This document shows, piece after piece, positions 1 through 64,000 of a DNA stretch of 64,000 nt. Below the pieces are notes generated by a model. That model was not told the origin of the DNA and searched no databases. It saw only the letters and a program-made list of their open reading frames with translations. The stretch comes from Somniosus microcephalus (taxonomy: Eukaryota). The stretch's first letter is position 1. The number at the start of each line of letters is the position of its first letter. A program made the position numbers and the translations under genes. The stretch spans positions 9,424,001 to 9,488,000 of the forward strand of contig CM126219.1 of assembly GCA_052327205.1 (NCBI GenBank), read 5' to 3'.

Positions 1-275
1 TCACGCCACACAAGTGCCAGGCAATGACCAACAAGAGTCTAACCACCTCCCCTTGACGTTCAATGGCATTACCATTGCCGAATCCCCCACCATCAACATC
101 CTGGGGGATCACCACTGACCAGAAACTTAACCGGACCAGCCGCATAAATGACAAGAGTAGGTCAGAGGCTGGGTATTCTGCAGCAACTGAATCACCTCCC
201 GACTCCCCAAAGCCTCTCTGCCACCTACAAGGCACAAGTCAAGAGTGTGATGGAATACTCTCCACTTGCCTGGAG
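1..275 (+). mobile_element. Fragment of the second LINE family
   Basis: Matches 34630-34900 (ACTGACCAGAAACTTAAC..., GGCACAAGTCAAGAGTGTGATGG). Confidence 0.8.
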
Positions 276-417
276 TGCAGCTCTAACCTCTCCACTGCCA
301 TCACCTTAAAACCCAACCTTTTGACCAATCTTCCGATCACGCCTCTAGTATCTCCTTTGGTATGGTGGCCATTTTTACCTGATATGCCGCTGTGAAGCAT
401 GGTGGGACATGTTAGGA

Positions 418-805
418 GGATAGCAACAGGAGGAGGCCATTCAGCCCCTCGAGCCTGTTCCGCCATTGAATTAGATCACGGCTGATCTGCATCTTAACTC
501 CATCTCCCCACCTTGATTCCGTAACCCTTACCTAAAAAAAATTGATCCATCTCAGTTTTGAAATTTCCAATTGACCCCCAGCCTCAACAGCTTTCTGGGG
601 GAGAGTGTTCCAGATTTCCACTACCCTTTGTGTGAAGAAGTGCTTCCTGACATCAGCCCTGAACAGCCTGGCTCTCATTTTAAGGTTATGCCACGTTGTC
701 TGGACTCTCCCCCATTAGAGGAAAGAGTTTCTTTCTATCTACCCTATCAAATCCTTTAATCATCTTAAACACCGCAATTATATCACCACTTAATCTTCTA
801 TACAG
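418..805 (-). mobile_element. CR1 3' fragment
   Basis: Tail GGCGGAACAGGCTCGAGGGGCTGAATGGCC and CR1 C-terminal sequence. Confidence 0.8.
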
Positions 806-1885
806 GTGAGTTTTGTTACATTAAAAGCGATATATAAATGCTAATAATTGTTGTGAACACACGACCAGCCATAAGGAAGCTGTAACCACAAGCCTCCTTC
901 TGCAGACCTCCAAGCAGCAAGCTTAGAGTGGCACTGACGGAGATATGGGTCCCTGGAAATAGGGAGGGGATGACAGCGAACGAGAAAACGTGAAAAAAAG
1001 ACACCAATTTTTTTTTTTTTTTATAAAGTGGAATAAGCATATTTTAACTAAGCTTTGCTCACTGGAACGCATCTCGTAATCTTTAACGCTTTTGGTCGTA
1101 CTGAACTTCCTGCTATTTCCAGTGAAGCACATGAATATTACCATTTCAGGTAAAAAATACAGCGCCTAGCAGAACCCAACTTCCTCTTGCTCACTGGTGC
1201 AACAAGTTACCAGCAGAAGATCTGCATTACTTGACTGCAATTCACAGCAACCAACCAACAGTACAAAAAAAAAACCACATCCAGCAAATGTCACAATGAA
1301 TCATAGAATGACCCAGCACGAGGCGGCCGTTCGGCCCATCGTGCCGGCTCTTTGAAAGAACTGTAATTTGTCCACTTTCCCTGTACTCCTGCAAATTTTT
1401 TTGCAAACAGTTTCTCCTTATTTATGCTATCACTACCCTTCATCGTTTTGAACACCTCTATTAAATCTCCCCTTAAACTTCTCTGCTCTAAGGAGAACAA
1501 TATTCTTTATGTACAAAATTAGTTTAAAACCTCCCATTTAAAAATCACTTTCTTCTAAGAGGTTACTAGTCATAAGCCATGACTTTGAAAAGTTTGCACA
1601 TCATTGAGAAACTAAAACTCAACTGGGTGTTTTATCAAAATATTCCTGCACTTGATCGGAACACTACTTGTGTAGTTTTAAATTACCGCTCTGCTTGCAA
1701 TCTGCAAAGCAACAGTCTATGCAACCCCCATCTCCTCTTTCCACCCACACAACAGTTTGGTAAGTTTTTGCCTCTTCATAACCGGAACAGAAGTACAAGC
1801 AAATCTGTCGCAGACCAAGGCGCCAGTCTCCAAAAACATCGGTGGGCGTGTAAAGGGATGCAACCTTTCGGAGAGAAACTTTGGG

Positions 1886-2440
1886 TGTCAGCCATGGCTC
1901 AGTGGGCAGCACTCTCACCCAAGTCAGAAGGTCGTGGGTTCAAGTCCCGCTCCAGAGACTGGAGCACCAAGAAAATAAATCTAGGCTGACACTCCCGGCG
2001 CAGTGCTGAGGGAGGTTCTGCCTTTCGGGTCAGACGTTAAACTGAGGCCCCATCTGGGAAGTAAAAGATCCCACGGCACTATTTTGAAGACGAGCAGGGG
2101 AGTTCTCCCCGGTGTCCTGGGGCCAAATTTTATCCCTCAATCAACATCACTAAAACAGATTATCTGCTCATTATCTCTGCTGTCTGTGTGAAAATTGGCT
2201 GTGGCATTTTCTACATTACAAATAGTGACCAACGACCCCGCTAAAGTGGTCAGGAAGTCCCGCGCAGGCCACTCACCGGCTTTTATATGGGAGAAACCGC
2301 GCGCGCGTGAAAATTTGAATGTGCCGTGCAGCCAGTTAAAGGGACCATGCACCAAAAAACAAGAGAACACGTTGACAGTGACTACACTTCAAAAGTACAT
2401 TAGTTGGGACGTCCTGAGGCACTATATAAATGCAAGTGCT
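1886..2440 (+). mobile_element. SacSINE1-like DeuSINE
   Basis: tRNA head (GGCTCAGTGG, GGTTCAAGTCC) plus the conserved central Deu domain (TTAAACTGAGGCCCC...GATCCC..GCACTATTT). Confidence 0.85.
2230..2374. mobile_element. hAT-like MITE inserted in a SINE
   Basis: Ends CAACG...CGTTG, with an 8-bp TSD ATAGTGAC/ACAGTGAC. Confidence 0.55.
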
Positions 2441-3000
2441 TGGTTTAAGAATCATGAAACACTGTTCAATCAACTAATCATCTGAATGCAGATGTGCAAA
2501 ATCTTCGGGCATTTCTATACAGCTTTTGACAAACCATTTTTTGCTGGCAGGTGTTGTGACCGACCACCACCAGCATGCACAACTGAAGCGCATGATTTGA
2601 ATTGCAAGGATTTTGGATTTAATTTCACTGTGGCAGGAGAACAGGGGACCCAGGACATACCGCCATCGCCTTCGCTGAAAATACAGGTGCTACAGATGAA
2701 CCGTAACACACCCTTTACCAGTGCAATGTTTGGCTCCTGACTGCAGTAGTGAGGTGGTCACTGTGAATCCAGCCCCGCAGATACTTATTAACGTATACCA
2801 GGGAAGACTTGAGGAAGAATCTATGATTGGGAAGTGTGCAAAAAGAAATTCAGACCCTGGTTCAGTCTTCAACTATCCTGCTTTTTTAATGTCACTTCTC
2901 TCCCCACTTTTGAGAAAAGTAACAAGCATTTCTGCAGACAAGCTTTTATTTTAAAAGGTCTTATCTTCTGAATTGTTTCGTAAATAAAATTAATATACTA

Positions 3001-3937
3001 GCGATTTGTGCACAGCAAGTTCCCACAAACAGCAATGTGATAATGACCAGATAATCTGTTTTAGTGACGTTGGCTGCGGGATAAATAGGCACCTCAAAGT
3101 ACTGGAGAGGTACCACCAACGCTGCCTCCGCAAGATCCTGCAAATCCATTGGCAGGATAGGCGCACCAACGTCAGTGTTGCTCAGGCCAACATCCCCAGC
3201 ATCGAAGCTTTGACCACGCTCGATCAGCTCCGATGGACGGGTCACATCGTCCGCATGCCCGATACGAGACTCCCAAAGCATGCGCTCTACTCGGAGCTCC
3301 GACATGGCAAGAGAGCCCCAAGTGGGCAGAGGAAACGCTTCAAGGACACCCTCAAAGCCTCCTTGAAAAAGTGTAACATCCCCACCGACACCTGGGAATC
3401 CCTGGCCCAAGACCGCACAAAGTGGAGGAGAAGCATCCGGGAAGGGGGCTGAACACCACGAGTCTCTTCGCCGGGAGCAAGCGGAAGCCAAGCGCAGGCA
3501 GCGCAAGGAGCGCACGTCAACCCAAGCACCCCACCCACCCGCCCCTTCAACCACCGTCTGCCCCACCTGTGACAGAGACTGTAGGTCCCGCATTGGACTC
3601 ATCAGTCACCCAAGAACTCATTTTTAATGTGGAAGCAAGTCATCCTCGGTTCCAAGGGACTGCCTAAGAGGAGAAATATTGGCCCCAGGACACCGGGGAG
3701 AACTCCCCGGCTGCTCTTCGACATAGTGCCCTGGGGATCTTTTACATCCACCCGAGGGCAGACGGGACCTCGGTTTAACGTCTCATCCGAAAGATGGCAC
3801 CTCAGACAATGCAGCGCTCTCTTAGCACTGCACGGAGTGTCAGCCTAGATTTCTGAGCTCAGGTCTTCAGTGGGGCTTGAACCCACGACCTTCTGCCTCA
3901 GAGGCGAGGAAGCAACCCACTGAGCCACAACCGACAC
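3001..3937 (-). mobile_element. SacSINE1-like DeuSINE hosting an RTE insertion
   Basis: SINE sequence on both sides of 3088-3673. Confidence 0.85.
3088..3673 (+). mobile_element. RTE LINE 3' fragment (same family as 13748-16500)
   Basis: Encodes ERYHQRCLRKILQIHWQDRR...; 3' end is GGACTGCCTAAGAGGAG; flanked by an AAATA duplication. Confidence 0.92.
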
Positions 3938-4584
3938 CGGACATTGCTCAGTGAGTAACAGTCGTATCGACCACAAAGGTCCCAGGTTCAATCCCTGGTT
4001 GGCCAGGGTTGATAGAGATAGACAGACACACACCCGGTAAGGAAATGACAGGGGGCTAGCTGTGATGCCCTTGCAGTCGAATAGCCTGCTGACCCTTGCT
4101 GTTGAAGCTCACACATGAACGGCCAGCTAGGCAACAGAGGGTTGCTGGTGACTGCAGCAATAAGTCAATACCTTCAGGAAAGGAAGGGAGTGAATGGGCA
4201 AGGTTATAATATTTTAACAAGTTAAGAATACACAAGCATCTGTGTAACACAGGGCTTTGTATCTACATGAGCAGCAAAGTATTGAAACACAATGGAAGCT
4301 TAAAGTGTTGTTAGCCGAGAAGGTGGGGTCAGGTTCATTTTCTCTGGACTGAGCACCAGATTGTAGAACTGCCCCATTTGCAACTTGTATTTATATCACG
4401 CATTTAGCGTATGAAAACATCCCAAGGTGCTTCACGGGAGCACAATCAGGCAAAAATTGACTCCGAGCCAAAAAGGGAAATCTATGAGGAGGGGTGACGA
4501 AAAACTTGGGTCAAAGGCGTAGGTTTTAAGGAGCACCTTAAAAGAGGAAGAGCGAGGGAGGTTCGGGAAGGGAATTCCCAACAA

Positions 4585-4908
4585 CAGGAAACTTTGGTTT
4601 ATCCGGAGGTTAATTGTCCGGAATGCTCGAGCCGCTGGCAAAATTCAGGAGTCGGTTCAGTAAGTTTTTTTTCTTTTCGTTGCTTTTTTTCCCCACCAGT
4701 CAGGCTCTGCAAGGTCTAGCTAAAGCTGTTGCTTAGCTACAGAGACGCTTGCAAGCTACGGCCGACTGTTTAGAAGCTGTTGCTAAGCAACAGGGTTTGT
4801 TGCTAGGTACGGAGCTCATGTTTTAACATTAGCGCTGGTTTGTCCGGCAGTTTTGATGGGACGGCAACAGCTCGGTCCCGTCAGTGCCGGATAGCACAAA
4901 GTTTCCTG
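4585..4908. mobile_element. Tc1/mariner(pogo)-type MITE, copy 1
   Basis: TIRs CAGGAAACTTTG...CAAAGTTTCCTG with a flanking TA on the right. Confidence 0.75.
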
Positions 4909-5289
4909 TAGCTTCCTCAAATATGATTTACTGAAAATATCCTATTGCCCACATTTACTGCAAATACAACCTAACCTTACCGCAAAGAACTGTTGACTAG
5001 CCCTCGGGGGTCAAAGGCTGTAATATGGCCAGCTTTAATACGTACATGACTACCAGGCGGCATGAACAGTAAAAGGCGGGCAAAAATATTTCAACAAATT
5101 GTACTTGTGATGGAACAGAAAAGAGTACATGTGCTATCAACGAGTGTGCAGAGATTGCACAATACTCAAGGGGGCTAACAGATGGAGTCCATGGAGATGC
5201 CCTTCCCGAATCTCAGACAGGAGCAATAGCTTCTATTTGCTCTAATGGAATGGCAGGCAGTCTCGGCTAGAAGAGGTCAATTATACTTA

Positions 5290-5625
5290 ACTTGCATTTA
5301 TATAGCGCCTTTAACGTAGTAAAACATCCCAAGGCGCTGCACGGGAGAGTTATGAAACAAAAGTTGGCACCAAGCCACATAAGGAGACAGGTAACCAAAA
5401 GCTCGGAGAGGGGTCGGTTTTAAGGAGAGTCTTAAAAGGAAGAGAGGTGCAGAGAGGTTTAGGGAGGGCATTCCAGAGCTTAGGGCCCAGGCAGCTGAAG
5501 GCTACCAATGGAGGGGACGAATGAAACCGGAGATGCACAAGGCCAGAGCTGGAGGAGCGCAGAGATCTCGGAGGATTGTGGGGCTGGAGGAGTTTGTGGG
5601 AGGAAGGCCAGGAGGGCGTGGGAAT
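5290..5625 (-). mobile_element. L2 3' end (other copies at about 4380-4582, 25140-25650 and 53775-54090)
   Basis: Shared terminal sequence GCATTTATATAGCGCCTTTAACGTAGTAAAAC. Confidence 0.75.
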
Positions 5626-5924
5626 AGTCAATGATTAATTATCAGGTAGAAGTTTCCTTTAAGATGCAAAGGTTCTGGGACACACAAGGGTTTTTTTTCA
5701 ATTGAAACCACTTCCTCTCAACAGTAATTTCTTCACTAATGACAATCACAGTAAAAAAGCTCCAGCCTTCGACAGCAACGACATCTCATTGAGGCATCCC
5801 ACATCAATAGGTTGTACAACCGTGGCTCCAGGATTATTTCCACACGGTTTCTACGACAATTGCTAACAATTCAAAACACAGTATTTGGCAGTTTACTCCA
5901 AAGCACACCGGTGAAGAACAGTTA

Positions 5925-6393
5925 CGAACATACGAATTAGGAGCAGGAGTAGGCCACTCGGCCCCTTGGGCCTGCTCCGCCATTGAATAAGATCATGGCT
6001 GATCTGATTACTCCACATTCCCGCCTACCCCGATAACCTTTCACCCCCCCTCGCTTATCAAGAATCTATCTACCACTGCCCTAAAAATATTCAAAGACTC
6101 AGCTTCCACCGCCCTCCGAGGAAGAGTTCCAAAGACTCACGACCCTCTGAGAAAAAAATTCTCCTCATCTCTGTCTTAAATGGGCGACCCCTTATTTTTA
6201 AACAGTGACCCCTCGTTCTAGATTCTTCCACAAGAGGAAACATCCGCTCCACATCCACCCTGTCCAGACCCCTCAAGATCTTATATGTTTGAATCAAGTC
6301 ACCTCTTACTCTTCTAAACTCCGGTGGATACAAGCCTAGCCTGTGCCACCTTTCCTCATGAGACAACCCGCCCATTCCAGGTATTAGTCTAGT
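5925..6393 (-). mobile_element. CR1 3' fragment
   Basis: ORF 6091-6375 is a CR1 C-terminus, followed by the tail. Confidence 0.85.
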
Positions 6394-6734
6394 TTCTCAA
6401 TGTTTCTGGAGTTAGCAATGCTGGAAGGCAAGCCCACGTCTGGGGTACTTGCACTGGGAGTTTACATTTTTGCACTTTGAAAATTGAGGGAAGCGAAGAG
6501 AACTTTCAAACCTGCTGTTGCTCTCTGCCAGCAGCAGAGGGAATTGGATCTGCCCCCCCCGCACCCTTATTTGCAGCTTTCACACCGTCACCATTCTATT
6601 TTACAACACGAGGAAGTAACCAAATGGTAGGATTTGAGAAATCCAAAGAGAAATGAAGACGACACCACCCAGCGAGGCTGCACCTCGAGCAGGAAGACTC
6701 CAGTTAATCTCTGGCTGCACAGAGTTCACCGAAT

Positions 6735-7160
6735 TCTCGCTGGAGTTTAGAAGAATGAGAGGGGATCTCATTGAAACTTATAAAATTCTAACAGGACTAG
6801 ACAGACTAGATGCAGAAAGGATGTTCCCGATGGCAGGGGGAGTCCAGAACCAGGGGTCGTCCAGAACCAGGGGTCACAGTCTAAGGATAAGGGGTAAGCC
6901 ATTTAGGACAGAGATGAGGAGAAATTTCTTCACCCAGTGAGTGGTGAACCTGTGGAATTCTCTACCACAGAAGGCAGTTGAGGCCAATTCATTAAATATA
7001 TTCAAGAAGAAGATAGATATATTTCTTATGGCTAAAGGGATCAAGGGATCTGGAGAGAAGGCAGGGACCATGTACTGAATTTGGATGATCAGCCATGATC
7101 GCATTGAATGGCGGAGCAGGCTCGAGGGGCCGAATGGCCAACTCCTGCTCCTATCTTCGA
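6735..7160 (+). mobile_element. CR1 3' fragment
   Basis: Encodes EFRRMRGDLIETYKIL, followed by the tail stem-loop. Confidence 0.85.
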
Positions 7161-7241
7161 TGAATTCAGCCAGGGTAGCGACAACCTCTGGAACCACAGC
7201 CCATCAGAAGAGGGATTAATAGAGGGGGAAAATTACAAGTA

Positions 7242-7564
7242 CAGGAAACTTTGGTTTATCCGGAGGTTAACTGTCCGGAATGCTCGATCCACCAGCAAAA
7301 TTCAGGAGTCGGTTCAGTAAGTTTTTTTTTCTTTTCGTTACTTTTTTTCCACCAGTCAGGCTCTGCAAGGTCTAGCTAAAGCTGTTGCTTAGCTACAGAG
7401 ACGCTCGCAAGCTACGGCCGACTGTTTAGAAGCGCAACAGGGTTTGTTGCTAGATACGGAGCTCAAAAGCTCCGTATGTTAACATTAGCACTGGTTTGTC
7501 CGGCAGTTTTGATGGGACGGCAACAGCTCGGTCCCGTCAGTGCCGGATATCACAAAGTTTCCTG
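7242..7564. mobile_element. Tc1/mariner(pogo)-type MITE, copy 2
   Basis: Same TIRs, TA on both sides, and near identical to copy 1. Confidence 0.8.
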
Positions 7565-8184
7565 TAGATCTAAATAAAAGGCTTTGTGCCATCTTCACTC
7601 CTATACATGTTTCCACAACACTCTACATTTATTTAACAACACTGCATTTATATAGCGCCTTTAAATGTAATAAAACATCTCAAGGCACTTCACAATAGTA
7701 GTAATTTTTGGGTGATACTATATAGCCGAAAACTTCCATGCAATAAAATCAGTCAGAACTTGGCATCTACAAATCTGAGCTTGCACAGAAAGACAAAAAT
7801 AGTTTACATGCAAAGGAGAAGATTGCAAGGAACGATTTGGTTGCCACACAGGAAATGCATCTGGAGGAAGGCTTCACAAGCAACTTAAGGTTTTTCCCAC
7901 TCTCAAGTGGTTGATGCAGTGAGTGATAGATATAAGATCTAACAGAACTCGCTCAAACAGATTTGAATAAAAGTGGCTTGGGTATCAGAACCCATCACTA
8001 CAATCACCAAAACTAAAGAGAGTCAGATTTAAATTACTTTTGAAATGAGATTGCAACCAAACTTCACTCAACACTGACAGCAGTTGAGTACACCAATACA
8101 AAGAAGCACCACTACCACTGCCAACAAGCAGCAGTCTCCAGGGCCGGGTACAACATACGTACCAGGCACACTAAACCATTGTAA

Positions 8185-9220
8185 TGTCAGCGGTGGCTCA
8201 GTGGGCAGCACCCTCGCCTCGGAGTCAGAAGGTTGTGGGTTCAAGTCCCACTCCAGAGACTTGAACACAAAGTCTAGGCCGACACTCCAGGGCAGTAACT
8301 GAGGGAGCGCTGCACTGTCGGAGGTGCCGTCTTTCGGATGAGATGAAAAACCGAGGCCCCATCTGACACCTCAGGTGGATGGAAAAAGATCCCATGGCAC
8401 TATTTCAAAGAGCAGTGTCCTGGGCAATATTCATCCCTCAATCAACATCACAAACAGATTATCTGATCATTATCACGTTGCTGTTTGTGGGAGCTTGCTG
8501 TGCACAAATTGGCTGCCACGGATCCAGCTACAACAGTGACCGCACTTCAAAAGTACTTCATTGGCTGTAAAGCACTTTGGGATATCCTGAAACATAGAAG
8601 ATAGGAGTGGGCCATTCGGCCCCTCGAGCCTGTTCCGCCATTCAATGCGATCATGGCGGATCATCCAAATTCAGTACCCTGTCCCTGCTTTCTCCCCAGA
8701 TCCCATGATCCCCTTAGCCTCAAGAAATATATCTAACTCCTCCTTCAAAATATTTAATGAATTGGCCTCAACTGTCTTCTGTGGTAGAGAATTCCACAGG
8801 TTCACCACTCTCTGGGTGAAGAAATTCCTCATCTCTGTCCTAAATGGCTTACCCCTTATCCTGTGACCCCTGGTTCTGGACTTCCCCGACCATCGGGAAC
8901 ATCCTTCCTGCATCTAGTCCTGTTAGAATTTTATAAGTTTCAATGAGATCCCCTCTCATTCTTCTAAATTCTAGTGAATATAAGCCTAATCGACCCAATC
9001 TCTCTTCATACGTCATTCCTGCCATCCCAGGTATCAGTCTGGTGAATCTTCGCTGCACTCCCTCCATGGCAAGAACATCCTTCCTCAGATAAGGCGACCA
9101 AAACTGCACACAATACTCAAGGTGTGGTCTCACCAAGGCCCTGTACAACTGCAGCAAGACATCCTTGCTCCTGTACTGAAGTCGTGAAAGGCGCTATAGA
9201 AATGCAAGTCTTTCTTTCTT
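8185..9220 (+). mobile_element. SacSINE1-like DeuSINE hosting a CR1 insertion
   Basis: Head at 8185, tail at 9179-9220. Confidence 0.85.
8592..9178 (-). mobile_element. CR1 3' fragment inserted into a SacSINE1
   Basis: Encodes LYRALVRPHLEYC; flanked by a CTGAA duplication, with the SINE resuming at 9179. Confidence 0.88.
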
Positions 9221-9929
9221 GCTGGTATTAACGTATATACCAGGCATCCTAAATCATGTACATTTGCTGCATGCTTTTCTCGGCTGTATCGGTGTGGCCA
9301 AGCAGAACGACGCCACCTTGCTCTGACAACCAACCGCCCCCTGCCCCCACCCCACCACAAACACATCAGAGTCGGAGTCGGACGAGCCGAAGCCTGCAGA
9401 CTGGTTACTCGCAGTTTTTGCACAGCACAAGGGGAAAAAAAGTTAACTGCGAAAAGTTCATTCCCACACAAAAAGAAAGCCTATGTGAAGACTGATTGAA
9501 CAGGATTACAAGGAAGTCACTGCAACTGAGTTGAGCTCCACCCTTTCTAGTTAAGTTTGACAGATTAGTCTGGCTGGGGGAGGGGGAAGACAGGCATGGT
9601 CTTGATACCTAATCATTTCCTAGTTCTCTCCCCACCACCCCAAATGCTATTTCAATTCAGCTAGCTGCAACATGAGACTAGGGATATGACATATACAGAC
9701 TGAATCATAAGAGCTATAGGACAAATACTTAAATTAAAATCCACAAATGCTGGAATGTTGAAACTACAAGAACAGAAAATGTTTCATGACAAGAAAACTA
9801 GGCAAATCTTTTAACTTAAAGCAGGCTTTCTAGCAGCGAAAGGCTGCTTTAAGTTAAAGATTTGCAGTGAACACAGCCTCAATGTGCGAACAGAACTTAG
9901 GTGAGAGAGAGTTAAGTGTGCAAAGCCCC

Positions 9930-12750
9930 CTAGTGCATGAGCAGGCAGACCCCCTGTGAATGGACACAACTCCTGCCCAGTGTGAGAGCAGTCAGTGTGC
10001 ACTGACTCCTGGCGAATGTGCACAGTCCCAGTGTGAGAGTAGTGTGCTCAGATATCTGGTGAGTGTGCTTGGACCCTGCTGAGTGCGCACAACCCCTATG
10101 TGAGCAGTCAATATGCACTAACATCATCAAGTGAGTGTGCACAAAACCCCAGTGTGAGCACTGAGTGTGCGCAGACCCCCCAGAGAGAGCGCAGTGAGTG
10201 AGCGCAGACCCCCAGCGTGTGAGCAGTGAGCGTGCGCAGACCCCCAGCGTGTGAGCAGTGAGCGTGCGCAGACCCCCAGCGTGTGAGCAGTGAGCGTGCG
10301 CAGACCCCCAGCGTGTGAGCAGTGAGCGTGAGCAGACCCCAGTGTGTGAGCAGTGAGCGTGCGCAGACCCCCAGTGTGTGAGCAGTGAGTGTGCACAGAC
10401 CCCCAGTGTGTGAGCAGTGAGTGTGCACAGACCACCAGTGTGTGAGCAGACCCCCAGTGTGTGAGCAGTGAGTGTGAGCAGTCCCCGGGCTGGGTGTGAG
10501 CAGAGAGTCTGCACAGACCCCCAGTGTGTGAGCAGTAAATGTGAGCAGACCCCCAGTGTGTGAGCAGTGAGTGTGCACAGACCCCCAGTGTGAGCAGCGA
10601 GTGTGAGCAGACCCCCAGTGTGTGAGCAGAGAGAGTGTGCGCAGACCCCAGTGTGTGAGCGAGTGTGAGCAGACCCCCAGTGTGTGAGCAGCGAGTGTGA
10701 GCAGACCCCCAGTGTGTGAGCAGCGAGTGTGAGCAGACCCCCAGTGTGTGAGCAGTGAGTGTGCGCAGACCCCCAGTGTGTGAGCAGCGAGTGTGCACAG
10801 ACCCCCAGTGTGAGCAGCGAGTGTGAGCAGACCCCCAGTGTGTGAGCAGAGAGAGTGTGCGCAGACCCCAGTGTGTGAGCGAGTGTGAGCAGACCCCCAG
10901 TGTGTGAGCAGCGAGTGTGAGCAGACCCCCAGTGTGTGAGCAGCGAGTGTGAGCAGACCCCCAGTGTGTGAGCAGTGAGTGTGCGCAGACCCCCAGTGTG
11001 TGAGCAGCGAGTGTGAGCAGACCCCCAGTGTGTGAGCAGCGAGTGTGAGCAGACCCCCAGTGTGAGCAGTGAGTGTGAGCAGACCCCCAGTGTGAGCAGT
11101 GAGTGTGAGCAGACCCCCAGTGTGTGAGCAGTGTGTGAGCAGACCCCCAGCGTGAGCAGTGAGTGAGAGCAGACCCACAGCGTGAGCAGTGAGTGTGAGC
11201 AGACCCCCAGCGTGTGAGCAGTGAGTGTGAGCAGACCCCCAGTGTGTGAGCAGTGAGTGTGAGCAGACCCCCAGTGTGTGAGCAGTGAGTGTGAGCAGAA
11301 CCCCAGCGTGTGAGCAGTGAGCAGACCCCCAGCGTGTGAGCAGTGAGTGTGAGCAGACCCCCAGCGTGTGAGCAGTGTGAGCAGACCCCCAGCGTGTGAG
11401 CAGAGAGTGTGAGCAGACCCCCAGTGTGTGAGCAGTGAGTGTGAGCAGACCCCCAGTGTGTGAGCAGTGAGTGTGAGCAGACCCCCAGTGTATGAGCAGT
11501 GTGAGCAGTGAGTGTGAGCAGACCCCCAGTGTGAGCAGTGAGTGTGAGCAGACCCCCAGTGTATGAGCAGTGTGAGCAGTCCCCCAGTGTGTGAGCAGTG
11601 AGTGTGAGCAGACCCCCAGTGTATGAGCAGTGTGAGCAGTGAGTGTGAGCAGACCCCCAGCGTGTGAGCAGAGTGTGAGCAGACCCCCAGTGTGTGAGCA
11701 GTGAGTGTGAGCAGACCCCCAGTGTGAGCAGTGAGTGTGAGCAGACCCCCAGTGTGTGAGCAGTGTGAGCAGTGAGTGTGAGCAGACCCCCAGTGTGAGC
11801 AGTGAGTGTGAGCAGACCCCCAGTGTATGAGCAGTGTGAGCAGAGTGTGAGCAGACCCCCAGTGTGAGCAGTGAGTGTGAGCAGACCCCCAGTGTGTGAG
11901 CAGTGAGTGTGAGCAGACCCCCAGTGTGTGAGCAGAGTGAGCAGACCCCCAGTGTGTGAGCAGTGAGTGTGAGCAGACCCCCAGTGTGTGAGCAGTGAGT
12001 GAGCAGACCCCCAGTGTGTGAGCAGTGAGTGTGAGCAGACCCCCAGTGTGAGCAGTGAGTGTGAGCAGACCCCCAGTGTGAGCAGTGAGTGTGAGCAGAC
12101 CCCCAGTGTATGAGCAGTGAGTGTGAGCAGACCCCCAGTGTGTGAGCAGTGAGTGTGAGCAGACCCCCAATGTGAGCAGACCCCCAGTGTGTGAGCAGTG
12201 TGTGAGCAGACCCCCAGTGTGTGAGCAGAGAGTGTGAGCAGACCCCCAGTGTGTGAGCAGTGAGTGTGAGCAGACCCCGTGTGTGAGCAGTGAGTGTGAG
12301 CAGACCCCCAGTGTGTGAGCAGAGAGTGAGCAGACCCCCAGTGTGTGAGCAGTGTGAGCAGTGAGTGTGAGCAGACCCCCAGTGTGTGAGCAGACCCCCA
12401 GTGTGTGAGCAGTGAGTGTGAGCAGACCCCCAGTGTGTGAGCAGTGAGTGAGCAGACCCCCAGTGTATGAGCAGTGTGAGCAGTGAGTGTGAGCAGACCC
12501 CCAGTGTGTGAGCAGTGAGTGTGCGCAGACCCCCAGTGTGTGAGCAGTGAGTGTGAGCAGACCCCCAGTGTGTGAGCAGTGAATGTGCGCAGACCCCCAG
12601 TGTGTGAGCAGTGAGTGTGAGCAGACCCCCAGTGTGTGAGCAGTGAGTGTGAGCAGTCCCCCAGTGTGTGAGCAGTGAGTGTGAGCAGTCCCCCAGTGTG
12701 TGAGCAGTGAGTGTGAGCAGTCCCCGGGCTGGGTGTGAGCAGAGAGTCTG
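9930..12750. repeat. Minisatellite (~32-bp unit) in CAPZA intron 1
   Basis: Unit GAGCAGACCCCCAGTGTGTGAGCAGTGAGTGT with length variants; degenerates toward 9930. Confidence 0.95.
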
Positions 12751-13038
12751 CGCGGTTGGGGAAGTTGCGCGAAGGGTCTGAAGTTTAAGGCCGGGGCCCC
12801 GGGAGTGGGGGGTCCAGCGGGGCCGGGAGGAGACCGGAGACCGGAGTCCGGAGTCCGGAGACCCTCCCCCGGCCCGGCCCCAGCCCGAGGGCGCCCCAAG
12901 TGACAGGCGACGGCCCCAGTCCCTACCCCACCCGGGTTGCCGGAGCTCCCCCAGCCCGGCGGTGCACTGGGCCGGCGCGGAGGCTCGTGAACCGCGGTCT
13001 CGGGTAGCCGGCGGGCCGGGCCGGGCTCGGCCTCTCAC

Positions 13039-13077
13039 CTTCTCGCGGTCCGACAGCTGCTCCTCCGCGTTCGCCAT
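13039..13077 (-). CDS. CAPZA1: F-actin capping protein alpha subunit, coding exon 1 (CAPZA1 by synteny); intron 1 runs off the left of the window
   Basis: Encodes MANAEEQLSDREK (cf. human CAPZA2 MADLEEQLSDEEK, CAPZA1 MADFDDRVSDEEK). It is 39 nt, followed by a phase-0 donor AAG|GTGAGA, with Kozak context AAGATGG, inside a CpG island. Exon 2 (VRIAAKF...) was not found in 1-13038. The paralogue is assigned from the head-to-head arrangement with ST7L. Confidence 0.85.
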
Positions 13078-13121
13078 CTTGATCCAGCCCGCCGCCCCGG
13101 CCGCACCGCATCATGGCAGCG

Positions 13122-13355
13122 GCCGCCGCTCATTGGACGGGCCGCAGCCCCAACCCACCGCTCATTGGACGGGGCTGAGCCCCCAACCCGCCGCTCATTG
13201 GACGGGCCGGAGCTCCCAACCCGCCGCTCATTGGACGGGCCGGAGCCCCAACCCGCCGCTCATTGGACGGGGCTGAGCCTCAACCCTCCGCTCATTGGAC
13301 GGGGCTGAGGCTTCACCCGTCGCTCATTGGACGGGCCGGAGCCCCAACCCGCCGC
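13122..13355 (-). promoter_or_regulatory. Tandem array of 7 CCAAT (NF-Y) boxes with a 32-33 bp period
   Basis: GCTCATTGGACGG (CCGTCCAATGAGC on the gene strand) with CATTGG at 13131, 13163, 13196, 13229, 13261, 13293 and 13325. Confidence 0.8.
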
Positions 13356-13481
13356 ACTGCGCCGCCCTATCGCGCTGCGGGGGTACTGCAGGGCATCTGG
13401 CAGTGCTCCGGCACCTCACTGGATACAGCAGCACGATGTTCAATCAGAGCACCACTGCACCAGAGCCAGGCACAGAGTGGG

Positions 13482-16400
13482 TCAGCCGGGCCTCAGTGGC
13501 CAGCACTCTCGCCTCTGAGTCAGGAATGTTGTGGTTTCATTGTCCCACTCCAGGGATTTGAGCACATAAAGCTAGGCTGACACTCCCAGTGCAGTACTGA
13601 GGGAGCGCTGCACTGTCGGAGGTGCCGTCTTTCGGATGAGACGTTAAACCGAGGTCCCGTCTGCTCTCTCAGGTGGACGTAAAAGATCCCATGGCACTAT
13701 TTTGAAGAAGAGCAGGGGAGTTCTCCCTGATGTCCTGGCCAAGATTTCTCTCTTCTCTCTCTTAGGCAGTCCCTTGGAACCGAGGATGACTTGCTTCCAC
13801 ATTAAAAATGAGTTCTCAGGTGGCTGATGAGTCCAATGTGGGACCTACAGTCTCTGTCACAGGTGGGGCAGACGGTGGTTGAAGGGGCGGGTGGGTGGGG
13901 TGCTTGGGTTGACGTGCGCTCCTTGCGCTGCCTGTGCTTCGCTTCCGCTTGCTCCCGGCGAAGAGACTCGAGGTGTTCGGCGCCTTCCCGGATGCATCTC
14001 CTCCACTTTGTGCGGTCTTGGGCCAGGGATTCCCAGGTGTCGGTGGGGATGTTGCACTTTTTCAAGGAGGCTTTGAGGGTGTCCTTGAAGCATTTCCTCT
14101 GCCCACCTGGGGTTCTCTTGCCGTGCCGGAGCTCCGAGTGGAGCGCTTGTTTTGGGAGTCTCGTATCGGGCATGCGGACAATGTGACCCATACATCGGAG
14201 CTGATTGAGCATGGTCAGCGCTTTGATGCTGGGGATGTTGGCCTGAGCAAGAACACTGACGTTGGTGCACCTATCCTGCCAATGGATTTGCAGGATCTTG
14301 CGGAGGCAGCATTGGTGGTACCTCTCCAGTGCTTTGAGGTGCCTGCTGTACATGGTCCATGTCTCTGAGGCATACAGCAGGGCAGGTATCACTGCTGCCC
14401 TGTAGACCATGAGCTTAGTGCCGGGTTTGAGGTCCTGGTCTTCAAACACTCTCTTCCTCAGGCGACCGAAGGCTGCACTGGCACACTGAAGGCGGTGTTG
14501 GACTTCATCGTTGACGTCTGCCCTTGTTGGCAGTAGGCTCCTGAGGTATGGAAAGTGGTCCACATTGTCCAAGGCCTTGTCGTGGATTTTGATAATCGGG
14601 GGGCAGCACTGTGTGGCGGGGGCAGGTTGGTAGAGGACCTTTGTCTTACGGATGTTTAGTGTAAGGCCCATGCTCTCGTATGCTTATGTGAAGGTGTTTA
14701 CGATGGTTTGGAGTTCGGCCTCCGAGTGAGCGCAGACGCAAGCATCGTCTGCATACTGTAATTCAACGACAGAGGATGGGACGACCTTGGATCTGGACTG
14801 GTGGCGCCGGAGGTTGAACAGTTTCCCGTTTGTTCTGTAAATTAGCTCCACTCCAGTGGGGAGCTTACTGAGGGTGAGATGGAGCATTGCAGCAAGGAAG
14901 ATTGAGAAGAGCGTTGGTGCGATGACACAGCCTTGCTTGACCCCGGTTTGTACGTGAATTGGGTCTGTGGTGGAACCGTTGGTCAGGATCATGGCTTGCA
15001 TGTCGTCGTGAAGCAGGCAGAGGATAGTGACAAACTTTTGAGGGCAGCCGAATTTGAGGAGGACACTCCATAATCCCTCATGGTTGACAGTGTCGAAGGC
15101 CTTTGTGAGATCAAAGAAGGCCATGTACAGCGGTTGGTGCTGTTCCCTGCATTTCTCTTGTAATTGATGTGCGGTGAAGATCATGTCCATTGTGCCCCTT
15201 AGTGGGCGGAATCTGCTTTGCGACTCTGGGAGGAGCTCTTCGGCCACTGGGAGAAGGCGATTGAGGAGGATTCTTGTGATGACTTTCCCTGTGGCAGATA
15301 GCAGGGAAACTCCTCTGTAATTACCGCAATCAGACCTGTCACCTTTCTTGAAGATGGTCACAATTACGGCGTCTCTGAGATCCCCTGTCATGCTCTCCTC
15401 CTTCCAGATAAGAGAAATGAGTTCATGAATTCGCGCCAGTAGTTCTTCTCCGCCATGCTTTAGTGCCTCGGCGGGGATTCCATCTGCTCCTGAGGCCTTG
15501 TTGTTCTTCAGTTGTCGGATGGCCTTTTCAACCTCATGCTGGGCTGGGGTTGTGCTGAGATGGTGGTGGGTAGCATGCTGTGGGATGGAGTTGAGGACAC
15601 TCGTGTCGAAGACAGAGTCGTGGGTAAGGAGATCTTTGAAGTGCTCCTTCCAGCGGGCACTGACTGCTTCCCTGTCCTTGATGAGTACCTCTCCGTTCTT
15701 GGCTCGCAGTGGGGAAGGGCCTTGGGTGCTTGGGCCGTAGATGGTCTTGACTGCGCTAAAGAATCCACACACGTCGTGGTTGTCAGCTAGCTGCTGGATC
15801 TCCTGCGCTTTCTCCTCCCACCATCTGTTCTTTAGGTCGCAAGTTTTTTGTTGGACCTCGGCCTTCAGGCTTCTGTAGAGCTGCTTTCTTGCTCTTGAGT
15901 TCTGTTGCTGTTTCCAGATCAGAAATGCCTTGTGCTTGTGGCTTATTAGCTCCTGGATCTCCTGGTCATTCTCGTCGAACCAGTCTTGGTGTTTCCTGGT
16001 TGAGTGATCGAGCGTCTCTTCACAGGTGCTGATTATGGAGGCCTTGAGTGCAGACCAGACACTGTGGGTACTCTGTGTCTCTGCATCACTGGGAGTCGTC
16101 AGGTTGTTTGTGAGGCGCAGGCTGAATAGGGCTTTCTTAGTGGGGTCTTTGAGTGCTCCAGCGTTAATTTTCCTGTGGCATTTTTTCTGTTGCTGCCGTT
16201 GTTTTGGGGCTACATTGATGGAGATGACAGAGCAGATTAGGCGGTGGTCTGTCCAGCAGTCATCAGCTCCTGTCATGGCGCGGGTGATGCGGACGTCCTT
16301 GCGGTCCCTCGCTCGGACGATGACGTAGTCCAGCAGATGCCAGTGCTTGGAACGAGGGTGCTGCCATGAAGCCTTGTACTTGTCTCTCTGACGGAACAAG

Positions 16401-16712
16401 GTGTTGGCTATGACGAGGCCATGTTCTAAGCATTTCGACAGGAGGAGGGTACTGTTGGAGTTGGCTTCACCTACCCCATCTCTGCCAATCACACCTCTCC
16501 AGATTTATCCCTCAACCAACATTACTAAAAAACAGATGATATGGTCTTTATCACATTGCTGTTTGTGGGAGCTTGCTGTGCGCAAATTGGCTGCTGCGTT
16601 TCCTACATTACAACACAGTGACTACACTTCAGAAAGTACTTCATTGGCTGTAAAGCGCTTTCGAGTGTCCAGTGGTCGTAAAAGGCGCTATAGCAATGCA
16701 AGTCTGTCTTTT
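13482..16712 (+). mobile_element. SacSINE1-like DeuSINE hosting an RTE insertion
   Basis: SINE halves at 13482-13747 and 16501-16712. Confidence 0.85.
13748..16500 (-). mobile_element. RTE-clade (BovB-like) LINE, 5'-truncated, young
   Basis: ORF 14684-16492 carries the endonuclease C-terminus (WQHPRSKHWHLLDYV, WTDH) and RT (GVKQGC, YADD). It continues in frame at 13802-14671 after a single TAA, ends in a C2H2-like motif (CPTC...HLRTH), and has an (AG)n tail. Confidence 0.93.
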
Positions 16713-16829
16713 TTCATAGTTTTTTCATTACCTTACTAAACTCTAAAGTACAGCACTACCCTACTCCATAGTACAGTCTACCATAACCAGTTATAGAGTA
16801 CAATGTAACCGTACCCAGTTACATAGTTC

Positions 16830-17670
16830 AGGAGGAAATAGACAGACTGGTAAAATGAACAGACACATGGCAGATGAAATTTAATGCAGAGAAGTTTGAA
16901 GTGATACATTTTGGTAGTAAGAATGAGGAGCGGCAATATAAACTAAATGGTAACATTTTAAAGGTGGTGCAGGAATAGATAGATCGGGGATGTACGTACA
17001 CATAACTGAAGGTGGCAGGACAAGTTGAGAAGGCTGTTAAAAAGGCTTTATTAATAGAGGCACAGAGTACAAAAGCAAGGAAGTTATGTTAAACCTTTAT
17101 AAAACACTAGTTAGGCCTCAGCTAGAGTGTTGTGTTCAATTCTGGGCAGCACACTTTAGGAAGGATGTCAAGACCTTGGAGAGGGGGCAGAGGAGATTAA
17201 CTAGAATGGTGTCAGGAATGAGGGACTTCAATTATGTGGAGAGACTGGAGAAGCTGCGATTGTTCTCCTTAGAGCAGAGAAGGTTAAGGGGAGATTTAAT
17301 AGAGGTGTTCAAAATCATGAAGGGTTTTGATAGAGTAAATAAGGAGAAACTGTTTCCAGTGGCAGATGGGTCGGTAACCAGAGGACACAGATTTAAGGTG
17401 ATTGACTAAAGAACCAGAGGTGACACGAAGAAACATTTTTTTACACTGTGAGTTGTTGTGATCTGGAATGTGTTGCCTGAAAGGGCGGTGGAAGCAGATT
17501 AATAGTAACATTGAAAAGAGAATTGGATAAATATGTGAAGGGAAAATATTTTCAGGACTCTGGGGAAAGAGCAGGGGAGTAGGACTAATTGGAGAGCTCT
17601 ACCAAAGGGCCGGCACAGGCATGATGGGCTGAATGGCCTCCCTCTGCTGTATCCTTCTATGATTCTACGA
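16830..17670 (+). mobile_element. CR1 3' fragment
   Basis: Encodes LYKTLVRPQLE...RRLRGDLIEVFK; ends in ATTCTAYG-type tail. Confidence 0.88.
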
Positions 17671-17679
17671 TACACAGCT

Positions 17680-18365
17680 CAATCAAGCCCAATATACTGT
17701 ATCTCAACAACACAGCCTAGTCCAGTCTTAACTACACAACTCAGCAGAACCCAACTACACAACTCATTACAGTCCAACCACTAACCAGTCCCACCCAAAC
17801 CCTACTAATCCCAACTGCACAGTACAACCCTACCCTACTCACGCCAAATAACCGTAACTACACACCACAACCCAACCCAACTACATGGCTCAGCACAGCC
17901 CCAAACCATCCTACCTCAACTCCCAGACACAAAGCGTCACCGAACTGAACTATCCAGCACAACCCACTCCTATCCCAACTACACAACATAACCCTGACCT
18001 ACACAATTACACAGCACATCCCAACCCAACACTACTCAACCCTGATACACAGCACAACCCAATTTCAGCCACACAGCTTAGTCATTTATGGAGGTGCAGT
18101 CCTAATTCAGTCAACAAAGCACCCCATCCCAAACCAACACAGTCCAACTCCAGCTCAGCTTCTAGGCATACCACACAACCCAACTTAACTCAACTCAAGG
18201 CACACAGCTCAGCTCATTTAAAGAGGTTCCTCTCTGATCCAGGTATCTCAGTGCCCAACCCAGCTACAGCTCCTGGCCCAGCTCCCACCCCAGTTGAGCT
18301 CTCAGACACATGGCACACAGCCCAGCCAATCCTGCTTCATCTCACAGGCCAGCCAGCTCAGCTCT
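17680..18365 (+). repeat. Degenerate C/A-rich low-complexity region
   Basis: Repeated CCAAC, CACAG and CAGCT short motifs with very few G. Confidence 0.55.
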
Positions 18366-19194
18366 GTGTGTGTGTGTAGCAACAAATGTCATACTCATCT
18401 GCAAATCCTTGTGCTGCATCACCCACTCTACCTCTGCGATCTTTTCCAGCCATTGACATCTTCAACTGTACCTTTCCTCAAGGATAGTTCCTCCACCTTC
18501 AAAACTGCTGCCATCAACCCCGTCCTTGAAAAACTCACCTTTGGCCCCTCTATCCTCGCCAATTACCATTAGTTCCTAACCTTCCTTTTCTCTCCAGGGT
18601 CTTTGGTATCAAGGTATCATTGCCTCCCTACTCCGTGCACATTTCTCCCAGCACTCCCAGTTTGAATTCTTTCAGTCTGGTTTTCCACAGCCCTGAACCC
18701 GTCTTGGTCAAAGTCATCAATGATATTCAAAGTGATTGCAACCACCGTGCCTTATCCTCCCTGTCCTCCTTGACTTTCCAGGTTGATTACTCTATTGTCT
18801 GTCTTCTGTGGTCACCTCTGGTCCCATCTCTATCTATCTCAGTGTAGCCAGAAGATAGAGTCATAGAGTTATACAGCACACAAAGGGGCCCTTCGGCCCA
18901 TCGTGTCCGCGCCGGCCATCAAGCCCTATCTATTCCAATCCCATTTTCCAGCACTTGGTCCGTAGCCTTGTATGCTATGGCGTTTCAAGTGCTTATCTAA
19001 ATGCTTTTACATATTCTGTAAACATTCTGTTTCCACGTGGTCACCTCGGGCATACGGCTAGGTTTCCCACTTGGCCCTTTCCTGTTCCTCATATGTTGAC
19101 AGTTGGTGACATTATACAAAAGCATGCATCAGCTTCCACATGTACACTAATGACACCCAGCTTTAACTCTCCGCCACCATCCTCAACTCCATAC

Positions 19195-19637
19195 AAAAGC
19201 AAAATACCGTGGATGCTGGAAATCTGAAATAAAAACAGAAAATGCTGAAAATGCTCAACAGGTCAGGCACCATCAGTGGAGAAACAGAGTTAACGTTTCA
19301 GGTTGCTCAGAACTGGAAAAAGTTAGAGATGTAACCGGTTTTAAGCAATTACAGGGGCAGGGAAAGGGGGGAGGGGAGGGAAGAACAAAAGGGAAGGTCT
19401 GAGATAGGGTGGAAGGCAGGAGAGATTAAATGATAAATAGATGATGGTGCGAGGTGAAAGGAGATGGTAATGGGACAAGTAAAGAAACAAAAGATGGGTC
19501 TAGAGGAGGTGGAAATGGGAGCAGCAGAACCATTACCAACAGATGCTGTCCAAAAAAAATGGGGGCAGTGGTTATGATCTGAAATTGTTCAACTCAATGT
19601 TGAGTCCATAAGACTGTAAAGCACCTAATTGAAAGTT
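19195..19637 (-). mobile_element. Degenerate Penelope 3' end
   Basis: Minus strand encodes FQLGALQSYGLNIELNNFRS*, followed by pLTR-like sequence (GACCTGTTGAGCATTTTCAGCATTTTCTG). Confidence 0.7.
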
Positions 19638-20112
19638 ACCCTCAACTCCGTGACTGTTGCTGCACTACCGGACCTTCTATCTGGTGTCAAGCTGTGAATG
19701 AGGCTGAACATCTCCAACTAAACACTCAGCTGCTTACTCAGGATGAACCCAACAGTGTGCAGATTTTGTGTCCTGTTGAACCCTAAGCTGAGCTTCATAC
19801 TCCGCCTCCAGTCCATCACTAAAACCACTGATTTCCACTGCAGGAATATTGCCCACTTCTATCCTTAGCCAATGCAGAAACCCTGGAGAACACCTTTGTC
19901 ACCTCGAGGCTCAACCTTTCCAACACTTTCTCCTGAGCTGTACCCCACAAAACTGCACTTGTCTCACACTAAGTCTCACTCGCCCATCACTCTGCTCCAA
20001 CTTCGCCAACGCCTCCCTATCCACTGAATTCTAAATCCTCATCCTCATTTACAAATCTGACCACGGCCGCTCCTCAATCTGTCTCAGCCAACCTCCTCCA
20101 GCCCTGCACTCA

Positions 20113-20512
20113 TAAGAAACATGAGAAATAGGAGCAGGAGTCGGCCATTCGGCCCATCGAGCCTGCTCCGCCATTCAATAAGATCATGGCTGATCTTCTA
20201 CATCAACTCCACTTTCCTGCCCGATCCCCATATCCCTTGATTCCTTTAGAGTCCAACAATCTATCGATCACAGCCTTGAATATACCCAACGACTCAGCAT
20301 CCACAACCCTCTGGGGTAGTGAATTTCAAAGATTCACAACCCTCAGAGTGAAGAAATTCCTCCTCATCTCAGTCCTAAAGGGTCAACCCCTTATCCTGAG
20401 ACTCTGCTCCCTAGATCCAGCCAGGGGAAACCGCCTCTCAGCATCTACCCTGTCAAGCCCTCTGAGAATTTTATACATTTCAATGAGATCACTTCTTATT
20501 CTTCTGAACTCC
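20113..20512 (-). mobile_element. CR1 3' fragment
   Basis: CR1 tail and C-terminal sequence. Confidence 0.8.
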
Positions 20513-20916
20513 AGCTCATGCTCTTGGCTCTTCCAACTCTGGCCCCTGTGCATCCTTGTTGCTCTGCTCCATCAGTAGCATAAACTTCAGCTGTCTCTGC
20601 CCTACAGTTCAACGATCTTTCCTGCCCTTACCCTATCTTACCACCACCTTCAAAGTCCTCCTGAAACTTTTCTCATTCACCCGTCTTGAGTCATACTCCC
20701 AACTCTTCTGCTCCTGCTCTCAGTGTCATTCCCCACGCCCACTCAGCTGTGGCCCTGGATAGCACACTCGCCTCTGAGTCAGAAAGTTGTGGGACTTGAG
20801 CACGTAAATCTAGGCTGACACTCCCAGTGCAGTGCTGAGGGAGTGCTGCACTGTTGGAGGTGCCGTCTTTTGGATGAAACATTAAACCGAGGCCCCATCT
20901 GCTCTCTCAGGTGGAC

Positions 20917-21630
20917 CATCTACAAGATGCACTGCAGCAACTCGCCAAGGTTTCTTCGGCAGCACCTCCCAAACCCACGGCCTCTTCCACCTAGAAGGAC
21001 AAGGGCAGCAGGCACATGGGAACACCACCACCTCCAAGTTCACCTCCAAGGCGAGCACGGTGGCATAGTGGTTAGCACTGTTGCCTCACAGCGCCGGGGA
21101 CCCGGGTTCGAATCCGGCCTCGGGTGACTGTCTGTGTGGAGTTTGCACGTTCTCCCCGTGTTTGTGTGGGTTTCCTCCGGGTGCTCCGGTTTCCTCCCAC
21201 AGTCCAAAGATGTGCGGGTTAGGTTGATTGGCTATGATAAAAATTGACCCTTAGTGTTAGGGGGATTAAATATGTGGGGTGGGTGGGATATGTGTTGGTG
21301 TTGGTGTTGGTGTAGGGGTTATGGGGATCGGGTGGGATATGTGTCGGTGCAGGCTCGATGGGCCGAAATGGCCTCTATCTGCACTGTGGGGTTTCTGTGA
21401 TTCTGTGAAGTCACACACCATCCTGACTTAGAAGTATATCACCAATCCTTAATTGTCGCTGGGTCAAAATCCTGGAACTCCCTCCCCTAACAGCACTGTG
21501 GGAGTACCATCACCACACGGACTGCAACGGTTCAAGAAGGCAGCTCACCACCACCTTCTCAAGGGCAACTAGGGATGGGCAATAAATGCTGGCATTGCCA
21601 GCGGCGCCCAGATCCCATAAATGAATTTAA
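20917..21630 (+). mobile_element. 3' end of the second LINE family, inserted in a SacSINE1 and itself split by an HE1 SINE
   Basis: CATCTACAAGATGCACTGCAGC...GGGCAATAAATGCTGGC tail. Confidence 0.8.
21051..21408 (+). mobile_element. HE1-like V-SINE
   Basis: tRNA head GGTGGCATAGTGGTTAGC...GGTTCGAATCC, V domain TGTGGAGTTTGCACGTTCTCCCCGTG...CCAAAGATGTG, and a CR1-like tail. Confidence 0.88.
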
Positions 21631-21924
21631 AAAAAAGATCCCATGGCACTATTTCAGGTGTCCTGGCCAATATTTATTCCTCAATCAACATAACAAAAAC
21701 AAATTTTCTGATCATTATCACATTGCTGTTTGTGGGAGCTTGCTGTGTGCAAATTGGCTGCCGTGTTTCCCAGATTACAACAGTGATTACACTTCAAAAC
21801 TACTTAATTGGCTGTAAAGCGCGTTGAGACGTCCGGTGGTCGTGAAAGGCGCTGTATAAATGCAAGTCTTTCTTTTTCAACCCTTGGTGTATTTACTATG
21901 TTAAAGGTGCTATATTGTTCGTTT

Positions 21925-22465
21925 TTTTATTCGTTCATGGGATGTGGGCATCGCTGGCAAGGCCGGCATTTATTGCCCACCCCTAATTGCCCTTGAGCAG
22001 GTGGTGGTGAGCTGCCTTCTTGAACCGCTGCAGTCCGTGTGGTGAAGGTACTCCCGCAGTGCTGTTAGGGAGGGAGTTCCAGGATTCTGACCCAAAAACG
22101 ATGAAGGAACGGCAATATATGTCCAAGTCAGGATGGCATGTGACTTGGAGGTGGAGGTGTTCCCATACACCTGCTGCCCTTGTCCTTCTAGGTGGAAGAG
22201 GTCGCAGGTTTGGGAGGTGCTGCCGAAGAAGCCTTGGCGAGTTGCTGCATTGCATCTTGTAGATGGTACACACTGCAGCCACGGTGCGCCAGTGGTGGAG
22301 GGAGTGAATGTTTAAGGTGGTGGATGGGGTGCCAATCAAACGGGCTGCTTTGTCCTGGATGGTGTCAATCTTCTTGAGTGTTGTTGGAGCTGCACATCCA
22401 GGCAAGTGGAGAGTATTCTTGTGCCTTGTAGGTGGTGGAAAGCCTCTGGGGAGTCAGGAGGTGAG
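21925..22465 (-). mobile_element. 3' end of the second LINE family
   Basis: ORF 21983-22405 encodes DTIQDKAARLIG...SWNSLP. Confidence 0.82.
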
Positions 22466-22720
22466 TGTTGAATATGCTGCTGACACTGAGTGCCTCGGCT
22501 TCGACATGATGAATGCTCACTCGGGCGAGGGGCTGGTGCACTGAAACTATACCCCAACAAAGGGAGGAAGGAAGCTCAAAGAAAAAAACATTGACTCATG
22601 TGGAAGCAGCTGAAAATGAATATTTTTTGCACTATTCTGACACTTTCCAGGTGAAGAGGAGGTAGATTCACCAGGGCAGATTTCAGTTGCGCTCCCACCT
22701 ATTTACCCCTTCCCACTCTC

Positions 22721-23110
22721 GGGTTGCCAACTCTGATTGGACATACTCCTGGACTTTTCAATCACATGACCTCCGGCCTCCAATCGCCCGCCATTGGTCG
22801 CCCAACACGTCCATCCTCGCGGTGACCCCTCACCCCTTCCCATGGCTAATTGGAAAGTGAACAGACTCCGTTACCCGATTGGATGGTTCTTCACCATTAG
22901 TCAAATAGCCAATTTTTCCCCAATCTCCAATTTTTTTTAACGAATAAATGAAAGCGTTCAAAGAAAATGAAAAAAAAACCTGGATAACTCTTTTTAGTGG
23001 ACCGATAATTTTTCTCCCGGGGTTTTTGCTCCCAGCCGTGTCCTGGGGATTAATCTTCAATTCCTGGCGACTCCAGGGCAATCCCGGAGGGTTGGCACGG
23101 CGACCCCCTA
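22721..23110. mobile_element. Degenerate hAT-like non-autonomous element
   Basis: Ends GGGTTGCCAAC...GTTGGCA..ACCCCCTA. Confidence 0.45.
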
Positions 23111-23354
23111 TCCCAGTCCCAAAACTTACACACTCCATGAAGGTGTTTTGCTTACACTTGTTTCAGTTCCGTGTGGGAATATAATTAGAAACAACTCTGA
23201 CCTCAGTGTCATGTCATTATTTTTTTCCCCTTCCTGGAAATTTTCGTGTCCCTCAGGCTGAGGGAGGACAGCAGAGTGAAATAAAACAGGTTTCCACTAC
23301 GTACTCAGTGCAAGGTTCAAGCATTCTCAGTCAGGTTGAACGCAAGTCTGAAAA

Positions 23355-23615
23355 CGTCATTGGCAAAGAACCAGAGGAATTTTTTTTTTTACGCAGCGAG
23401 TTGTTGTGATCTGGAACGCGCTGCCTGAAGGGGCGGTGGAAGCAGATTCAATAGTAACTTTCAAAAGGGAATTGGATAAATACTGGAAGGGGAAACATTT
23501 GCAGGGGCTATGGGGAAAGAGCGAGTGGGAGTGGGACTAATTGGCGAGCTCTTTCAAAGAGCCGGCACAGGTACGATGGGCCGAATGGCCTCCTTCTGGG
23601 CTGCATGATTCTATG
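23355..23615 (+). mobile_element. CR1 3' fragment
   Basis: Similar to 17400-17670; ends in GATTCTATGAT. Confidence 0.75.
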
Positions 23616-24413
23616 ATAATGCGGGTACTTGTCTTGCCTTCAGTCATGAATGGTACATTGTAAAAAAAAATGCATTGAGTACTGATACTATCCCACCTGT
23701 AATTGGGGTTTAATTGAAGTTTTCTCACTGTGGATTTGCTTCAGTTGTACATTGGTTTTTCACAAGGAAGATTTAAATATATTTAAACTCATTTGTATCA
23801 TTTCAGAGTATCTGTGGGGGCAGGGGCCCAGCCCGGGAGGGGATTGTGTACCGGGGAGTGATGGGCCGAATGGCCTCTTTCTGTGCTGCATCATTCTACG
23901 TGATTCAGGTCTGACTAAACAGCCAAATGCATTTCCCTTTAGCAGAACCTGTCTGTATGGGAGTGGCAGAAATGGCACTCGGAGAAAGGAGACTTCATTC
24001 CATTTGAATAATTTATTTGTACAAGATATTTAAGCAGGATGAGAGCGCTCTTTTACAATGAAGCCCTGTTCATGCAAGTCGGACGTCCAACGACCCATTC
24101 ATGAAATCCCAGCTCAGCAAACTAGCCTCAAAGAGGAGTTTTCAAACAGATTGCAATGTCATGTTGGCAAACAGCCGGGGAGACCTGAGAAGCACAGTCC
24201 ACAATATCGGCTTTTATTTTATTGTGAAACTAGGTAAAGGCCAAGGCCCAAATAACAAACGGAAGATTCCTTGGCTTGCTCAAGCATAACACAGTGAAAG
24301 GCTGCTCCCAAACAGTGCATGAGGTAATGAATGGAAGTTTTAAACTGAGGTTAAGTCAGAAAGTTGTGTCTCTTTTCTGTTTACTCAACACCCAAAGTAA
24401 ATTTATTTTTAGC

Positions 24414-24980
24414 TGTCAGCCGTGGCTCAGTGGGCAGCACCCTCGCCTCTGAGTCAGAAAGGTCGTGGGTTCAAGTCCCGCTCCAGAGACTTGAGCACAA
24501 AACTCTAGGCTGACACTCCCAGTGCAGCGCTGAGGGAGTGCTGCAGTGTCAGAGGAGCCGTCTTTCAGATGTGATGTTAAACCGAGGCCCAGTCTGCCCT
24601 CTCAGGTGGACGTAAAAGATCCACTATTTCAAAGAAGAGCAGGGGAGATTTAGAATCATAGAAATTTACGGCACAGAAGGAGGCCATTCGGCCAATCGTG
24701 TCTGTGGTGGCCGAAAAAGAGCTCTCCAGGCAAATCCCACTTTCCAGCTCTTGGTTCTCCCGGTGTCCTGGCCAATATTTATCCCTCAACCAACATCACT
24801 AAAAAAAAAACCCAGATTATCTGGTCATTATCACTTGTTTGTGGGAGCTTGCTGTGCGCAAATTGGCTGCCGCCTTTCCTACATTACAACAGTGACAACA
24901 CTTCAAAAATACTTCATTGGCTGTAAAGCGTTTTAGGAGTCCTGAGATTGTGAAAGGCGCGGTAGAAATACAAATCTCCC
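24414..24980 (+). mobile_element. SacSINE1-like DeuSINE with a short CR1 tail inserted (about 24650-24752)
   Basis: Head, Deu domain and tail are all present. Confidence 0.85.
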
Positions 24981-25661
24981 TTTCTTCATTAATGCCAGTT
25001 CTGTAGAGGCCATTTGCGTGGGCTAGACTTGCACCAGCAATGATGAGGGGGGAAGAAATGAAGATTAAATCTGTTTCTCCGCAGTGCTATTGCAAACCAA
25101 TGAAATAACATCAAGATGTAGAAAAAAAAGAAAATGACAACACACTGCATTTATATTGCGCCTTTTATGTCGAAAACTGTCCCGAGGCTCTTCACAGGAG
25201 CGTTATCAGATAAAAGTGGACGCCGATTCCAAAGGAGATGTTGGGAGTGGTGATCAAAAGCCTGCTCGAAGAGCTGGGTTCTGAGGAGGGTCTTACAGGA
25301 AGGGAGGGAGTTGGAGAGACAGACGGGTTTAGGGTGTGGAGGGTAGGGGCCGAGACGGCTGCAGGCAAGGCCGCCAATGATGGGGCAAAGGGCATCAACA
25401 AGGGGCCAGGCTCAGGGGAACGGAGAGTTCGGGGGTGGGGTTGGTGTCGGAGGTTACATAGAATATGGAGGGGACAGGCTGTGAAGGGATCTGTGAGGAT
25501 GAGAAATTTCAATCTGAGGGGTTGCAGGTCAGCAAGGCCAGGGCAGGAGTGATGAGTGTGCGGGTCTTGGTGCACAGTAGGATACAGAAGCAGAATTTTG
25601 AATGAGCTGAAGTTTATGGAGACTGGAGGTTGGAAGGTTGGCCATCAGAGCATTGGACTAA

Positions 25662-26350
25662 AGAAAGAAAGACTTGCATTTCTATAGCACCTTTCACAAC
25701 CACCGGACGTCTCACAGAATCACAGAAACCTCACAGTGCAGATAGAGGCCATTTCGGCCCATCGAGCCTGCACCGACACATATCCCACCCGATCCCCGTA
25801 AACCCTACACCAACACATATCCCACCCTATCCCCGTAACCCCACGTATTTAATCCCCCTAACACTAAGGGTCAATTTATCATAGCCAATCAACGTAACCC
25901 GCACATCTTTGGACTGTGGGAGGAAACCGGAGCACCCGAAAGCACTTTACAGCCAATGAAGCACTTTTTAAAGTGCAGTCACTGTTGTAATGTGGGTAAC
26001 GTGGCAGCCAATTTGCGCACAGCAAGCTCCCACAAACAGCAATGTGATAATGACCTGTTTTTGTTATGTTGGTTGAGGGATAAATATTGGCCCAGGACAC
26101 CAGGGATAACTCCCCTGATTTTCTTCGAAATAGTGCCATGGAATCTTTTACGCCAACCTGAAAGAGCAGACGGGGCCTGGGTTTAACGTCTTATCTGAAA
26201 GGCGGCACCTCCGACACTGCAGCACTCCCTCAGCACTGCACTGGAGTGTCAGCTGAGATTTTTGTGCTCAAGTCTCTGGAGTGGGACTTGAACCCACAAC
26301 CTTCTGACTCAAGAGGAGAGAGTGCTACCCACTGAGCCACAGCTGACACA
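25662..26350 (-). mobile_element. SacSINE1-like DeuSINE with a partial HE1 inserted (25713-25938)
   Basis: Reverse-complement match to the other copies. Confidence 0.85.
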
Positions 26351-27197
26351 GTGGCCAAGAAGGGGGATGGAATTGGTGGTTCGGCTAAGGAGTTTGTGAT
26401 GAGGTACACAGATGATGTCTTTGGTCTTCTCAATGTTTAACTGGGGGAAATTGTGGTTCATTCAAGACTGGATGGAGGAGTGGCAGGGGGGCGGGCACTG
26501 TAGCTGAGGAGAGGGAACCATTTAGACTATCAACTAGCATGGGGGCCAGGAAGGATGGTTGGGTGGTCAGCAGTTTAGTGGGAATAGGATCGAGAAAGCA
26601 GGAGGTGAGTCTCAGGAACAAGATGAGCTCAGAGAGGGCATGAGGGGAGATAGGAGGGAAACTAGAAAAAGATGCGAGTTCAGGGCTAGGGCGTGGGGGG
26701 GAACTTTGGCTGGGTGGGCTAGGAGAAGGGAGGGAAGCGGCAGAGGCAGTTGAATGGATGGTCCTTATCTGAGGATGTTCTTGCCATGGAGGGAGTGCAG
26801 CGAAGATTCACCAGACTGATACCTGGGATGGCAGGAATGACGTATGAGGAGAGATTGGGTCGATTGGGCTTATACTCGCTGGAGTTTAGAAGAATGAGAG
26901 GGGATCTCATTGAAACTTATAAAATTCTAACAGGACTAGACAGACTAGATGCAGGAAGGATGTTCCCGATGGCGGGGAGTCCAGAACCAGGGATCACAGT
27001 CTAAGGATAAGGGGTAAACCATTTAGGACAGAGATGAGGAGGAATTTCTTCACCCAGAGAGTGGTGAACCTGTGGAATTCTCTACCACAGAAGGCAGTTG
27101 AGGCCAATTCATTAAATATATTCAAGAAGGAGTTAGATATATTTCTTAAGGCTAAAGGGATCAAGGGATATGGGGAGAAAGCAGGAACAGGGTACTG

Positions 27198-28166
27198 CTC
27201 ACGATGCGGTCTCCTCTACATTGGGGAGACCAAACGCAGATTGGGTGACCGCTTTGCGGAACACCTCCGTTCAGTCCGTAAGGGTGACCCCGAGCTTCCG
27301 GTCGCCTGTCATTTTAATTCACCGCTCCATTCCCACTCGGACCTCACCGTCCTTGGCCTCTTGTATTGTTCCACGGAAGCTCAACGTAAACTCGAGGAAC
27401 AGCACCTCATCTTCCGATTAGGCACTTTACAGCCTTCCGGACTCAATATCGAGTTCACAGATCACAGAAATCACAGAAACCCCACAGTGCAGATAGAGGC
27501 CATTTCGGCCCATCGAGCCTGCACCGACACATATCCCACCCGATCCCCGTAACCCCTACACCAACACATATCCCACCCTATCCCTGTAACCCCACGTATT
27601 TAATCCCCCTAACACTAAGGGTCAATTTATCATAGCCAATCAACCTAACCCGCACATCTTTGGACTGTGGGAGGAAACCGGAGCACCCGGAGGAAACCCA
27701 CGCAAACACGGGGAGAATGTGCAAACTCCACACAGACAGTCACCCGAGGCCGGATTCGAACCCGGGTCCCTGGCGCTGTGAGGCAACAGTGCTAACCACT
27801 ATGCCACCGAACAATTTCAGATCATAACCTCGGCCCCCATTAATTTTTTACCTGTAATTTTTCCACTCCTTTCCCCCCCCCTTTCCTTTTGATTCACTAT
27901 CCCACCTGGCAGCTATCTCTTGCCCTGCCAGTACACTTCACACCTAATCTCAGCCTATTACCATCTCGTCCAGCTTCGAACACCTTTTATTGTCTCTTCT
28001 ACTTCTTTTGTCTCTTTCACTTCTTTTGTCTGATCGCAGCCCTGCCTTCGATCTATTTCTTTTCTTTCCAGTTTTGAAGAAGGGTTCGACCCGAAACGTC
28101 AACTCAAATTTCTCTCCACGGATGTTGCCTGACCTGCTGAGTTTTTCCAGCATTTTCTGTTGTTAT
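27198..28166 (+). mobile_element. Penelope-like element 3' end (GIY-YIG endonuclease plus pLTR)
   Basis: Encodes CSRCGLLYIGETKRRLGDRFAEH...CHFN...EQHLIFRLGTLQPSGLNIEF, resuming as NNFRS* after the HE1 SINE; hammerhead-like motif at 28070-28104. Confidence 0.88.
27457..27809 (-). mobile_element. HE1-like V-SINE
   Basis: Reverse-complement match to 21051-21408. Confidence 0.88.
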
Positions 28167-28331
28167 TACTGAATGTGGATGATCAGCCATGATCGCATTA
28201 AATGGCGGAGCAGGCTCGAGGGGCCGAATGGCCGACTCCTGCTCCTATCTTCTATGTTTCTATGTCTTAATCTTAGTGACAAAGAAGTCCATGAGCTCCT
28301 CGTACTTGTTGCTGGAGGAGGGGGCGGAGGG

Positions 28332-28453
28332 CAATGTTCCCTCTAATTTTTTGGGGGGCCTTTTTAACGGGCTGCGCCTGCGCGGTTTTTGCATTTAAAA
28401 GCTGGTAAGCCGGCTGCGTGGCCGCACAACCCCGCAGCTTAAAGGGAACATTT
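28332..28453. mobile_element. hAT-like MITE
   Basis: Ends CAATGTTCCCTCTAA...TTAAAGGGAACATT(T), with a degenerate 8-bp TSD GCGGAGGG/GTGGAGGA. Confidence 0.6.
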
Positions 28454-28712
28454 GTGGAGGAGGTAGGGGAGAGGAGTTCAAGGAGAAGTGGAGAAGAGAA
28501 GCCGGGGGTTATTTTTGCATTCCAGGATGACAGACTGGGAGTGGAACCTGGGACTTTCTTGTTCTGTTTGATTCAATAACATGCCAAGATTTCAATGACT
28601 CATTATTTACACAACCCAGAAGGGAGGTTCTCTGTACTGCTCCTCCACAGTATGGATCTGCATTTTGAAACCGCATGTTGTTGGTGAGGAAGTGCCAGCT
28701 CTTGTTCCAAAG

Positions 28713-29170
28713 TGTCAGTCGTGGCTCAGTGGTTTGCACCCTCGCCTCCGAGTCAGAAGCCACTCCAGAGACATGAACACAAAAATCTAGGCTGACACTC
28801 CAGTGCAGTACTGAGGGAGTGCTGCACTGTCAGAGGTGCCGTCTTTCGGATGAGACATTAAACCGAGCCTCCGTCTGCCCTCTCGGGTGGACGTAAAAAA
28901 TCCCACTGCACTATTTCGAAGATGAGTTAGGGGAGTTCTCCCCAAGTGTCCTGCGGCCAATATTTATCACTCAATCAACATCACTAAAACAGATTATCTG
29001 GTCATTATCACATTGCTGTTTGTGGGAGCTTGCTGTGTGCAAATTAGCTGCCGCGTTTCCTACATTACAACAGTGACTACACTTCAAAAAGTACTTCATG
29101 CTTTAAAGCGCTTTGGGACATCTGGTGGTTGTGAAAGGCGCCTTAGAAATGCAAGTCTTTTTTTTCTTTC
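28713..29170 (+). mobile_element. SacSINE1-like DeuSINE
   Basis: Near full-length match to the other copies. Confidence 0.85.
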
Positions 29171-30179
29171 AAACATCACAGGGGAGTTGCGAACAAGACC
29201 ATCTTACAGAAAACAGTCACTCCCAATTTATCCCACTACATTCCAGGATGGCATCGGTCCCTACACATTGTAACAGATGACACATCTTCTTTAATTAAGT
29301 CTGAAGCTGAAGAGTACAATCAGGCACTGGAATATTTGCATATAAGCAATCCTCCAAAGTACTATTTATGGACATGCGTCATGACAATGGAACGTGTGCC
29401 CGTGATCTCAATCGAAAGGTTTTCAGGAGCAAACGTACTTCTCAAAAACTGAGCTGTTTGTTCCCCAGCAATATAACAACTTGCATTTATTTATACAGCG
29501 CCTTTAACAAAGAAAAACATTCCATGGTGCATCACAGACACTTGGCTGCCAAGTCAAAGAAGGAGGGATTAGAAGAGATGTCCAAATCCATGGTCAAAGT
29601 GGTGCTTTCGAAAGAGTCTTAAAGGAGCAGGAAGAAGAGAGCCTTAAGCCCTGGAATTCCCTCGCTGCCACTCTCTCCTCCTTTAAGACTCTCCTCAAAA
29701 CCGACCTCTTTGACCAAGCTTTTAGTCACCTGTCCCGATATCTCCTTAAATAAAAACAGAAAATGCTGGCAATACTCAGCAGGTCAGGCAGCATCTGTGG
29801 AGAGAGAAACAGAGTTAGAACTTCGTCCTTCCTTGGCTTGGTGTCAATTGTTGTCTGTTTACGCCCCTGTGAAGCGCCTTGGGACGTAGGACGTTGTTAT
29901 GTACACGATTTCCAGATGCATTTTGTTGAATGGTTTAAGTCACTGCCAATGGCAATGCCCGCCGGCGACAATGTGCTTGAGGAGGTGGAGGGGGGAATGT
30001 AGAGGGGGGATTTACCACCCTCTGCTGTAGACTCCAGGCTGTAACAGCTACTGCAGGAACTGGTCAAAAAACAGGAAATGCTGCAAACACTCAGCATGGT
30101 CAGGCAGCGTCTGTGCAGAGAGGGAGGTTGGGTTAACGGTTCAGGGCAATGACCATTCGTCAGAGCAGGGAGATGTTAC

Positions 30180-30725
30180 AACAACTACAACTTGTATTTA
30201 TATAGCGCCTTTAACGTAGTAAAACGTCCCAAGGCGCTGCACAGGAGTATTTTAAGACAAAAAATTTGACACCGATCCACATAAGGATAAACTAGGGCAG
30301 GTGACCAAAAGCTTGGTCAAAGAGGTAGGTTTTAAGGAGCGTCTTAAAGGAGGAAGCGGACAGGTTTAGGCAGGAATTCCAGAGCTTAGGGCTGAGGCAA
30401 CAGGAGGCACGACCATCAAAGGTTGAGCGATTATAATCAGGGATGCTCAAGAGGGCAGAATTAGAGGAGCGCAGATATCTCAGGGGTTTGTGGGGCTGAA
30501 GGAGATTACAGAGATAGGAAGGGGCGAGGCCATGGAGGGATCTGAAAACAAGGATGAGAATTTTGAAATCGAGGCGCTGCTTAACCGGGAGCCAGTGTAG
30601 GTCATCGAGCACAGAGGTGATGGGTGAACGGGACTTGGTGCGAGTTAGGACACGGGCAGCAGAGTCTTGGATGAGCTCATGTTTACGTAGGGTGGAATGT
30701 GTGAGGCCAGCCAGGAGTGCGTAAC
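30180..30725 (-). mobile_element. L2-clade LINE 3' end
   Basis: Encodes DLHWLPVKQRLDFKILIL...APSYL...LRSS...LWNS...FKTLLKTYLF, with a (GTT)n tail. Confidence 0.85.
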
Positions 30726-30899
30726 ATGGATGAGGAGTTACAGATGAAAAGTTTATAAAGAGGAACAGAGCCAGGGAAAAGGGGCCGGTAAAGGAACGGT
30801 CTCTGATTAGGTGGAGGACAGGAGAGGATTAAGTGGCGGAAGTGATAGCGGTGTAAGACAGAAGAAGGTAACAATGAGAGAAATAAAAGATGTATTTGA

Positions 30900-32500
30900 A
30901 ACATAGAAGATAGGAGCAGGAGTAGGCCATTCGGCCCCTCGAGCCTGCTCCACCATTCAATGAGATCATGGCTGATCATCCAAACTCAGTACCCGGTCCC
31001 TGCTTTCTCCCCATATCCCTTGATCCCTTTAGCCTTAAGAAATATATCTAACTCCTTCTTGAATATATTTAATGAATTGGCCTCCACTGCCTTCTGTGGT
31101 AGAGAATTCCACAGGTTCACCGCTCTCTGGGTGAAGAAATTCCTCCGCATCTCTGTCCTAAATGGCTTACACCTTATCCTTAGACTGTGACCCCTGGTTC
31201 TGGACTCCCCGGCCATCGGGAACATCCTTCCTGCATCTAGTCTGTCTAGTCCTGTTAGAATTTTATAAGTTTCAATGGGATCCCCTCTCATTCTTCTAAA
31301 CTCCAGCGAGTATAAGCCCAAACGACCCAATCTCTCCTCATACGTCATTCTGCCATCCCAGGTATCAGTCTGGTGAATCTTCACTGCACTCCCTCCATGG
31401 CAAGAACATCCTTCCTCAGATAAGGCGACCAAAGCTGCACACAATACTCAAGGTGTGGTCTCACCAAGGCCCTGTACAATTGCAGCAAGACATCCTTGTT
31501 CCTGTACTCGAACCCTCTCGCTGCGAAGGCCAACATACCATTTGCCTTCTTAACCGCCTGCTGCACCTGCATGCTTACCTTCAGCGACTGGTGCACAAGG
31601 ACACCCAGGTCTCGTTGCACTTCCCTTTCTCCCAATCTATTGCCATTCAGATAATAATCTGCCTTCCTGTTTTTGCCACCAAAGTGGACAACCTCACATT
31701 TATCCACGTTATATTGCATCTGCCATGTTTTTGCCCAATCACCCAACCTGTCCAAATCATCCTGGAGTTTCTCGGCATCCTCCTCACAGCACACACGCCC
31801 ACCCAGCTTTGTGTCGTCTGCAAACTTGGAGATATTACATCTAGTTCCCTTGTCTAGATCATTTATATATCTATCCAAGTCAATACCTTGCCCCCAATCC
31901 CATGTGCCTTAACTTTACACGCTAATCTATTATGCGGGATCTTATCGAAAGTCTGAAAGTCCAAATACACCACATCCACTGGTTCTCCCTTATCTATTTT
32001 ACCAGTTACATCCTCAAAAAAATCCAGTAGATTAGTCAAGCATGATTTACCTTTTGAAATCCATGTTGACTTTGTCCGATCCTGTCACTGTTTTCCAAGT
32101 GCTCTGCCATTACATCTTTTATAATGGACTCCAGCATTTTCCCCACTACCGATGTCAGGCTTACCGGTCTATAATTCCCCATTTTCTCTCTACCACCTTT
32201 TTTGAATAGTGGGGTAACATTAGCTACCCTCCAATCCATGGGTACCGTTCCAGAGTCTATCAAGTTCTGGAAAATGACCAGCAATGCATCTGCTATTTCT
32301 AGGGCCACTTCCTTAAGCACCCTAGGATGTAGATTATCAGGCCCTGGGGATTTATCGGCCTTCAATCCCGTCAATTTCCCTAACACCATTTCCCTACAAA
32401 TACTGATTTTTTTCAGTTCCTCCCTCTCTGGGAGGTTATTTGTGTCCTCCTTTGTGAAGACAGAACCAAAGTTTGTATTTAATTGGTCTGCCATTTCTTT
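30900..32500 (-). mobile_element. CR1/HER1 LINE with internal deletions
   Basis: ORFs 32036-32587, 31381-31878 and 30986-31444 are CR1 RT pieces; 3' tail CTCCTATCTTCTATG. Confidence 0.9.
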
Positions 32501-32770
32501 TAGACCCAGAGGACGTGAGACAGGCCGAATGGCTTCCTTCTGTGCTGTAAATTTCTGATTCCAGCAACTCCACTCTCGACAAGGCAAAGATCGGGAAGCA
32601 GGTGGAGCAAGCCATGGACTGTGGCAGAGGCTTGTGACATTAGTGCTCTAACATATAGTGCCACCATGCTCGTCTTGCCCTGCGACTTTTTTCTTCGCTT
32701 ATCCGCATGAGATGGTTCAACATGAACCTTTCTAAACACAGATGGGAATATGTCTGCTTCACAGAGACTG

Positions 32771-33634
32771 CCCAGCCACTAGGGGCACTGCACCATCCCG
32801 CCACTAGGGGCACTGCACCACCCAGCCACTAGGGGCACTGCACCATCCCGCCACTAGGGGCACTGCACCACCCAGCCACTAGGGGCGCTGCACCACCCAG
32901 CCACTAGGGGCGCTGCACCACCCAGCCACTAGGGGCGCTGCACCACCCAGCCACTAGGGGCGCTGCACCATCCTGCCACTAGGGGCGCTGCACCACCCAG
33001 CCACTAGAGGCACTGCACCACCCAGCCACTAGGGGCACTGCACCACCCAGCCACTAGGGGCGCTGCACCACCCAGCCACTAGAGGCACTGCACCACCCAG
33101 CCACTAGGGGCACTGCACCACCCAGCCACTAGGGGCGCTGCACCACCCAGCCACTAGGGGCGCTGCACCACCCAGCCACTAGGGGCGCTGCACCACCCAG
33201 CCACTAAGGGCGCTGCACCACCCAGCCACGAGGGGCACTGCACCATCCCGACACTAGGGGCACTGCACCACCCAGCCACTAGAGGCACTGCACCACCCAG
33301 CCACTAGGGGCACTGCACCATCCCGCCACTAGGGGCACTGCACCACCCAGCCACTAGGGGAGCTGCACCACCCAGACACTAGAGGCGCTGCACCACCCAG
33401 CCACTAGGGGCGCTGCACCACCCAGCCACTAGAGGCGCTGCACCACCCAGCCACTAGGGGCGCTGCACCACCCAGCCACTAGGGGCGCTGCACCACCCAG
33501 CCACTAGGGGCGCTGCACCACCCAGCCACTAGGGGCGCTGCACCACCCAGCCACTAGGGGCGCTGCACCACCCAGCCACTAGGGGCGCTGCACCACCCAG
33601 CCACTAGGGGCGCTGCACCACCCAGCCACTAGGG
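32771..33634 (+). repeat. 25-bp minisatellite, left arm (~34 units)
   Basis: Unit CCCAGCCACTAGGGGCGCTGCACCA. Confidence 0.95.
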
Positions 33635-33904
33635 TGCGTGGTCCTGAATGATGGAGGATACCGTTCACTATTCAGACCTTGCTGCAGTACTATCATGGTC
33701 CCATGATAAAGTTTCATCAGCAGAGCTGACATCTGATGATTACAATTGAAATGTAACAGAATACACTGGACTCCCAGTTGGGAGATGGGTATTTAAATCT
33801 CAGCTTCACTGACGTCAGCACGTAGGTTTCCTAGAAGGCTAAGACCACAAACATGATCTGAAGGATGGCAGGGAAGATGGGGTGGAGGACAAAGGGAAGT
33901 GTAG

Positions 33905-34536
33905 AGTGGCTGGGTGGTGCAGTGCGCCCCTAGTGGCAGAATGGTGCAGTGCCCCTAGTGGCTGGGTGGGTGCAGTGCCCCTAGTGGCTGGGTAGGTGTA
34001 GTGCCCCTAGTGGCAGGATGGTGCAGTGCCCCTAGTGGCAGGATGGTGCAGTGCCCCTAGTGGCTGGGTGGTACAATGCCTCTAGTGGCGGGATGGTGCA
34101 GTGTCTTTAGTGGTGGGATGGTGCAGTGCCCCTCGTGGCAGGATGGTGCAGTGCCCCTAGTGGCAGGATGGTGCAGTGCCCCTAGTGGCAGGATGGTGCA
34201 GTGCCCCTAGTGGCTGGGTGGTACAATGCCTCTAGTGGCGGGATGGTGCAGTGCCTCTAGTGGCGGGATGGTGCAGTGCCTCTAGTGGCGGGATGGTGCA
34301 GTGCCCCTAGTGGTGGGATGGTGCAGTGCCTCTAGTGGCGGGATGGTGCAGTGCCTCTAGTGGCGGGATGGTGCAGTGCCCCTAGTGGCAGGATGGTGCA
34401 GTGCCCCTAGTGGCGGGATGGTGCAGTGCCTCTAGTGGCGGGATGGTGCAGTGCCTCTAGTGGCGGAATGGTGCAGTGCCCCTAGTGGCGGGATGGTGCA
34501 GTGCCCCTAGTGGCTGGGTGGTGCAGTGCCCCTAGT
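33905..34536 (-). repeat. 25-bp minisatellite, right arm (~25 units), inverted relative to the left arm
   Basis: Unit CCCCTAGTGGCRGGATGGTGCAGTG is the reverse complement of the left-arm unit family. Confidence 0.95.
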
Positions 34537-34540
34537 TATT

Positions 34541-35950
34541 GTTTAAGGTGGTGGATGGGGTGCCAATCAAGCAGGCTGCTTTGTCCTGGATGGTGTCGAG
34601 CTTCTTGAGTGTTGTTGGAGCTGCACTCATCCAGGCAAGTGGAGAGTATTCCATCACACTCCTGACTTGTGCCTTGTAGATGGTGGAAAGGCTTTGGGGA
34701 GTCAGGAGGTGAGACACTCGCCGCAGAATACCCAGCCTCTGACCTGCTCTTGTAGTCACAGTATTTATGTGGCTGGTCCAGTTAAGTTTCTGGTCAATGG
34801 TGACTCCCAGGATGTTGATGGTGGGGGATTCAGTGATGGTAATGCCATTGAATGTCAAGGGGCGGTAGTTAGACTCGCTCGTTGGAGATAGTCATTGCCT
34901 GGCGCGAATGTTACTTGCCACTTATCAGACCAAGCCTGAATGTCATCCAGGTCTTGCTGCACGCGGGCATGGACTGCTTCATTATCTGAGGAGTTGTGAA
35001 TGGAACTGAACACTGTGCAGTCATCAGTGAACACCCCCACTTCTGACCTTATGATGGAGGGAAGGTCATTGATGAAACAGCTGAAGATAGTTGGGCCTAG
35101 GACACTGCTCTGAGGAACTCCTGCAGCGATGTCCTGGAGCTGTGATGATTGTCCTCCAACAACTACAATCATTAGTGCTCGGTATGACTCCAGCCAGTGG
35201 AGAGTTTTCCCCGATTCCCATTGACTTCAGTTTTACTAGGGCTCCTTGATGCCACACTCGGTCAAATGCTGCCTTGATGTTGAGGGCAGTCACTCTTGAC
35301 TCACCTCTGGAATTCAGCTCCTTTGTCCATGTTTGGACCAAGGCTGCAATGAGGTCTGGAGCCAAGTGATCTTCGCGGAACCCAAACTGAGCATCAGTGA
35401 GCAATGTGAGACATTGGCTGAAAGCTGTCCCACAGACTAGTCAACAGTATGACTATGTCAGGCTGTTGACTAGTCTGTGGGACAGCTCTCCCAATTTTGG
35501 CACAAGTCCCCAGATGTTAGTGAGGAGGACTTTGCAGGGTCGACTGGGCTGGGTGTGCCATTGTCGTGTCCGAAGCCGGTGCCGAGGTCGATGCCGGGCA
35601 GTCCGTCCGGTTTCATTATTATTGTTTTTCGTAGCGGTTGGTTACAACTGAGTGACTTGCTGGGCCATTTCAGAGGGCAGTTAAGAGTCAATCACATTGC
35701 TGTGGGTCTGGAGTCACATATAGGCCAGACCGGGTAAGGATGGCAGATTTCCTTCCCTAAAAGACAATCCGATAGTTTCATGGTCACCATTACTGATACG
35801 AGCTTTTTATTCCAGATTTATTTATTGCAGATTTATTTAAGTAACTGAATTTAAATTCCCCAGCTGCCGTGGTGGAATTTGAACTCACGTCATTAGTCCA
35901 GGCCTCTGGATTACTGGTCCAGTAATATAACCACTGTGCTACTGTACCCA
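34541..35950 (-). mobile_element. Second LINE family (CR1/L2 group): tRNA-like head, start of endonuclease, internal deletion, RT
   Basis: RT motifs (AAFDRVWH, GVPQSSVLGP, FTDD, ILGVTIDQKLNW). At 35450-35535 the minus strand encodes LLTNIWGLVPKLGELSHRL...PDIVIL (APE N-terminus). A/B-box head at about 35860-35950. Confidence 0.75.
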
Positions 35951-36115
35951 TATGGTGCAGAGTTCCCCCTTGTGACTAGTGACTCGACAGGAAAGTTTGT
36001 CCCCCCCCCACTGATCTGCCATATCCCCAAATCCTCCCTCATCTTTCACAAATAAACCTAAACAATAATGGGGGAGGTGGGTTAAATAAGCAGGGAAAAA
36101 CAGATCAGATCAGCC

Positions 36116-36428
36116 CACAGTGGCATAGTGGTTAGCACTGTTGCCTCACAGCGCCAGGGACCCGGGTTCAAATCCGGCCTCGGGCGACTGTCTGTGTGGA
36201 GTTTGCACATTCTCCCTGTGTCTGCGTGGGTTTCCTCCGGGTGCTCCGGTTTCCTCCCACAGTCCAAAGATGTGCAGGTTAGGTTGATTTGGCTATGATA
36301 AATTGACCCTTAGTGTTAGGGGATTAAATACGTGGGGTTACGGGGATAGGGTGGGATATGTGTCGGTGCAGGCTCGATGGGCCGAAATGGCCTCTATCTG
36401 CACTGTGGAGATTCTGTGATTCTGTGAT
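36116..36428 (+). mobile_element. HE1-like V-SINE
   Basis: Matches 21051-21408. Confidence 0.88.
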
Positions 36429-36760
36429 AAGAAACAGGAGCAGGAGTCGGCCATTCGGCCCCTCAAGCCTGCTCCGTCATTCGATAAGGTCATGGCTGAT
36501 CTTCGACCTCGCCTCCACTTTCTTGCCCGATCTCGGTTCCCTCAGTATCCTAAAATCTATCTATCTCTGTCTTGAATATACTCAACGACTGAGCATCCAC
36601 AGCCCTCTGGGGCAGAGAATTCCAAAGATTCACAACCCGCTGAGTGAAGAAATTCCTCCTCATCTCAGTCCTAAATGGCCGACCCCTTAACCTGACACTG
36701 TGACCCCTTGTTCTAGTCCCCTTAAGAATTTTATACGTTTCAATGAGATCACCTCTCATT
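36428..36760 (-). mobile_element. CR1 3' fragment
   Basis: Encodes MRGDLIETYKILKG...RRNFFTQRVV, followed by the tail. Confidence 0.8.
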
Positions 36761-36811
36761 CAGCCCAGCAGAAACACCAAAGTCAGGCTGGGTCTGCATT
36801 CCCTCATCAAC

Positions 36812-37322
36812 ACAACAACAACTTATATTTATTTAGCACCTTTAACGTAGTAAAACGTCCCAAGGCGCTGCACAGGAGTATTACAAGACAAAAAAATTGA
36901 CACCGAGCCACATAAGGAGAAATTAGGGCAGGTGACCAATAGCTTGGTCAAAGAGGTTTTATGGAGCGTCTTAAAGGAGGAAAGAGAGGTAGCGAGGCGG
37001 AGAGGTTTTAGGCAGGGAATTCCAGAGCTTAGGGCCGAGGCAACAGAAGGCACGGCCACCAATGGTGGAGCGATTATAATCAGGGATGCTCAAGAGGGCA
37101 GAATTAGAGGAGCGCAGATATCTCGGGGGGTTGTGGGGCTGGAGGAGATTACAGAGATAGGAAGGGGCGAGGCCATGGAGGGATCTGAAAACAAGGATGA
37201 GAATTTTGAAATCAAGGCGTTGTTTAACCGGGAGCCAATGTAGGTCAGCGAGCACAGGGGTGATGGGTGAACGGGACTTGGTGCGAGTTAGGACACGGGC
37301 AGCCGAGTTTTGGATGACCTCA
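36812..37322 (-). mobile_element. L2-clade LINE 3' end
   Basis: Encodes ADLHWLPVKQRLDFKIL; same tail as 30180-30725. Confidence 0.85.
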
Positions 37323-37497
37323 AGAAATCACAGAAATGACAGAACAGAAGGAAGACATTCGGCTCATCACGTGTATGGCAGCGGCACCTCTTCCAACAGG
37401 GGCTATTGCGGTTTCATTGCGGTTTCTCATTTTAAGTATTTCCAATGTATACAGAATGTTAAGGTTTATAAATGCAGATTGCAGCAGTGTGTCCAGT

Positions 37498-37524
37498 GTG
37501 CCCTCTGGTGGCTGGGTGCTGCAG
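37498..37524 (-). promoter_or_regulatory. Candidate CTCF site
   Basis: Minus strand reads CTGCAGCACCCAGCCACCAGAGGGCAC, containing the canonical core CCACCAGAGGGCAC. Confidence 0.55.
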
Positions 37525-37749
37525 GTCAGGTTCGAGATCCCTGCGCCAGCCAAGGTAAGCACCGGGTAGTGGAGGCTTCTGGACAGGATGAAGAAATAAG
37601 TATCATTGGAGGCTGAGCCAGTCGGACGATCCTTGTGCACCTCCTGGTAGCTGAGCTCTAATGACAAAGCCTGCGAGCAGGTCCGAGCTCTGGCTCAGAG
37701 ACACTGTGTGGAGAGAAGTCTAGTGCATAACTCCATCTTTGTAGCAATA

Positions 37750-40366
37750 AGAACATAAGAAATAGGAGCAGGAGTAGGTCAATCGGCCCCTCGAGCCTAC
37801 TCCGCCATTCAATAAGATCATGGCTGATCTGATCCTAACCTCAAATCTACTTTCACTCTCCATCCCACCTGAACCCATGTGATCTCCCGGGAGAGGCGAA
37901 AAACCAGATAAAAAACCAGATAAAAAACCCAATGTGCCAATTTGGGAGAAAAAATCTGGGAAATTCCTCTCCGACCCATCTAGGCGATCGAAACTCATCC
38001 AGGAGATCACTCTGTCCCTGTATTTCCTACAGTACTTACCTTCTGTAAAAGGTGATCTCCACCCCAGCTAGGAACAGGCCCAATTTACTCTTGAAGGACA
38101 CCTAGCTGGCAGCCTGTTCGATGTCTCCACTAATCCCTGTGAATAGAACCATCTCCTGAAATCTAACACAGAATTAGAACACAAGAAGTAGGAGCAGGAC
38201 CAGGCTACACGGCCCCTGGGCCCGCTCCGCCACCCACAGGGCCATGACCGATCCAAACCTAGCCTCATGTCCGATTTCCTGCCCGCTCCCCGTAACCCCT
38301 AATTCCCCTTACTTCTAGGAAACTGTCTATTTCTGTTTTAAATTTATTTAATGATGTAGCTTCCACAGCTCTCTGGGGCAGCAAATTCCACAGACCTACC
38401 ACCCTCTGAGTGAAGAAGTTTCTCCTCATCTCAGTTTTGAAAGAGCAGCCCCTTATTCTAAGATTATGCCCCCTAGTTCTAGTTTCACCCATCATTGGGA
38501 ACATCTTCCCCGCATCCACCCGATCCAACCCCTTCACAATCTTATATGTTTCAATAAGATCACCTCTCATTCTTCTGAACTCCAATGAGTAGAGTCCCAA
38601 TCTACTCAACCTCTCCTCATATGTCAACCCCCTCATCCCCGGGATTAACCGAGTGAACCTTCTTTGTACTGCCTCGAGAGCAAGTATGTCCTTTCTTAAG
38701 TATGGACACCAAAACTGTATGCAGTATTCCAGGTGCGGTCTCACCAATACCTTGTATAACTGCAGCAATACCTCCCTATTTTTATATTCCATCCCCCGAT
38801 AAATGCAATAAAAGCCAACATTCCATTGGCCTTCTTGCTCACCTGCTGCACCTGCATACTAACCTTTTGTGTTTCGTGCACCAGGACCCCCAGATCCCTT
38901 TGTACTGCAGTACTTTCCAGTTTCTTGCCATTAAGATAATAACTTGCTCTATGATTTTTCCTGCCAAAGTGCATAACCTCACACTTTCCAGTATTATATT
39001 CCATCTGCCAAATCTCTGCCCACTTACTTAGCCTGTCTATGCCCCTTTCCAGGTTTTTTATGTCCTCCTCACTCACTACTTTCCCTCCCATCTTTGTATC
39101 ATCTGCAAACTTTGATATGTTACACTCAGTCCCTTCCTCCAAATCGTTGATATAGATTGTAAAGAGTTGGGGTCCCAGCACGGACCCCTGCGGAACACCA
39201 CTAGTTACTGATTGCCAGTCTGAGAATGAACCATTTATCCCAACTCTCTGCTTTCTGTTAGATAGCCAATCCTCCACCCATGCCAGAATATTACCCCCAA
39301 TCCCGTGATTTTTTATCTTGAGCAATAATCTTTTGTGTGGCACCTTGTCAAATGCCTTTTGGAAGTCTAAATACACTACGTCCACTGGTTCCCCTTTATC
39401 CACCCTGTATGTTACGTCCTCAAAGAACTCAAGCAAATTTGTCAAACATGACTTCCCCTTCGTAAAACCATGCTGACTTTGTCCTATTAAATTATGTTTA
39501 TCCAAATGTCCCGTTACTGTCTCCTTAATAATCGACTCTAAAATTTTACCAGCCACAGATGTTAGGCTAACTGGTCTGTAGTTTCCAGCCTTCTGTCTAT
39601 TACCCTTTTTAAATAAGGGTGTTACATTAGCAGTTTTCCAATCTGCCGGGACCTTTGCTGAGTCCAGGGAGTTTTGGAAAATTATTACCAATGCATCCAC
39701 AATCCCTACCGCCACTTCCCTCAAGACCCTAGGATGTAAGCCATCAGGTCCAGGGGATTTATCCGCCTTAAGTCCCATTATTTTACCGAGTACCACTTCC
39801 TTAGTGATTTTAATCGTATTTAGCTCCTCCCCCCCTAGAGCCCCCTGTTTGCCCAGTGTTGGGATATTCTTAGTGTCCTCTACTGTAAAGACTGATACAA
39901 AATATTTGTTCTGCGTTTTTGCCATCTCCATGTTTCCCACCATTAATTTCCCGGTCTCATCCTCTAAGGGACCAACATTTACTTTAGCCACCCTTTTTCT
40001 TTTTATATAACTATAGAAACTCTTGCTATCTGTTTTTATATTTTTTGCTAATTTACTTTCATAATCTATCTTCCCTTTCTTAATCAATCTTTTAGTTATT
40101 TTTTGCTGTCTTTTAAAGACTTCCCAATCTTCTATCCTCCCACTAGATTTGGCTACCTTATATGCCCTTGTTTTTAGTCGGATACTATCCTTTATTACTT
40201 TACTTAGCCACGGATGGCTGTCTTTTCTTTTACACCCTTTTTTCCTCAGTGGAATATATATTTTTTGAAAGTTGTAAAATAACTCCTTGAATGTACACCA
40301 CTGATCATGTACTGTCTTACCCTTTAATCTATTTTCCCAGTCCACTCTAATCAATTCCGCTCTCAT
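37750..40366 (-). mobile_element. CR1/HER1 LINE, 5'-truncated, with extended double 3' tail
   Basis: RT motifs (KSPGPDG, DFQKAFDKV, GVPQGSVLGP, FADD), a frameshift near 38795, and a TTCTTATG-type tail. Confidence 0.93.
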
Positions 40367-40802
40367 ACATAAAAAGACTTGCATTTCTATAGCGGCTTGC
40401 ATGACCACCGGAAGTCTCAAAGCGCTTTACAGCCAATGAAGTACTTTTTGAAATGTAGTCACTGTTGTAATGTGGGAAACGCAGCAGCCAATTTGCGCAC
40501 AGCAAGCTCCCACAAGCAGCAACATGATAATGACCAGATAATCTGTTTTAGTGATGCTGATTGAGGGATAAATATAAGCCCCAGGACACCGGGGAGAACG
40601 CCCCTGCTCTTCTTCAAAATAGTGCCATGGGATCTTTTATATGCACCTGAGAGAGCAGATGGGGCCTCGGTTTAATGTCTCATCCGAAAGACGGCACCTC
40701 CAACAGTGCAGCACACCCTCATCACTGCACTGGAGTGTCAGCCTAGCTTTTGTGCTCAAGTCTCTGGAGTGGGACTTGAACCCACAGCCTTCTGACTCAG
40801 AG

Positions 40803-41447
40803 TGTGGAGATGCCGGAGTTGGACTGGGGTGGACAAATGTAAGAAGTCACACAACACCAGGTTATAGTCCAACAGCTTTATTTGAAATCACAAGCTTTCG
40901 GAGCGCTGCTCCTTCTTCAGGTGAAGTGGAGAAATGCATAAAGACACAGCTTATATAGTCAGAGAATCATGTCAGATGTTTACAGGTAACCTTTCCAACT
41001 GCCATTTATCACACCTCGGCAGAGAGATAATCACAGCAGTCAAAGGTGTGAATGGTGTCCAAACAGGTCAGTCAGGGAAACATTACATCAAAGAACAATG
41101 AGGTGGGGTCACAAGGGGTCAAATATTGCAGATGCTGGGGTCTGTACGAAAAACAAAAAAACAGACAAAAAACATTATTTTTTTTGGCTGGAAATCACAG
41201 CAGGTCCGGCCGCATCTGTGTAGAGAGAACAAGCCAATGTCGACTCGAGTCTGGATGACCCTGCATCAGGTGGGGTTACATGGCAGTTGGAAAGGTTACC
41301 TGTAAACATCTGACATGATTCTCTGACTATATAAGCTGTGTCTTTATGCATTTCTCCACTTCACCTGAAGAAGGAGCAGCGCTCCGAAAGCTTGTGATTT
41401 CAAATAAAGCTGTTGGACTATAACCTGGTGTTGTGTGACTTCTTACA
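40803..41447. mobile_element. Penelope-derived element with inverted pLTRs
   Basis: Perfect inverted repeat of about 168 bp (40838-41005 / 41280-41447), with a 14-bp TSD CTTCTGACTCAGAG (40789-40802, 41448-41461). Confidence 0.8.
41361..41397 (+). ncRNA. Minimal type-I hammerhead ribozyme motif (mirror copy on the minus strand at about 40888-40924)
   Basis: UCAC-CUGAAGA-A-GGAGC(AGC)GCUCC-GAAA-GCUU-GUGA. Confidence 0.65.
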
Positions 41448-42084
41448 CTTCTGACTCAGAGGCGAGGGTGCTGCCCACTGAGCCACAGCTGACAGACAAT
41501 ACATTGCACGGGTCCGCGACCTTGTTCTGTTACTGCAAATAAAATCATTACACGTCATTAGCACTCTCCTTTCTGAATTCAGAGTGTGAAGGCTATGTTA
41601 GGAGGCACAGTAAGTTGTGTGGATGGGAGCAGGAAGTTACCAACGGACACAGACAGATTAAGTGAGTGGGCAACGCTTTAGCAGATAAGAGTTCAATGTG
41701 GGGAAAGTGTGAGGACGTGCACTTTGGATTCAAGAATGACAAATCAGAATATTTTTAAAATGGCGAGAGACTAGGAACTGTGGAGGAGGAAAGAGATTTG
41801 GGTGTCCAAGTACACAAATCACTAAAAGCTAGTGCACAGGTGTAAAAACCGAGGCACCGCCTGCCCTCTCAGGTGGACGTAAACGATCACATGGCACTAT
41901 TTCGAACAGGAGCAAGGGTGTTCTCCCTGGTGTCTTGGCCAATGCTTTCCCCACAACTAACATCATAAACAGATTATCTGGTCGTTAGCACATTACTTGT
42001 TTATGGGACCTTGTTGTGCGCAAATTGACTGCCGCGCCAATTGATTGCAAAGCACTTTGGAACTTCCTGAAATCGGGAAAGGTA

Positions 42085-42482
42085 TGGCAACACTTCGATT
42101 TTAAAATTCTCATCCTTGTTCTCAAATCCCTCCACAGCCTCCTCGCCCCTCCCTATCTCTGTAACCTCCTCCAGCCCCACAACCCCCCCGAGATCTCTGC
42201 GCTCCTCCAATTCTGGCCTCTTGTCCATCCCCAATTTTGGCAGCCGTGCCTTCAGCTGCCTGGGCCCTAAGCTCTGGAATTCCCTCACGAAACCTCTCCG
42301 CCTCTCTCTCCTCCTTTAAGACGCTCCTTAAAACCAACCTCTTTGACCAAGCTTTTGGTCACCTGTCCTAATATCTCCTTATGTGGCTCGGTGTCAGATT
42401 TTGTCTGATAATCGCTCCTGTGAAGCACCTTGGGACGTTTTACTACGTTAAAGGGCGCTGTATAAATACAAGTTGTTGTTGT
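42085..42482 (+). mobile_element. L2-clade LINE 3' end
   Basis: Same family; ends in ACAAGTTGTTGTTGT. Confidence 0.85.
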
Positions 42483-44039
42483 AAATACAAGTTCTTTCTT
42501 TCTATGCTGTTTATCTATTGAGTTACAGTATTTATCACCAGCTAAACAGCAAGTCCAGGAACAGTGAAATTAGCAGAAACAGTTAACATAGTTATTTAGC
42601 TTTAATTTGTCTTTTTATTTAGAAAAAGATTTTCCATCTTCAAAGTTTTTAAGTATGATTTCTCACAAGGTAGGTTCAGACAAAGGTTTGCAATTGTTGG
42701 AACTTTTTGAGCATTTTTCCACGGAAAAGATTTGGAATAAAAAGTTACATTGAAGGATTGTGTTTTAAAAACAAAGTGTATTCGCACAAATTTTAAAAAG
42801 GCACTGAGACAATAAATGGTTAAAACACTAAGAACTCGGCTTTGCTGTTGCTTTCCGAAAGACTCTAAATGATAAGCCATTCATTAGTCTGTCTCCCAAT
42901 CGATAAACATCTCACACCCATTGTGTTGGGAAGTCTCTGATCCCAAGCGCTTGATACCCTCTGGCTGTAAACACAGGGTGGATTAAAAGAGAGACACAGG
43001 CAGTCAGTCAGGTTTTAAAAGAAAGCTTTGACCAGGTTCAGTGAGAGAATGCACGAGGTAGGTTAGGAATTATTTTAAATAAGGCAAGACAGCCCTCTGA
43101 TGTTGGAAGCATAATGTGTTCATTATGTGAGGACAAGTTGTAGCGATTGAATTTAGTGAGTCCAATCATAACTCTTGCTCTGTAAGCAGCTATACAATTC
43201 ATATCTGGTCTTGTCTCACCGATGTTTCCTTGAATCAGCTTTGAGATCGGAGAGGCTCATGGGGAAACATGGGCGAAAGACACAAATATCTGGTTCAGGT
43301 CACAAGGGGGTAATATTTTTACATCCTGGACCATCGTTTAGTTAGATATTAGGTAATATGGGCATACCCCTAAATATAAGACGCTGAGACCACTTACAGG
43401 AGTGACTAGTACCACTGTACCCGAGAGAATATCCAAGGCAAGACTTAAACTTGTAATAAACAACCCTTGGCTCATTTGATCTCATCGTTCTAGAATACTA
43501 ACCTACCACCTTCCGATTATAGCTTCGATATTCCTTGGAACAGGCAAACAGGTCTCAGTTTTAATATCTCATAGAACAATGCAGCTCTCCCCCGGTACTG
43601 CGCTGAAGTGCCAGCCTAGATTATGTGCTTATGTCCTGGAATCCACAACTCGGAGACGAGAGAGCTACCACCAACTCAGGTTGGCACACCAAAACCTGAG
43701 CTTTCTTACACTGAGCTCAGGGAAGTCAGGAATGCCGATAAGTGAGAGGGAAATGTATTAAGCATCAGTCACTGGAGAAAGTACAGGAGTGAGATTTATA
43801 ATCAAAAGACCAACTGGTGCTGTGTTTAAATTAGGTGACGTTTTTAAACCATGGGTCAGCCTTACCTGGCTTGATTCTATGTGTAATGGCGAGTGGCACT
43901 CTGTAACTTAAAAGACTGGGAAAGTACAAAAAAAAGCTGTATTTATATTTGAATGACAGAATAACGTGACCAAACAAAAAATAAAAACAGAAAATGCTGG
44001 AAATACACCGGGTATGATGTATGTGTGTGCCCTTCATCA

Positions 44040-46230
44040 GGTCTGGGAGGGTGTGGGCACGGTGCAAGGTCTGGAAGGGTGTGGGTACAGTGCAAGGTCT
44101 GGGAGGGTGAGGGTGTGGGCACAGTACAAGGTCTGGGAGGGTGAAGGTGTGGGCACAGTGCAAGGTCTGGGAGGGTGAGGGTGTGGGCACAGTGCAAGGT
44201 CTGGGAGGGGAGGGTGTGGGCACAGTGCAAGGTCTGGGAGGGTGTGGGCACAGTGCAAGGTCTAGGAGGCTGAGGGTGTGGGCACAGTGCAAGGTCTGGG
44301 AGGGTGAGGGTGTGGGCACAGTGCAAGGTCTGGGAGGGTGTGGGTGTGGGCACAGTGCAAGATCTGGGAAGGTGTGGGCACAGTGCAAGGTCCGGGAGGG
44401 GGAAGGTGTGGGCACAGTGCAAGGTCTGGGAGGGTGTGGGCACAGTGCAAGGTCCTGGAGGGGGAAGGTGTGGGCAGAGTGCAAGGTCTAGGTGGGTGAG
44501 GGTGTGGGCACAGTGCAAGGTCTGGGAGGGTGAGGGTGTGGGCACAGTGCAAGGTCTGGGAGGGGAGGGTGTGGGCACAGTGCAAGGTCTGGGAGGGTGA
44601 GGGTGTGGGCACAGTGCAAGGTCTGGAAGGGTGAGGGTGTGGGCACAGTGCAAGGTCTGGGAGGGGGAAGGTGTGGGCACAGTGCAAGGTCTGGGAGGGT
44701 GAGGGTGTGGGCAGAGTGCAAGTCCTGGGAGGGTGAGGGTGTGGGCAGAGTGCAAGTCATGGGAGGGTGAGGGTGTGGGTACAGTGCAAGGTCTGGGGGG
44801 GGGTGAGGGTGTGGGCACAGTGCAAGGTCTGGGAGGGTGTGCGCACAGTGCAAGGTCTGGGAGGGTGTGGGCACAGTGCAAGGTCTGGGAGGGTGAGGGC
44901 ACAGTGCAAGGTCTGGGAGGGTGTGGGCACAGTGCACGGTCTGGGAGGGTGAGGGCACGGTGCAAGGTCTGGGAGGGTGAGGGCATGGTGCAAGGACTGG
45001 GAGGGTGAGGGCACGGTGCACGGTCTGGGAGGATGAGGGCACGGTGCACGGTCTGGGAGGGTGAGGGCACGGTGCAAGGTCTGGGAGGGTGAGGGCACAG
45101 TGCAAGGTCTGGGAGGGTGAGGGCATGGTGCAAATTCTGGAAGGGTGTGGGCACAGTGCAAGTTCTGGGAAGGTGAGGGCACAGTGCAAGGTCCGGGAGG
45201 GAGAAGGTGTGGGCAGAGTGCAAGGCCTGGGAGGGTGAAGGTGTGGGCACAGTGCAAGGTCTGGGAGGGTGTGCGCACAGTGCAAGGTCTGGGAGGGTGA
45301 GGGCACAGTGCAAGGTCTGGAAGGGTGTGGGCAGAGTGCAAGGTCTGGGAGGGTGAGGGCACAGTGCAAGGTCTGGGAGGGTGTGCGCACAGTGCAAGGT
45401 CTGGGAGGGTGTGCGCACAGTGCAAGGTCTGGGAGGGTGTGGGCACAGTGCAAGGTCTGGGAGGGTGTGGGCACAGTGCAAGGTCTGGGAGGGTGTGGGC
45501 ACAGTGCACGGTCTGGGAGGGTGAGGGCACGGTGCAAGGACTGGGTGAGGGCGCGGTGCACGGTCTGGGAGGGTGAGGGCACGGTGCACGGTTTGGGAGG
45601 GTGAGGGCATGGTGCAAGGTCTTAGAGGGTGAGGGCACGGTGCAAGGTCTTAGAGGGTGAGGGCACGGTGCAAGGTCTGGGAGGGTGAGGGCATGGTGCA
45701 AGGACTGGGAGGGTGAGGGCACAGTGCAAGGTCTGGGAGGGTGAGGGCACAGTGCAAGGTCTGGAAGGGTGTGGGCACAGTGCAAGTTCTGGGAAGGTGG
45801 GGGAACAGTGCAAGGTCCGGGAGGGAGAAGGTGTGGGCAGAGTGCAAGGCCTGGGAGGGTGAGGGTGTGGGCACAGTGCAAGGTCTGGGAGGGTGTGGGC
45901 ACAATGCAAGGTCTGGGAGGGTGAGGGTGTGGGCAGAGTGCAAGGTCTGGGAGGGTGAGGGTGTGGGCACAGTGCAAGGTCTGGGAGGGTGAGGGTGTGG
46001 GCACAGTGCAAGGTCTGGGAGGGTGTGGGCACAGTGCAAGGTCTGGGAGGGTGAGGGTGTGGGCACAGTGCAAGGTCTGGGGGGGTGTGGGCAGAGTGCA
46101 AGGTCTGGGAGGGTGAGGGTGTGGGCAGAGTGCAAGGTCTGTGAGGGTGTGGGCAGAGTGCAAGGTCTGTGAGGGTGTGGGCAGAGTGCAAGGTCTGGGA
46201 GGGTGAGGGTGTGGGCACAGTGCAAGTCTG
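44040..46230 (+). repeat. G-rich minisatellite (28/34-bp units) directly upstream of ST7L
   Basis: Unit GGTCTGGGAGGGTGAGGGTGTGGGCACAGTGCAA plus 28-bp variants lacking one GGG tract. Confidence 0.95.
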
Positions 46231-46239
46231 CACAGGGTG

Positions 46240-46740
46240 ATGCCTCCATCCATCCACCCAGTATGAAGGTTTCCCTCTGCCTGGCGGAGGACTCCTCCTG
46301 CATCCCACAATCCCTCAGGCTGGTCAGACAAACATGGCGGACGGGGGCTCGGTGGGATTCGTTGAGCGGCTGAAACGGGGCGTCAGTTGGTCGTGGACCT
46401 ACCTGTGGGCGCTCTGGTTCGTGCTGGTGCTCGGCCTCCTCTACATCCTGCGGGCGCCGCTCAAGCTGCACGACAACCTGGGCGCAGGTAAGCGGCGAGC
46501 CGGCGAGACAGCCCCCGGAGCCCGGCCTCTCCGCCCCCCTCAGCTGGCCCCAGTCCCGGCCCCGGTACCGGCCTCCCTGCCCCGCACCGAGCCGCCGCCG
46601 CCCCTCTCACACGGCCACAGCCGCCCTCGGATGGTCCCCCGCCCCCTTGTCGGGGCCGCTGTCCGGCCCGGGTGACGGGAGCGGGCGGGACTCGCACCCG
46701 CGGGGCCGCCATCTTCCCCAGTGACGTCGGCACCCTGGAC
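46240..46740. promoter_or_regulatory. CpG island / promoter-proximal region of ST7L
   Basis: CpG-rich exon 1 and start of intron 1. YY1-like AACATGGCGG at the ATG and GCCGCCATCTT at 46705-46715; CRE-like TGACGTCG at 46722-46729. Confidence 0.7.
46334..46487 (+). CDS. ST7L: Suppressor of tumorigenicity 7-like protein, coding exon 1
   Basis: Encodes [51 protein letters not shown], matching the ST7-family N-terminus (WSWTYLW..WF...YILR.PLK..DNL). It ends in a phase-1 donor GCAG|GTAAGC, has Kozak context AACATGG and lies in a CpG island. Exon 2 was not seen before 64000. ST7L rather than ST7 is inferred from orientation relative to CAPZA. Confidence 0.85.
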
Positions 46741-49590
46741 ACTGGCACCGGGATAGAGGGTCACTGGCACCGGGATAGAGGGACACTGGCACCGGGATAG
46801 AGGGTCACTGGCACCGGGATAGAGGGACACTGGCACTGGGATATAGACACTGGATTATAGAGATAGGCACTGTCACTGGGATATAGAGATAGGCACTGGA
46901 TTATAGGCACTGTCACTGGAATAAATAGCTAGGTGCTGGAATATAGGCACTGGCTCTATTATAGAGCTAGGCGCTGGGATATAGAGATAGGCACTGGATT
47001 ATAGACAGGCATTGGAGAATATAGAGAGACGCACTGTAATATAGATAGGCACTAGAATATAGCCACTGGCACACCCAGTCACTGGAATATAGTCAGGCAC
47101 TGGCACACACACAGTCACTGCCATATAGCATTGGCACAAATGGTTACTGGAATATAGCACTGGCACACGGTCACTGGAATATAGTCAGGCACTGGCACAC
47201 AGTCGCTGGAATATCGTCGGGCACTGGCACACAATCACTGGAATATAGTCAGGCACTGGCACATGGTCACTGGAATATAGTCGGGCACTGGCACACGGTC
47301 ACTGGAATATAGTCAGGCACTGGCACACAGTCACTGGAATATAGTCAGGCACTGGCACACGGTCACTGGAATATAGTCAGGCACTGGCACACGGTCACTG
47401 GAATATAGTCAGGCACTGGCACACTCACTGGAATATCGTCGGGCACTGGCACACAATCACTGGAATATCGTCGGGCACTGGCACACAATCACTGGAATAT
47501 AGTCAGGCACTGGCACACGGTCACTGGAATATAGTCGGGCACTGGCACACGGTCACTGGAATATAGTCAGGCACTGGCACACGGTCACTGGAATATAGTC
47601 AGGCACTGGCACACAGTCACTGGAATATAGTCAGGCACTGGCGCACGGCCACTGGAATATAGTCAGGCACTGGCACACGGTCACTGGAATATAGTCGGGC
47701 ACTGGCGCACGGTCACTGGAATATAGTCAGGCACTGGCACACGGTCACTGGAATATAGTCGGGCACTGGCGCACGGGCACTGGAATATAGTCAGGCACTG
47801 GCACACAGTCACTGGAATATAGTCGGGCACTGGCACACGGTCACTGGAATATAGTCAGGCACTGGCGCACAATCACTGGAATATAGTCAGGCACTGGCAC
47901 ACGGTCACTGGAATATAGTCGGGCACTGGCACACGGTCACTGGAATATAGTCAGGCACTGGCACACGGTCACTGGAATATAGTCGGGCACTGGCACACGG
48001 TCACTGGAATATAGTCGGGCACTGGCAAACACAGTCACTGGAATATAGTCAGGCACTGGCACACGGTCACTGGAATATAGTCAGGCACTGGCACACGGTC
48101 ACGAATATAGTCAGGCACTGGCTCACGGTCACTGGAATATAGTCGGGCACTGGCACACGGTCACTGGAATACAGTCCGGCACTGGCGCACGGTCACTGGA
48201 ATATAGTCAGACACTGGCACACGGTCACTAGAATATAGTCGGGCACTGGCACACGGTCACTGGAATATAGTTGGGCACTGGCGCACGGTCACTGGAATAT
48301 AGTCGGGCACTGGCACACGGTCACTGGAATATAGTCGGGCACTGGTGCACGGTCACTGGAATATAGTCAGGCACTGGCACACGGTCACTGGAATATAGTC
48401 GGGCACTGGCGCACGGTCACTGGAATATAGTCGGGCACTGGCGCACGGTCACTGGAATATAGTTGGGCACTGGCACACGGTCACTGGAATATAGTCAGGT
48501 ACTGGCACACGGTCACTGGAATATAGTCGGGCACTGGCCCACACGGCCACTGGAATATAGTCGGGCACTGGCACACAGTCACTGGAATATAGTCAGGCAC
48601 TGCCACACAGTCACTGGAATATCGTCGGGCACTGGCACACGGTCACTGGAATATAGTCGGGCACTGGCGCACGGTCACATGGAATATAGTCGCGCACTGG
48701 CACACGGTCACTGGAATATAGTCGGGCACTGGCACACGGTCACTGGAATATAGTCGGGCACTGGCGCACGGTCACTGGAATATATTCGGGCACTGGCGCA
48801 CGGTCACTGGAATATAGTCGGGCACTGGCGCACGGTCACTGGAATATCGTCAGGCACTGGCGCACGGTCACTGGAATATAGTCAGACACTGGCACACGGT
48901 CACTGGAATATAGTCGGGCACTGGCACACGGTCACTGGAATATAGTCGGGCACTGGCACACGGTCACTGGAATATAGTCAGGCACTGGCACACGGTCACT
49001 GGAATATAGTCAGGCACTGGCGCACGGTCTCTGGAATATAGTCAGGCACTGGCACACGGTCACTGGAATATAGTCGGTCACTGGAATATAGTCGGGCACT
49101 GGCGCACGGTCACTGGAATATAGTTGGGCACTGGCGCACGGTCACTGGAATATAGTCGGGCACTGGCGCACAGTCACTGGAATATTGTCAGGCACTGGCA
49201 CACGGTCACTGGAATATAGTCGGGCACTGGCACACGGTCACTGGAATATAGTCGGGCACTGGCACACGGTCACTGGAATATAGTCGGGCACTGGCGCACG
49301 GTCACTGGAATATAGTCGGGCACTGGCACACGGTCACTGGAATATAGTGAGGCACTGGCACACGGTCACTGGAATATAGTCAGACACTGGCGCACGGTCA
49401 CTGGAATATAGTCAGGCACTGGCACACAGTCACTGGAATATAGTTGGGCACTGGCACACGGTCACTGGAATATAGTCGGGCACTGGCACACGGTCACTGG
49501 AATATAGTCGGGCACTGGCACACGGTCAATGGAATATAGTCGGGCACTGGCACACGGTCACTGGAATATAGTCAGGCACTGGCACACATA
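46740..49590. repeat. Minisatellite in ST7L intron 1 (22-bp units grading into 32-bp units)
   Basis: About 4 copies of CACTGGCACCGGGATAGAGGG(T/A), then a degenerate zone, then GGCACTGGCACACGGTCACTGGAATATAGTCR. Confidence 0.95.
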
Positions 49591-50574
49591 CATTCAGACT
49601 CTGAACTCTGAAACAGGATACGGAAATGTGTACTGGTACACAAGTCAAGCTTAAACATGACAGTGAAACACATGCTGGCAGCAAGACCACACTTGTGAAT
49701 GATAGTCAGGTACTGGGACAGGAGAGACAGTCAGATACTGAAACACAGTCAGATATTGGCACTGTACTGAAACACTCATATAATAGGAACATATATTGAA
49801 ACAGAGTCGGACAGTGTGAGGAACAGTCAGATTCTGAAACACAGATACTGGCACAATTTAAAAGTACTTCCTTGGCTGTAAAGCACTTTGTGGCGTCCTG
49901 TGGTTGTAAAAGGTCGTAATTATTCTCTCTCACCTTATTCTCTACGCCTTCCAAGTCTGTTTCTCTCTAATGAGGTATTGCATTCTCTCCCTTTGTCCCA
50001 CAATTCATTTTTTCCCCGCGTATTTCCACCACTTTCTTCCATACCTGTCTGCTTGTTCAAAGTCTTCCGCATTTCTGCTGCTTGAGTTCTCACTTCCCTG
50101 CTGTCTGTGTGTCTCCTCCGCTCAAGCCTCATTGATATCCCTCTGTATCCTAATAGTCACCTTCCTTTGTGGAGCCAGTTTGCGTTCATCAGAAATTCCA
50201 AAATTAACATTTTCATGTTGCACAGATACACCACGCAAATGTTACAGATAGAACCCAGTGCAAGTTGTGAATCTAAATAGGTGGGCTGCACAAAGTTACA
50301 GGGTCAGGAGCAGCAAAATAGAGGTTCATGATGCATTCATATAACGATCATACTGGGACCTGCTGTGGTGCTTTCATTTAATGAACTGTCAGTCTTGGAT
50401 GACCCATATTTGAGGCTTCTCACATTAGCTGATCAGAGATCTGAGGCTTTAAAGCTTCAATGTACAACAGCTGGGAGTGAATGTTAGAGGTGCCTGATAA
50501 CCCATTTTTGTACCTTATTGCAGTGGTGTGTCCGAGATCCAAGTGGATTTGAAGCTTGATTGCACAGCAGAGTC

Positions 50575-51072
50575 ACAGGAACAGGTGTCGGCCATTCAGC
50601 CCCTCGAGCCTGTTCCTCGATTTAGTTAGATGGCTGATCTGTATCTTACCTCCATCTACCTGCCTTGGTTTTGTAACCCTTAACACCCTTGCCTAACAAA
50701 AACTATCAATTTCAGTTTGGAAATTTTCAGTGGACCCCCCGCCTCAACAGCTTTTTGGGGGCGAGAGTTCCCGATTTCCACCACCCTCTGTGTGAAGAAG
50801 TGCTTCCTGACATCACCCCTGAACGGCCTGGCTCTAATTTTAAGTTTCTGCCCCCTTGTTCTGAACTCCCCCCACCAGAGGAAATAGTTTCTATCGACCC
50901 TATCGACTCCTTCAATCATCTTAAACACCTCGATTAGATCACCCCTTAATCTTCTAAACTCGAGGGAATACAAGCCTAGTCTGTGCAACCTGGCCTCGGA
51001 ATTTAACCCTTTTAGCCCCCGGTCATTCCGGTGAATCTGTGCTGCGCCCCCTCGAAGGACAATATATCCTCT
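50575..51072 (-). mobile_element. CR1 3' fragment
   Basis: ORF 50680-50988 is a CR1 C-terminus, followed by the tail. Confidence 0.8.
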
Positions 51073-51603
51073 TGAGTCTGGCTGGGAGTGAATGTTAAAG
51101 GTATCTGATAACTGAGACGTGCTACAGTGTACAGCCAGGCACTTCCAGACTTGCTGCTGCTCTCCTAGTCTCCATGCACCATCTCTCAGTCACTGGGAGA
51201 GAATGCATCAGGACCGCTTTCTGTGATTAAAATTAGCACACGTTTGCCAATGAAATTATACAGCTGGCAAAAATTCCTTTTCTGTTATTTTTATTTAGAG
51301 CTGGTCAGTTTGAAATAGAGATTGCTTGAACTGGAGCAATCTTATCATTGAATTGAATATACAGCATTAATCAATTGAGTGGAGAGTAACGGAAACCTGC
51401 CAGTGTAGTCAGGCTGTAACTTAATCAAAGCTTCCACTGATGTCATTGAACAGTTGTTAACAGTAACCCGATCCCTGAAATTATATTAAAGTATTTCATC
51501 TCATCTTGCTATCTATAATTGTTCATATTGTAGATAAGAGCAGTTTATAGTGTTGGTGTTGGCACACAGCATTTCTCTTATATTTTGAAATAAATCCGAG
51601 AAT

Positions 51604-51631
51604 CCCCCCCCCCCCCCCCCCCCCCCCCCCC
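51604..51631 (+). repeat. poly(C) run of about 28 nt
   Basis: Seen directly in the sequence. Confidence 0.9.
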
Positions 51632-51875
51632 ACCGCTCATCTCCTGAAAGCACCCATGATGGTGCAACAGTTCCACAGGTGCCAGTTACCCCTGGTACCT
51701 TACCCAACAGACCATGCTTCATGTCTGAGCCAACACAGTGAGTGTCAAGGCTGTTGGATGGTGACAGCATTCAACTGTGAACTTGCCCTCATCCAACATC
51801 CAGACACGTGCACCTTTCTGTAGGGATCTGCGGGTCACGAGTGACCACGAGCAGGATAGATGGCTGATTTATTTA

Positions 51876-52335
51876 TGTCAGTCGTGGCTCAGTGAATAGC
51901 ACTCTTTCTCGCCTCTGAGTGGGTTCAAATCCCACTCCAGAGACTTGAGCATATAATGCAGGCTGACACTCCCAGTGCAGTGCTGAGGGAGTGCTGCACT
52001 GCCGGAGGCGCTGTCTTTTGGAAGAGATGTTGAACTGAGGCCCCGTCTGCCCTCTCAGGTGGACATTATAGATCCCATGGCACTATTTCGAAGAAGAGCA
52101 GGGAGTTCTCCCCGGTGTCCTGGGACCAATATTTATCCCTCTATCAACATCACTAAAACAGATGATCGGGTCATTATCACATTGCTGTTTATGGGAGCTT
52201 GCTGTGCGCAAATTGGCTGCCGCGTTTCCTACATTACAACAGTGACTACACTTCAGAAAGTACTTCATTGGCTGTAAAGTGCTTTGGGGCGTCCTGAGGT
52301 CGTGAAAGGCGCTGGAGAAATGCAAGTCTTTTTTT
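51876..52335 (+). mobile_element. SacSINE1-like DeuSINE
   Basis: Near full-length match to the other copies. Confidence 0.85.
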
Positions 52336-55300
52336 CCCCTTGTCCTTAACTCGGGAACATAGATGCCGATTGTAGCATCGTATCTACCACTCATGAGTGA
52401 GCTCAGTGAACTCAGCACAAACTGGCAGGAAAACCCATCTGGCTCATTTCCACACTACACACTTGGAACTTATGAAATGACCCATCAGGAGAGCCTGGTA
52501 TGGTCTTTTGATAATACATTTGTACAACGCCGGAGAGAGCAGTGACACAGAGTTGCCTTCCTGTACCAAGTACTGTACATATTTCATCCCCAGCTTTCTC
52601 AAAGGTACTGCCTTTTGCTAGGGTATGGTGGCACAGGTACTGGCAGCCTTCGGGTACTATTGGATAGTGAGTGTTAGTAGACTGTTTGACCACGAGGGGC
52701 ATCACAGCCAAGCTTGACAGTGTCCCCACATGATGTCCACATGCATGCATTTTCCAGTAAGTTGTTGCATAGTGATCAGGAACAAGGACCCTGGCCGATT
52801 TCCCCCCCCCCCCAACTCCCAGCTGTTGCCCTAACTTGGAGCATCTCGCTCTTTCTTGTTCTTCCTCACCCTTGTACTGTAATACTTTTTCTGATCCATT
52901 TACTCCGTTTCTGATTGACTTGAGAAAATGAAGATTATTTAGAGCTCATTCTATCTGGGGCCATTAGAGAAATTATTAATGTTTTTGAGTAGTTTTCACG
53001 GGTTGCTTCAAAATGCATTTTCTAAGTCGACCTGTAGGAAACCTCAGGTGGTTGGTTAAAAATGCTTGAAAGGATAAATATATTTTGGACTCTGAAAATG
53101 CACCCTGCTGGTTTCTTTCCATCAATGTGTCCTTAGTAACAATCTTCACGCAGTTATCCACTCATCACCTTGATGCACTTTTTGTTACTTCTACTGCCCT
53201 TGTATTTAAACGGTTTAGGTTTGTGTGGTGATGCTGGTGGTGGGGCGGAGGGAGGGTTGTGCACTTTGATCCTTTTAGCGCGCCGACTGTGTCCTGTGTT
53301 TCCTCCATGTGTTTTATGCAAAGTGATTCAGATTTCCTCACCTTATCGCTGTGTTTTTTTTTAATGAGTAACCATTAAGAAATGGGAACCTGTTGTGTGG
53401 GGAATGTAGGCATGCGTCCATGTTCCCCAAGCACCCTGATGGCTCTATCTTTAATATTACCACTCATCTTATAATGTCCCAGTTACTGTGTCGTGCTCCA
53501 TGGGCAGGCAGCTAACACACTCCTGCACAAGCAGTGATGTTGGGTTTACTAGAAAGTGAGTAGGGACGCCTGTTGTCTTGGCCTTTCCTTGTGATCAGAA
53601 ACTTGTCATGCGGAGACTCTATTTTGTATCCACAACAAGATAATGGAGAAAGTTACAAGCTGACTCTGAACCATTACATCAAGGCAAGTCACGACAGTAG
53701 ATCAAGTGGGCATAGCCTAAAACTGGTGAAAGGCCAATTTAGGATAAATACCAGAGGGAACTCCTTCGAATAAACAACAACCACTTGCATTTATACAGCG
53801 CCTTTAACGTAGTAAAACGTCCCAAGGCGCTGCACAGGAGCGTAATTAAGTGAAATTTGACGCCGAGCCACATAAGGAGATATTAGAACAGATGACCAAA
53901 AGCTTGGCCAAAGAGGTAGGTTTCAAGGAGCAACTTAAAAGAGAGAGAGGCAGAGAGTTTTAGGGAGGGAATTCCAGAGATTAGGGCCTAGGCAGCTGAA
54001 GGCACGGCTGCCACTGGTGGAACGATTAAAATCGGGAATGCGCAAGAGGCCAGGATTGGAGGAGCGCAGAGATCTTGGATGGTTGTAGGGCACGACTGAT
54101 CATCACTTGGAAGGTAGTTTCAGATACGGTACTGGAAGTAAAAACCTTATAGTGATTCAAGATCCAGTAATGATCTAATGGGGGTAGTGGGGTGGGGAGG
54201 GGGGGATCTGTAAGCTTCTTCCTAGTTGGGTGAAGTAAGAAGGGCCAAATGGCCTTCGCTTGTGAAGGATGCAGTTGAATGAAGGGATTTTACATGATAT
54301 GCGACTGGGTTTACATGCATCCTGCATTGTTTCACCAGCACTGTATGCCATTGACTTTAACAGGTTGTCTCAGGGGAACCCGCTTTGTGATGCGAACCAT
54401 AAGTAGGACTGGCTGAGAGCGGATGCTATTGAGTGTTGGTTGGGGCAGCAGAGTTGAGCTGATGCTGAAAGGTTGTTCATGGTCAGGTATAACGAGTTTA
54501 GTAGGTTATCTTACTTGTGATATTCGGCTGTGCCCAGGACCACAGACGTGGCATAAAGTAAGGGTAGGTTGGGATGGTGGCCTGGAAGAAGGGTAAGGGC
54601 TGCCTTCTTGGATTTCTCATTTCTCTGCCCGTTTTTGGATTTGGATATTTCATTGAACACATTGGACCTGAGGGATCAGATCATTTTACACCTCCTAGCA
54701 CTTATAAAATATTCGTACGATAAATGCATGACTCATTTCATCTCATGTAGTACAGTACTGTCGCCTTGTTTCATCTCTGGTACTGTGCCTAAATTGCTCT
54801 TCATGGAGTTGGTGAGGGAATTAAATATTGAAGTAGTTTTCAGGTGATACAAGAACAGAATGGAGCTGGAAGCAACTGTAATATGTGCATATTTCCCATG
54901 AATGGACCGAGGTGGTTATTGTGAGCACAGAAAGACCGAGGAGTTGACCTGGGCCAAGTTACAGAATTTCTTTACGCCTTGATGCGAGCTCCAGCTGATG
55001 GAGTCTGTGTGCGAGTGGTAAACATTCGCGGTGATGATAGCGCTCGAGAGCAAGTTTCACTGGCAAGAGAAACAACGTTTTTGGTTTCACTTCTGGCATT
55101 TCTCGGGGATTTTTTACATTGATGTACAAAATCTAGACGCTAGAAGCTCGGTTGTGCTTCTCCTGGCCTTGGTCTTGCCATTTCTTTCCTCAGTTACCAA
55201 GGGTTGAGTTTGGAATGGCCATCTTTGTCTCTTACACCATGCATGGTTTTGGGACATAATTGTTTCTGAAAGCAAGAAATGGTTTTTCAGTGTGCTATGC

Positions 55301-55409
55301 AGCATCCTATCACTAGGTGGTTCTAGATTTCCTACATCACTGAAGTCATTGGCAGTGATTGGTAAGGCCAAGCTTTCTTGAGGATTGGTGCCTTTCTACC
55401 AGCTGTTCC

Positions 55410-56112
55410 AGTCAACGGCATTACCACTGCCCAATCCCCCAACATCAACATCCTGGGGTCACCACTGACCAGAAACTTAACTGGACCAGCCACATAAATA
55501 CTGTGGCTACAAGAGCAGGTCAGAGGCTGGGTATTCTGTGGCGAGTATCTCACCTCCTGACTCCCCAAAGCCTTTCCACCATCTACAAGGCACAAGTCAG
55601 GAGTGTGATGGAATACTCTCCACTTGCCTGGATGAGTGCAGCTCCAACAACACTCGAAGCTCGACACCATCCAGGACAAAGCAGCCCGCTTGATCAGCAC
55701 CCCATCCACCACCTTAAACATTCTCTCCCTCCACCACCGGCACACCGTGGCTGCAGTGTGTACCATTTACAAGATGCACTGCAGCAACTCGCCAAGGCTT
55801 CTTTGGCAGCACCTCTCAAACCCATGACCTCTACCACCTAGAAGGACAAGGGCAGCAGGCGCTTGGGAACACCACCACCTCCAAGTTCCCCTCCAAGTCA
55901 CACACCAACTTGACTTGGAAATACATCGCCATTCCTTGATCGTCACTGGGTCAAAATCCTGGAACTCCCTCCCTAACAGCACTATGGGAGTACCTTCACC
56001 ACATGGACTGCAGCGGTTTAAGAAGGCGGCTCACCACCACCTTCTCAAGGGCGATTAGGGATGGGCAATAAATGCTGGCCTTACCAGCGACGCCCACATC
56101 CCATGAATGAAC
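55410..56112 (+). mobile_element. 3' end of the second LINE family
   Basis: Encodes DQKLNWTSHINTVATRAGQRLGIL, followed by the tail. Confidence 0.85.
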
Positions 56113-56439
56113 AATATGTGTTATGGACAGACTAGATCATTGGACAGAGAGGTGGCAGATGGCGTTCAACACAGGCAAGTGTAACGTCAAGAGTTTTTCG
56201 CTAGAAAAATTGAGAGCGTAAAATATATACATTAATGGTAATGTGCTTGAAGTAAATGGCGGTTAACAGATTGGAGGTCTTTGGTGGATGGGTCATTAAA
56301 ACTATTGGTTCAATGTTTGTTTGTAGTGAAAAAAAACAAATAGCATATTGCGATGTATAGCTGGGAGTGTGACTTAGTCAGAGGAGGTGATTTTGAAGTT
56401 GCATCTGACCTTGGTGAGATCATCTGGAATATAAGGTTC

Positions 56440-57612
56440 ATATTCATAAACCCAGATCCTCTCCATCACCAAGACAGCCTACTTGCACCTCCGAAACATC
56501 GCCTGTCTCCGCCTTGCCTCTGCCTCTGCCTCAGCTCATCTGCTGCTGAAACCCTCATCCATGCCTTTGTTACCTCTAGGCTCGACTATTCCAACACACT
56601 CCTGGCTTGTCTCCCACATTCCACCCTACATAAACTTCAGCTCATCCAAAACTCAGCTGCCCCGTGTCCTAACTCACACCCAGTCCCGTTCACCCATCAC
56701 CCCCGTGCTCACTGCCCCGTGTCCTAACTCGCACCCAGTCCCGTTCACCCATCACCCCCTGTGCTCACTGCCCCGTGTCCTAACTCACACCCAGTCCCGT
56801 TCACCCATCACCCCCTGTGCTCACTGCCCCGTGTCCTAACTCGCACCCAGTCCCGTTCACCCATCACCCCCTGTGCTCACTGCCCCGTGTCCTAACTCAC
56901 ACCCAGTCCCGTTCACCCATCACCCCCTGTGCTCACTGCCCCGTGTCCTAACTCACACCCAGTCCCGTTCACCCATCACCCCCTGTGCTCACTGCCCCGT
57001 GTCCTAACTCACACCCAGTCCCGTTCACCCATCACCCCCTGTGCTCACTGCCCCGTGTCCTAACTCGCACCCAGTCCCGTTCACCCATCACCCCCTGTGC
57101 TCACTGCCCCGTGTCCCAACTCGCACCCAGTCCCGTTCACCCATCACCCCCTGTGCTCACTGCCCCGTGTCCTAACTCGCACCCAGCCCCGTTCACCCAT
57201 CACCCCCTGTGCTCACTGCCCCGTGTCCTAACTCACACCAAGTCCCGTTCACCCATCACCCCCTGTGCTCACTGCCCCGTGTCCTAACTCACACCCAGTC
57301 CCGTTCACCCATCACCCCCTGTGCTCGCTGCCCCGTGTCCTAACTCACACCCAGTCCCGTTCACCCATCACCCCCTGTGCTCGCTGCCCCGTGTCCTAAC
57401 TCACACCCAGTCCCGTTCACCCATCACCCCCTGTGCTCGCTGACCTACATTGGCTCCCGGTCCGGCAACACCTCGATTTTCAAATTCTCATTCTTGTTTT
57501 CAAATCCCTCCCCATCTCTGTAATCTCCTCCAGCCCAATAACCCTCAGAGATCTCATCGCTCCTCCAATTCTGGCCTCTTGCACATCCCCGATTTTTATC
57601 GCTCCACCATCA
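56440..57612 (+). mobile_element. L2-clade LINE fragment containing the 56-bp expansion
   Basis: Encodes ETLIHAFVTSRLDYSN...LQLIQNSAA before the array and ADLHWLPV after it. Confidence 0.85.
56660..57441 (+). repeat. 56-bp tandem repeat (~14 copies) inside an L2 fragment
   Basis: Unit GCCCCGTGTCCTAACTCACACCCAGTCCCGTTCACCCATCACCCCCTGTGCTCACT, starting at 56714, 56770, 56826 and onward. Confidence 0.95.
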
Positions 57613-58184
57613 CTTGGAGCGGCGATGGGATCGGAGCTGTGAGAAATTGAAAATGATCACATTGGTCAGTGAGCGGTGCTGTTTTGGAGGCTTGGGTTGA
57701 GGAACTTTGTGACAGTGTCGAGTGGGCTTTTTTGTCCCCTTTTTAGGTCCACTCTGTTTGCCCCTCTCCCCTGGTTTATTAGTTCAAATCCTCTCACAAC
57801 CTTATTTACCCTCTCTACAAGTACATTGGTGCCGTTCAGGTAAAGACCATCCTGCCTGTAGAGCTTCCCCTGCCCCACAACTTGTCCCAAAATTTTAGGA
57901 CTCTGAAACTCCGTTCTGCACTATCTTTCTAGCTACACTTTGACGTGTCTAACCTGTTTCACCCTTCACTCTGTGGGAATATGAGTAATCCTCATATTAC
58001 CAATCTTTAGGTCTTGCACTTTTAGTCTCGAACATTTAGTCTAGACCACTAGCTCCTGGATATCTCTCCCCAACACCACCATCCTACTTCTTCCTACATC
58101 ATTGATGAACCATGACTTCTGGCTGGTTACATTCACTTCCACACCTTCTCTCAGCAAAATTTAACTTGGGGTCGGGGGGTGGAG

Positions 58185-59632
58185 AACATAAGAACATAAG
58201 AAATAGGAGCAGGAGTAGGCCAATCGGCCCCTCGAGCCTGCTCCGCCATTCAATAAGATCATGGCTGATCTGATCCTAACCTCAAATCTTCTATCACTCT
58301 CCATCCCCCTGAACCCATGTGATCTCCTGGGAGAGGCGAAAAACCAGATAAAAACCCAATGGCCAATTTGGGAGAAAAAATCTGGGAAATTCCTCTCCGA
58401 CCCATCTAGGCGATCGAAACTCGTCCAGGAGATCACTCTGTCCCTATATTTTCACAGTACTTACCTTCTGTAAAAGGTGATCTCCACCCCAGCCAGGAAC
58501 AGGAATAGAACCATCTCCTGAAATCTAACACAGAATTAGAACACAAGAAGTAGGAGCAGGACCAGGCTACACGGCCCCTGGGCCCGCTCCGCTACCCACA
58601 AGGCCATGACCGTTCCGAACCTAGACTCATGCCAAATTCCTGCCCGCTCCCCGTAACCCCTAATTCCCTTTACTTCTGGGAAACTGTCTATTTCTGTTTT
58701 AAATTTATTTAATGATGTAGCTTCCACAGCTTTCTGGGGCAGCAAATTCCACAGACCTACTACCCTCTGAGTGAAGAAGTTTTTCCTCATCTCAGTTTTG
58801 AAAGAGCAGCCCCTTATTCTAAGATTATGCCCCCTAGTTCTAGTTTCACCCATCATTGGGAACATCCTCACCGCATCCACCCGATCAAGCCCCCTCACAA
58901 TCTTATATGTTTCAATAAGATCGCCTCTCATTCTTCTGAACTCCAATGAGTAGAGTCCCAATCTACTCAACCTCTCCTCATATATCCACCCCCTCATCCC
59001 CGGGATTAACCGAGTGAACCTTCTTTGTACTGACTCGAGAGCAAGTATGTCTTTTCTTAAGTATGGACACCAAAACTGTATGCAGTATTCCAGGTGCGGT
59101 CTCACCAATACCTTGTACAACTGCAACAATACTTCCCTGTTTTTATATTCTATCCCCCTAGCAATAAAAGCCAACATTCCATTGGCCTTCTTGATCACTT
59201 GCTGCACCTGCATACTAACTTTTTGAGTTTTGTGCACCAGGACCCCCAGATCCCTTTGTACTACAGTACTTTCCAGTTTCTTGCCATTAAGATAATAACT
59301 TGCTCTATGATTTTTCCTGCCAAAGTGCATAACCTCACACTTTCCAGTATTGTATTCCATCTGCCAAATCTCTGCCCATTCACTTAGCCTGTCTATGTCC
59401 CTTTGCAGGTTTTTTATGTCCTCCTCACTCACTACTTTCCCTCCCATCTTAGTATCATCTGCAAACTTTGATATGTTACACTCGGTCCCCTCCTCCAAAT
59501 CGTTAATATAGATTGTAAAGAGTTGGGGACCCGGCACTGACCCCTGCGGAACACCACTAGTTACTGATTGCCAGTCTGAGAATGAACCATTTATCCCAAC
59601 TCTCTGCTTTCTGTTAGATAGCCAATCCTCCA
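58185..59632 (-). mobile_element. CR1/HER1 LINE 3' part, same subfamily as 37750-40366
   Basis: ORF 58536-59642 is an RT C-terminus (FADD), followed by the same extended 3' UTR. Confidence 0.93.
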
Positions 59633-60312
59633 AAGTGTACACCTGTACCTAAGATGGGTAATATACAGGATAAAGTGTGATTTGTCTCGAATCAGTTGTA
59701 CATGTCCCAGAGACACAACACATTTTTAATTTCTTCCTGCCTTATGTTTTTTTGTTATTATGTGCAGGGCTGTTTATCATTTAACTATATCTATTACCTC
59801 TTATTTCTGCTTTTTCTATTTTATTATACTGTTTCTTTTCCTTCAATTTCTTGACTCTTAACCCAGTTCCTCTTTTTTCACTTCCCTTATTACGGTCCAT
59901 ATTCTTTTTGTGCCCTCTATGACACTGTCCTCTCACAACTTGCTGGTGTAGGATTTTTCTTCCTGTTTCTTTCTCTTATTTCGGAGCTAGTGAAGGGAGT
60001 GCTTGTGAAGAGAAGCAAACAGAAACATTGCGGGCTGTGATTGGGGATTAAGTGCGGAGAGAAAGCTAGGCCAAGAAGTCAAGAGGCTACACTTGGACCA
60101 ACCAAACAGGCCAAATTGGTGGCCGCAAACACAATAAATTAGTCGGATTGACTGAGCCAACAAGAGGCAGTTTATGGCTAGCAAGAGTGGGCCCGACAGA
60201 CTGGTTCTCAGACAGGAACAAGGTAGATCATTTGTGATCCATTTATTTTTCTAAAATAAAACTTTGGTGCTGTGCATATTTTTGTGGAGGTAAGAAAGTG
60301 TGTCGATGAGGG

Positions 60313-60704
60313 GAAAAAAGACTTGCATTTCTATAGCGCATTTCACAACCTCAGGACATCCCAAAGCATTTTACAGCCAATGAAGGACTTTTTGAAGGGC
60401 AGCCACTGGCTACTGCGTTTCCTACATTACAACAATCTGCGCACAGCAAGGTCCCACAAACAGCAATGTGATAATGATCAGGTAATCGGTTTTCGTGATG
60501 TTGTTGGAGGGATAACTATGGGATCTTTTGTGTCCAGCTGAGAGAGCGGACGGGGCCTCAGTTTAATGTCTCAGCTGAAAGACGGCACCTCCAACAGTGC
60601 AGCACTCCCTCAGCACTGCACTGGAGTGTCAGCCTAGATTATGTGCTCAGGTCTTGGAGTGGGACTTGAGGCGAGAGTGCTACCCACTGAGCCACGGCTG
60701 ACAC
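60313..60704 (-). mobile_element. SacSINE1-like DeuSINE (further partial copies at about 41846-42075, 60880-61220 and 63951-64000)
   Basis: Matches the other copies. Confidence 0.8.
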
Positions 60705-61469
60705 AGGGAAATGTCACCTACTAAGCTGATTGCTCGGAATATCGGTTGACTGTGTTGTGGATGGGGAATGAATACAACTCTAATGAATGTGGAATGTGTT
60801 GACATCAGAAACTTCTGCAGTCACAAAGCTTTGAAAGCGATACGTAGGGGGCAGTGGTGCCCTTTCAACTCTATCACTGAATCAGACAGTGTTGGTTCCC
60901 ACTCCAGGACTTGAGCACATAATCTAGGCTAACATTTCAATGCAGTACTGAGGGAGTGCTACATTGTCAGACGTGCTGTTTTTTTGGATGAAGCATTAAG
61001 CTGAGGCCCCGTCTGCCTGTTCGGGTGGATGTTAAAAATTCAACCGCACTATTTGAGGGAGAGCAGGGAAGTTCCTCCAGCGTCCTGGCCACCAAAACAA
61101 ATTAACTGGTCATTCATCCCATTGCTGTTTGTGTGACCTTGTGTGTAAATTACTGCTGCGTTTGTCTACACAACAACTGTGAAGCACTTTCACATGTTCT
61201 TCGGACAGGAAAGGCACTACAGTATATAGAGTCAATAGTCAAAACATAAACATAGAAGATAGGAGCAGGAGTAGGCCATTTGGCCCTTCGAGCCTGCTCC
61301 GCCACTCAACGAGATCATGGCTGATCATCCAAACCCTAGCACCCGGTCCCTACACCGACAGCCATCCCACCCAAGCCCTATCCCCGTAACCCCACGTATT
61401 TAATCCCCCCTAACACTAAGGGTCAATTTTTATCATGGCCAATCAACCTAACCCGCACATCTTTGGATG

Positions 61470-63566
61470 TCATAGAGTTATACAGCACAGAAAGAGGCCC
61501 TTCGGCCCATCGTGTCCGCGCCGGCCATCAAGCCCTGTCTATTCTAATCCCATTTTCCAGCACTTGGTCCGTAGCCTTGTATGCTATGGCGTTTCAAGTG
61601 CTCATCTAAATGCTTCTTGAATGTTGTGAGGGTTCCTGCCTCTACCACCCTTTCAGGCAGTGAGTTCCAGATTCCAACTACCCTCTGGGTGAAAAAGTTT
61701 TTCCTCAAATCCCCTCTAAACCTCCTGCCCCTTAGCTTGAAACGATGCCCCCTGGTTATTGACCCCTCTACTAAGGGGAAAGGTTCCTTTCTATCTACCC
61801 TATCTATGCCCCTCATAATTTTGTACACCTCAATCAGGTCCCCCCTCAGCCTTCTCTGCTCTAAGGAAAACAACCCCAGCCTGTCCAGTCTCACAGAAAT
61901 CACAGAAACCCCACAGTGCAGATAGAGGCCATTTCGGCCCATTGAGCCTGCACCGACACATATCCCACCCGATCCCCGTAACCCCTACACCAACACATAT
62001 CCCACCCTATCCCCGTAACCCCACGTATTTAATCCCCCTAACACTAAGGGTCAATTTATCATAGCCAATCAACCTAACCCGCACATCTTTGGACTGTGGG
62101 AGGAAACCGGAGCACCCGGAGAAAACCCACGCAAACACGGGGAGAATGTGCAAACTCCACACAGACAGTCACCCGAGGCCGGATTCGAACCCGGGTCCCT
62201 GGCGCTGTGAGGCAACAGTGCTAACCACTATGCCACCATGCTGCCCCCTCTCTTCATAGCTGAAGCGCTCCAGCCCAGGTAACATCCTGGTGAATCTCCT
62301 CTGCACCCTCTCCAAAGCAGTCACATCTCTCCTATAGTGTGGTGACCAGAACTGCACACAGTATTCCAGCTGTGGCCTAACTAGCGTTTTGTACAGCTCC
62401 ATCATAACCTCCCTGCTCTTATATTCTATGCCTCGGCTAATGAAGGCAAGTATCCCATATGCCTTTTTAACCACCTTATCTACCTGTCCTGCTGCCTTCA
62501 GGGATCTATGTACATGCACACCAAGGTCCCTCTGATCCTCTGTCCTTCCTAGGATCCTACCATTCATTGTGTATTCCCTTGTCTTGTTTGTCCTCCCAAA
62601 ATGCATCACCTCACACTTTTCAGGGTTAAATTCCATTTGCCACTGTTCTGCCTATTTAACCATCCCGTCTATATCGTTCTGTAGCCTGAGGCTTCCCTCC
62701 TCGCTATTTACCACTCCACCAATTTTCGTGTCATCTGCGAACTTACTGATCATACCTCCTACATTCATATCTAAATCATCAATGTACACTACAAACAGCA
62801 AGGGACCCAGCACCGATCCCTGCGGTACACCACTGGACCCAGGCTTCCAGTCACAAAAACAACCTTCGACCATCACCCTCTGCCTCCTGCCACTAAGCCA
62901 CTTTTGGATTCAATGTGCCAAATTGCCCTGGATCCCATGGGCTCTTACCTTCTTGACCAGTCTCCCATGTGGGACTTTGTCAAAAGCCTTACTGAAGTCC
63001 ATGTAGACTATATCAACTGCACTACCATTAGTCACACACCTAGTCACCCCCTCGAAAAATGTAATCAAATTGGTCAGACGTGATCTCCCCTGACAAAGCC
63101 ATGCTGATTATCCCTGATTAATCCCTGCCTCTCCAAGTGGAGACTAATTCTGTCCCTCAGAACTTTTCCCAATAATTTCCCTACCACTGATGTTAGGCTC
63201 ACTGGCCTGTAATTCCCTGGTTTATCCCTACTACCCTTCTTGAACAATGGTACTACGTTAGCTGTTCTCCAGTCCTCTGGCACCTCCCCTGTGGCCAGAG
63301 AGGTTCTGAAAATTTGTGTCAGAGCCCCTGCAATCTCCTCCCTTGCCTCACACAGCAGCCTGGGATACATCCCGTCCGGGCCTGGGGATTTATCCACTTT
63401 TAAGCTCGCTAAAACCGCTAGTACCTCCTCCCTCTCAATACTAATTTGTTCAAGTATATCACAATCCCCCTGCCTGATTTCTATGCCTACATCACCCTTC
63501 TCCATAGTGAACACAGATGCAAAATATTCATTTAAAACCTCACCTACATCTTCCGGCTCTGCACAC
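61470..63566 (-). mobile_element. CR1 LINE interrupted by an HE1 SINE
   Basis: ORFs 63074-63628, 62652-62876, 62169-62636 and 61544-61942 are CR1 RT pieces. Confidence 0.9.
61891..62247 (-). mobile_element. HE1-like V-SINE, full length
   Basis: Near identical to 27457-27809. Confidence 0.88.
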
Positions 63567-64000
63567 AGAGGTGCAACTCTCTCTGGTTTTGAAATAAAGG
63601 ATGTGTCCAGAATTTTAAAAATGGACAAGCTTACTCGAATAATCTACTATTCTTTCATCAGCCACTTAAGCCCACAAGCCTATATTGTTTAACAGTGAAA
63701 GGTCAACCAACAAAGCCATTTAATCAACACTGAGTACGGTGCAGTGGTTACTCAACAATTATGCTTTTATTTTCCCCAAGTCTGTGCTGTGTGCATTACA
63801 TGTTATTCATTGCCAACTCTTGAGTAGTTTGGTTGCATGATGCCAGCTAACGTCTGTTTACTCTGCATCCTTTGGCCAGGAAAGCTGAAAGGTGACTGAA
63901 GTTGGTCATGTTGAATGTGACGTGACTTGTACTGAAAAGAGTTTTGCAGCGTCAGCCGTGGCTCAGTGGGTAGCACCCTCGCCTCTGAGTCAGAAGGTCG

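What the first reader, a model, noticed from the sequence alone, without database searches (positions are those of the whole stretch)
3078..16510. Both RTE LINE copies are inserted at the identical nucleotide of a SacSINE1, in the same relative orientation
Seen: copy 1 reads GGGATAAATA|RTE 3088-3673...GCCTAAGAGGAG|AAATATTGGCC. Copy 2 (minus strand) reads GGGATAAATCT|RTE...GCCTAAGAGAGAGAAGAGAG|AAATCTTGGCC. Both are antisense to the SINE, both tails join at the same AAAT, and each has its own short TSD. Their lengths differ (about 0.6 kb vs 2.75 kb 5' truncation), which argues for independent insertions rather than duplication. These are the only two RTE copies I found in 64 kb. Known: sequence-specific targeting of multicopy repeats is established for R2, R1 and Tx1-clade LINEs, while RTE elements are generally considered non-specific. 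Inference: this RTE family may target, or strongly prefer, a site in an abundant DeuSINE as a safe harbour. The sample is only two.
Basis: partly seen in the sequence, partly recalled or inferred. Interest (0 to 1): 0.72.

Follow-up and report, generated by a model that had tools for sequence, protein, structure and literature searches.

The report
RTE retrotransposon hotspot inside shark SINE
Two separate copies of a jumping gene from a group thought to insert almost anywhere landed at the same spot, facing the same way, inside two copies of a common short repeat, which hints at an unrecognised target preference but rests on only two events.

Summary
The only two RTE-like LINE copies in the window (3088-3673 +, 586 bp; 16500-13748 -, 2753 bp) sit at the same site (GGGAT^AAAT, within 2 nt) of two copies of a ~460-bp tRNA-headed SINE, both antisense to it, with duplications of at most 5 and 6 bp. 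They are independent insertions: the host SINEs differ at 54 of 338 positions, the RTEs at 30 of 583 (p=9e-8), and 5' ends and tails differ. 2 of 12 such sites are occupied; five non-RTE inserts in this SINE family fall elsewhere. The chance of any homologous-site pair is 2e-5 (uniform), 4e-5 to 3e-3 (soft models of the published RTE 'Tn-TA' preference), and 0.01-0.18 for motifs fitted after the fact. Best reading (0.5): a sharper-than-generic endonuclease and priming preference, for which this SINE position is a high-copy hotspot. Dedicated SINE targeting is 0.2, a coincidence picked out by the scan 0.25. No genomic flanks from elsewhere could be obtained, so n stays 2. The names SacSINE1 and RTE are likely but were not tested against references. 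The 'safe harbour' reading is untested.

The parts
3004..3082 (-). Host SINE 1, part 3' of the site (SINE similarity ends at 3004; tail missing)
3083..3087 (+). Target-site duplication, left copy AAATA (last A also fits the LINE: 1-nt microhomology)
3088..3673 (+). RTE-like LINE copy 1, 586 bp, 5'-truncated; end of ORF with a frameshift near 3450, C2H2 finger region, ~45-nt 3' UTR, tail AAGAGGAG
3674..3937 (-). Host SINE 1, head (A and B boxes) through to the site; 3674-3678 is the right duplication copy AAATA
13478..13747 (+). Host SINE 2, head (degenerate boxes) through to the site; 13742-13747 is the duplication copy at the LINE 3' end (AAATCT on minus)
13748..16500 (-). RTE-like LINE copy 2, 2753 bp, 5'-truncated at about residue 157 of a ~1055-aa ORF; tail AAGAGAGAGAAGAGAG
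14687..16501 (-). ORF part 1 (605 aa): C-terminal part of the APE-type endonuclease, linker and reverse transcriptase (RVT_1 E=4e-33); in-frame stop at 14684-14686
13805..14683 (-). ORF part 2 (293 aa): end of RT region and C-terminal C2H2 finger (weak Pfam zf-C2H2, E=0.04, below the curated cut-off)
16501..16705 (+). Host SINE 2, part 3' of the site; 16501-16506 is the duplication copy at the LINE 5' end
2123..2144 (-). Empty homologous site (coordinates and strand in LINE-sense orientation), SINE copy at 1.9-2.2 kb
8424..8445 (-). Empty homologous site
21667..21688 (-). Empty homologous site
24772..24793 (-). Empty homologous site (exact match to the majority pattern)
26069..26090 (+). Empty homologous site (exact match to the majority pattern)
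28957..28978 (-). Empty homologous site
40557..40578 (+). Empty homologous site
41846..42036 (-). Degenerate SINE fragment holding an empty, diverged site
52126..52147 (-). Empty homologous site in a near-complete SINE (51876-52336) used as ruler: site at nt ~260
60315..60706 (+). SINE copy with an empty, diverged site next to a deletion

Best explanation
Two independent target-primed reverse transcription events by one shark RTE-like family hit a hotspot. The family's APE endonuclease, helped by its A-containing purine tail, prefers a site more sharply defined than the generic RTE signature: a T^AAA(T) step with a T-rich patch one turn upstream (TTGRTT at -13..-8) and probably some of the bases between. 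This SINE position is such a site and the SINE multiplies it, so a sizeable minority of insertions, not all, land there in fixed orientation. Inferred steps: nick on the SINE-sense strand at CCAATATTT^ATCCC; priming by 1-2 terminal T on A of the tail; second nick 4-6 nt away; 5'-truncated cDNA joined through 1-2 nt of microhomology. Shown: junctions, duplications, independence, site counts. Inferred from general LINE biology: nick, priming, and which bases are read.
For: Independent events: hosts differ at 54 of 338 columns, LINEs at 30 of 583, Fisher p=8.9e-8; identity next to the site is not raised (25 of 30 and 32 of 36 columns). Generic models give low odds for any homologous pair: uniform 1.8e-5; T|A 2.4e-4; T|AAA 2.4e-3; six soft TA or Tn-TA weightings 4e-5 to 2.5e-3. 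A moderately longer motif suffices: GAT|AAAT has 27 sites, 7 of them this site, P=0.09; TT at -13,-12 plus T|AAAT has 16 sites, 7 here, P=0.18; at least 4 T in -13..-8 plus T|AAA has 48 sites, P=0.04. The site is the only oriented TAAAT in each of 4 of 4 near-complete SINE copies, against 4-6 TAAA and 28-36 TA per copy. 0 of 5 non-RTE inserts in this SINE family use it (nt ~35, 189, 228, 407, 422 vs 260), so it is not a general fragile spot. T at -1, A at +1 and an A-containing tail fit the published RTE pattern (PMC6007223, PMC13295347).
Against: n=2 from one window, and the motifs that give P above 0.01 were fitted after seeing the site. The strict published signature (TTT near -10) is absent at all 12 sites. 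Both targets are SINE copies, so motif and host cannot be separated here. The endonuclease segment present in copy 2 (SWQHPRSKHWHLLD) is ordinary: 112 of 120 relatives match the pattern. No external flanks were obtained. The number of windows screened at stage one is unknown.
Confidence: 0.5

Rival explanations
1. Coincidence under the generic RTE preference (Tn-TA plus tail priming), picked out because a scan over many windows flags rare coincidences.
For: The site has T|A, AA for tail priming, and 4 of 6 T at -13..-8 in 9 of 12 copies. The SINE fills 8.6-10.4% of the window, and 7 nested inserts lie in its 13 copies. Reviews treat RTE as dispersed or random (PMC13708176 passages; PMC6007223 introduction). 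The endonuclease segment is ordinary.
Against: Per-window probability is only 4e-5 to 3e-3 under soft generic models, and 1e-3 to 4e-2 under hard T-rich variants. Both duplications are unusually and similarly short (at most 5 and 6 bp, against 7-15 bp cited for RTE in PMC6007223).
Confidence: 0.25
2. Dedicated targeting: the family has evolved Tx1/R1-like specificity for a long sequence in this SINE, and most copies lie there.
For: 2 of 2 copies, same site, same orientation, similar short duplication, 2 of 12 sites filled. Transposons are among known targets of site-specific LINEs (PMC4640811 passage). The site lies at about the 3' edge of the conserved Deu domain if the numbering in PMC5499810 carries over (site at ~260-270).
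Against: The papers read name only Tx1 and R1 as site-specific APE clades. No sign of a specialised endonuclease in the part available. The LINE 3' end has no extended match to the target (best 5 nt, against 5-7 nt at control positions). The host sites differ from each other at 5 of the 20 bases upstream and at +5. A 7-8-bp-equivalent motif already explains the data.
Confidence: 0.2
3. One insertion copied to a second SINE by segmental duplication, ectopic gene conversion or retrotransposition of the composite, followed by a deletion in copy 1.
For: The two loci are formally colinear: copy 1 equals copy 2 minus 14345-16502. They are 10 kb apart and inverted.
Against: The host SINEs are much more diverged than the LINEs (p=9e-8). 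They share 4 derived differences in 334 columns, within the 0-9 range of all pairs, and the tree has no supported fork. No similarity extends beyond the SINE. Tails differ. The deletion would have to end within the duplication. T runs of 5 or more on the SINE-sense strand of both LINEs should stop Pol III (inference).
Confidence: 0.03
4. Tethering to the Pol III machinery on the SINE promoter places insertions at a fixed distance, as recalled for Ty3 and the Dictyostelium TRE elements (recalled, not from a call).
For: The host is a tRNA-headed SINE with A/B boxes, and the orientation is fixed.
Against: Head-to-site distance differs (264 vs 270 nt by BLAST-defined head ends) while the base hit is the same. 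The site is ~200 nt downstream of the B box. Host 2 now has degenerate boxes.
Confidence: 0.02

Closest known systems
RTE-clade LINEs with the Tn-TA insertion signature (Bov-B, RTE-1_EC, RTE1_LA, plant RTE; PMC6007223, PMC13295347)
   Same: T before and A at the first duplicated base; A-containing microsatellite-like tail; T-rich patch about one turn upstream; 1-2 nt junction microhomology.
   Different: No TTT run at -10 (TTGGTT or TTGGCT instead); duplications of 4-6 bp rather than 7-15; both copies at one homologous repeat position. Those surveys accepted only duplications of 10 bp or more (stated in PMC6007223), so short-duplication families would have been missed.
Site-specific APE LINEs of the Tx1 and R1 clades that target multicopy sequences, including transposons (PMC4640811 passages; Tx1L-into-Tx1D is recalled)
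   Same: Fixed position and orientation in a multicopy host repeat.
   Different: Different clade; specificity here rests on two copies; no evidence of a long recognised sequence; the target is a dispersed, decaying SINE (copies 72-89% identical).
Shark and other aquatic single-ORF APE+RT elements in protein databases (Heptranchias perlo uncharacterized protein P0237, 77% local identity; Coilia grayii 57%; Branchiostoma 44-46%)
   Same: ~1050-aa single ORF with Exo_endo_phos and RVT_1 and a C-terminal C2H2 finger (52 of 65 relatives of 1000 aa or more).
   Different: No relative close enough to be this family was found over the full length, and none carries flank information (0 of 327 proteins match the SINE at E<1e-4).
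SacSINE1 (DeuSINE of sharks; PMC5499810)
   Same: tRNA-type head with A/B boxes, ~450-460 bp, in a genome whose LINE has its best relative in a shark.

Membership tests
RTE-clade LINE | Single ORF of ~1000-1100 aa with N-terminal APE endonuclease and RT (feature list recalled) | tested here: met
   Copy 2 aligns from residue ~157 to the end of 1022-1056-aa proteins at 53-55%; two such relatives tested score for Exo_endo_phos and RVT_1. The 5' end of this family itself is absent from the window.
RTE-clade LINE | Very short 3' UTR ending in short tandem repeats, no poly(A) | tested here: met
   ~45 nt from stop to an AG/AAGAG-type tail in both copies.
RTE-clade LINE | RT phylogeny groups with named RTE references | not testable with these tools
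   No labelled RTE reference was available; the PDB gave only L1, R2 and group II intron RTs at low scores; CR1/L2-like elements of the window are only 26-33% identical.
RTE with Tn-TA signature | T at -1 and A at +1 of the duplication | tested here: met
   Both sites read GGGAT|AAAT.
RTE with Tn-TA signature | Run of three T about 10 nt upstream | tested here: not met
   No TTT in -13..-8 at any of 12 sites; 3 of 6 T at host 1 and 4 of 6 at host 2.
RTE with Tn-TA signature | Duplication of 7-15 bp | tested here: not met
   At most 5 and 6 bp, against the range cited in PMC6007223.
Site-specific (Tx1/R1-like) LINE | Most genomic copies at one position of a multicopy target | tested here: inconclusive
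   2 of 2 in the window; no external flanks.
Site-specific (Tx1/R1-like) LINE | Endonuclease nicks the target sequence selectively | not testable with these tools
   Needs biochemistry; the endonuclease segment available is the common one.
SacSINE1 / DeuSINE | tRNA-derived head with A and B boxes | tested here: met
   A box in 4 of 6 and B box in 5 of 6 copies scanned with recalled consensus patterns. ARAGORN and Rfam found no tRNA match.
SacSINE1 / DeuSINE | Deu central domain | not testable with these tools
   No consensus obtainable: supplement of PMC5499810 not held, PMC1484453 not held, 0 motif hits in two other supplements.
SacSINE1 / DeuSINE | 3' tail shared with an L2 LINE | not tested
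   No L2-2 reference available.

The most novel reading that the evidence does not exclude
A shark RTE-clade family has independently evolved sequence-specific insertion into a dispersed SINE, at the 3' edge of its conserved Deu domain, filling on the order of one in six available sites. It would be a third APE clade with site-specific members after Tx1 and R1, with a SINE as the target, and with an endonuclease that looks generic in the part examined.
Probability: 0.2. Interest if true: 0.78.

Novelty: new variant of a known kind. Interest (0 to 1): 0.5.

Why it matters
RTE elements are treated as dispersed integrators, and that is how RTE-1_MD is being developed for gene insertion (PMC13708176 passages). 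A natural family with a sharp hotspot or true specificity would show how an APE endonuclease gains selectivity, and would give a compact single-ORF comparison for mapping the determinants. It would also affect nested-transposon dating, which assumes random insertion into hosts, and would predict systematic breakage of this SINE at nt ~260-270 in shark repeat annotations. If chance is the answer, these are two ordinary decayed LINE fragments.

Tried and rejected
External flanks: an antisense ORF of the LINE found 0 proteins among 226 candidates. Sense-frame searches returned 327 listed proteins, 0 of which match the SINE at E<1e-4. Both scans of bacterial and archaeal genome contigs found nothing. 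A third RTE copy at 35202-35336 was rejected. RNA-guided pairing between the LINE 3' end and the target was rejected: best exact match 5 nt, controls 5-7 nt. Special secondary structure was not found: LINE 3' ends z=+1.27 and +0.66; target strand z=-0.48 to +1.29 in 4 of 4 copies. An L1-type TT|AAAA site was rejected (0 of 12). Composite duplication, gene conversion and a general fragile site were rejected as above. Mapping the WxHP segment onto the L1 minor-groove hairpin was attempted, but the printed alignments begin at about L1 residue 230, so that mapping is recalled only. A 20-residue PDB query for the gene starting at 13077 found nothing. Ten literature searches listed no paper whose title or abstract start reports an RTE targeting a SINE; subscription journals and Repbase reports are outside that library.
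Full report
Observation. The window is repeat-rich vertebrate DNA. The best named relative of the LINE is a shark protein (Heptranchias perlo, 77% local identity), so a cartilaginous fish is inferred. A ~460-bp SINE with tRNA-type A/B boxes occurs in 13 copies or fragments. Two are split by the same LINE. Copy 1 (3088-3673, +) is flanked by AAATA at 3083-3087 and 3674-3678. Copy 2 (16500-13748, -) is flanked by AAATCT at 16506-16501 and 13747-13742. Aligned with uninterrupted copies, both insertions fall at GGGAT^AAAT and both are antisense to the SINE. In the pre-insertion window 12 copies carry the homologous position and 2 are filled. No third copy of the LINE exists in the window. Two refinements: the nick is fixed only to within 0-2 nt because the tails contain A/AA next to AAAT; and the duplications may be only AAAT, because the extra bases also fit the LINE.

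The LINE. Copy 2 encodes the last ~900 residues of a single ORF with one in-frame stop: part of an APE-type endonuclease, RT (RVT_1 E=4e-33) and a terminal C2H2 finger. It aligns from residue ~157 to the end of 1022-1056-aa proteins at 53-55%. Two such relatives tested carry Exo_endo_phos and RVT_1, and 52 of 65 relatives of 1000 aa or more end in the same finger. The 3' UTR is ~45 nt with an AG/AAGAG tail. This architecture matches the RTE clade as I recall its definition; no named RTE reference was available for a tree. The two copies differ at 30 of 583 aligned bases, 12 of them CpG-type, so they are younger than their hosts, which differ by about 8-10% from the majority of the other copies.

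Independence. The loci are formally colinear, so a copied composite had to be excluded. The hosts differ at 54 of 338 columns against 30 of 583 for the LINEs (Fisher p=8.9e-8). They share 4 derived differences in 334 columns, inside the 0-9 range of all pairs. A tree of 12 of the 13 copies (the shortest fragment left out) has 0 of 9 supported inner branches. Identity beside the site is 25 of 30 and 32 of 36, so there is no conversion tract. In one search host 2 lacked two bases left of the site through a coordinate slip; gap columns were not counted, and searches use the right coordinates for the null models. Tails and 5' ends differ. Two separate retrotransposition events are therefore well supported.

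How unlikely? I counted homologous oriented position pairs over all dispersed repeats, so the figures are for any such coincidence, not only this site. Uniform insertion gives 1.8-2.7e-5. Hard motifs give T|A 2.4e-4, T|AA 8.6e-4, T|AAA 2.4e-3, T|AAAT 7e-3, AT|AAAT 0.027, GAT|AAAT 0.09, GGAT|AAAT 0.15. RTE elements have a published generic signature, a T run near -10 and T|A at the nick, with the first duplicated base matching the tail (PMC6007223, PMC13295347). Six soft weightings of that kind, with weights I chose, give 4e-5 to 2.5e-3; six hard T-rich variants give 9e-4 to 0.038. The strict TTT form is absent at all 12 sites, though 9 of 12 have 4 T in -13..-8. So the generic signature makes the pair rare per window, whereas a motif worth ~7-8 bases makes it ordinary, because the SINE then supplies 25-45% of all matching sites. 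Those longer motifs were fitted after the fact and are not evidence by themselves.

Internal control. One search listed 42 candidate interruption rows, many redundant or single-support mispairings. Collapsing them by hand, leaves seven inserts in this SINE family: the two LINE copies at nt ~260 of a ruler copy, and five other elements at ~35, 189, 228, 407 and 422. The site is thus not a general weak spot. Nesting into this SINE is common, however, which raises the chance that any insert lies in it. Within the SINE the site is the only oriented TAAAT in 4 of 4 near-complete copies, among 4-6 TAAA steps.

Evidence against dedicated targeting. The endonuclease segment present in copy 2, which I recall as the hairpin that reads the minor groove (mapping not confirmed), matches a pattern found in 112 of 120 relatives. 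The LINE 3' end has no extended similarity to the target. Neither RNA end nor target folds unusually. Head-to-site distance differs by 6 nt between hosts, which favours sequence over a promoter-anchored ruler. One feature points the other way: both duplications are short (4-6 bp) against 7-15 bp cited for RTE, suggesting a defined pair of nicks. The 2018 survey accepted only duplications of 10 bp or more, so such families were outside its view.

What could not be done. No eukaryotic genome collection was available. Attempts to read flanks through chimeric predicted proteins or stray contigs gave nothing. The sample stays at two. The SINE's name could not be checked against a consensus; supplements I could not see, notably those of PMC5499810, may hold the alignment and nesting data that bear on this.

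Papers, as seen. PMC6007223: parts 1-4 of 6 of the whole text (abstract to discussion) and a term search of its supplement with 0 hits. PMC13295347: abstract, Results, and part 1 of 2 of figures and tables. PMC5499810: 12 passages and one Results section. PMC13708176: 12 passages. PMC4640811: 7 passages. PMC13320814: 4 passages. PMC5804259 and PMC5786205: search listing and supplement term searches only. Ten searches listed nothing reporting an RTE that targets a SINE, judged from titles and abstract starts; subscription journals and Repbase reports are not covered. Tx1L/Tx1D, Ty3, TRE and the RTE feature list are recalled.

Verdict. The feature is real and the insertions are independent. My weighing is a judgement, not a computation: with a prior of 1-5% that an RTE family has a sharp preference and likelihoods of ~0.1 against ~0.001, non-generic explanations lead by roughly 1.5:1 to 8:1. 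I put a motif-driven hotspot at 0.5, chance under the generic signature at 0.25, dedicated SINE targeting at 0.2, and copying or Pol III tethering at 0.05 together. It works like a hotspot insertion of a known LINE class; membership of the site-specific class is unproven. One genome-wide flank count would decide. Interest 0.5; 0.78 if dedicated targeting is confirmed.

Noticed in passing
window 13039-13077 (-) and 46334-46487 (+): Two first exons head to head: a 13-codon exon MANAEEQLSDREK followed by GT, which I recall as CAPZA-like (not confirmed), and an ST7/ST7L exon (Pfam ST7 E=1e-7). LINE copy 2 lies ~0.7 kb upstream of the first; copy 1 would be in its first intron, as no second exon was found.
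   Followed up: partly
window 13123-13355: 7.2 copies of a 32-bp unit, each with a CCAAT box on the minus strand, directly upstream of the ATG at 13077 and ~120 bp from the head of host SINE 2.
   Followed up: no
window 40803-41450: A ~640-bp insert in the head of a SINE copy, with 174-bp inverted arms 99% complementary (40835-41008, 41277-41450): a young foldback, MITE-like or inverted LINE fragment.
   Followed up: partly
window 35420-35490: 34-bp inverted repeat with a 3-nt loop at the end of a decayed non-RTE LINE RT segment.
   Followed up: no
window 8583-9180 and 25709-25932: Two non-RTE inserts lie ~7-15 nt apart in SINE coordinates (nt ~407 and ~422), a possible second soft hotspot near the SINE tail.
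   Followed up: partly
window 3073 and 16516 versus the other SINE sites: Both occupied hosts have G at -10; of the 12 sites 4 have G (2 filled) and 8 have another base (0 filled). Chance about 0.09 by hand count; may mark a subfamily or a preferred base.
   Followed up: partly
window 32771-33634 and 33905-34536: Two arrays of the same 25-bp satellite in inverted orientation, 270 bp apart.
   Followed up: no
window 10130-12753, 44039-46240, 46737-49587, 56652-57442: Long GC-rich minisatellites (periods 32, 28, 32/96, 56); the first three lie next to the two first exons and give long spurious ORFs.
   Followed up: no
protein P0237 (H. perlo), residues 30-75: The annotated protein carries a stretch matching the antisense strand of a different LINE (window 35202-35336) inside its endonuclease N-terminus, i.e. 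a chimeric gene model or nested insertion.
   Followed up: partly

Follow-up and report, generated by a model that had tools for sequence, protein, structure and literature searches.

The window, a stretch of 64,000 nucleotides of Somniosus microcephalus DNA, holds two copies of a CR1 LINE, both on the minus strand, whose 3' ends contain a module resembling a double ENE. Copy 1 is 5'-truncated and retains the 3' part of ORF2, which encodes the reverse transcriptase (RT; PF00078), at 58627-59632 (-); a 1-nt deletion near the end of ORF2 makes the frame run on to 58536. Copy 2 (37747-40370, -) comprises ORF2 with its stop at 38267-38265, a proximal tail, an extension and a distal tail, and adjoins another repeat at about 40371. 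The preliminary description had assigned the module to a CR1 LINE, and we found that an RT-encoding ORF2 does lie upstream of it on the sense strand in both copies. The best named full-length ORF2 relatives come from Chiloscyllium, Leucoraja, Hypanus, Pristis, Mobula and Callorhinchus (65-70% identity), and bird and turtle proteins reach about 50%. Judged by these protein relatives, the element is a chondrichthyan CR1. The "shark CR1 lineage" proposed before was therefore right as to cartilaginous fish, but placement at the level of sharks lacks support from these relatives. The clade name CR1 itself is taken from the protein relatives and the tail rather than from a tree. CR1-like RTs 58% identical to the query also occurred in Proteus and Klebsiella records (P0026, P0030) on contigs of 1.6-1.7 kb; these are probably vertebrate contamination of the assemblies.

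Several other repeats share the window. A second, different LINE (13492-16504, -) has a 606-aa RT-bearing frame, with a partial copy at 3087-3924. A repeat of about 420-460 nt, possibly a SINE, is abundant (40371-40802, 51876-52338, 28712-29165, 25933-26351, 8185-8590 and others), its copies being 70-87% alike, and one of them abuts the 5' end of CR1 copy 2. The longest open frames in the window stem from GC-rich minisatellite arrays at 10130-12750, 32771-34536, 44039-46240, 47050-49587 and 56652-57442, with periods of 32, 25, 28, 32 and 56, respectively.

The 3' end of the module-bearing element differs from that of its neighbors. A single tail of about 90 nt directly follows the ORF2 stop in all 10 of the 10 other CR1-type 3' ends aligned from the window, whereas the two module-bearing copies have two tails: a proximal one after the ORF2 stop, then an extension with the module, then a distal one that closes both insertions. 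In copy 1, the proximal (native, ORF2-adjacent) tail lies at 58528-58629 (-), the extension at 58285-58527 (-) and the distal tail at 58184-58284 (-). The extension measures 243 nt in copy 1 and about 320 nt in copy 2, and it has no other copy in the window. Relative to the majority of the 10 single-tail ends, the proximal tail has decayed to 70-71% identity (70% in copy 1) and the distal tail remains at 90-93% (93% in copy 1); the single tails themselves range from 79 to 99%. The distal tail is canonical, with a stem-loop and terminal octamer repeats, and it is in these octamers (58199-58184 and 37758-37751) that the element ends, without poly(A). Hence, the two-tail arrangement is old, as the decay of the proximal tail shows, and the helices of the module are nonetheless intact.

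CR1-type elements are described as inserting without poly(A) and having a 3' end in short tandem repeats; for zebrafish stringent LINEs, it is reported that ORF2 binds the tail stem-loop, which is needed for retrotransposition. By analogy, we infer that the role of the tail in reverse transcription has shifted to the distal tail.

Further traits of the 3' end concern its origin and pairing. The 34 nt before the distal tail (58285-58318, -) have a weak likeness to the last CR1 ORF2 codons (about 50% relative to the other ends); an origin of the distal tail in a short 3' fragment of a CR1 would predict this. In the decayed proximal tail (58528-58629 and 38166-38267, -), the outer stem of the CR1 tail hairpin, 8 bp long, survives. 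In copy 2, the 5' part of the proximal tail is predicted to form a 12-bp helix with the extension (38241-38230/38146-38135), and both inter-copy differences in the proximal-tail strand of this helix are pair-compatible. A 63-nt segment is present in copy 2 only (38079-38141, -); since predicted helices join it to shared sequence on either side, it is probably ancestral and was deleted in copy 1. For the two insertions we found no convincing target-site duplications (the best matches were 6-7 nt), and a search of the extension for a SINE or tRNA head found none. A family-specific poly(A) hexamer at the end of ORF2 was also discarded, as ATTAAA is present in 6 of 10 other CR1 3' portions, too.

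The module occupies 58319-58436 of the minus strand in copy 1, i.e. the CR1 sense strand. Its sequence there and the second copy at 37879-38010 (-) were as previously described, and the distance to the element end, given before as about 130 nt, measured 131-132 nt in the two copies. For copy 1, free-energy minimisation returned the fold drawn earlier (-48.3 kcal/mol; z = -4.61), and 0 of 200 shuffles were equally stable. The 72-nt core alone had z = -3.69 (0 of 200 shuffles as stable), and its best fold made up 80% of the ensemble. At the base of the predicted fold, a 12-bp closing helix joins its 5' arm (58425-58436) to 58319-58330 (mean pairing probability 0.88-0.96). Above it, the ENE core (58331-58397, -) consists of a lower stem (58397-58392/58336-58331), a lower loop (58391-58386/58343-58337; 3 U and 5 U), a 6-bp middle stem (58385-58380/58349-58344), an upper loop (58379-58373/58354-58350; 5-6 U and 5 U) and an upper stem (58372-58368/58359-58355). 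When the complete 3' UTR was folded, mean pairing probabilities were 0.82-0.96 for the closing helix and for the three helices stacked above it, and the U residues of the two internal loops framed by these three helices were unpaired at 0.88-0.97, so this part of the description stands.

The upper loop sets 5-6 U against 5-6 U between flanking stems of 6 and 5 bp in both copies, its first C being unpaired in the predicted fold. The lower loop is weak, with just three U on its 5' side. For the lower domain of a dENE, a bulge of 3-4 nt and an interrupted A-minor stem are described; in the module this domain has two extra nucleotides per strand and a stem broken after 6-7 bp by a side arm. This side arm, a hairpin at the junction above the closing helix (58398-58416, -), is indeed predicted, but it is weak (P 0.2-0.3) and missing from the centroid, so its G-U pair, put forward as evidence of strand, is poor evidence. 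Folding is not strand-specific either, since the plus strand folds equally well (z = -5.66); the case for the sense strand comes instead from the orientation of the element and from loops that are U-rich rather than A-rich. A sliding 118-nt scan gave z = -1.9, its windows being off register with the module. Rfam gave no gathering-level match in the 64-kb window; of five weak matches near the locus, none was an ENE and none was judged real.

Copy 2 carries an insertion in which the U tract of the upper 3' side and the 3' strand of the middle stem occur a second time. The 12-nt duplication noted before is present and forms, with one additional U, an insertion of 13 nt; copy 2 differs from copy 1 also by a 1-nt insertion in the apical loop and by two substitutions. 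In the predicted fold of copy 2, the upper loop is kept and the lower loop is lost owing to the 13-nt insertion, although either loop can still form in alternative registers. The two-loop design is thus predicted in full for copy 1, and for copy 2 the predicted fold has the upper loop only.

We found that such loops are rare under a null model. In the 64-kb window, a strict helix-U loop-helix descriptor matched two single loops and one nested double, all within the two modules, and null windows gave 0.17 singles per window and nested doubles in 0 of 100 windows. With a loose descriptor, 486.4 Mb of order-5 Markov sequence held 20 nested doubles; both descriptors were written after the motif had been seen, so that all these figures are orders of magnitude. 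The order-5 Markov null was trained without the inserts. At the 3' end of the second LINE (13492-16504), the ENE-like descriptor had no match.

A further trait, the presence of C after the 5' U tract and G before the 3' U tract (C/G polarity), was derived from published ENE sequences and not from the present motif. Both loops of the module have this polarity in both copies, and none of the 20 null doubles in 486.4 Mb has it at both loops. Among 14 loose single U loops in the window, it was present in all 5 from the modules and in 0 of the 9 others. The module thus has some of the features of a dENE, namely tandem U loops, a PAN-like upper domain and C/G polarity.

The two copies allow a test of selection. 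Their ORF2 sequences, compared over 1005 nt, show 19 changes among 206 synonymous sites and 19 among 781 non-synonymous ones (Ka/Ks 0.26, P = 4e-5); by degeneracy classes, Ka/Ks is 0.36 and Ks is 0.08. Hence, the copies derive from separately replicating sources, and the differences between their UTRs are informative. On this comparison of two copies in the window, from which all our evolutionary inference comes, we counted 2 substitutions among the 118 nt of the module, where the synonymous rate predicts 9.4 (P about 0.01 when uncertainty in the rate is taken into account; 0.05 by Fisher's test against fourfold sites alone). The distal tail resembles the module in this respect (2 of 97) and the proximal tail does not (5 of 100); the whole extension has 7 of 243 (P = 0.009). 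The deficit is spread about equally over the extension; hence, the U loops are not singled out by this small divergence test. One of the two substitutions in the module is unpaired and the other turns an A-U into a G-U pair in the closing helix. In the UTR helices, 6 of 8 changes are pair-compatible versus 4.0 expected (P = 0.056), and there is no two-sided compensatory change between the two copies. The module is a real, non-random RNA structure that is apparently under selection.

We also looked for homologues in collections without shark genomic DNA, so the blanks are uninformative on distribution. A pattern scan of bacterial and archaeal genomes gave one match, a tRNA-adjacent, terminator-like sequence in a Halothiobacillus MAG that was judged to be chance; plasmids gave no match, and phages gave two short matches judged to be chance. 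Of the searches of protein sets with translated UTR frames, one matched four repetitive long proteins, another gave no candidate, and a third retained none of 5071 candidates at E 10; exact look-ups gave 0 of 2.

The preliminary description overlooked the duplicated tail, a U1 site and the intron-like alternative that this site raises. A perfect U1-binding (5' splice-site) 9-mer lies at 58459-58467 (-), is identical in copy 2 (38034-38042) and sits 23 nt upstream of the module in both copies. The chance of such a 9-mer is about 0.005 per 300 nt on one strand, and the window holds 4 matches versus 2.9 expected. In copy 1, the site is predicted to form the 10-nt loop of a 7-8 bp hairpin (58459-58475); in copy 2 (38034-38050), this hairpin competes with another fold. 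Downstream, a pyrimidine tract with an AG resembles a 3' splice site (58326-58343, -) and would close a 138-nt intron (58464-58327); when the 1011 YAG-G sites are ranked by their pyrimidine content, this site with its CAG-G falls within the first 25. Polyadenylation can be inhibited by a perfect 5' splice site located in a last exon, which counts against an ENE here.

Hence, the extension might be a U2-type intron that is structured and for the most part retained, or else just a U1 module; splicing or U1 binding would then be selected, and the U tracts would be a hidden branch point and pyrimidine tract. The donor that is perfect in both copies and loop-exposed in copy 1 speaks for this, as does the tract with CAG-G placed 138 nt downstream. 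However, the acceptor AG is inside the closing helix in copy 1 and is lost in copy 2 while the helix is kept, and the segment that would be the intron was retained in both of the two retrotransposed copies. Moreover, the acceptor is paired with P 0.96-1.0, and releasing it takes a fold less stable by 5.4-7.5 kcal/mol. Any ENE should have a 3' strand rich in pyrimidines, and an intron would leave the in-register 5' U tracts and the C/G polarity unexplained. We therefore regard the intron or U1 explanation as unlikely.

A 9-nt direct repeat (58477-58485 and 58319-58327, -) brackets the donor site and the module. Its reading as a target-site duplication was not supported, there being no terminal inverted repeats and no A tail inside. 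The upstream copy of the repeat could pair with the 5' closing arm but is energetically disfavored in this. A conformational, splice-controlling switch through the second GGAGATCAC at 58485-58477 was rejected at equilibrium, with fractions of 6e-6 and 1e-4. In simulated elongation, the switch fold through the second closing-arm 9-mer was only transient, and this in copy 2.

The even conservation bears on another explanation, in which the fold is a protein-binding or packaging scaffold for ORF1, ORF2 or a host U-binding protein and no triplex with poly(A) forms. The whole extension is helix-rich and about equally conserved, stringent LINEs use 3' stem-loops for protein recognition, and this element has no poly(A) signal, all of which a scaffold would accommodate. 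The distal tail that is common to all the other ends already holds a recognition stem-loop, however, and protein binding presumably has no need of two-sided U loops with the polarity of an ENE. A scaffold of this kind is improbable in our view.

The module could also be a passenger: a fragment derived from a different RNA, conceivably a genuine ENE of a retrovirus, transposon or lncRNA, that was trapped between the tails and is carried along only on account of the inactive proximal tail. In favor of this, decay of the native tail makes copying of the extension obligatory, copy 1 has lost 63 nt of it, copy 2 carries a disruptive insertion, and the signal of conservation is modest. These indels may, however, postdate insertion, and the substitution rate of the module is below the synonymous rate. 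Furthermore, all helices are intact against about 30% drift in the neighboring tail, which a passenger would explain only if the module arrived recently. We consider it quite improbable that the module is a mere passenger. Finally, a chance fold or a DNA-level inverted repeat without RNA function is barely credible: both strands fold equally well, the descriptors are post hoc, and at the measured null rate some hundreds of chance doubles lacking the polarity would be expected in a genome of several gigabases, but inverted duplication sets A opposite T rather than T opposite T at four in-register tracts, no polar double arose in the null sequence, and the position and strand suit an RNA element.

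We return to the ENE. The fold, its position, its rarity under the null model, the features it shares with three validated ENEs and the modest conservation, i.e. the reduced divergence between copies, all lend weight to the ENE-like reading, and the module is probably a poly(A)-binding ENE, by analogy with these RNAs, with the upper loop as the convincing part. Speaking against this reading are the lack of two-sided covariation between the only two copies, a middle stem of 6 bp where plant dENEs have 10-11 bp, the weakness of the lower loop and the side hairpin, the loss of the lower loop from the predicted fold of copy 2, the missing Rfam match and the absence of a poly(A) signal from the element. 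A true double-domain clamp is less certain, and the upper domain alone would suffice. Hence, the RNA-stabilising ENE module first proposed gains ground, and its "double" part is less secure than its upper domain. Poly(A) binding, stabilisation and polyadenylation of the element RNA are likewise what the analogy leads us to infer.

The order of events may have been as follows. A structured extension closed by a second CR1 tail was added to the 3' end of a CR1 lineage of a cartilaginous fish, presumably by capture through read-through or a template switch. The native tail then decayed, and the distal tail, which is still canonical and forms the end of both insertions, would serve reverse transcription as in stringent-type LINEs.

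The source of a poly(A) tail is the weak step. Neither AATAAA nor ATTAAA occurs between the module and the element end, and A runs there do not exceed 3; the nearest genomic AATAAA lies 408 and 914 nt beyond the ends of the two copies. With no signal in the element past the module, a tail would require read-through at the source locus, and the signal used would most likely be a genomic one beyond the source element. Such a tail could double back and form U.A-U triples in the upper U-rich loop. The lower loop and the G-C-rich stems would make additional contacts to poly(A), and the docked tail would slow deadenylation and decay and so leave more template RNA. U1 affects cleavage and polyadenylation. 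Speculatively, the upstream U1 site might help a long intronless transcript escape premature cleavage, with the acceptor hidden in the closing helix.

A wider proposal, which we offer tentatively and consider doubtful as a whole, is that a vertebrate LINE inserting without poly(A) captured a double ENE by 3' extension and that its 3' end was remodelled to accommodate this module. Such a clamp would stabilise the RNA, hide the poly(A) tail and present the stem-loop and repeats of the distal tail in a loop, ready for target-primed reverse transcription, and the exposed U1 site with the masked acceptor would mimic an unremoved intron.

ENEs are known from viruses and from MALAT1/NEAT1. In reviews, transposon ENEs are described from plants, fungi, slime mould and stickleback retroviruses and are strongly tied to LTR elements, and the review sections consulted name the stickleback retrovirus as the only animal mobile element with an ENE. 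Our base for comparing ENEs and LINEs was formed by PMC12501189, PMC7583470, PMC13541005, PMC10855403, PMC3747384, PMC4176376 and PMC2734521. The literature searched, seen in part and with the primary catalogue of about 200 transposon ENEs outside its coverage, yielded no ENE in a LINE, in CR1 or in a shark. In the portions available of a 2026 survey of vertebrate CR1-group elements, "triple helix" and "secondary structure" were absent (PMC13343379); the same text puts CR1-group elements at 22-34% of shark and ray genomes (PMC13343379). Hence, the novelty plausibly lies in a known kind of RNA element, the ENE, in a new class of host element.

If the wider proposal is true, non-LTR retrotransposons would gain their first ENE, one with a compact dENE geometry and a 6-bp spacer. 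It would also be direct evidence for polyadenylated CR1 RNAs under selection against deadenylation. Little is known of the finishing and stability of CR1-group RNA, and a selected poly(A) clamp would show that the tail matters; it would extend the arms race over deadenylation in which Evade takes part to vertebrate LINEs. Sister families with a single tail and without the module in the same genome provide a natural experiment, and the module offers a short candidate for a stability element whose geometry differs from that of the solved dENE.

Among the known systems, the ENE of MALAT1 and MEN-beta resembles the present module as a U-rich internal loop in a vertebrate RNA, but it needs an encoded A-rich strand and a tRNA-like end, neither of which was found here. 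We excluded a blunt triplex of the MALAT1 type because the longest A run is 2-3, ARAGORN gave 0 genes and Rfam gave no match. The stickleback retrovirus ENE is likewise an ENE of an animal mobile element, but its host is of the LTR/retroviral kind. With the stringent tails of CR1/L2 elements (ZfL2, UnaL2 and shark HER1/HE1), the present element shares an ordinary stem-loop with short repeats as its distal tail. Ordinary CR1-type elements, however, have one tail directly after the ORF2 stop, whereas here two tails surround an extension of 243-320 nt.

Three validated ENEs, PAN, TWIFB1 and Evade, were compared by eye with the module from the sequences in paper supplements. Every loop of all three has the C/G polarity, as in both present loops. 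TWIFB1 and Evade have CUC after the upper 5' U tract, as here, and PAN and TWIFB1 have G, five U and A on the upper 3' side, as here. The KSHV PAN ENE is like the upper domain in setting five to six U against five U, in its 3' side of GG-U5-AU-C and in the G-C-rich stem below. PAN differs in having a single domain and in being a viral lncRNA with its own poly(A) site; also, C-G pairs sit immediately on top of the PAN loop, whereas in the module two additional nucleotides lie before the predicted upper stem.

Evade (Copia93 of Arabidopsis) has four U tracts in two loops between the ORF and the 3' end of a retrotransposon, one tract of three U, and an upper-domain U tract followed by CUCCCA, all as in the module. 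In contrast, Evade is an LTR element, polyadenylation of its transcript takes place in the LTR, its middle stem has 11 bp versus 6 bp here, and its short tract is in the upper loop rather than in the lower loop. The Evade ENE is reported to stabilise the RNA and raise transposition, and mutating either loop or the flanking G-C pairs abolished the triplex transition.

The dENE of TWIFB1, from the mRNA of a rice hAT transposon, corresponds in having two U-rich loops around a duplex, five-U 3' tracts and a place in a transposon 3' UTR. Its host is a plant DNA transposon and the present host a LINE, its middle stem has 10 bp versus 6 bp here, and it has an A-rich 3-nt bulge after the lower 3' tract where the module has CG and not A. 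Unlike TWIFB1, the module has a side arm and a 12-bp closing helix below. The length of the middle stem bears on whether a single poly(A) strand could thread both loops, and a review also names, for the dENE, a conserved adenosine triad and a pocket motif for the 3' end of poly(A). In TWIFB1, most of the activity is attributed to the upper domain, and in the present module, too, the upper domain is the better match.
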